Assembly (NCBI GenBank): GCA_048213135.1
Contig: PS015049.1
Coordinates: 190,422 to 234,097, forward strand
DNA: 43,676 nucleotides
Direction of reading: 5' to 3'
From: Reclinomonas americana ATCC 50394
Taxonomy: Eukaryota
The stretch's first letter is position 1; each line of letters begins with the position of its first letter. Below the pieces are notes generated by a model. The model was not told the origin of the DNA, did not search any database, and saw only the letters and a list, made by a program, of their open reading frames with translations. The position numbers and the translations under genes were made by a program. Below are positions 1-43,676 of this stretch, one piece after another.

Positions 1-55
1 GAGAAGGAGGACGAGAAGGACGAGGAGGAGGAGAGAGAAACAGACACTCTTACTC

Positions 56-88
<33 letters not shown>

Positions 89-186
89 CACTGAGACTTC
101 AGTTTCTCTCTCATTTCCTCAGCAAGTCACACACACAGAGTTGTCGAGAGGATGTGTACTTGAGTGTGAAGGTGTGTTCTCCTCCA

Positions 187-217
<31 letters not shown>

Positions 218-1987
218 TCTCACTCACNNNNNNNNNNNNNNNNNNNNNNNNNNNNNNNNNNNNNNNNNNNNNNNNNNNNNNNNNNNNNNNNNNNNNNNNN
301 NNNNNNNNNNNNNNNNNNNNNNNNNNNNNNNNNNNNNNNNNNNNNNNNNNNNNNNNNNNNNNNNNNNNNNNNNNNNNNNNNNNNNNNNNNNNNNNNNNNN
401 NNNNNNNNNNNNNNNNNNNNNNNNNNNNNNNNNNNNNNNNNNNNNNNNNNNNNNNNNNNNNNNNNNNNNNNNNNNNNNNNNNNNNNNNNNNNNNNNNNNN
501 NNNNNNNNNNNNNNNNNNNNNNNNNNNNNNNNNNNNNNNNNNNNNNNNNNNNNNNNNNNNNNNNNNNNNNNNNNNNNNNNNNNNNNNNNNNNNNNNNNNN
601 NNNNNNNNNNNNNNNNNNNNNNNNNNNNNNNNNNNNNNNNNNNNNNNNNNNNNNNNNNNNNNNNNNNNNNNNNNNNNNNNNNNNNNNNNNNNNNNNNNNN
701 NNNNNNNNNNNNNNNNNNNNNNNNNNNNNNNNNNNNNNNNNNNNNNNNNNNNNNNNNNNNNNNNNNNNNNNNNNNNNNNNNNNNNNNNNNNNNNNNNNNN
801 NNNNNNNNNNNNNNNNNNNNNNNNNNNNNNNNNNNNNNNNNNNNNNNNNNNNNNNNNNNNNNNNNNNNNNNNNNNNNNNNNNNNNNNNNNNNNNNNNNNN
901 NNNNNNNNNNNNNNNNNNNNNNNNNNNNNNNNNNNNNACTCATTTCCTCAACAAATCACACACAACAATGAGAGTTGTCAAGAGGTTCCTCTGACAATTC
1001 ACAAGCATGCCTCTCTCTCTCTCTCACACACACACACACTCTCTCTCTTCCTGTCTCTCTCTCTCTCTCACACTCAACTTCTCAAATGTTTTGAGTCGCG
1101 CGGCCTCCGAATTCATTGCGCCTCCCGCAAAAGGCACTTCCGCAAACATGGTGGCACTCTCTCAAATAACAAACACACACTCTTACTCACAGTGTGTGCG
1201 CGCGCGTGTGAGTGTGTGTGAGAGAGAGAGTGCGTGTGTGTGTGATGTCCAGTTGTCCGTCTCTCAAAAAGCTTGTTTCTTCCTCTCACTCTCTCTTTGT
1301 GAGTAGAGACAGGCACCAGACAAGTGAACAATGTCGGCGTGTGTGTTGTGGTGTGCCAGAAACAGTGTGTCCTGTGTGTGCGCGACTTCGGAAGTTGTTC
1401 GTCAAGGAGCTCTTCCTTGCACTCAAGCCTTGCGGAACTGTGATTCTGCGCTTTTGCTTGCCCGGCTTCATGGTTGCAGGATTTAAGGGGGGTCCAGAGC
1501 TGCAGAGGAAATTCGACTTCGAGATCAAGTTTTCGTCCAAACAGCAACACAGCTGCATGGTGATCATCATCTTGAGTGAGCTCCAGGTACGGAGATATCT
1601 CAGAGCAGTACGAGGAAAGGCCGAAACTCGTACAACAAGGATACAGCTGTTGCTTGTTTGTTGGTGAATGAATTTGTTGTGTTGTTAAACATGCCATCGA
1701 CGGTTGATCTTATCGCCAAGTCACCACAGTCCTGACGGCAGTGGCAGGTTTGTGTGTGTGGGTTCGCTCTCACAAGCCGAGAACTGCAATCTTTACCGCA
1801 CAGTGGATCTGAACGCAATTACACAGACGCTCAGTACTGAGATGATCACCACGTCGAAATGCTGGTGGCTGATTGGACCTGAACACATCAACTACACATA
1901 CATTCGATTGGCACTGCGATGAGGAGCTGCGACGGGAGGGGGGATAAACAACAATGTCGCTGCTCTTCGCTCTCCTTCTCTGTCTCC

Positions 1988-3032
1988 TCACTCCACGAGG
2001 ATGCCGCCCCACTCCACCACCTGGAACGTGGTGCTGTTGCGCAGCGCACCCGTCGCCGCCAGCTCGTCCATCACCGACTCGGCAGTGGCCTCGACCGCCG
2101 CGCTCTGCAGCGCCGCCACCTGCTCACCAGCCGCCACCGCCTTCATCGCAAAGAACACACGATGCAGCAGCGCCGGTGCCGGTGACACCGACAGCGTCGA
2201 CACATTGGCGGCGACCTCCTTGGGCGACAAGAAGCGAATGGCCACGTGCTCGTGCGCCTCCAGCTTCGGCGACCAGTACGTAATGGCCTCGAAGCGCTCC
2301 GTGTCGCTCAACCCGACACGCGAGAGCGCCACCTCCAGCCACTCGCTCACGTGCGCGCCACGCACCACATGGCAGCCCGTGTCAGCAGTGACCGGGGGCT
2401 GGCGATCGGCCAGCGAGCACTCGTAAAAGAGTGCCGGAACGCGCTTGCCGCCATTGTGCAGGAACGATGCGTGGCCGTCGACGCTGGGCGACACAGTCGC
2501 AGCGTGCCACAGGAAGCCGGACTTGGTGGTGCAAGGCTGGGGAAGGAGGAGGAGGACGAGGAGGAAGGAAGTGAGAAAGAGGAACGGTTTGTCAGTGACC
2601 TGTGTGCGTGCGCGCGCAACTCTGGGCCACGGGGCGACCAGGCGATTGCCCTTGGTCAGCTGCACAGTGAACGACACGTCATGCAGCGGCACCGGTGTGT
2701 ACGCGTAAATGACCGGCTTGTCGCAGGTGCTGTAAGAGAGAGAGACAAGTGAGCGACAAGAGAAGGAGAGTGAGAGGCAACATGGGAAGGTGTGAGACAA
2801 GAGCAGGAGAGTGAGAGATAAGGAAAGGAGAGTGAGAGACACGGGATGGAGAGTAAGACAGTACGACTGTACGTCTCTCTCTCTCTCTCNNNNNNNNNNN
2901 NNNNNNNNNTTCGAAGACAAACAAGTGAGCGTGTTGCTCTTGTGTGCTCTCTCTCTCTTGTGTGTGTGTGCGTAACTTGCAGGTCACAACGCCGGCGGAG
3001 GCGTCGCTGCTGGGTGCGTCAAAGTCGGCCAT
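1988..3032 (-). CDS. Uncharacterised protein with KPVIY...LFYE...YWxP...RVF...VVEWGG domain (bacterial-like family), about 3 exons
   Basis: Motifs DKPVIYAY, PALFYE, GLSDTERFEAITYWSPKL, LSVSPAPALLHRVFF and FQVVEWGG occur in the family's order. Phase-0 intron at about 2620-2537 (PWPR|PCTTK). First exon MADFDAPSSDASAGVVT from ATG 3032 is tentative because a 20-nt gap lies in intron 1. Confidence 0.8.
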
Positions 3033-3833
3033 GGTGCGCGCTCACACAAAGAAGAAAAAAGTGATTGAGGAGTGCGAGAAGGTGTTCGAGAAGTTCGCGC
3101 ACTGTATACACATGTACAGCGGTTTTCATCTCGCGTGCACCCCTCGCGTTGATGTGTGAGGGACGTTGTGTGTTGGCACTGCTTACCACGTGCTTTGAAA
3201 GCAACAAAAACAAGTGCTTGCGACGTGAGATATCATGACATGTCCGGAAACTTACTGTACCATGACATGAACCAAACAGCAACGCAGCTGCATGAGGATC
3301 AGCATCTTGAGGGAGCACTAGACAACAACAACAACAACAACAACAACTTTACTAATACAAACTGCGACACAGCTGCATGATGATCACCATCTTGATTACT
3401 CAAACATCACGGAAACAGCATAATGCTGGCGTTTCTGCAAGAGAAACCACGAGCTCATTTGTCTGCTGTGTGCTGTGCAGCTACTTTNNNNNNNNNNNNN
3501 NNNNNNNNNNNNNNNNNNNNNNNNNNNNNNNNNNNNNNNNNNNNNNNNNNNNNNNNNNNNNNNNNNNNNNNNNNNNNNNNNNNNNNNNNNNNNNNNNNNN
3601 NNNNNNNNNNNNNNNNNNNNNNNNNNNNNNNNNNNNNNNNNNNNNNNNNNNNNNNNNNNNNNNNNNNNNNNNNNNNNNNNNNNNNNNNNNNNNNNNNNNN
3701 NNNNNNNNNNNNNNNNNNNNNNNNNNNNNNNNTCCCCCTTTCCCATCATACCATCGTCAACAATCAACACTGATTCATTCTTGTCATTCCACGAGCGTCA
3801 TTCTTGTCATTCCGTGAGGGTCATCATTTGCGC

Positions 3834-6800
3834 TCACTCAAACACCGTTACCGTCACCGGCAGCGTCACTGCATAATTCTCCGGTGCGTACATCTCCTCA
3901 ATCTTGGCGGCCGGCATCACAAAGTGGCCGCTGCTGGTCACGCGCACGAGGTAGCGTAGCGATGACTTGCCGGCAAACAGGCGCTGCCGTGCGTACACAA
4001 AGAAAGAGACGATGAGCAACACACATGATAGCAACAAGAAGCTATGCTTTTCCCCCCGCACCGCAGAATAGCAGAGCAAGCTCTCGTCACGCGGCATCAG
4101 CGAGCCCAGGGTGCAGAAGGGGCGGAACTCACGCTGGCGAACAACTTCGCCACCAGCCAGGTTGGGATCCACGTACTCGAAGCAAGCGGCGTAGCTTGTG
4201 AGAAAAAGAGTGGAGCGATGAGCACGTGCGCGACAAAACACTTGGATCACTGCATGGAGAGAACTCACCGATCCTGCAGACACGCGTGGTGCTTGGTGGT
4301 GCGTGTGCGCACGGTGGTCTTGATGCACACCAGCGCACCGAGTCGCACACGAATCTCACGATCGGAAACCACAATCACACTGCGCCGTTGCGTGTGTAAG
4401 TGCCAATTCCCCCGCGCCAATCACTTCCCCGCCTTCAGCAGAAACGCAACTCCTCCGCCGCGTTCACTCCCTTCACCGACCGCTCGATCACAAAGTTGCG
4501 AGACACGGCTTGCGCAGCCTCCAGCGTGCGAGCCGAGCGGAGGGAGATATCGTAGAAAACTGCGCACGCACCCCACGTGTCAGCAACACAAACACTCCCA
4601 GCGGCGGAAGCAGTAGTAGAAGCAGTCTGGCGTACCTGGCGGTCCACTGCTCTTGTGCAGCGTCAGTCGCTGACGCTCCTCGTCGAGGTCACGCGTGCGG
4701 ACCACCGCCGTCGACACGTCGCCGCCGGCCATGTCGCTCGCGACAAGCTGGCGCTGGCGGTAGTACACGGCCACAGGCGAGACACCTTCGGCGGAGACCA
4801 CCTGCGAATAGTACAGTTGCATGGCTGCGACCACGGCAGCGTTGGCCTGCGTCGTAGAAGCATGAGCATTGATATCTCCATACTTCTCTCCCTCCCCCTT
4901 CCACCTCCCTCACCTGGGTCGTGCCAAAGTGCGCGCGGGTGCTTCCCTTCAGCACGTGCTGCAGGCCCTCAGCAAGGCGGTGCTTGAGGCCCATGAGCGG
5001 CGCCAACACAGCCTGCATTCATTCATTCACGCGTTGTGTGTGTGAGACACACACTGATACCCTCCCATCATATAGATATACACACTCGTCGGTACCTTGT
5101 GCGCCCAGTCCGTGCCAGCCAGCAACTCCTCCAGCTGCACAATTGTGCGGATCATATAGGCCGACGAACGCGCGCTGTCACTGTACCACCAACAAACGCG
5201 CTTGCGTCAGCACACTCCTTGTTCGACATCGTCACCTAACAACCCGTACTCACCACAGGCACAACAACTCGGCCGCGAAGAAATTGAACTGGAGGCCAGA
5301 GCGCATCTTTGCCATGCGTCCATCGTCTTCGACACTGCACGCCGCACATTGTGAGCAACACACAAAAAGACTCGACAATTGCGACGAAAGAAAAACAAAC
5401 ATGTGCACGCACCTTTGCAGCACCAAATCCACCATGCGCCGCACCTGCTCCAGACACTTGTCGGCCGCTTCGTTGTTGCCGGCATCGCGCAGCTCAACCT
5501 CGTACTTGATGGCGGCCGGCAGCAGCAGAATCGACGAATCAATGTCCAACGTGGTGATGTCCTGCACCGGCGACGTGTGAGATGCACAGACTGTCGGAGC
5601 GAGAGAGAATACAGCGACTGACCTCCACGTCATAAAGCTCGTTCAGAAGCGGGAAAGCGGCATCGCACACTCTCCGTGCCTCCGACAACTCGGCTGCATT
5701 CTCACGCGTGTGAGCAACATACTTCATATTTAAAAAAGCATAGGGGAGCACATGGGAACATACCCGTGAGAGCAATGTGATAGAGAACGGCATGGGGCGC
5801 AGGGTGATTGATCCGACCTTCCCGGTGCACACGATGCGGGCACGCGGCCAGCACGAACTCGAGCAGCGACAGCACCTTTTGCTGCAGAGCCGGTGGCAGG
5901 TGTGCGAGCGCCACCTCCTTGACCTGCAGCAGCGCACGCGCGGCCAGCAGTGTCGGCCACGCCTGTGGCTCAGCGTCGTTGGCTTCATTCCAGAACGTCA
6001 GGCCGTTGAATGGCACACTCTGTGGGGCATCACAGGTTCATAAGTTCGCTGCAATCCTAATCGGCCCCCTTCCCCCTTCAACACTCACCCTCTTGCGAGA
6101 CTCGANNNNNNNNNNNNNNNNNNNNNNNNNNNNNNNNNNNNNNNNNNNNNNNNNNNNNNNNNNNNNNNNNNNNNNNNNNNNNNNNNNNNNNNNNNNNNNN
6201 NNNNNNNNNNNNNNNNNNNNNNNNNNNNNNNNNNNNNNNNNNNNNNNNNNNNNNNNNNNNNNNNNAAGAATGCGGGGAGAAAGCGACGAACCATCTGAAT
6301 GCGGTAGTCTGCAAGTGTGCGACCATCCTGCAACAACAAACGACGCACAGTGAATACAGCACATCAGACTTCATCAAAGGGGGGAGATTGAGACAGAAAA
6401 CACGCACCTCCAGCTGCTTGCCTGCGAAAATGAGGCGCTATGCGGAAAGACAAGAAACCAAAGAAGAGTCAGCACGCAGGCCGACTCGGGGACAACGCAC
6501 AATGCACCACACCTGCTGATCTGGCGGAATACCTTCCTTGTCTTGGATAAGGTACTTGATATCCATAATTGTGCTGACGGCGTCCACAATAATCGTGATT
6601 GTCTTGCCGGTCTGCGAGAATTTGATCAGCCTCCAGGCACTTGCGCGATCGTCGCAAAAATAATGTCGACACACTCTCTCTCTTCCCCCACCACACCCGC
6701 AACGCACCAGAGTCTTCACAAAGATTTCGAAGGACGAGCCAAACACGTACACGCGATCCACAGGTGACGGATAGAAGGCCGACAGGTAATGCTTGACTGA

Positions 6801-9800
6801 CTGCGGTGCGTCGTTGGAGATCAATCGCAACACCGCTGTCGTCAACACCAATGAGATTGAGCACCACGACTGCGATTCTTTGGAGCGCACAAATGCACAC
6901 GCACCCAGATCCACGGCCACCAGTGTCACAGAGGCGCCGGCCACCGGACGGTTGTTGGCATCCACCACACGAACCAGCGCCGACGATGCGCGTCCAGGGA
7001 CAGCAGCCTCCACAGGGAACTCAACGGTGGCCTCCAGTGTGCGCGACGCAGTGGACACCCAACGCGAGTGCGTGCTCGGACGGTTCGGCACGTCGGAGCG
7101 GACGTACACAATGTGTACCATCACGCAAGGTACCATCTGCGGCCACGATGAGTGTGAATCTCTCACGCAGTGGGTGCAGAAGCATCAATCCCTCTCTCCC
7201 CCTCTTACCTGCTCTGTCACCACAAATGGCACCTCGGTGAACTCATTTTCCAGCACCACCTGAAACGTGCACACACACACACGTGTGAGCACTCAGAAAA
7301 GCGCACGGATGGACGGGTATACACGAACCACACGCGCGTCCTCAATCATGGCGGAGCCAATCGTCACAAGCGCGACAAGTCGGCCGTCTGCGTGACGCGG
7401 AATGCGCACGGCAGCCGTGCTGCCGACGCGAAGCTGCGTGCACCAACGTTGGTGAGAGGGGTGTAATCGCACACAAAAACAGACTATCCGGCGCCACTCA
7501 CCGGCTCCTTGCCATCGTCCTCCACACCACGCTCGTCGACAATGGTCACCTTGTGCTGCGGCTGCCGAACCGGCGCGGCAACCGGCCGAGCCACATCCTC
7601 TTCCGGCCTCCGTGCCACGTAGTACGAGACGTCGGCACCGTTCCAACGGCCTGCGGCATCGCGAATGTACGCCGTGACAGTGACAGTTCCCGTTTTCTGC
7701 ATGGTGACATGCAGAGGATCTCCCTGAGAAGGAGTGGCGAGGCTCGTGAGAAACTCTCCATAGTCACAACATCTTCGGCGCGCACGGACGATACCTTGAT
7801 TGTGCCCTGCGTGTAGTAGCTGGCCACCGTGTACTGTACGAACTCGCGAGTCTGCGTCTGCTCGACGTGGTACAGCACGACAAGGTCCTCGTCGTCCACT
7901 CGCTCGCCAAGCTCGTTGACCAACACATGCGACACCGCAACTTCGTCGCCAACGTAGACGGCGTTCTTCGGCACACCCAGACCCACATAGCGAGTGGAGG
8001 GGTGAATGATGTAACTCGTCTCTGACCCCCACGTCTGCATGCTGCTGTCGGTGGCCAGCACTTGCACCTGCGCCGTGACCGGGTGCGCTGAGGTGGTCGA
8101 CCGGGCCGCCAGATCGGCACGCAGCTCTCCCTTGTCGCTGAACCTCGCGACGAACTGATCCACGTCCTCACGGAGCTCGGACAGGTCCTGCACTCCGCTC
8201 AGCGTGAAGTGGTAGTCGGCGAGCTCTGCACACACACACGCACATTCGGTCAGAAACAAGCTAACACAGAGGGACACGAGTGAAATCAGTACCCTTGTCT
8301 TTGGCGGAGAAACGGTATCGCTCGTAGGAGACAACAGTGCGCCCGAACGCATGTGCCAGCGGATCGCCCGTTTGCAACTTGGCCGTTCCGCGGAGCTTGA
8401 CTACGTCACCCACCACGCACTGGCCGGGCTCAACGGTGGCCGCAACCACGAATTCAGGCTGCACAGCAACAACAACAACAACAGCAGCAGCAAGTGAGTT
8501 GCGGAGCTATACACCTGCATGGGTTGAGCACACAATTTCCCACCTTGCGATATTGCTGTTCAGGAAAAGTGAGGAATCGAGTGAGCGGCGAATGGAGGAG
8601 CCGAGAAACAAGCAACTATAGTCAACACACACAGACCTTGACAGTAATGGTCTTATCGATTGAGTCGCCAAACGTGTCAGATCGCACCGTGATCTTGAAA
8701 TTGGGCACCATTTGACCGTCGGGCATCTGCACAGCGTCCGGCAGCACGAAACGAGACCAGAAGACACCGGTGGTCGCGTCGTACGTGACCGTGGTGTTGG
8801 TGACTCCTGCATGATTCACGGTGAGCTGCGGGCCTCGTCCTTTCCTCCTCTTCCTCTTATCGCCACTCACCGGCAATGTCCACGTGGAGAGTCAGCTTCG
8901 GATCGCAGTCGGGGATCACCAGCTGACCGTCGTGCAGATTGAGGCGCATGTCGCCGCGAACACAGACTTCCTCGCCCGAGCTGTACAGCCGGCTGTGGAT
9001 TCACAGAGCAAGAGAGAGAAGCGAGCAATGAATGTGAGTAGGCGCGCACGAGGAGGCACTGCTTGCTGTTGCACGTACCGGTCCGTCGACATGTGGAAGA
9101 GTGCGCGGCCGCCTGCCACCGGTCGCACGCCCGCCATGATAGGAACAACACCCCATCCAGTCGCGTGCCGAACGTGCACACTGTTACACGCGAACTCGTT
9201 GGCCGGAATGGTGAGCAGTCCAGCGGCGTCCGAGTGGAAAACCTACGAGCGCACAGTATGAGTACGCACGCACACGGCTCCTAAAAACAGATGCAAAAAA
9301 CAACTGCACCCTTTCTGCTGGCCTTGTGGGATCCGAGCTGTTGAGCAGCCGGAAAGTGGCGTTGACAAGCGGCTGGTTGTCACCAGTGCTGGCCGCCAGC
9401 ACAACCGTGCGGCTGTCGCACAAGAACCCGCTGCACCACACAGAAGAAATGGTCACCAGTGAGCGACGTGCTGCTGCTGAACTGCACCCACTCTCTGACG
9501 TGCGCACCAGCGGAATGATTGCACCCACACCAGTGACGTGTGGATACTCTCCACCAGAGTCAAGGAGAATTGACGGGGGTGACCAGGAGTGGGCACAAAG
9601 TGGCCCATGCGAGCGTAGTGCGGCAGGACGTTGTGGCCCATCACCGGCGCGTGCTTGAGACTGTAATGGTAGTTGGTGGAGAGGTCCCACAACGCGGGCG
9701 GCAGAGGGCGACCGATTTTGGCAGAGAGTGCCGCCAGCACATCGGGCACCGTCGTCGACTTGAGCACCGACAGCTTGACACCATCCGCCGCCGCCGCCGC

Positions 9801-12800
9801 CGCTGCCTCGTCCGCAGCATCGCCAAACACGCGCTGAGGCACACGAATGATGACAGTCATCTCCTCGTGCGCCATGCCCAGCTCCTCCACGCCGAGATTC
9901 GCTGAGAATCCCGCCGGCACCTGTGTCGACACGAGGATGAGCGCCATTGCACCGATAAAGCAACACATGCAAATGTGACAAGCGTACATTGTCACCACCG
10001 ACTGCCTCGATCAGCAGCGCCAGTGGCTGATTGCGTCCCTCGTGAGTGAACACCGAGCCGATCTTGTAGACGAAGTACTCTCCCTCTTGTTCAATCTGTC
10101 GAAATGACGAGTGAATAACACACACTGTGCGGACAGAGTGCAAGAGAGGTAGAACGCACCGCGAGCGCGGAGCGTCGGTTGGCGGCGCGCACTTTGTTTT
10201 CGTAATCGACTCGAGCCGAACTGCCACACGGCGCAAAGTGCGCGCCCACATCGTCTTCGCTCGGCTGGTACTTGAAGCAGTTGACGGCGACGATGCCTTC
10301 CACACGAATCGAGGCTTCCTCCTCTGGCGTCAGGCTCTACAAACATGCCCAGAAAAACATCGCACGTAAGCACACACACACACATACGCACACAAGGCCC
10401 ACAGGGAAGGTATGCAGACCGCAATGGATTTGCCGATCTTGCGCGGCACCGGAGCCAGCGGACACATGCCGTACCGCGAGGCAAGTCGCAGTTGCTGACC
10501 GTAGTCATCTGTGGCCGAGGCGACGGTAACCTTGTGTGCAGGCACATGCTGGTCAGTACAACGGGGAGAGCCACCGCCACGCAGACAAAGAATGTAGAGA
10601 CCAACCTTGTAGACGTCAAACGGCATGAACAAGTCTCCGAGGCGGACGGTCACATTGGAGCCCCACAACGTGAACGGACTGTCATTTTGCTGGCGGCCTC
10701 CAAAGTTGAAGCGGTCTCCCGGTTTCTCGAGTTGATCGGCCGACAGGAGTTCACCTGCAATAGGAATGAATTGCGTTGGTGGCGGTGGAAGTGACAATAC
10801 GTCAGCACCGACCGCACGTACCGCGAGTGACCGAAATGATCTTGATGTTGCGAATTTCCGCAGTGGGGTTCTGTGGTCACATGAGGGAATGGGATGAGAA
10901 GGGAGAGGAGATGAGGGAAGGCGGATATAGGACAAAGAGTGGAGAAAGAGAGCACACACAACATGCAGCAGGACTCAGAACTACGCAGAGTGAAAGTAAA
11001 CGAAGGGGAGACACCCGATCGAAAACAAGCATGATACAATGCCGACCGGCATGATCTCATTGTTACGCACCGAGAAGTTCACTTGCAAATGCGTCTGGTT
11101 CACGAACGAGACGGAGCTGAGTTCGAATGTTGGCAGAACCTGTCCGACAAACACACAGATTAGTAAGCAGCCACGAGCACACAAAAATGTGCTCGTCGTC
11201 GTACCTGGAAGTTGAAAGTGTGTTCCTGCAGCGACGGCAGTGGGCCTTCGGCCGACGGCAGTCCAGCGGCCAGCTTCACCATGACTTGGCTACCGATCGG
11301 GAGAGGCCGCGCCGGTTCAAAGTAGACGCGCTGATCGCTGTAGTCGCCACCTCCGTCGGCTGGCTCCGGCGCCGCGACTGCATCACACAACTGCATAGCG
11401 CGCATTTTTGCTAGTCAGCGGCACTCACCACAGCACCCCCTGTTCCACGAAGCACTTACATGTGTTGCGGCCTCGGCTCCATTCAGCTGCCAGAACGAGA
11501 TGCCAGGGATAATGAGCTCTCGCACAATCTGCGACGACAGTGATTTGAGTGGACGGTGGCACAATGCACGCGAATGAACGAAAGGGACAACTTGCCTGCT
11601 GATCGAACAGCAGCTCGCACCGTGGTGTCTGCGTGCGAACCACTCCCTGCGGAGCCCACGTCTGCACCTTCATGCGCGGCGTGGTGAAGCGGATGCGACG
11701 CGGGCGCCCAAGAGTCTTGCCGGTGATGGAGCGAGCATCTGCGAAGAATGGAATAGTTGGGTTGGAAAAGAGGACAGCGAACAATGGCAAGAAGCACATT
11801 GCAACTCACCCTCTGTCACCGTCACCGTCTGCAATGTACACGAAGGGATGAGTGAGTGCACAGTCTGAACGGGAGCAGGGCGACACGAGACGCAACAAAT
11901 GTCGTGGAGCCATTCAACCGCGCCGGTTTGTAGGTCACAATCTGCGGATTCTGCCACACGGTGACACCGCCAAAAAAGAACTCGGGGTTCTCGCACATGA
12001 GGAAGGCCGGCGGCTCCTCGCTCATGTCCTCCGGCGACAACTCGGTCATGGGTTGCGAGAACTCGACCACAATCTACGCAACACCACGAGTCACGACAAC
12101 AACAACAACAACGACAAAGCCGAGTCGGAGAGCACAAACCTGCGGGTCGTAGCCATTCACCACACCATTCGGTGCCACACGGGCCACCACCAGCGGCTTG
12201 TCGGCATCGTCGTCGACCGGCACCTCGTCCACAATGCCCACTGTGAATGAATGAGAAACACAGTACTCGTCTCCCTCTCTCCCACTCTGTTGACAATACA
12301 CGCAACGCTGAGTGATCTCCACGGCATCGCCGAGATCGACCGCCTCCGCCGACACCATTCCCTCTGCCACGGCTGCCGGATCAAAGTTCGCGTCCTCGCC
12401 ACTGCCGTCCTCCAGATCCATGCTCTCGCAGACTCGAGCCGCAAACGACTCGCCAGCAGCACCGTGCAGCGGAGTCGCATGATCTGCAGACGAGGAGGTC
12501 TTGAGACAAGAGAGAGAGAGACAAGAGACAGAGTGCATCCTCTTTGCGAAACTGACAGGCGCGGCCTGTGCAGCCGCATCCACTGCCTCGCCGGCCTCTC
12601 CCCTCGGCTTGAATCCAATGGACGCCGACACCAGTGCAGTGCCGCCGGGGAACGCCCACAAAGTCAGCTGCGGCGACTACATAGTAAGCACTATAAATAG
12701 ATTCGGATGATTATCATCAATGCACACACACCGTCGGCATCTCGTCGCCCTCTGTTGGGATTCCGGCCAACTGACAGATCTCTGCCAGCGACTTGCTGGT

Positions 12801-13151
12801 GTTGACCACGTGACCACCGCGCTCAGTGACGAGCACCATTGATAAATCGTCATCCGCTTGCAATTGCTCACCAGCAGCAGCAGCATCAGCGGGGACGAGG
12901 AATCGCGACAAGCCCGGGTCCTCCTCGCACACAATCGACAGCACCATTTCCAGTGGGAAGTCGGCGGGGAACTCCATGCCAGTCTGAATGGCCTCGGCTG
13001 GCTTGCCCGCAATGTTGTGCTGATGGGCGACATCTCCAACCTGCTCCTCCTCCTCTTGTTCTTCTTCGTCTCCGTCCCGCATTTGCCGGTTCACGGCAGC
13101 CACCACGGCGGGTGGCAGGAGGTCGGGCGACACGATGCGAAGGCGGATCAT
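3834..13151 (-). CDS. Bacterial-type alpha-2-macroglobulin (Ig-like N-terminal domains, MG domains, TED, MG10) with inserted ubiquitin and ubiquitin-like domains; many exons; interrupted by gap 6106-6265
   Basis: Exon fragments match bacterial A2M motifs in order: [108 protein letters not shown]...[15 protein letters not shown] (TED), [50 protein letters not shown]. The start codon is inferred. Confidence 0.88.
6106..6265. other. Assembly gap inside the A2M gene (other gaps: 228-937, 2890-2909, 3488-3731, 35839-36346, 37765-38231, 39790-40436)
   Basis: Runs of N. Confidence 1.
6292..6731 (-). other. Ubiquitin domain embedded in the alpha-2-macroglobulin (exon segments 6731-6708, 6611-6513, 6437-6408, 6327-6292; C-terminus runs into the gap)
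   Basis: Spliced translation [63 protein letters not shown]. All introns are phase 0 GT..AG. There is no initiator Met, and the first strand shares an exon with A2M sequence (AVLRLISND...VYVFGSS). Confidence 0.95.
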
Positions 13152-13525
13152 GAATGTTTCTCTCTCTCACTCGGAATAATGATTCGTTGTTGTGTGTTCG
13201 ACATGACAAGACGGACAACGAAGAGACTTGTCTTGACACTCGTGGACGGCAGTTGAGTGTAACTGCAGCAACTTGCTCTCCTCGAGCATTGTTCATATGC
13301 GGCTCTCTTCCACAGGCATGCCCGTTGTTACTGCACTGCGATCTTGCGCGCACGAAGTCGCAAGTGCAACACAAGCTTAAGAGGAGCCACAAGTCGACCA
13401 CGACTTCAGCTTCCGTATCATGGAGGCTGTAGCGCTCATTGCTGCAGCAACAGGCGTGTGTTCCAACCACGCCATCATGAGACAACTGCGACCAGTTTCT
13501 TGCTGACTTCGAACACGAACGCTGT

Positions 13526-15118
13526 TCACCATTCCTCACGATTGCCAACAACAAACACCTGCATCTCGGCATCCTCCAAGATAAAGCAACGCAGCACGAA
13601 TCGCGGCAACGGCTCCATGCCAATGCCGCTGTCCTCGTCGATCTCGTCCATCTGCAGCGCCTCCACAGCCAGTTTAGCCGACTTCAACTCTCGCGCAATC
13701 AACGCCTGTTCACTCTGTTGCCCTGCAGCACGAGGCAGATGAGCAGCACCATCACCTTTGCAAGTACACACCACGCAGTACCGCACCGGCATCCCACACG
13801 CGCACTGTGCGATCCTCCGACACGCTGACAACACGACCCTGGCGCACAAACGCAACATCGGTCACGTGGCGATTGTGTCCGTGCATGGCATGCGAAATGC
13901 TCTGGAACAGGTCTCCGTGGCGAGTCCACACGCGGGCAATGTACCCTGCGGTCGTGCGCACAGTCAGCACAAAGGGCGAGAGAGTATCAACGGGGACACG
14001 CTGCGCACCTTGAATACCCAACACATGGCGGCCGTTGCGAGACACTTGCAGCGATGATGGACGGTGGCTGTGGTAACTCGACGGCTGAAACCAATCCACC
14101 AGAACCTCTCCATTCGACATGTCATACTCTGTAAAGTGCAGCCTGTGGTTCTCCCCCTCAGCGTCGACAGCCATCAGCTGGTGCGCCTCACACCCAATGG
14201 TTGTGCACGAACTGAATTGGGCCACCGTGCTGCTGACTGCGTGCACCTTCACGGCCGCGGAGTGGCCGTCGGTCTCCAGGCGCCAGAATGACAGCGTGCT
14301 CTGGTCTCCGAGCATCGCCATGAAGCGGCTGTCGGCCGATATGTGAACAGACCGCGCATTGGCAACGGACAGCTTGTACAACTCCAAGCCGTCACTCAAA
14401 CGCAGCAACGAGACGCCCTCCGCCGAGGCCACCGCAACCATGGCCAAGGTGTCGTCAGCGGGCAGCGTCAACCCGCAGGCAATCGCGTGCACTCTGCTCG
14501 GAGCCCTGGGCGTCGACCGCGCGCCGCAAGCCGGCCGCGACAGCCGCTGCACCACGTGAGTCAGCGAGGGGCAAAAAGTGAACGATTTACGTACAACGTG
14601 GTACTGTTTGAGCATACAGAAGGCACATCGTGGACGATTTCGCGACACTGACAGTCGACTGAACGTCGTTGCGGGTTTGCAGTGCGACGTTGTTGCACAT
14701 GCTCCGTGTCCACCAACCACAGACGCGCACAGTTCTCTGGATGCATGCAGCCGACCAGCAAGCGCAGCAGCTGCCCATCTCCTTGTCGGCCACTCGGAGG
14801 AGGCACAAACAGCAGGTGCGTGGCGCTGCATTCGGGATCGCGGAGCACGCCCACACGAGTCCACTCGGCGCCACTGCGCCACACAAACACATGGATGCCG
14901 TCGCCACACGAGGTCGCCATTGAGTACCCATCCGTGGAGACTGCCACGCAGCGAATGCAGTGGCGCAGCTTGCACAGCACAGTGTGTGGTGTGCGCATGT
15001 TTGTGTGAATGCGTCGTGAAGAGCAAGTCTCGTCAAAGAAGCTGTCATCGCTGTCACTTCCACCGCCACTACCATCGTCTTTCGTGGGAGCAGGTGAGCG
15101 GGAACGAGAGGCACCCAT
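13526..15118 (-). CDS. WD40-repeat protein (paralog A), possible N-myristoylation (MGASRS)
   Basis: WD-like repeats CIRCVAVSTDGYSMATSC, ARSVHISADSRFMAMLGDQSTLSFWRL and HGHNRHVTDVAFVRQGRVVSVSEDRTVRVWD. Tail exon contains EPLPRFVLRCFILEDA. The 3' end is uncertain. Confidence 0.75.
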
Positions 15119-15197
15119 GGCGCATACACTCGACCACAAGAAGCGACGGAAGAAGAGTGACTCACGTCTGTCCTTGAGCTCAGTCGTCCCCGCTGCG

Positions 15198-16697
15198 ATG
15201 AGTGCCTGTGAGCGCACGTTCTCCAGTCGCCCGGCCATCATCTCGCTCTCTGTGCACTCTGCGAGTGGACTGGTGGCGACCTCGTGCACCGATCATGTGG
15301 TGCGCCTGTACGATCTGCACAGTGGCGAGTGTGTGTGCGATCACATCGAGTCGCGCACACGTGCACTCATTGCGCAGGTGCACTTCTCGCCCGTGTCGGT
15401 GCTGAGTGGCTCCGATGTGTGGCTGGTGTGTGGCATGTTTGGGGTCATTGAGGTGTGGCATGTGATTGAGCGGCAGCAGCGACAACCGCGACTGGCGTGG
15501 ACTGTGAACGACACCGAGTCGTTTGCGGGTGTGTGCTGTCTGGCCATGACGCACGATCAGGAGCTGGTGTTTAGTGGCTCCGAGGACAATGGAGTGGTGT
15601 ATGCGTGGGCACGCGATCCGGTGGTGCGGGCGAGTGGCACGTGGATACGCACGTATGGGACCACTCGCACGGTGGGCGTGATTGAGGCCGTGTATGCACT
15701 GGCGGTGAGCCAAGACGACCGGTTACTGGTGTCGGGGACGTGCTTTGGGTCGATTGTGGTGTGGGACATTGAGTCGGGCCTCGCGGTGCGCCGCATGGAC
15801 AACAGGATTCACGTGTGGTCGCTGGCCGTCACTGAGCGCGAGCCCGACGAGTTGCTGGTGGTCAGCGCACACGACGATCAGCGGATACGCGTGTGGGAGC
15901 TGGCGACGGGCACGCAACTGAGTGAACTGTGCAGCGATAGCGAGTGGGTGTCGTCGGTGGCCATGTCGATCGATGGCACTCATGCCGCCAGTGGATCGGA
16001 AGGTATCGCAACAGAAAGGGAGACGATCAGATGTAGTTGGCTCACTCTCTTTATATGGCAGACGGCACGGTGTATGTGTGGCGGCTGAGCCCACCGGCTC
16101 AGGTGGCCGTCTTGCGCGGTCACACGAAATGCGTATGTGGCGTGGCGTTTCTGCCCGACGATCGCATCGTCAGTGCCTCGCGCGACGGCACTGCGCGACT
16201 GTGGGCGGGCGGTGCGTCCCTTGTTTGTGCTGTTATCTTGCCTTCGCCAACAATGTCTCATGCTTCCTCTCTTGTGCACTGCAGTGTGGAGCACGCGGTG
16301 GTGTGCACAGCAAGAGTGGGCCACCAGCATCCGTGCCGTGCACGCACTCCCTTCTTCCTGCGACGACAGCGGAGAACCTCTGCCACGGCTCGTACTGCGC
16401 TGCTTCTTGCTCGAGGACGCACGACTGGTGGCACTCGCGGAAGGAGGTGTGGCTGGCATTGCACACATACATCCACACACACGCTGACTGCTTGACACAG
16501 TGACCACCGAGCCGGCGATCGAAGCATCAAGGGAGGAGCTCGAGCAGGAGCTAGACGCGGCTCTGTGTCGCGAAGACGAGTGGCGTGAACGACTGCTGCT
16601 CACCGAGCGCGAGTTGGACGCCGCGCAACAACAAGTGCGCGAACTGCGCGATCAACTGGCTCGACTGCAACAATCATCATCACTAGCCACCGTGTAA
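15198..16697 (+). CDS. WD40-repeat protein with C-terminal coiled coil (paralog B)
   Basis: Multiple WD repeats (e.g. [58 protein letters not shown]). Tail [16 protein letters not shown], then a heptad-rich last exon 16500-16697. Confidence 0.85.
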
Positions 16698-17114
16698 TGT
16701 AGAGATGAATGTCACTGTATCACCATCGGCCAGCTCTGCGTCGATGCCGCCGAGGATCTCCCAGTCGCAGTCGTTGATGACCACGAGAATGCCCGGGCGA
16801 CTGATTGATGCAGTGTCAGAGCAACCAAAGATAGTCGCTCACTGCGCCCTCCCATCCCTGACTCTCTCTCTCTCTCACACACAGAGAGGGACAGGGAGGA
16901 GCACGCAACACTGTGTTGGCAGCGGCAAACAACTCGCGTCTCTCACGAATCATCACATCGCGCACATGCGCAATTAGCTGTCGAATGCCGCTCTTGCTGG
17001 CTTCTTCCTCACCACCCTCCGTCTCCAGTGTCACATCGGCCTTGGTCACACCGCCAAGAAGCAGCTCAAGACCGCCACTGAGAGAGAGAGAGAGAGAGTG
17101 AGAGAGAGACGATG

Positions 17115-17149
<35 letters not shown>

Positions 17150-17186
17150 AACGCAACACAAACTCTACGTGCAGTCGACACGGCAT
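16683..17186 (-). CDS. URM1: Ubiquitin-related modifier 1, 3 exons
   Basis: [19 protein letters not shown]...[51 protein letters not shown] carries the diagnostic Urm1 motifs and a C-terminal GG. Confidence 0.95.
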
Positions 17187-17275
17187 CTCTCTCTGTGCGT
17201 GTGCGTGTGTGTGAGTGTTGCAGTGAGTGCTTGCAATTTCGTTTTCCTTCCCGCGCGCACTTTCCCTCGCTCTGC

Positions 17276-18881
17276 ATGGCCAGCACGCGAGGGGCACTGC
17301 TCCTCTTGCTATGCACTCTCGTCTTTGTACTTCTCACGCAATGCGCACATGTGCTGAGCTTCAGCAGTGAGTGACATGCGGAAAACAAACTGCGCGCATT
17401 GATGTGTTCATGCTGACTCTTCCTTCTCTTCCTTTCCCAGTCAAGTACCGCGCATTCACCTCTGCATACGAGGAAGTGAGTTGCTGGTCCCTCTTATCCC
17501 CTTCCCCTGTGCTCTCTGTCTCTCACACGCGCGCACATGCAGAAACGACGATGTTGGTGCCCCGACGAGTCAATGCCAGTGAGTACGCGTCTGTGTGGCA
17601 ACCTCACGTGGTGCGCACTGGATCGAGAGACCGGGCGCATGCTGCTGTTCAAGTGCGTCGAGAGGGAACTGTCTGTGGCCGACATGCGGCGCTCCGGGGA
17701 GGCGTTCACCCCGATCAATGGCGCGTGGGTGCTGGCGTCGCCCGAGGAGCAGCAGCAGGCGAACGAGGTGTGTCCGTCGGTGCAAGAGAGCCTCCAAGAG
17801 TGGGTGAGTGTCGTTCTCCGAGTGGTGTTTCCCTGTGACAGGCGTGCAACTCATCGCGTGTACACAGTCGGTCGAAGATGGACACGGTTGGGTCTCTCGT
17901 CCATTCATACTCGCTCAGCGCTCTGCTCCTTCCTGACTCTCCAGCGCGCTTGCAGCCCTCAGCAATATTCCATTCATGGTATCGGCGCCGGTGTCTGTAA
18001 ACGGCGTCGTTGAGTCGGCTGTGGTGGGCTCCGGCTTAGTCACGCCGTCGTTAATGACAGACGACAGTCCGCCGCCGAGCGTTTCCTGCCTGATGATCTC
18101 GTCGCGCCCGGAGCGGCTGGCCTTTGCGGCGCGCGCCATCTACATGTACATGCAACAGTCGTATTCGGCACGAGAGCTGGTGATTGTGGTGTCGCCCGAG
18201 AGCGCACCAGGCCTCGAGCGTGTGCTGCAGGTGGTGGTGGGCGATTTCGGAAAGCAGCGTCGAGCCGGCATTCGCGTGGTGACCATGACAGATGCCAAGT
18301 CGCAGACACTTGGCGACATGCGCAACCTATCGGTGCGCGAGGCCACTGGCGACTACGTGATGGTGTGGGACGACGACGACGTGTACGACCGCGATCGCAT
18401 CCTTGTGCAACTGTCGACCGTCATCATCGTGCGCCAGTATCAAGAGTACGAGAACGGCGGCTTCCCACCACTGTCGGCCTGCCTGTTACGCCGCCAGCAG
18501 TTCATGCAGCCTCGTGTATCGCCATCACTCCACATGACCCAACACCGCGGCTGGGAGAATTCGCTGCTGTGCTTGCGCTCGCAGATGCCCACGTACCCCT
18601 CGCTGGATCGAAGAGAGGACAGAGAGGCAGTGGAGCAGCTTTGGATACAGAGTACCGTACTGGTGATTGACGCACCGACGCTGTACACGTACATGTATCA
18701 CGGTGACAACACGTGGGGCAGCGAGCACTTCTACCACATCTGGGAGAGCTCATCGGTGACCTTTGACGGTGAATCGGCGGCGCAACTGGTGGCGCAGACC
18801 CAGCGACGTGCCGGACTCGACAACGAGTGGAGAATACCCGGCGAGCTGGGGACGACAGTGGAACGACTGCTGCTGCAATGA
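17276..18881 (+). CDS. Glycosyltransferase family 2-like protein with N-terminal signal peptide/anchor (copy 1)
   Basis: Hydrophobic N-terminus MASTRGALLLLLCTLVFVLL. GT-A motifs PSVSCLMIS, QQSYSARELVIV, TLGDMRNLSVREATGDYVMVWDDDDVYDRDRI and LYTYMYHGDNTW. Confidence 0.88.
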
Positions 18882-18921
18882 AAGTAGTGTGTCGTGCCCA
18901 TCTATCTCCAAGCCGCAAGCA

Positions 18922-18993
18922 ATGGGGGAAGGCAGTGCCTTGGCAGTCTGCGGCTGAATGCTCGGTGCGCGCGTTCAGTGGAAATGTTCCGGT
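18922..18993 (+). pseudogene. Truncated 5' fragment of the COMM-domain gene
   Basis: MGEGSALAVCG* followed by cagtggaaatgttcc, matching the intact gene start at 20951 (MAEGSALAVY...cagtggaaaagttcc). It has a premature stop and is cut at the duplication junction. Confidence 0.75.
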
Positions 18994-18994
18994 G

Positions 18995-19170
18995 TTCAGT
19001 CAGTTGCCGAATGCCACTCTTGCTGACCTCTTCCTCGCCCTCCGTCTCCAGTGTTTCATCGGCCTTGCCAAGAAGCAGCTCAAGACCGCCACTGTGTGAG
19101 GGAATGAGCCATGAACGAGTCTGTATGTTCATGCAACTCAATATGGACTGTACGTGCATTCGACACGTAT
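18995..19170 (-). pseudogene. Truncated URM1 copy
   Basis: [30 protein letters not shown] matches URM1 exon 2 with small deletions. The start-codon region is degenerate (atacgtgtcga versus atgccgtgtcga), and the 3' half including LHGG is absent. Confidence 0.85.
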
Positions 19171-19290
19171 TATCTCTGATCTCTCCGGAGCTCCCGCTCT
19201 CTCTTATCGAGCTCTGCCTGCAATTTCGTTCTTCCCGCCAGCATAAATTTTGTATTGATCGTGCGCGCGCGCCTCTCTCCCTCGCTCTGC

Positions 19291-20887
19291 ATGGTCAGCA
19301 CGCGAGGAGCTCTGCTCCTCCTGCAGTGCACTCTCGCGTTTGTGCTTCTCACACAATGCGCACATGTGCTGAGTTTCAGCAGTGAGTGAATGCGGAAAAC
19401 AAACTGCATTGCGTTCATGCTGACTCTTCCTTCTCTCCCTCTCCCAGCCAAATACCGCGCATTCACCTCTGCATACGAAGAAGTGAGTCACTGTTCTCTC
19501 TTATCCTCTCCCCCTGTGCTCTTTCTCACACATGCGTGCAGAAACGACGATGTTGGTGTCCCGACGAGTCCATGCCGCGGAGTACGCGTCTGTGTGGCAA
19601 CCTCACGTGGTGCGCGCTGGAGCGAGAGACCGGGCGCATGCTGCTCTTCAAGTGCGTCGAGAGGAAACTGTCGGTGGCCGACATGCGGCGCTCGCTCAAG
19701 GCGTACACGCCGATCAATGGTGCGTGGGTGCTGGCATCACCCGAGGAGCAGCAGCAGGCGAGCGAGGTATGTCCGTCGGTGCACGAGAGCCTCCAGGAGT
19801 GGGTGAGTGTCGTCCTCCGAGTCGTGTGTTCTCTGTGGCAGGCGTGCAACTCATCGCGTGTACCCAGTTGATTGAGGATGGACACGGTTGGGTCTCTTGT
19901 TCATTCGTTCTCGCTTGTCGCTCTGCTCCTTCCTGACACTCCAGCGCGCCTGCAGCCCTCGTCGACATCCCGTTCATGGTGTCGGCGCCTTTGTCTGTTG
20001 ACGGTGTTGTCGACAACGCAGTGGTGGCCTCTGGCTTTGTCACGCCGTCGTTGGAGGTCAAGACCGATGCAGACGGCAGCCCGCCGCCGAGCGTCTCCTG
20101 CCTGATGATCTCGTCGCGTCCGGAGCGGTTGGCCTTTGCGGCGCGCGCCATCTACATGTACATGCAGCAGTCGTATCCGGTACGCGAGCTGATGATCGTG
20201 GCCTCGCACGACAGTGCGCCCGGCCTGCAGCGCGTCCTGGAGGTGGTCGTCGGCGACAGCGAGCAGCAGCGACGAGCCGGCATCCGGGTGGCAGTCGCGG
20301 ATGCGACGTCGCAGACACTTGGCGACATGCGCAACCTATCGGTGCGCGAGGCCTCGGGCGACTACGTGATGGTGTGGGACGACGACGACGTGTACGACCG
20401 TGACCGCATCCTCGTGCAACTATCGACAATGATTGTCGCGCGTCGGCATCAGGAGTACGAGGAAAATGGCTTCCCGCCACTGTCGGCCAGCCTGCTGCGC
20501 CGCCTGCAGTTCGCACAGCCCCGCTTGTCGCCGTCGATACACGTGACCCACCAACGCGGCTGGGAGAATTCACTGCTGTGCTTGCGCTCGCAGATGCCCA
20601 CGTACCCCTCGCTGGATCGGAGCGAGGACAAGAGGGCAGTGGAGCAGCTAATGATGCAGAGTACCGTGCTGGTGCTAGAGGCTCCGGTACTGTACACGTA
20701 CATGTCTCACGGCGACAACACGTGGGGCAGCGAGCACTTCAGCCGCATCTGGGAGAGCTCATCGGTGACGTTTGACGGTGAATCGGCGGCGCAGCTGGTG
20801 GCGCAGACCCAACGACGTGCCGGACTCGACAGCGAGTGGAGAATACCCGGCGAGCTGGGGAAGAGCGTGGAACGTCTACTACTATAA
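19291..20887 (+). CDS. Glycosyltransferase family 2-like protein (copy 2)
   Basis: Same exon structure and motifs as 17276-18881 (MVSTRGALLL...; REASGDYVMVWDDDDVYDRDRI). The last exon is an intact ORF. Confidence 0.88.
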
Positions 20888-20950
20888 CAATGAAAGTCCT
20901 GCAATGCATCCTCGGTCCATCCTCGCACATCAATCAACAATCCGCAAGCA

Positions 20951-21578
20951 ATGGCAGAAGGCAGTGCATTGGCAGTCTACGCCTCGACGCTCGACGCGCT
21001 CACAGTGGAAAAAGTTCCGATGGGGGCCGCCATGTCACACACACCGCCCCCTCCTCTTGCGCGTTACTGACCCACTCACATTGCAGCTGCTTCACGAGGC
21101 CGTGGACGCCGTGTGTGGCCACGACACACCACGACCACTCTTCAATGCCGCTCCTCTGCGCGTGCGCGACGATCTTCCGCGCAGTCTCCTCTCGTCCATC
21201 ACCGACGCCACCAGTGACGCCAGCAGCACAGCCGCCGCTCTGCGCGAGGTGTGGACGCGCGTGGTGCTGACTGATCGACGAGAGGACCTGCGAGTGGCCG
21301 CGCGTGAGGCCACTGTGCGCGATCTCTCGTCTGCGCAGTGGTCGCTGGTGGATGTGCACTGGTCCGTGCGTGTGGCGCTGGCCAGTGATACTGTGTGTGG
21401 GCAGCAGGTGCCGCTGGTGTTGGTCAAGTTGCGTCTGCGACGAGCGCAGCGCGGGGACTCGGCGGGCGCCACGGCCGACGAGGAGAGATATGTCACGCTG
21501 GAGATGAAGCGAGAGGAGATGGAGCCGTGGTTGGCGTCGCTGGCGGCCGCCAAGCACGCCCTCGATGAGTTTGCGTGA
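20951..21578 (+). CDS. COMM domain-containing protein (COMMD8-like)
   Basis: C-terminal COMM motif SLVDVHWSVRVALASDTVCGQQVPLVLVKLRL...VTLEMKREEMEPWLASLAAAK. The subfamily assignment is tentative. Confidence 0.85.
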
Positions 21579-21649
21579 GGCCACACATGCGCAACATGTC
21601 ACGGGCACTGCTGCTGTGTTGCAAGTGAAGTCGTGTTTCGTTGTTTTCT

Positions 21650-22826
21650 TTACTCTTCTAGCACAAAAGCCAGTGTGACAATGGCGCTGCCGGTGGCGCC
21701 TCCAAACGTGTACGTGGGATACTTGATGGAGCTCACGAGGCGGAAGCCGTCTGGCCCGAAATCACGCACCAACTCGGCCTCTGTCCAGTTGCACGACGTG
21801 ATCATGAAGACGTGTGGATGGCCTGCGGGGGCAAAGGAACGGAGAATTGTGGATGCTCGTGAGATGTGGGAAGGCTATTGGCATGGTGGAATGCGTGCAG
21901 AGAAAGAACAGGACGGAGTCGTGGCCACAAGAGCTCTCTTCTCTCGTCCGCCACTCACCCACATGCAGCATCCGCTTCACATTCTGGCGGTACAGCTCTC
22001 GGTGCTGTGCGTTGCCACTCAACGAGATCGCATCGTAGGTGCCCTTGTCGTGCACCAGTTGATACTCGAGCTCCTCGTCTGGTGGCAGCGGTCCGTTGAC
22101 AATGTCGAGCGCCTCGAAACGCATCGAGTCCCCCACACCACGCGCCTCGGCATGCTGTCTCGCCAGCTCCACCGCCGGCAAGCTGTAATCCAAGCCCACC
22201 AAATGCTCAAAGCCAAGATCCAACTGTGTTACTCAGTGAGCAGGGTACATGGGGCTGGGGTGCGGTGGGGGGCGGAGGCCACTGACCAACTCGTGCAAGA
22301 AGTGCCCGTTGCCGCACCCGAGATCGGCCACTCGACACTCACCGCGCGCCGGCAAGTAATCCTGCAACTGCTCGTCCACAAAGCGCACTTGCCGAGCCAG
22401 CTTGTCTTCGCCAAACCTGCCCGTTGGAGTGAGTTTTCCTCCCTTCTTCTCTTCCTCCCAACCTGTTACTTACACACCAGACTTCTCCAGCATCGCCTGC
22501 ACGTGTGTGTCGCGAGTGAGCGAGTGGGCGTTGCATGGATGCAATCACTCTCTCTCTCTTCACTCACCCGTGTCTTCAAACGTCTTCAGGTCGCGTCTGT
22601 AGAAGGCGTCCCAGCTGGTGCATGCACACATGGACGCACGCATGCGGTAAGCGAGTTCGTGTATGTATGTGTGTGAGCAAGAGACGACTCACTATTCTTT
22701 TGTTCCGAGGGCGCTGTGCTTGAAATCGCAACTCTCGTCGACCTCGTCCTCATCCTCCTCCGTCGTCGTGTGCTCACTCTCGTCGGCACTCGCCGAGTGC
22801 TTCTCCTCCTCCTCGCTCGCCGACAT
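21650..22826 (-). CDS. EEF1AKMT2: Protein-lysine N-methyltransferase EFM4/EEF1AKMT2 (METTL10)-like
   Basis: SALGTKE, WDAFY, GEVW|FGED, SAM motif VADLGCGNGHFL, GLDYS, VHDKGTYDAISL, ITSCNWTEAEL and YPTYTFGGATGS are the characteristic motif series of this family. Confidence 0.9.
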
Positions 22827-22871
22827 ACCAACAAGTTTCTAAACAATAGGCCACAATACAAATTCATTTCG

Positions 22872-25800
22872 TCACAGATCGTGACCTGCGTCGCGCGTCT
22901 CGCTCGTCACATCGAGGCCTCCTCCCTCGGCCCTCTCCAGCAACGGTACTTGCAGACTGGGTGCTCCGGTTACCACTGCGGCGGTCTGGCCTGCGGTGTT
23001 GATGACGTGCAGGCGAGCGGGTGGCGGCATTCTGCGTGGAATGTCGCGCTCTGTCACCGTGTCGTCGGTGCTGACGGCTGCCGACTCAATCGCGCCAAAT
23101 GTCTGATCGTCGTCCGTCGACTGCTTGCTGCGACTGCGTATTCTCACCAGGAAGTCTCGAGCCTGCATCGACGGGTGAGTGGGTCCGACGAGGTGTCAGT
23201 AGGGAATACAAGAAAGACAAACCTTGCGCCACCAGCGGCGAACGGCGGGGATGAACACCACCACCGAAGTCACCGACAGGAGGACCACGGTGATGTCCAC
23301 TTGCACAGTGCCGTCGATGCGTGACGACATGACGGTGGCCATGAGCACCAAGCCAAACAGGCCAATCGCCTGCCAAGCGAGTCAATAATGGGCATCATCA
23401 TTACGAGACGACAATCGCAAGTCGTAGTTCCCAAACCTCAAACACATTGGCCGTCTTGCCCTCGTACGGCCAGAGCCACAAATGGAGCTGCATGAACGTG
23501 ACTGTGAGGTGTGACGGCTCCAGTGGCTCACCAACTGCGTAGAAAACGAACCAGCAGGAAGAGCATGCACAACAGCCACAACAGAATCGTCATCACGTCA
23601 ATGTATCCGCGTGCGGCCAGCGGGAAGAACACCACCAGCACCAGTGCGCGTTGTGCCAAATGCCACGACTCCAACCACACGAACTTGGCACGCGTGAGAA
23701 GGAACAGAGGGCCCAGCTGACGGCGCATCTGCAGAGAGCAGAGTCAGTATCCTGTGCAAACAGCAGCAGCTCAGTGGACTGGAAGGATATAAAACCTTGG
23801 TGGTCTGCAGCCGCTGTGAGCGTTGCATGAAAAGCAACCAGACGGTCAGTGCCACTGGTGTCAGCGCCAGCAGAACGAGAACGGTGATGACAAAGGGAGT
23901 GAGGCTCTGCCACCTGTGCATCATCAAATCCGCATTCAGTCAGCACTGCAAGAAGTGCTTCTCGAATGCTGCTGCAGCACGTACCGGTCATCGCAGGCGA
24001 CACTTGGCACGAGAAGCACGAATCTTCCGGTGCCGACTTGCTTGCACGTCAGGAAGGAGATGCAGGTGGCCATGATTCCAAAGTAACTGTGCGCTGCAGT
24101 GAGTCACGAGTGGCAGCATACATGACCTGTCGCACAAGCACACCTGGTGATACCCAGCACAATGCTGGTACGAATGTCTGCAGCGACACAGGATGTCAAC
24201 TACCAAGGAAGCGACTCTCTGCAGTGATGACGGGCAACAGCACGCAACAGAAATCAGAGTGCGCCCAGCGGCTGAAAGCCTCGCCCGCACGCGAACGGTG
24301 CCCGCCACACGCACGAATGATGCGTGCAATGGCCATGTGCACCAGCAGAGTCATCCACACAAAGCCGACGTACACAAACGGTGTCAACATGGAGAAAATA
24401 ATGGAGCCGATGCCGTCAACTATACGACACGCAGACAGTGGTGTTGGTACGTGGAGGAGAGAGAAGCACGGCGAGAATAGCACGACGTACTCGGGAATGG
24501 GCAGTTTGCGCTCAAGGCACCGCCAAGTGGCAAATGGAAGTTGATGATGCGCTGCGGAAGCGAAGCAGTGTTAAACGCAGACGGAAGACAGCGGAGCGGG
24601 TACCAAATAGGCCAACAAAACACTCACCTCGAATGCCACCAACTGCGCCACAGACACGTGTACAGACCAGTGAGCGACTGCTAACCATACGCTTCTTCCA
24701 CTCCCTCACTAACTCACTCACCTCCGTGTTCGGGTACAGCAGCAGCGAAGTGACTTGCGACACAAAGAAGAACATTTTGGTGGAGACCTGCAGCAGCGAT
24801 GAGAATTCCATTGCGGTTCGCCAACATCCCTAAAGACTGTTACGGACCTGCGCCTGGCCCTGCGCCAGCACATGTGACGCAAGTGCCCACAGCCACATTT
24901 TGGCAAAGAGCCACACAATGGCTCGGGCGTCGGGTCCGGTGCACGGCAGGCACTCGTTGCCCCACAACGAGTATCCATCCTGCAAATGCGGAAAATGGTG
25001 AGTGAATCTCACAAAGCCATCCGCACGTATGCGCGATGTCATTATGAACCTGGCACTTGCCGCACTGCATCAAGCACGTAAGAAAAGTCAGCACTTCGAG
25101 CGGGGGGAGTACAAACAACGGTGCCACACGTACCAGAGGCGAGTTTGTGTCTCTGTGACTCGTCGGATTGCAGTACGACGTGTTGGCGGCAAACGGTGTG
25201 TTATCGGTGTTGCGGATGCAGTAATCGTACGGACACACGTAGGTCTCGACTTGGCCACTCGGTTCGACTTGCTGGCTGCGACCGAGCTGGTACGACTCGT
25301 ACGACTGAATAGGGAACGTCCATCTGTGCGTGGTCTCGTGCTGGTGAGTACCCACGGCAAGCAAGCAATCTACAAGAAAAAGCCACAAGCCGTACCTTCC
25401 GTCCTGGACCACCACATTGGCGCCACTCAGGCACTGCATTCCTGCTGGACACTCCTGACACCGCTGCTGAAACAGTGAGCCGGGCAGCGACAATGACCTG
25501 CACCACACAATCAGACACGCTGGATAGATATCGGTGGCGGCCGAGTGTTTCACCCAACGCACCCGAGCGGACAGTTGGTGCAGCCCTCGTTGGTGATGTA
25601 CTGCTGCCCCACCGGACACGGCAGCACCACCATTGGCATGGGTGCTGGGTCGATGCCGAGTGTGGCAGACTCGCTCTTGACTGTCACCTCAAAGTCGTAC
25701 CCGTCGCCCGCAGTTCCCATGGTGGTCACTGGCAACTCAAAGGTCGCCACACCACCACGCGTGGCCTCTGCGGTCACAGTTGACTGACACCGATGCAGAA

Positions 25801-28800
25801 TGAGCACACATGCACACACATGCACACACATGTAGCACATCGAAAAATCTCACCGAATTCGAGCAACCGGGGCAACTCATTTGCAGCACGAAGCCGTCGA
25901 GTGTCGACAGTGTGGTGTTGAAGACGTCGGTGACCATCACAGCCACAGTTCGAGCCTGCGCAGCCGACGGTGGCATGGCCATCGGAGTTTCATGCACTGC
26001 CTTGGCCGTGAACGGAGCTACGCACACAACACACAACAAGTCAAGATCAAAACCCGCCACAATGTACCATTCTGCTGCACGTACGCAACATGACGCCGTG
26101 CTGTTTCCGTAGGCTGCCGAATTGCCGACAAATGTGAGGCCACGCTGCTGATCCCATATTGGTTGCCACACGACAGTGGCCAGTCGAAGCAGTTCGAGAC
26201 CATTGACGGCTCCGTCCCAGAATATGCCAGCTGTCGCGAAAACACGGATAAGAAGAATTAATCTCACTTGCACGCGCGTGCCTGCTCCGACTCTTCACAC
26301 GAACCGCCACCACCCGGAGCAATGTCGCCGTCGCTGAGGGCTGATTTGAGTGCAATGTTGTGATTGAACTGCACCGACTGGAGACTGACGCCCAGCGGAT
26401 CGGAGAAGGCAGTGGTCCGCGTTTCTGCAGTCGTCGAATCCAAGGACGCAAAATTGACGTACAGAGCCGCACCGCGACGACCATTGTTGCCATCAAACAG
26501 CGTGTTGGAAATGGACGCCGCGCCGGCCGTTATCAGGCTGATGGCGCCACCATCCTGCACGGCCGAGTTGCGAGAGAAGATCGACTGCTGAACGGAGAAT
26601 GAGGTAAAGGATGTGGCACTGATCGCACCGCCGTTGGAGCCTGTTGCAGCATTGCCGGAAAACGTTACGCCAGTCATATTGACCGCGGCCGAGTCCTGAA
26701 TCAACATGGCGCCTCCTGTCGGAGCAAAGTTGCCGACAAAGGAGCCGTCGCTAAGCGACAGCTGCACAGAATCGGCCACGTAGAGAGAGCCTCCAGAGTT
26801 GGAGGCCACATTATCCGTGCACGTGACAGTGTCGAGTAGAACTTGCGCACTGCCAGCGAGAAACGCCGAACCGCCCGAGTAGGCCGCTGACCCATATTGC
26901 AGCTGCCCCGCGAGGTGTGTTAGCAGGCATCATCAACCACGTCCCACATGGACAAACACGGATGGAGAAAAGAAACCTGGCTGAAAGCCTCCTGCCACGT
27001 CGTCAATCCGGTGGCAAACACATGACCGCCATCGGTCTGAGCCTTGTTGTCGGAGATGGTGGCCGCCGAAGAAAAGAGCCGTGCCACCTGTTGCGAGTAA
27101 ATGCCACCTCCCGCCAGCGTAGCGCTGTTGGAATCGAGAGTCACCACGAAATTGGTGACGGTGGCGGCGCCGCTCCTATGGTTCAAGCGACGCCTGGTCA
27201 GCATGCAGCGCACAATTCTCACACTTGCTCGCCGTCACGCAACAGATACATGCCACCGCCATCGGCCCGAGTGGCCACGTTGCCAGATATCAAAACGTAG
27301 TTGAAAAAGTGACTGCTTTGATCGGTGACAAACATGCCACCGCCAAAGGTGGCACGATTCTTGATAACAGACGACTGGTACCATTCCGTGATGGCGCTAA
27401 CACCCGCATAAAACCCGCCCCCAAAGCCCACAGCTGTGTTGTTGTAGACCACGGAACCGCCTTGTACCGTAAGCTGTGCCGTAGACGACATGTACAGACC
27501 GCCACCGTTACTGAAATTGGCCATATTGCTTGTCACGTTGCACGATTGAAGCGTCTTCGGGTTGCGCACAGGAAAACACACACACAAAATGAGCGGAATA
27601 ATGGACGCTCCAGGTTGACTGCAAACAAATGTAGTACGCAACTGCCTGGACCATTTGGCCAACCAGTGAGATACCGCCACCGAATTCGGCAGTGTTGAAC
27701 GACACGGTGCTGTTGATCACCGACACTCCACTCTGAGGAAGCACGACGCCGATGCCACCGCCGCTGGCCGTCATGGCAGTGTTGCCAGAGATCACTGAGC
27801 GAATGATCTTGGAAGACAGACCGGCGGCAGACACGCCACCGGCACCATTGTCGGAAAATGACAGGTTGTTGATGACATACGAGTCCATGATCGTCGAATA
27901 GAAGAGGAGGACGCCACCGCCGCTGGCCACCTGCGCGTTGACGATGTTGCCCTGAAATGTGCAGTTCATCGCCACGCTGGCTGAATCCAAAAGCAGAGCG
28001 CCTCCACCACACGCTTGACCAGCCGACACAGGCGGGGAATACAGCATCAGCACGTTGTTCGCAAACCAGCAATTGATCAGGGTCGAGTTCGTGGTGGCAA
28101 ACACCGCGCCACCACCGTTGATGGAGCCGGAATCGAAGTATATGTTGTCGTTCTTCGAAATTAAGCCTCCCTGACCAGGTTCGTGCGCCTGATTGCCCAC
28201 GAGTGTCGAATTGAGCAACTGCACCGGACCTTGGCCGATCATGATAGCGCCTGCGTTGGTACACGCAGTCGTCAAGAACACAGCTATATGTGTGCTTCGA
28301 TCATGCGAACACGAAACCTCCGCCATTGCGCTGGCTTCCACGAGCGTCCAGAACATTGTGCGCGCCACCAGAGCCTGCGCACGGTAAGAAAGAAAGATAA
28401 GTCTTCAGTGTCCCGAGATGAGAGAACGAGAGGACGCACCATCTCGAATCGACATATTTTGCGTCAGTGTGCAGTTTCGAATTATAGCAGGCGTCTGCAC
28501 ATGAACGAGGGGGAAATCAGCTTGTGCAAGCGACAGTGGAGTGGAGCTGTGTCAGAGTACACACCGTGGCGCCAGACGCGAGGAATATACCGCTGCGGTA
28601 TCACCACCGTCAGAGCGTGAGTATTACAACGCACGGGGCACAGCTGCGATGATTTGGATACATGCACATACCCGCCACCATTGTAGCCGCCGGAACTCGA
28701 GCCGAAGCGCGTGTTGTTTGCTCCGCCGGAACCATTCTCTGCCGTGTACAAGTGCGTTTCTGTGAATCACAAGCACAGCAGCGAAGGGAGACACGTGCAC

Positions 28801-31800
28801 GACGGCGCACCTTGTGACGTGTTGTTGAAGAACACACAGCTGTCGATCAACGAACCCATGTCACTCACTCGCATATGCACAGCACCTGCGCAAGCCGCGT
28901 GATGATGCCCACCATCGCAGAGCCAACAGTGTCATTAATGTGCAAGCAACTCACCTCCACCGTTGAATGTGGACAGGCTGGATCCGAGATACTTGCTACT
29001 ACTGCCACCGTTGCCGTTATTTGTGGCCATGTTGGAGGAGAAAGTGCAGTTGGCCACAGTCGCCTGTCGCGGAGGAGATGAGTGACGTGACGTGGGTCGC
29101 AAAAGACAACCACAATCGTGACTCACCAAGCCCAGCGAACTGATCAGCAGTGCTCCTCCTCCGCTTCCTAAACCGGAGGAAGAGGCGGTTGAGTCGTAGC
29201 TGCCGCCACTGCTGTTTGAGTCGGCCACGTTGTTGACAAAGTGCGAGTTCGCATACGTCTGAGCGACGTGGGTGAGGTGGCGGCGTCACATCAGTGCGTC
29301 AAAGGGAACGCAGAAGTGCGTACCTGCTGGCCGGCAAACGTAAAGTGACACAGAATAGCGCCGCCTCCCGCGGTGGAAATGGAAGTGTTGCCTGCGACAA
29401 AGGCGAAGGTGAAACACGAGACAATCAAAGCGAGGCCAAGTGGGCCTACCTCCGTCGTAGTTGTGGTCACCACCTGGTTGTGGCCAGAACACAGCGTGTG
29501 AGTGTGTGCCGTCGCCTAGCATCACGAAAGAATATAGCTGAACTCACCGCGTGCATTGCCAGCGGCCACGTTGGAGGAGAACACAGAAGAAGAGACCGAC
29601 TGTAAAAACGCACACGTAAGTCACTCTGTCGCCGCTGGTCAGTAGATTAGGAGCATTTACCTGCGCGCCCAGACTAAAGTTCGACCACACGGCACCACCT
29701 CCACACGGACCGCCGCTGGCATTGCCACTGCTCTCCGTAACTCGATCGCCACCGTTGCAGTTTTGCTGCAAGGGGTTGTGTCGGGTGAGAGACAGTTATC
29801 GGATACGGCATGAACTGTTAACAACTCGCTCTCACCGACGCGACATTCCCCTGGAATAAGGAGCCGACGATTGTCTGCGATTCACGAGGAGTCGCAAGTC
29901 ACGCCATGCTACACTTCCGAGCACTCGCACTTCGTAATAGATACCTGATAACCAGTTTGCTGAGTTCCCACAGCATTGGCTCCGATAAAAGTGGCCCAGA
30001 TGGCGCTGTGAGCAAACGACTCGCATTGGCAAGCAATGATGCAAACGACGACTAGCACAACAGAAACGAAACCCGCCGCCGGAGTAACCGGCTGTCGAAT
30101 CCGACGTCATTCTCGAATCGGTACCGCCTACCAGACTGCAAGTCAGGACACGTACGGGCACGAATTGCAGTTGTCTTGTTACCTTTGGCATTCAGCGCGG
30201 CGATGTTGCCGGTGAACGATGAGCTTTGCACAATCTACGGACGTATTAACACATCAGCGACTGCAGCAGGGTGCAATCATACAACAGAAAGCACGCAACC
30301 TGTGAAGTGGGTCCCTGATTTGCATACAGATACACAGCACCACCTCCGCTGTCTGTGGATAAGAAACACACAGAGTAAGCAAGCCATGCATGGATGCATG
30401 AATTCATACACACACAACGCAACAGCCACCCGAAGCCACGGCGGCAGCCCAGCTGTACGAGCCACCGCTGTCCCGCAACGTAACAGAGTTAGTTAGCAAA
30501 CCATGGGCACGAAAGACCAAAGATGGCAGGAACTCTGCAGCAAACTTTGCATTTCTGGTTGACGCGTTTCCGGTAAAGTTGCTGGAGGAAATGAGCTGTG
30601 TGACGACCAGAGAAAGAGTGAGAAGAGAGTGGTTTGCTAAGAAAAATCCACAGCAAAATGAAGCCATCACACCTGTTGGCCACCGCTCTCGAAAAAGTAG
30701 ACGTAGATGGCACCTACGCCGGCACCAGTGGTAAGAAAGGACGATAATCAACCAAAGTTAGCTGCCTCATTCTTGTTGGATTACGTACCGCCACCACAAC
30801 GACCTTTCGAAGAATCAGCATCACCGGCAGTCACCACTCCACCTACCCGCACACAGTTTGGTCAGCAACATACAACCATGATTGCAGAGTAGTGTGCGTT
30901 TTTTTCGCACCTCTGCAGTTCAACGTGGCGGTGTTGTTGACAAACGACGACTCACTGACGGTATGATTGCCGCCGCCGCCGAGATACAGGAAGATGGCAC
31001 CACCGCCGCTCTGTCGAAGAACCACAGAGTTAACAACAACACGTCTGCGGGTTCTGTGCATGGAGCAAACAAAACTGTCCCGCCACTGGCCACACTCGGC
31101 CCGTTCCCAGAACTGGTTCCGGCGCTTCCATTATTGTTCGCCGTGTTGCCGACCCAGCGAGTGTTTACAAGGGTCTGTGTGCGAGAGAACATGTGTACCG
31201 ACATCTACCGACACCTCGGTGCTGGCAATTGCTTACCTGTGTCATTAAGTACGCGGAATACACAAACAGTGCACCACCTGAGCACCATTTGCATGTGTGA
31301 GAATCACGATGCCTACAGAAGGGACGGATCAAGATTTTTTCTCAAGTCACTGCGCACCACCCGATGTGCCGCCCTGGGCACTGTTGGAGTTGGTTGTCGA
31401 GATGCCGCCGTTTCCTGCACATACATACACGTGAGGAGACAGACAACCTTTCACTCTTTCTCTTTCACTCTCAGATACACACTCACCATTGTCATAGGCC
31501 GCATTGCCAGTGAATGTCGAATTGTTGATGTTCTGCAGTGTATCAATCGGTTGAGAACAAGAAAGGATACGCACTTGCTTTTTCCTTTTCACTCCGCACC
31601 TGAGTAAGCTGGCCGAAAGAGTACACCCATGCCGCGCCGCCCTACAACAAAGAAAGCCCATGTCACAAACTGTGGACGCGCAAGACAACTCGGGAGATCA
31701 ATGGCGAAACTCCCGAGTATCCGACACGCGAATCACTGGAGGTGGAAGAGGCTGCGTTTCCACCGATTAGGCAGCCACTGCCGTTGCCAGTGGCAATGTT

Positions 31801-34721
31801 CTTGGAGAACGTGGAGTTCGTGATGGTCTGTGTGAGTGGGGACTGGAGCAAAGGAACGGGTGTCAGGAGAGTGAAAGAAGCGTGATCAGGCGCACGAGAA
31901 GAGACAGTACCGCCAAGGAAGCCTGATAGAAGACAGCCATGAAACTATACCAGGCACATGCTTGTAAGTTCACGAGTGCCAACATGCATGCACTCCCACC
32001 ACGACGTACCCTCCGCCGCCCCCCAGTCCGGCCACAGCACTGGTATCGGCCGGGACTCCGTACCCGCCCATGACTGCAAACACGGGGAGTTAGTTAGTTC
32101 GCACGCACAACAGCAGCCTGGTTGAGCGTACATACCATTGTAGAGGGCCGTGTTGTTGAAAAACGTGCAGCCGGTGATTGTGTGTGTGCCCGACGAAGGG
32201 AACACCAGGAAGAAGCTGTCCATGCACCACCGAAAAAAAGAAAGATGAGGACACGTTGCTGGTGGTAGTGCTCTCTTGCTGCTTCGCCACGTACCCTCCG
32301 CCACCGGCGGCTCCGGCTGTGGCCTGCGACAATGGTGCCTCTGCGCTGTTATTACCTCCATTGGCTGCGCATCGCAGAGATGTCAGGGCAGACAGACAAG
32401 GCAGCGAGCAAAAGATGCAGATCGTAGCCAACCGTTGTATGCAGCCACGTTGCTTGAAAACACCGTGTTTATCATCTGTACCGCACACTGGCAAGTCACG
32501 CACTGCACGGTGGTGAATTAAGTGCAAAAGGACGACGCACCGTAATCGCGGCTGAGAAAATGCTGCTGCCGGAGATCCACAGGCCTCCGCCACCAGAGTT
32601 GGACATACTGGAGAAGAAGTTCTCCATTTGACCAATGGCGTTCTGCGACGGACCAGTGTTCCACGTGCCACCGTCTGTGGATAAGTGCGCGCGCACATGG
32701 TCAAAACTACAGCCTGTGAAGCACACCAAGAGAGCATCGCAACGCACTGGCATTGTACGTGGCCACATTGCCCTGCCACACACTATCCGACAACTGACGG
32801 GAAAGAGAGAGAGAGAGAGAGAGTGAACATAGAAATCAACAGTGAATGCATGCACACTCCCTCGTGTTCCATTACCGATACTTGCGACACCGAAGACAGC
32901 ATCGCACCGCCTCCTCCGCACGAGTAACCCGAGTTGGCCAATGCAGTTGTTGGCCCGTACATGCCGCCGTTGCAGTTGTTGGTAGCTGCATGGACATCGT
33001 GAAGAGTGAGAGGTATTGAAATCGATGCGCGGAAGCTGACAAGCACTCACCGATGTTTCCGATGAATTGAGAACCGTTGTTTACCTGCATGCGATGGGGA
33101 CGGGGATAAGGCAACAATAGATCACGCGACAGAAGACAGCTTGCAAGCACACACCTCAAACTCGCCACTGCCGGTGAGCACAGTAATGTACAAGGCGCCA
33201 CCGCCCGAGCTCACACCGCCATTAAGTGATGCATAGAGCGGCGGCGATTCGCCGACAGAGACTCCATTGGAACATCCACTGACTACGTTATTGGCAAAGG
33301 TGGAGGCACTGATGGACACGGATAAAGTCGACTGCGCGTAGAGGGCACCACCTGCACAAGCGCGTTAACATTTCGAGATTTTGACGCTGGTACTGCGGGA
33401 GCTCACGCACCACCAATGTAAGAGTTGCCGTTGCCGTTGGTCCCACTAATCAAAGACGCTGCTGTTACGGGTGTTCCACAGCCTGTTACCTGGTTACCAG
33501 AGAAGGTGCTGTTGTTGATGCCAATGTACTGACACTGACTACAGTACACGGCTCCACCTACAAGAAAATTGTCTGTGACCATCCGGTCCTGAACTCAAGC
33601 AACGACGGTTAGAGCAGACACGCGTACCTCCGGAGTAGGAGGCGAGCAGCGACGAAGCGGAGTTCGAAGCAAACACGGTCGAATTCAACCACAGCTGATT
33701 CACCATCGCCAGGTACAAGGCGCCGCCGCCGCCCGACAGACTGTCGTTGTTGGACCCAGTCACCGTATTGGCCGTGAAGTTGGACGACAGCACGCTGAAC
33801 ACATTCGCTGTGCCGGTCATGTAAATGGCGCCACCACGCGCATTGGCCGTCGACACCGTGCACGCGGCAAAGACCGAGTTGGTGATGGTCCACTCGGAAA
33901 ACATGCCTTGAGCTGCGATGCAGCCGCCACTGGCCGTGGTGCCACCCGACGACTGAAAGACGGAGCCGGTAATGGCCACAGACGTGCTCGGTACCGTTGT
34001 GCCTCGCATGGACACCACAGGCCCCTCCGGCAAGCCACTGAATGTGCATTGCGAGATCTGGATAATCGACGAGCTGTAGACAAACGGCGCGATGCTCAGC
34101 AGCACCGCGCTGCCAGAGATCACCACGTACTGCTGCGAAAATGTGACTGTGATGCCCTGCAGCGAGATCAACGGTCCGGCCGTGATGTTCAACGCGAGAC
34201 CGACATCTGGCTGATACACGACTGGGTTTTGTGGGGTGCCGAGGCCCATCAGGGTCACGTTGCGCGCTGCGAGGCACACGCCGATCAGTGAGACATACCC
34301 CTCGCATAGAACGGAGAGAAGGCTGGAGGAGAAGAAAGAGAGACGCAACGTACGGTGGGCGCAATGTTCACACCAAACTCGTAGTACGTGCCTGGCTGGA
34401 TCAGGGCGACGAATGACCAACTGGGGTCTGTCATGGAGAAGCCTCGGTAGCCACACGAGGCATACGCTGTGCTGATGTCACACAGGTTGTTCACGCTGGT
34501 GCCACACGTGGAGGCACCACCACTTGCGTAGCCGACATTGACTGCATGAGGTGATGACGACGACAACCATATGAGAGAATGCATTGACTGAATCTTTCAC
34601 ACGCTCACGCGCCCTCTCATGCACACACACCTTCACACACAGTGGCGGCTGCGGCTGTTGCTCCACTCAACAACATGCTCACGCTGGTACAACACAACAA
34701 GAGCGCAAGCAAACTGCACAT
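22872..34721 (-). CDS. Large cell-surface protein: signal peptide, many GGA(I/L)/FxxN right-handed beta-helix (Pmp-like) repeats, Cys-rich stalk, multi-pass (about 7 TM) C-terminus
   Basis: N-terminus MCSLLALLLCCTSVSMLL. Repeats such as FVGNFAPTGGAM, FSGNAATGSNGGAI, FSRNSAVQDGGAI and FNTAEFGGGI. Cys motifs CPVGQQY..CTNCPLG, CQECPAGMQC, CPYDYC and CGKCQ|GYSLWGNECLPC. Hydrophobic segments at 24900-23230. Exon structure was not fully resolved. Confidence 0.8.
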
Positions 34722-35082
34722 CAGGTCGACATGACGGCGTCTACTACTGGCGTTGAGTGCTGCACTCGCACTTGGTCTTCTTGGTAATCTGGTCCTCATT
34801 AACACAGCAAACCTCCTCTCTCTCTCTCTCTCTCCCTCCTCTATCAATGGCGATGCGATCGGCGATCCCGCTTTTGGTGTGGTCAAGGACACGCGACGTT
34901 CACCGATGCATCATCCATCTTCTCTTGTGAATTACTTCTTCCCTACGTAATACGCATCGCATGTGTGAGCAGGCATTTTGGTACATGGACAGGCAAGCCA
35001 TTTTCATTGCATCCCGACATCAACACGCTTTCTTCTCTCCGCATGCACGGACGTCGACGTCGACAAGGAGTGCTGGATCCGG

Positions 35083-38000
35083 TCACTTGCGGGATGAGCC
35101 ACTGAAGCTTCCACTGCCACTGCCACTGCCGCTGGCTCCGGTTTCATCGGTCCAGCCTCCGTAGTCTTGTCGGAATTCGGGATTGGCCAGCTTGTTGCGA
35201 CGCGACTCGGAGAGACGTGCTCTCTCCTGCCACGTTTCCTTCTTGAATTGCTCGCTCTTGAGCATGTCGGCCAGACGTTCCTGCGCGCCTTCCAGCTCCT
35301 GCATGGGGAAAGGGTGAGTGGAGCGTATGGAGGTAAGCTGAGGACGCGAGACGCAACACTCTGCAGGAACTCGAAAAGCTCTCGCTTGCTGTCATTCTCC
35401 TCTGTAAAAAAAAAAAATAGAATGCAACGCGCGTCAGCTCTCCCACACTAGTCGCAAGCATGGAGAGTGTGGCAAACCGTAAAAGGCATACACGTAGGAC
35501 CACTGCGTGGCGACAGAGAGAGAGAGGGAGAGTGAGCGGCAGGAGATTGTGGGGTGCGTAGAACACGAGCACACCTTCAGGGTCTTTCGACTGCGCAGCA
35601 GTGTCTTGCAAGCGTCGCGAATCAAGTCCAGGCAGATGGGGTAATCAGGAGCCGCAGGATCAAGCTGCACAAGCGGAGCGTGAGAGAAACGGCGGGGGGC
35701 GGCAGAACAGAGGAAGAAAGTGAGAACCTTGCGAGCGTGAATGTTGGCCTGCTTCTTCATGTCGGCCTCGTACTTTTCGGAGAGCTTGTGATTCATGTAG
35801 CGCTGATAAACACACAAGCGTGAGTCGACCGACACATCNNNNNNNNNNNNNNNNNNNNNNNNNNNNNNNNNNNNNNNNNNNNNNNNNNNNNNNNNNNNNN
35901 NNNNNNNNNNNNNNNNNNNNNNNNNNNNNNNNNNNNNNNNNNNNNNNNNNNNNNNNNNNNNNNNNNNNNNNNNNNNNNNNNNNNNNNNNNNNNNNNNNNN
36001 NNNNNNNNNNNNNNNNNNNNNNNNNNNNNNNNNNNNNNNNNNNNNNNNNNNNNNNNNNNNNNNNNNNNNNNNNNNNNNNNNNNNNNNNNNNNNNNNNNNN
36101 NNNNNNNNNNNNNNNNNNNNNNNNNNNNNNNNNNNNNNNNNNNNNNNNNNNNNNNNNNNNNNNNNNNNNNNNNNNNNNNNNNNNNNNNNNNNNNNNNNNN
36201 NNNNNNNNNNNNNNNNNNNNNNNNNNNNNNNNNNNNNNNNNNNNNNNNNNNNNNNNNNNNNNNNNNNNNNNNNNNNNNNNNNNNNNNNNNNNNNNNNNNN
36301 NNNNNNNNNNNNNNNNNNNNNNNNNNNNNNNNNNNNNNNNNNNNNNCTCTTCTGTCTGCTATCCTCTCACCTCTCCCACCGCGCAGCTGGCACGTTCCGC
36401 CGCGGTGCACCGGGAACCTCGGAGACCTGCATGGTATGCTTTGAGGAGCTGCCGGGTCCGGAGCTGGCGTCGCTGTCGTGCGGACACATGTTTTGTGAGA
36501 CGTGCTGGCAGGGCTTCTTGGCGGCGTCTGTGGACGAAGGTGTGTGTGTGTGTGCCCTGCGGAACGAGTGCGGATGTGCTTCTCACCCACAAGTTCGGCG
36601 CAGGTTTCGGCTGCATCCACAAGACGTGCATGCATCCGGACTGCGACGTGATTGTCGACAGCCAGGCGTGGGAGGAGCTCGGCGACGAGGCGACCGTCGA
36701 AAAGTACAAGATGTTCCTGGCTCGCTCGTTTGTGCAGGATGTTGCGTGCCCGTGGCCTCCGTTGATTTTCACCATCCCGTTGGTTAGTTTTTCTAACTTG
36801 ACGGCAGAACCCCAAACTGCGATGGTGCCCGGCGCCTGGCTGTGGCAAGGCCATTTTCGTCAGCACCACCACTCGCCTCACCGTGCGCTGCCAGTGTGGT
36901 CTCGATTTCTGGTACGCATCCAGTCTCTCGTGCCTTTTGCGTTGCCGCCGCCAACTCTTCCCCATGTCGCGCACAGTTTCCAATGCAACGATGAGGCACA
37001 CGGGCCAGCTACGTGCGAGGAAGTGAAGAGGTGGGTGAAGCGCGAGACCGACGACGGCGCAACAGCCGACTGGATGTCGGCCAACAATGTCAAGAACTGC
37101 CCGTTCTGCACGGTCAAAGTGTTCAAGGTGCGCCATTTTGTGTTTTCTCGCGTCATTCGGTCGCCGGTTACTTACTCATCACAATGCTCGTCACGCCAAC
37201 AGCAAGACGGCTGCATGAGTATGACGTGTTCGCAGTGTCGGGTGCGTTTCTCCCCTTTGTTGCTTCATGCTTCTTGTGTCGTGACTGACTGACTGACTCT
37301 TGCGTGCGCAGAAAGTTGAGCATTCCACCTGCTTTGCGTTCGGTGGTGGTGTAGAACACTCACTTTGTCGGTCTGTCTCTGACAGGAATTCTGCTGGGTG
37401 TGCCTCGGAGGTTGCGTGTGTGCCGTTGTTCTCACCACACTGTGTGAGAGATGTGTTTGTCACACGCGTTTGTTCTCTGTCACAGCTGCACACGGTCACT
37501 TCTTTGAGGAGTCAGGGTGCGCATCATCGCCCTCGTTTCCCAACTCTCTCTCGAGTTCCTGATCGCATCATACACGCACAGTTGCAACCGTTACAAGCCC
37601 AACAAGGATCCGAGGCTGAAGGAGACCAAGGAGTCGCTCGAGCGCTTCACGGTACGCGTTGTCGTCGTCATCCATTCGCTCTCTTCTCGCTCACGACTGC
37701 TCTTGCCTGCCAACCATCACGCAGCATTACTACGAGGTGAGTGGCTTTCATGTTGTTTGCGAGANNNNNNNNNNNNNNNNNNNNNNNNNNNNNNNNNNNN
37801 NNNNNNNNNNNNNNNNNNNNNNNNNNNNNNNNNNNNNNNNNNNNNNNNNNNNNNNNNNNNNNNNNNNNNNNNNNNNNNNNNNNNNNNNNNNNNNNNNNNN
37901 NNNNNNNNNNNNNNNNNNNNNNNNNNNNNNNNNNNNNNNNNNNNNNNNNNNNNNNNNNNNNNNNNNNNNNNNNNNNNNNNNNNNNNNNNNNNNNNNNNNN

Positions 38001-39021
38001 NNNNNNNNNNNNNNNNNNNNNNNNNNNNNNNNNNNNNNNNNNNNNNNNNNNNNNNNNNNNNNNNNNNNNNNNNNNNNNNNNNNNNNNNNNNNNNNNNNNN
38101 NNNNNNNNNNNNNNNNNNNNNNNNNNNNNNNNNNNNNNNNNNNNNNNNNNNNNNNNNNNNNNNNNNNNNNNNNNNNNNNNNNNNNNNNNNNNNNNNNNNN
38201 NNNNNNNNNNNNNNNNNNNNNNNNNNNNNNNGAGAAAGAGAGAGAGAGAGATAAATGAGTGGTCCCACGATTACATAACGCAGTGCGCGGGTGGCTCTCC
38301 TCTTCCGCTGCAGAAGACAGCGACTGACAGGAGAGCCTCAGGAGAGAGAGAGAGAGACAAGTGAGCGGTTACCACGATTACATAACGAAGTCCCTCTCAT
38401 TCTTCCCTCCCTCTCTGACACACTCAACTCAGCATCACACCCGCATCGGTGGCGACCTTGTCCGGATCCGCCCAGAAGTCTTCCAACAGACGATCGCCGT
38501 TCCACTTGAAGAAGCGCAACAGCGCTCCCGCCACTCCAGTCGACACTTGCAGAATGTCTTTGACTCGGAACACCTCGCGTCGCTGTGACTCCACAAGCTC
38601 CTCATCGCCGAGAACCTGACAGAGAACGAGAGAGTGTCAAGAGTCAGAGGCTGAAATACACAACCTCCATCACCACTTCTCCCTCTCTTGTCTCTCTCTC
38701 TCTCTCTCACACACACACGCACGCACACATGCACATACACACTGCCTCTCTCCACACACACACAGCACGTGAATATGCGCATGTAAGAGACAAGAGACAA
38801 GACAACAATCTCTCCCTCACACCTCCCTTCTCCCCCCCTTCTCCTCCCCTTCTCCTCTCTCTATGCTCCATGTTTACCTCAAAGCTCGGTGCCTTGTCCA
38901 CAATGCCTGGCGTGACCACAAACTCAAAGTCATCATCATGAGCGGGCTCATCATCATCGTCATCCTCCTCCTCCTCCATCATATCCTCCTCCGTTGACTC
39001 ACTGCCACCTGCACTCGACAT
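35083..39021 (-). CDS. Ariadne-family RBR E3 ubiquitin ligase (N- and C-terminal exons on -, RING1-IBR-RING2 exons on the inverted contig 36347-37764)
   Basis: Acidic N-terminus and LLRFFKWNGDRLLEDFW (38435-39021, -). RING1 CMVC...CGHMFCETCW, IBR WCPAPGC...CQCGLDF..C..EAHGPATC and RING2 NCPFC...GCMSMTC..C..EFCWVCLG (+). Ariadne domain RYMNH...RKTLK|WSYVYAFY...FEFLQS|ELE (35083-35800, -). Confidence 0.88.
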
Positions 39022-39072
39022 GGTCGCGCACACAAACAAACACACAGAGACAATGAGCTCAAGAGGACAGCT

Positions 39073-41150
39073 TCATTCTTCCTCCATTGTCGACCTCGAA
39101 GTCACAAACGTCGCCTTGCGCTTGGCGGCTGAAGGCAGCGCCTCGCAGCCGGGGCAGTTGCGCAGGTTTTCGTGAATGTAGACCTCGCAGGCGGAGCAGA
39201 ATGGGCGGCGGCACTTGGGGCACTCGGAGACCGTCGAGGCCGAGGCGAGCATGGAGGAGGCGCCGGCCAGCATGCTCATGTCTTGGGCTTGCGACTGTGC
39301 GGTTTGCACGAGCTCGGCAAAGGAGACGTTGCAGCCGTAGCAGTGTGTGGCGGCGACGGCGTCGAGAGGGCGGTCGGTGAAGGGCGTAATGGGGAAGAGG
39401 TGGTGATAGGTGCGTGCCAGTTGCGGCGAGGAGACGAGAGAGAGGCCGCAGACGATGCAGTCGGCCGGCAGCTCCATGTACTTGAAGCGACACCGCGGGC
39501 AAATGTAGCCGCCTCGCTTCACTCTGTCGTATGCACAGGGTGAGTTGTACGGCAGCGCAGAAAAGCCAGAGGCCAGTAGTCGACGCAACGTGCGGGAGAC
39601 GACTTCGATCGACGGCGTGTGCTCCGAGTGCTCCGGGAAGCCCATGTGAATCAGCGACGGCTTTTGCTCGAACGAGCCGACAGTGGGCGGTGGCTCAGCT
39701 TGCGCCGCCAGCAGCTCACGCAGGTGTTCCTCGTTCAGCACAATGCCGTACACACCTGCTCAGATGTGAGACGACATGCGTTCCACCTCNNNNNNNNNNN
39801 NNNNNNNNNNNNNNNNNNNNNNNNNNNNNNNNNNNNNNNNNNNNNNNNNNNNNNNNNNNNNNNNNNNNNNNNNNNNNNNNNNNNNNNNNNNNNNNNNNNN
39901 NNNNNNNNNNNNNNNNNNNNNNNNNNNNNNNNNNNNNNNNNNNNNNNNNNNNNNNNNNNNNNNNNNNNNNNNNNNNNNNNNNNNNNNNNNNNNNNNNNNN
40001 NNNNNNNNNNNNNNNNNNNNNNNNNNNNNNNNNNNNNNNNNNNNNNNNNNNNNNNNNNNNNNNNNNNNNNNNNNNNNNNNNNNNNNNNNNNNNNNNNNNN
40101 NNNNNNNNNNNNNNNNNNNNNNNNNNNNNNNNNNNNNNNNNNNNNNNNNNNNNNNNNNNNNNNNNNNNNNNNNNNNNNNNNNNNNNNNNNNNNNNNNNNN
40201 NNNNNNNNNNNNNNNNNNNNNNNNNNNNNNNNNNNNNNNNNNNNNNNNNNNNNNNNNNNNNNNNNNNNNNNNNNNNNNNNNNNNNNNNNNNNNNNNNNNN
40301 NNNNNNNNNNNNNNNNNNNNNNNNNNNNNNNNNNNNNNNNNNNNNNNNNNNNNNNNNNNNNNNNNNNNNNNNNNNNNNNNNNNNNNNNNNNNNNNNNNNN
40401 NNNNNNNNNNNNNNNNNNNNNNNNNNNNNNNNNNNNCGCGACTGCCGTACGACGGCACCGAGACGAGACTCTCGCGTGCCATCTCCAGCCCATTCTGCAA
40501 CGAGGTATCGCCGCCAAACACCTGAAACTCGGCCTCCAGTCGCCTCTCGTGGTGCCCCGAGCTGCCCACCAGGTCACACACACGCTGCGCGACACCTCTC
40601 CGCAGCACAATGAGACCCAGCTGCGACAGCGGGTTCTGGTCAAAGTAGTTCTTGATGAACGCCTGTGGAAAACGCATGAGCACCAGACTGTCTGTTGTCG
40701 AGAGAGAGAGAGAGAGAAAGAGGTAAGGCGCGCGCCTTGAGTGCTCTCCGCATGACCACCGAGCGCAGCGGCTTAAAGTCACACTCGGTGATCGAGTCGC
40801 CCAAGTCCACAATGAGAAACATGAAGCGGATCATGCCTCGACGCACAATCTGATTGATGTCGGTCAACCTGCTCATGCACACAGTCACACACTCGCTCAC
40901 ACTCTCACATACTCTTGCGCGCTGCATCAGATGCACACCTCGCGCGACGCTTTCTCTGCGCAGAGTCTGTCACCGCCTGCAGCACACCATGCTCATCCTC
41001 GCGAATGGCCTCCCATGTGCGCTCATATCCGCGTTCCCACGAGCTGACCACAGCATTCGAGGCTGCGGCTGCGGCTGCAGCTGCAGCTGCTGAGGACCCA
41101 GAAGCTCCTCTGCTGCTGGGCGGGTAGTCGCCGTCCTCAAAGATGTCCAT
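39073..41150 (-). CDS. GTF2H2: General transcription factor IIH subunit p44 (Ssl1); middle part in gap
   Basis: WERGYERTWE, VRRGMIRFMFLIVD, YFDQNPLSQLG, SLQNGLEMA, MGFP, YICPRC..KYMELPADCIVCGLSLVSSPQLARTYHHLFP and a C-terminal CPKC..FC..C..YIHENLRNCPGC. Confidence 0.95.
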
Positions 41151-41274
41151 CTTGTCTGTGCTCGACAACGAAGACGAGGCGACGGAGTGTTGTGAATGAA
41201 AGGACGATGGGACTTCGTTGTTGCATTCATTTTTTCCTGGCTCTTCCTCACTCTGCTTCCGTATGCGACGCTGA

Positions 41275-43288
41275 TCATTCATCTTCGTCTTCTGCAGCTG
41301 CATCGGCGTCTGCGGCCGCGGAGCCGTTGCTCTTGTTCTTGTTCTTCCGCTTCTTGTTGCCCTTTGGTCGCTTCTGCTCGACGTGCAGCACGCGGTGAGA
41401 GACGCACGCCCGCACATCGGGCCATGGATAAGAGGACGCAACTTCTGGTCTCTCCTCCTCGCCGCCGTCTTCGCCCTCATTCACTCGCTTCTTCATGAGT
41501 TCACGGAACGTCGGCAAGCTGATCGTGTCGAGAGGTCCCTCCGGTAGTTGCTCTGCGCGGGATCACGTTGGCTTTCAGACTTCTGTCACCACGCGCACCC
41601 CACACTTACCCAGCAAGCTGTGCAGCAGCGCAGCCTCTGGCGAAGCGCCGTCCACCAGCATCCAGCCGTCGGCGGCATTGTGTGCGAGCAGACTCACCGC
41701 GGGCGACAAGGGAAGCACGCCGGCGAGACCGGCCGGCGGTCTTTGCAGGGGGCCTGTGCGTCGCTCAATGTCAGCTGCCTCGCCATGACACGCGCACGAT
41801 GCACAAGAGACGAACCGCCAGTGACGGGCAAGCACACGGTGGCCAGTCTCGCCTGCGCTGCATCGCCGTCGTGCACAAAATCGACACCGACAATCCCGTG
41901 ACCGTCGGGAGCAACCAGCGTGGCGCGCAACACCAGCGAGCACCCATCTTCCTCATTCAACGAAAACAGCAACACGTACGCCGAGCTGCACGTATCACGT
42001 GAGCAGGGAGGGGACCACACGTGGAGGATCACCATGAGAGACAACAACAGACCCTTCCGGCACCGCCGCGAGCATATTATGTTGCGGCCACGCACTGGCC
42101 AGCGTGGCCACACCCGTCACCTCCGCTCCACCGCCCACCACCTCCGACAGCAGCAACTCACTCATCATCATGCCCGTGTCGTAATTCCACACACGCAGCG
42201 CACCGTCGGCCGCCGCCGACACCACCTGCCGCCCGTTGCCGAAAACACGCGCATGCGTGACGCCCCTGCAGTCGATGGTGAGGGAAAGTAGAAGCAACGA
42301 CAACGACGCTCAGTCGCAACTCGATAGTGTCCAAGCAAAACGATTCAATGTGGTACGTGTTGGGGTAGCGCGACACGCGCAGCTTGCCGTCGCGGTCGGC
42401 CGAGATCAAGCGACGTGCATCCGGTGACATGGCGACAGAGGTGATTGAGGTGAGGTGGCCGAGGAGTTCGACCGATGTGTGCTGGGGAAGGGATGATGAG
42501 CAAAGGAGGAGAGGAGGTGAAAGGGAAGGAAGGGAAGGGAGGAATGCAAAGGAGAGGGAAGGAAAGGAAGACACGGAGAGAAGCGACAAGATTAGCACAC
42601 GGAATGATGTGGCTACAAGGAAGACGCAAAGCCAAAGACAGCAACATCGGTGAACAGCCTTCCCTGTCCCCTGTCACGAACACACCTCCCGCACTCCAGC
42701 CGCCGCCTGCTCCTCCGACGGCACCGCAATACGCCGCACCGCACCATGCTTATCCGCCACAATCAAGTGCGACGCCGACGGCGTAAACGTCAGATCCGTC
42801 ACTCGTCGCTGCGCGCGGAACTGCGCCAGCGCCTGCCACGCCGCAGCCGCCGCATCCAGCCTCCACACCACAATCTCATGCGTGCCCGCTGCGGCCGTCG
42901 CAATCAGGTTGCGCTCGCTGTGGCACAGCGCGAATGCCACAGAGGTGCTGGCTGCGGGGAGAAGCGGAAGAACGCGACCAGAGCTGCAGGGTGAGAGCAG
43001 ATGGAGGAAGAGGAGAGCATACAAAGAGTGTTAACATGACGCTTCTCGCAGATGCACATGTGTGTGTGTGTGTGCGAGTGTGAATGAGGGAGACAGGAGG
43101 TGGAAGGTGATTCACAATTCGCACATTCCCATCGCGGTGCATGCATGCATGAAGGTGTGTGCGTGTGTGTGTGTGTGTGTGTGCGTGTGTGTGAGCGTGA
43201 GAGACAAGACATCAGCATGCATTCTCATCGCGTTTGCATGCATTCTCCATGCATTCTCCTCGCGTTTGCACAGATGTGTGTCTTGCAG

Positions 43289-43324
<36 letters not shown>

Positions 43325-43644
43325 CGTGAGAGACAAGACAGCAACATGCATTCTCCATGCATTCTCATCGCATTTGCATGCATTCTTCATGCATTCTCCT
43401 CGCGTTTGCACAGATGTGTGTCTTACAGAGCGTGTGTGTGTGTGAGCGTGAGAGACAAGACAGCAACATGCATTCTCCATGCATTCTCCTCGCGTTTGCA
43501 CAGATGTGTGCCTCTGTCTGTGTGTGTGTATTGTGTGACTTCTATGTCTCTCACACTCAACATGACATCGCCGACCAGAAGCACACGCGAGTCGGCGAGT
43601 GCCACCAGAGAACCACGTTTCGATGCCAGCAACGCACACGCCAT
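41275..43644 (-). CDS. WDR4: tRNA m7G46 methyltransferase non-catalytic subunit WDR4/Trm82-like
   Basis: LIVADKHGAV and LLGHLTSITSVAMSPDARRLISADRDGKLRVSRYPNTYHIESFCL, then VVSAAADGALRVWNY, with a basic C-terminal tail. The start codon is tentative. Confidence 0.85.
43150..43512. repeat. Intronic minisatellite: three imperfect ~120-bp units ((tg)n-agcgtgagagacaagaca...atgcattctccatgcattctc...cgcgtttgcacagatgtgtg)
   Basis: The unit recurs at about 43190, 43320 and 43443. Confidence 0.85.
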
Positions 43645-43676
43645 TGAGAACAACAAGAGAAGTCGAATTTTACTCG

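Follow-up and report, generated by a model that had tools for sequence, protein, structure and literature searches.

A probable bacterial-type alpha-2-macroglobulin gene with a ubiquitin-like domain at the bait position in Reclinomonas americana

Introduction

Activation of the alpha-2-macroglobulin (A2M) family takes a single proteolytic cut in a single place, whose occupant decides who can trigger it. In the Escherichia coli protein ECAM, the cleaved, disordered bait extends from Arg923 to Leu942, and the EXMY motif of the MG10 domain binds the cleaved bait, according to passages of Fyfe et al. 2015 (PMC4498604). As PMC9352918 describes it, activation is triggered when the chain becomes discontinuous in the bait, and the stretch C-terminal to that region withdraws from a channel. 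A type II bacterial A2M whose bait was engineered to carry a TEV site traps TEV (PMC5764988), and a bait can therefore function when it is specific for a single protease class. In the complement proteins C3, C4 and C5, the bait-carrying MG domain holds, at the equivalent point, an inserted globular domain of about 76 residues (ANA), and C3-type activation consists of one cut just C-terminal to ANA, which frees the segment threading the MG ring (in part from PMC9352918).

Here we describe a locus of Reclinomonas americana at which this place is probably taken by a ubiquitin-like domain. The window, i.e., the whole stretch of DNA analyzed, comprises 43,676 nucleotides. In the literature searched, we found no paper on an A2M-ubiquitin fusion of this sort and no description of a dedicated protein inhibitor of this kind for ubiquitin-specific proteases.

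Results

The locus was modeled on the minus strand with a putative ATG at 13151-13149 and an inferred N-terminal end, from which 31 exons (1,444 aa) lead down to position 6292; past the N gap, at least 13 exons follow, the last of which ends at a TGA at 3836-3834. All 43 modeled exons are open, and the median intron is 71 nt. The N-terminus of the model is acidic, with neither a lipobox nor a clear signal peptide, and the neighboring gene upstream on the same strand has its stop at 13528-13526. An annotated protein for the locus was absent from the collections searched, and no ortholog with a ubiquitin insert was found, the sole relative being a 98-aa fragment (P0005) that ends before the junction. 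We consider it about 80% probable that the features listed in Table 1 make up a single eukaryotic gene, rich in introns, which encodes a highly divergent A2M of the bacterial type. In this protein, a ubiquitin-like domain would take the place of the bait, following the first half of the MG domain that carries the bait and preceding an unsequenced segment expected to thread the MG ring.

Table 1. Features of the locus, in window coordinates
Feature	Position	Strand	Basis or remark
Whole gene as modeled	3834..13151	-	Self-trained exon chainer
MG2-type start motif, spanning an intron	8965..9086	-	Weak collinear profile match, columns 508-529
MG6/MG7-like exons upstream of exon A	7209..8088	-	Within profile alignment columns 724-1026
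Exon A, MG8a-like strands, ends ...VTLVAVDL	6905..7136	-	Pfam, local profile, MAFFT, AF2
Intron A-B, 69 nt, in frame and stop-free, GTGCGT..ACAG	6836..6904	-	Splice signals
Exon B, A2M part, lead-in to bait	6732..6835	-	Profile columns 1011-1026 = ECAM 904-919
Ubiquitin-like domain, residues 1-63	6292..6731	-	Pfam PF00240, PDB alignments; exons B (6731-6708), C (6611-6513), D (6437-6408), E (6327-6292)
N gap interrupting the intron after exon E	6106..6265	.	Expected to hold ubiquitin tail, rest of MG8, MG9, CUB-a, thioester site
Exon end (...ESRKR) emerging from gap, then GTGAGT donor	6090..6105	-	Joins in phase 0 to exon starting at 6019
About 200 residues, mostly helical-looking, presumed TED	4914..6019	-	Collinearity and position only
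CLEQ tetrapeptide, context DKCLEQV	5445..5456	-	Identical to ECAM thioester tetrapeptide
End of TED, CUB-b, C-terminal MG10	3837..4846	-	Pfam bMG10, local profile

When a local profile built from 44 bacterial A2Ms was run over the spliced model, the part upstream of the ubiquitin-like domain was found to be collinear with the profile up to ECAM residue 919 at 10.5 bits, a score that 0 of 300 shuffles reached, none of them exceeding 0.9 bits. Profile columns 724-1026 correspond to model residues 1121-1432, and a six-frame piece at 7549-8400 matched columns 668-798 with an E value of 0.0014. An MG array N-terminal to the bait was recognized by the local profile in this way, and Pfam, run on the unspliced pieces, showed only a sub-threshold A2M_BRD match; equivalents of MG1 to MG5 were not recognized individually in the upstream model by either the local profile or Pfam. 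The A2M_BRD match lies on exon A (profile positions 64-136 of 140; E = 0.009, below the cut-off) and ends at the AVD segment, whose D forms the only invariant column among the 39 sequences of a MAFFT alignment that includes 37 bacterial A2Ms. Exon A and fragment P0005 share 42% identity and their exon end, and the exon A region was predicted by AF2 as beta strands with a pLDDT of 72 to 87. An AVDxGxL...ff segment, the equivalent of ECAM 896-919, was found directly before the bait, and the 23 codons of the intron between exons A and B coincide with an alignment gap common to all 37 bacterial A2Ms and P0005.

The initial annotation had described an A2M fused in frame to ubiquitin within one exon, without an intervening stop or Met, and the minus-strand reading of exon B (6835-6708) agrees with this, as it runs from the 'AVD..VL' segment of the A2M into the start of the ubiquitin-like domain (FEIFVKTL). 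The junction sits in gap-free sequence (6266-35838), and five exons hold the frame. Since the profile alignment ends at ...SVKHYL (ECAM 919) and ubiquitin begins 18 residues on, the start of ubiquitin falls at about ECAM 937, i.e., within the bait segment Arg923-Leu942, which bears out the proposed insertion at the bait position. A disordered, broadly protease-sensitive bait was not found in the visible sequence, that position being occupied by the ubiquitin-like domain; if part of the bait is still flexible, it would fall within the N gap. The bait loop is the most insertion-tolerant site of the A2M family, and the position by itself is therefore no proof of function.

The two halves are connected only across the N gap, and the protein is unannotated in the collections searched. 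These facts would fit a contig that is chimeric, a scaffold misjoined at the gap, or an A2M-ubiquitin gene that ends in the gap and is followed by a separate TED-MG10 gene. We nevertheless regard an artefact or a pair of genes as highly improbable: the junction is inside one exon, sequence divergence and unique intervening introns set the ubiquitin-like exons apart from a collapsed polyubiquitin repeat, and the window holds no other copy and no repeats at the gap edges; moreover, both halves are A2M parts in the correct order on the same strand, and the exon end leaves the gap in the right phase.

The ubiquitin-like domain was detected by the Pfam ubiquitin profile PF00240 on an unspliced open piece of 248 aa (E = 8.2e-6; 25.9 bits against a cut-off of 25.4). 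PDB alignments gave an identity to ubiquitin of 44/58 over positions 6-63, with K6-T7-L8 matching the KTL of exon B and identities of 22/33 for exon C (Ub 9-41), 10/10 for exon D (Ub 42-51) and 9/12 for exon E (Ub 52-63). The 47/63 first proposed also takes in Ub 1-5, for which the alignment search gave no match; a probable 3/5 identities there would bring the total to 47/63. Retention of L8, I44 and K48 and the replacements K29 to L and K63 to M, likewise noted at the outset, were all seen in the PDB alignments, as was retention of K6, K11, K27 and K33. The Leu8-Ile44 patch and Lys48 are thus present, and the positions of His68 and Val70 fall past the gap. Substitutions cluster on Ub 15-29, where 11 of 15 positions are changed, whereas the remainder of 9-63 has 3 changes in 40 positions (Fisher P = 3.2e-6), and several substitutions are changes from polar to hydrophobic (E16I, S20V, E24M, A28Y and K29L), while Ub 30-63 is identical at 31 of 34 residues. 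The domain opens with Phe in place of Met, and no second ubiquitin-like copy was found elsewhere in the window.

These features bear on whether the domain is an integral, uncleaved one, serving as a permanent site for docking, for example of the proteasome, an E3 or ubiquitin-binding receptors, or as a structural replacement of the bait loop, with no activation through it. The domain is embedded without a Met, one face is remodeled, the bait loop accepts insertions, and K29 and K63 are lost, so that it is no source of normal ubiquitin; all of this favors an integral domain. However, integral ubiquitin-like domains usually depart from ubiquitin much further than this one, with its 31/34 identity over Ub 30-63, and the site is exactly where cleavage drives the mechanism of the A2M family. 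We judge an uncleaved domain to be unlikely, albeit an alternative to be taken seriously.

The introns after exons B, C and D measure 96, 75 and 80 nt and are all of the GT..AG type, and the four introns inside or after the ubiquitin part are all in phase 0. At exon C, another in-frame donor lies 12 nt farther downstream, and its use would add VWCI between Ub Q41 and R42 and would place four residues in strand 3 of ubiquitin. It scored 7.29 versus 3.61 for the canonical donor, and an internal donor-like GTACGT at 6750 in exon B scored 5.83 (median of 32 model donors, 5.67), in a weight matrix trained on the model's own introns, which makes these scores partly circular. Alternative splicing might accordingly alter the domain through the +12-nt donor or omit it through the 6750 site, and exons C, D and E (99, 30 and 36 nt), being all in phase 0, would suit such an optional segment. 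Set against this are the circularity of the scores, the phase 2 of the 6750 site, which permits no in-frame joining to exons C to E, and the perfect ubiquitin reading, which requires the canonical donor. A segment that is optional in this sense seems very unlikely.

After exon E (6292), a donor-like GTTCGT is followed 26 nt later by the N gap, and the ubiquitin residues beyond 63, including the Gly-Gly tail positions, fall in or past it. By profile collinearity, about ECAM 956-1199 (~240 aa) is missing across the gap, for which more than 1 kb with introns would be needed. In the sequence, 160 N stand for the gap, and seven different sizes occur among the gaps of the window, which suggests that the sizes are estimates. 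Closing the gap would mean more than reading an LRGG, as about 240 residues of the A2M are missing there too.

Past the gap, the presumed TED was matched by neither Pfam nor the local profile, and its pairwise comparison with the ECAM TED gave a z of about 0. Its CLEQ is out of canonical context and position, lying about 172 aa from MG10 compared with 318 in ECAM (about 150 too close), and the pattern P[YF]xCxEQ is present in 41 of the 44 bacterial A2Ms; the canonical thioester site would be located in the N gap. CUB-b and a MG10 of the bacterial type were both found: Pfam bMG10 matched with an E value of 2.9e-10 (40.9 bits; cut-off, 26.2), and residues 204-434 of the downstream model are collinear with ECAM 1402-1650 in the local profile (E = 7.6e-18). 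RDES (4091-4080) occupies the position of the RDDR motif, and EEMY (3899-3888) that of the EXMY motif.

If the gap were truly small, at 160 nt, the protein would be without half of the trap. The helical domain would then come almost directly after ubiquitin; MG8b, MG9, CUB-a and probably the thioester would be absent, and the A2M would be a remnant or re-purposed form whose trap function is lost. The individually sized gaps, this one written as 160 N, and the unrecognizable TED-like part agree with such a loss, as does the absence of any signal for profile columns 1063-1300 in the 1,086 six-frame pieces of the window. These columns cover the post-bait MG domains (Pfam A2M, PF00207) and CUB-a, which the Pfam scans did not show either and whose expected place is the N gap. 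Conversely, CUB-b and MG10 are retained with good scores and with the motif that binds bait or TED, a CUB half lacking its partner half is probably unfavorable on structural grounds, and 43 of 43 modeled exons are open. A remnant is, in our estimate, quite unlikely.

Discussion

Returning to the reading of the locus as a single bacterial-type A2M gene, we tentatively propose, at somewhat less than even odds, that the ubiquitin-like domain serves as a cleavable bait for ubiquitin-specific proteases. The domain itself would be the bait, and these proteases may still recognize it because its Ile44-face half is nearly identical to ubiquitin; the helix-1 side would have been remodeled, probably for packing on the A2M body. 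A cut at the domain's C-terminal end would break the chain and could set off a conformational change of the A2M/C3 type. The cut might act as a regulated trigger, with trapping of the protease, or it might be a constitutive maturation step performed by housekeeping deubiquitinases.

Exposed ubiquitin-GG-X fusions are cleaved in the cytosol by housekeeping deubiquitinases, and a trap for foreign deubiquitinases would therefore fire constitutively unless its site were shielded or altered; this is a problem for a sensor of pathogen deubiquitinases. A bolder version, which we hold to be decidedly doubtful, is that of an intracellular complement-like surveillance protein with ubiquitin as its trigger. 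A protease cutting after the embedded ubiquitin, for example a viral deubiquitinase or one that an intracellular bacterium injects, would break the chain at the bait, and the A2M would collapse round it and bind it covalently if a thioester is present, acting as a suicide trap or alarm, while the remodeled back face would shield the site from the cell's own enzymes.

If the proposal is true, a near-canonical ubiquitin at the bait would join protease trapping and complement to ubiquitin signaling, and the protein would be a natural case of a thioester or cage protein that targets ubiquitin-specific proteases. The solution of C3, in which the activating cut lies immediately behind a small folded domain, would then have arisen a second time with a different fold. 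Read as one gene, the locus also shows a bacterial-type A2M, rich in introns, to be a long-standing resident of a eukaryotic lineage that has been poorly sampled.

Among known systems, the type I bacterial A2Ms (ECAM/YfhM of E. coli and Sa-A2M of Salmonella) share with the R. americana protein the MG array, the AVDxGxL segment before the bait, CUB-b and a bacterial MG10 with EXMY, whereas the R. americana gene is eukaryotic and has at least 43 exons. Compared with ECAM, it has about 480 extra residues before the bait position (model residue 1382 versus ECAM 905-923), a folded ubiquitin-like domain where the ECAM bait is disordered, and pairwise similarity that is detectable only at the MG10 tail. 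In the type II A2M MagD of Pseudomonas aeruginosa, a variant bait with a TEV site, specific for one protease, springs the trap without a thioester (PMC5764988), and MagD would be the model if the R. americana protein lacks CxEQ; however, MagD is periplasmic, has operon partners, and carries a disordered-loop bait rather than a folded domain.

The proposed cut behind ubiquitin resembles the convertase cut just after the ANA of C3. ANA, however, folds as a helical bundle with no relation to ubiquitin, a dedicated convertase makes the cut, and C3 itself is a secreted protein rich in disulfides. As we compare them, the likeness to C3 is one of mechanism only and not of membership. The protein does not fit the C3-like, ANA-bearing thioester proteins with their metazoan-type C-terminal domains, as the insert is ubiquitin-like and the C-terminal domain is of the bacterial MG10 type; the analogy is confined to where the insert sits and how large it is. 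Finally, ubiquitin fusion precursors (polyubiquitin and the ubiquitin-ribosomal protein fusions) and integral ubiquitin-like domains share with this protein a ubiquitin fold peptide-bonded to another protein. In the precursors, ubiquitin is N-terminal and essentially invariant, while in the R. americana protein it lies inside the chain, begins with Phe, lacks K29 and K63, and is remodeled on the helix-1 side.

Exon structure across the A2M-ubiquitin junction

A spliced model of the A2M gene was obtained with a self-trained exon chainer. Its upstream part runs from a putative ATG at 13151 through 31 exons (1444 aa) up to exon E, with the ubiquitin-like domain beginning at model residue 1382, and its post-gap part consists of an exon end (...ESRKR) and 12 more exons (436 aa), the last of them closing with a TGA at 3836-3834. 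Two further exons at the 5' end of an initial model resemble the neighboring WD40 gene (stop at 13528-13526) and were removed. The predicted N terminus is followed by a very acidic stretch and is, in our judgement, unlike a classical signal peptide, and cysteines are few (19 in 1948 modeled residues).

Features of the window discussed in the text
Feature	Position	Strand	Remarks
Exon A	7136-6905	-	read from sequence
Exon B	6835-6708	-	A2M lead-in, runs directly into FEIFVKTL
Exon C	6611-6513	-	ubiquitin part
Exon D	6437-6408	-	ubiquitin part, 30 nt
Exon E	6327-6292	-	ends ...DYRIQM, 36 nt
Urm1 (ubiquitin-related modifier) gene	16686-17300	-	Pfam PF09138, E 2.6e-16; last exon, ends ...TFISTLHGG
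Two tandem copies, ~2-kb unit	17937-18878, 19937-20884	+	weak glycosyltransferase family 2 matches
Inverted pair, similar WD40-gene pieces	13557-13699, 16362-16427	-, +	68% over 25 aa
Chlamydia-type polymorphic membrane protein (PMP) repeats	26267-27234	-	PF02415, E 3.5e-7 and 7.9e-5

The introns between exons A to E measure 69, 96, 75, and 80 nt, and all are of the GT..AG type. As read on the minus strand, the A2M-to-ubiquitin junction lies inside a single exon (exon B) with neither a Met nor a stop, as the initial annotation had claimed, and in gap-free sequence; this excludes an independent ubiquitin gene. Behind exon E, a donor-like GTTCGT is followed 26 nt further on by the start of the N gap at 6106-6265; an artefact or two genes is very unlikely in view of this uninterrupted junction.

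Introns of the ubiquitin region are all in phase 0. Micro-exons of 30 and 36 nt occur at 6292-6437 (-), there are four phase-0 introns in 63 codons, and introns are about three times as dense in the ubiquitin part as in the rest of the gene; GC3 of this part is 0.62 versus 0.73 for the gene, a difference that is not significant (n = 63). A second in-frame donor, GTGCGT, was seen at 6500-6512 (-), 12 nt past the ubiquitin-preserving donor of exon C. The former scores 7.29 versus 3.61 for the latter and would add four residues (VWCI) in ubiquitin strand 3. Optional splicing variants, a reading compatible with the others, are therefore conceivable from the donor scores and are given a slim chance.

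Position of the insert in the A2M framework

Pfam searches with unspliced pieces revealed a clear bacterial MG10 domain at the C terminus (E 2.9e-10) and a below-threshold A2M_BRD match ending at ...VAVD. Since the phmmer alignment of the model with E. coli A2M (YfhM; ECAM, used here for reference numbering) was restricted to the MG10 tail, a wider bacterial profile was built. A word search with ECAM returned only relatives of 83 to 98% identity, which are unsuited to profile building, and 151 genomes across the phylum of the enterobacterial anchor were sampled, 72 of them with a bMG10 open frame. The profile comprised 44 sequences, namely, 40 of these 72 frames, ECAM, and three enterobacterial proteins.

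The downstream model matched this profile with an E value of 7.6e-18, and in the global alignment, its residues 204-434 corresponded to ECAM 1402-1650 (the last part of TED, then CUB-b and MG10); EEMY occupies the EXMY position and RDES the RDDR position. The upstream match was weak and collinear over about 300 columns (8.8 bits for the full sequence and 10.5 for the domain; 0/300 shuffles scored above 0.9 bits), and it ended with a 23-residue segment opposite the consensus AaVDeGiLnLtdfkspdplaaff. The last aligned residue corresponds to ECAM 919, and ubiquitin starts 18 residues further on. The Pfam boundaries in ECAM are 759-905 for A2M_BRD and 976-1057 for the A2M domain behind the bait; according to the ECAM study (Fyfe et al. 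2015, PMC4498604), the bait lies inside MG8, Arg923-Leu942 are lost upon cleavage, and Arg956 docks on the C-terminal MG domain. A MAFFT alignment of 37 bacterial segments and P0005, a 98-aa relative fragment, gave the same register as the profile alignment, and the 23 codons of the in-frame 69-nt intron fell where every other row is gapped. The end of the profile match, the MAFFT register, and the ECAM bait coordinates together support an insert at the bait-region position, as initially proposed from the sequence.

AlphaFold2 modeling of the junction piece, unspliced and with an input alignment of 39 rows, gave a mean pLDDT of 46.6 and was confident only in the exon-A strands. A Foldseek search of this model against the PDB yielded no match at E <= 0.001; all TM values were below 0.3, and the result is meaningless.

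Sequence of the ubiquitin-like domain

Ubiquitin was called by Pfam just over the cut-off on an unspliced piece. PDB search alignments, in which ubiquitin K6-T7-L8 matches KTL of the window, gave identities of 22/33 for exon C, 10/10 for exon D, and 9/12 for exon E, totaling 44/58 with ubiquitin residues 1-5 outside the aligned part. Adding these five residues as we take them to be brings the value to 47/63, so the identity put forward in the initial annotation holds on that assumption. Its residue assignments were confirmed in the same alignments: L8, I44, and K48 are kept, while K29 is replaced by L and K63 by M.

Changes are concentrated in ubiquitin 15-29 (11/15 positions versus 3/40 elsewhere in 9-63; p = 3.2e-6), several of them from polar to hydrophobic, and residues 30-63 are identical at 31/34 positions. 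The changed positions presumably sit on the helix-1 side, away from the Leu8/Ile44 face, which suggests that the helix-1 side forms a new packing surface and that the recognition face is left intact. No second ubiquitin-like copy was found within the window.

The missing segment and the thioester

From the collinear alignment, the model lacks a segment equivalent to about ECAM 956-1199, which comprises the last part of the bait, the remainder of MG8, MG9, CUB-a, and the thioester site. When 1086 open pieces from all six frames of the window were scanned with the profile, none matched these columns. More than 1 kb is needed for the missing segment, against 160 N given for the gap in the assembly; no repeats were found at the gap edges. 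Were the gap truly small, the gene would be a remnant A2M, in keeping with the empty scan, and we consider this unlikely. Because CUB-b and MG10 are retained, an under-sized gap is favored over a true lack of these parts.

The exact ECAM thioester tetrapeptide, CLEQ, occurs at 5445-5456 (-), where neither context nor position is canonical. The P[YF]x context of 41/44 bacterial proteins is missing and MG10 is about 150 residues too near, and the tetrapeptide is therefore probably fortuitous. Pairwise tests of thioester placement against ECAM gave z values of about 0. As a rough estimate, C.EQ is expected by chance about 0.02 times in 436 residues. By position only, the approximately 200 post-gap residues are presumed to be TED.

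Relatives and lineage

A word-based search with the junction piece among proteins of 435 to 2000 aa returned no relative. An exhaustive HMMER search of 1.84 billion representatives with the A2M-only part, the one search to cover annotated relatives longer than 2000 aa, gave 11 matches at E <= 0.001 and nothing below 1e-10. In a family scan that left out P0007 (6890 aa), 8 of the 10 matches were Ig-like repeat proteins and 1 was an ADGRF3_N repeat protein, and these were rejected as orthologs. P0005, which was assigned to no family and is a singleton from a 737-bp contig, is the only detectable junction-region relative among the 1.84 billion representatives. It is 42% identical across all of exon A, the alignment being lost at the same exon boundary, where its open reading frame runs into an intron. 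Given this shared boundary, P0005 derives from a related intron-bearing organism, and together with the exon-A identity it shows that the gene family is present in a second organism, P0005 itself ending before the junction.

Raw-DNA scans of metagenomes with the single sequence and with alignment A1 gave no relative, and the ESM Atlas returned only bacterial A2M_BRD clusters, at 0.80 and at lead level. The lineage is poorly sampled, since the neighboring TFIIH Ssl1 gene has best matches of only 41 to 50% identity.

Genomic surroundings

The eukaryotic DNA of the window is GC-rich and interrupted by seven N gaps, which differ in length, and the genes around the A2M gene are ordinary nuclear genes. 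The core of the window has 52 to 62% GC; both ends, at 1-2000 and 36000-42000, have 32 to 47% GC and many N gaps. The Urm1 gene, a second ubiquitin-family gene beside the fusion, lies ~3.5 kb from the A2M start on its upstream side, and this proximity is probably coincidence. The inverted WD40 pair flanks the region, both strands have WD40 matches, at 13755-15032 (-) and 15009-16500 (+), and opposite-strand ORFs of the ~2-kb tandem unit are repeated too. The PMP repeats, found here in a eukaryotic scaffold, fall within a 22-35 kb stretch of many minus-strand open pieces, which is possibly one large gene and has no other Pfam match.

Possible function of the insert

In the A2M superfamily, the trigger is a chain discontinuity in the bait, upon which the segment behind retracts from a channel (PMC9352918), and when a specific site is engineered into the bait of a bacterial A2M, the matching protease is trapped (PMC5764988). 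The most economical reading, to which we assign a probability of roughly 0.4, is that the ubiquitin-like domain would serve as bait for ubiquitin-specific proteases. The insert could alternatively be a non-cleaved interaction domain, an explanation that we find possible but doubtful. If the domain is a bait, a sensor of pathogen deubiquitinases and a constitutive cut for maturation are equally likely, and the sensor reading has to account for the endogenous enzymes of the cell not springing the trap.

A full-text literature search found no paper that connects macroglobulins or thioester proteins to an embedded ubiquitin domain or to a deubiquitinase trap, and a term search of a 2026 review of A2M evolution did not return the word "ubiquitin." Should the gap sequence confirm the A2M-ubiquitin reading, the gene would be highly interesting. 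In C3, the site corresponding to the ubiquitin insert holds a similarly sized globular domain, and activation is by a cut directly behind it.
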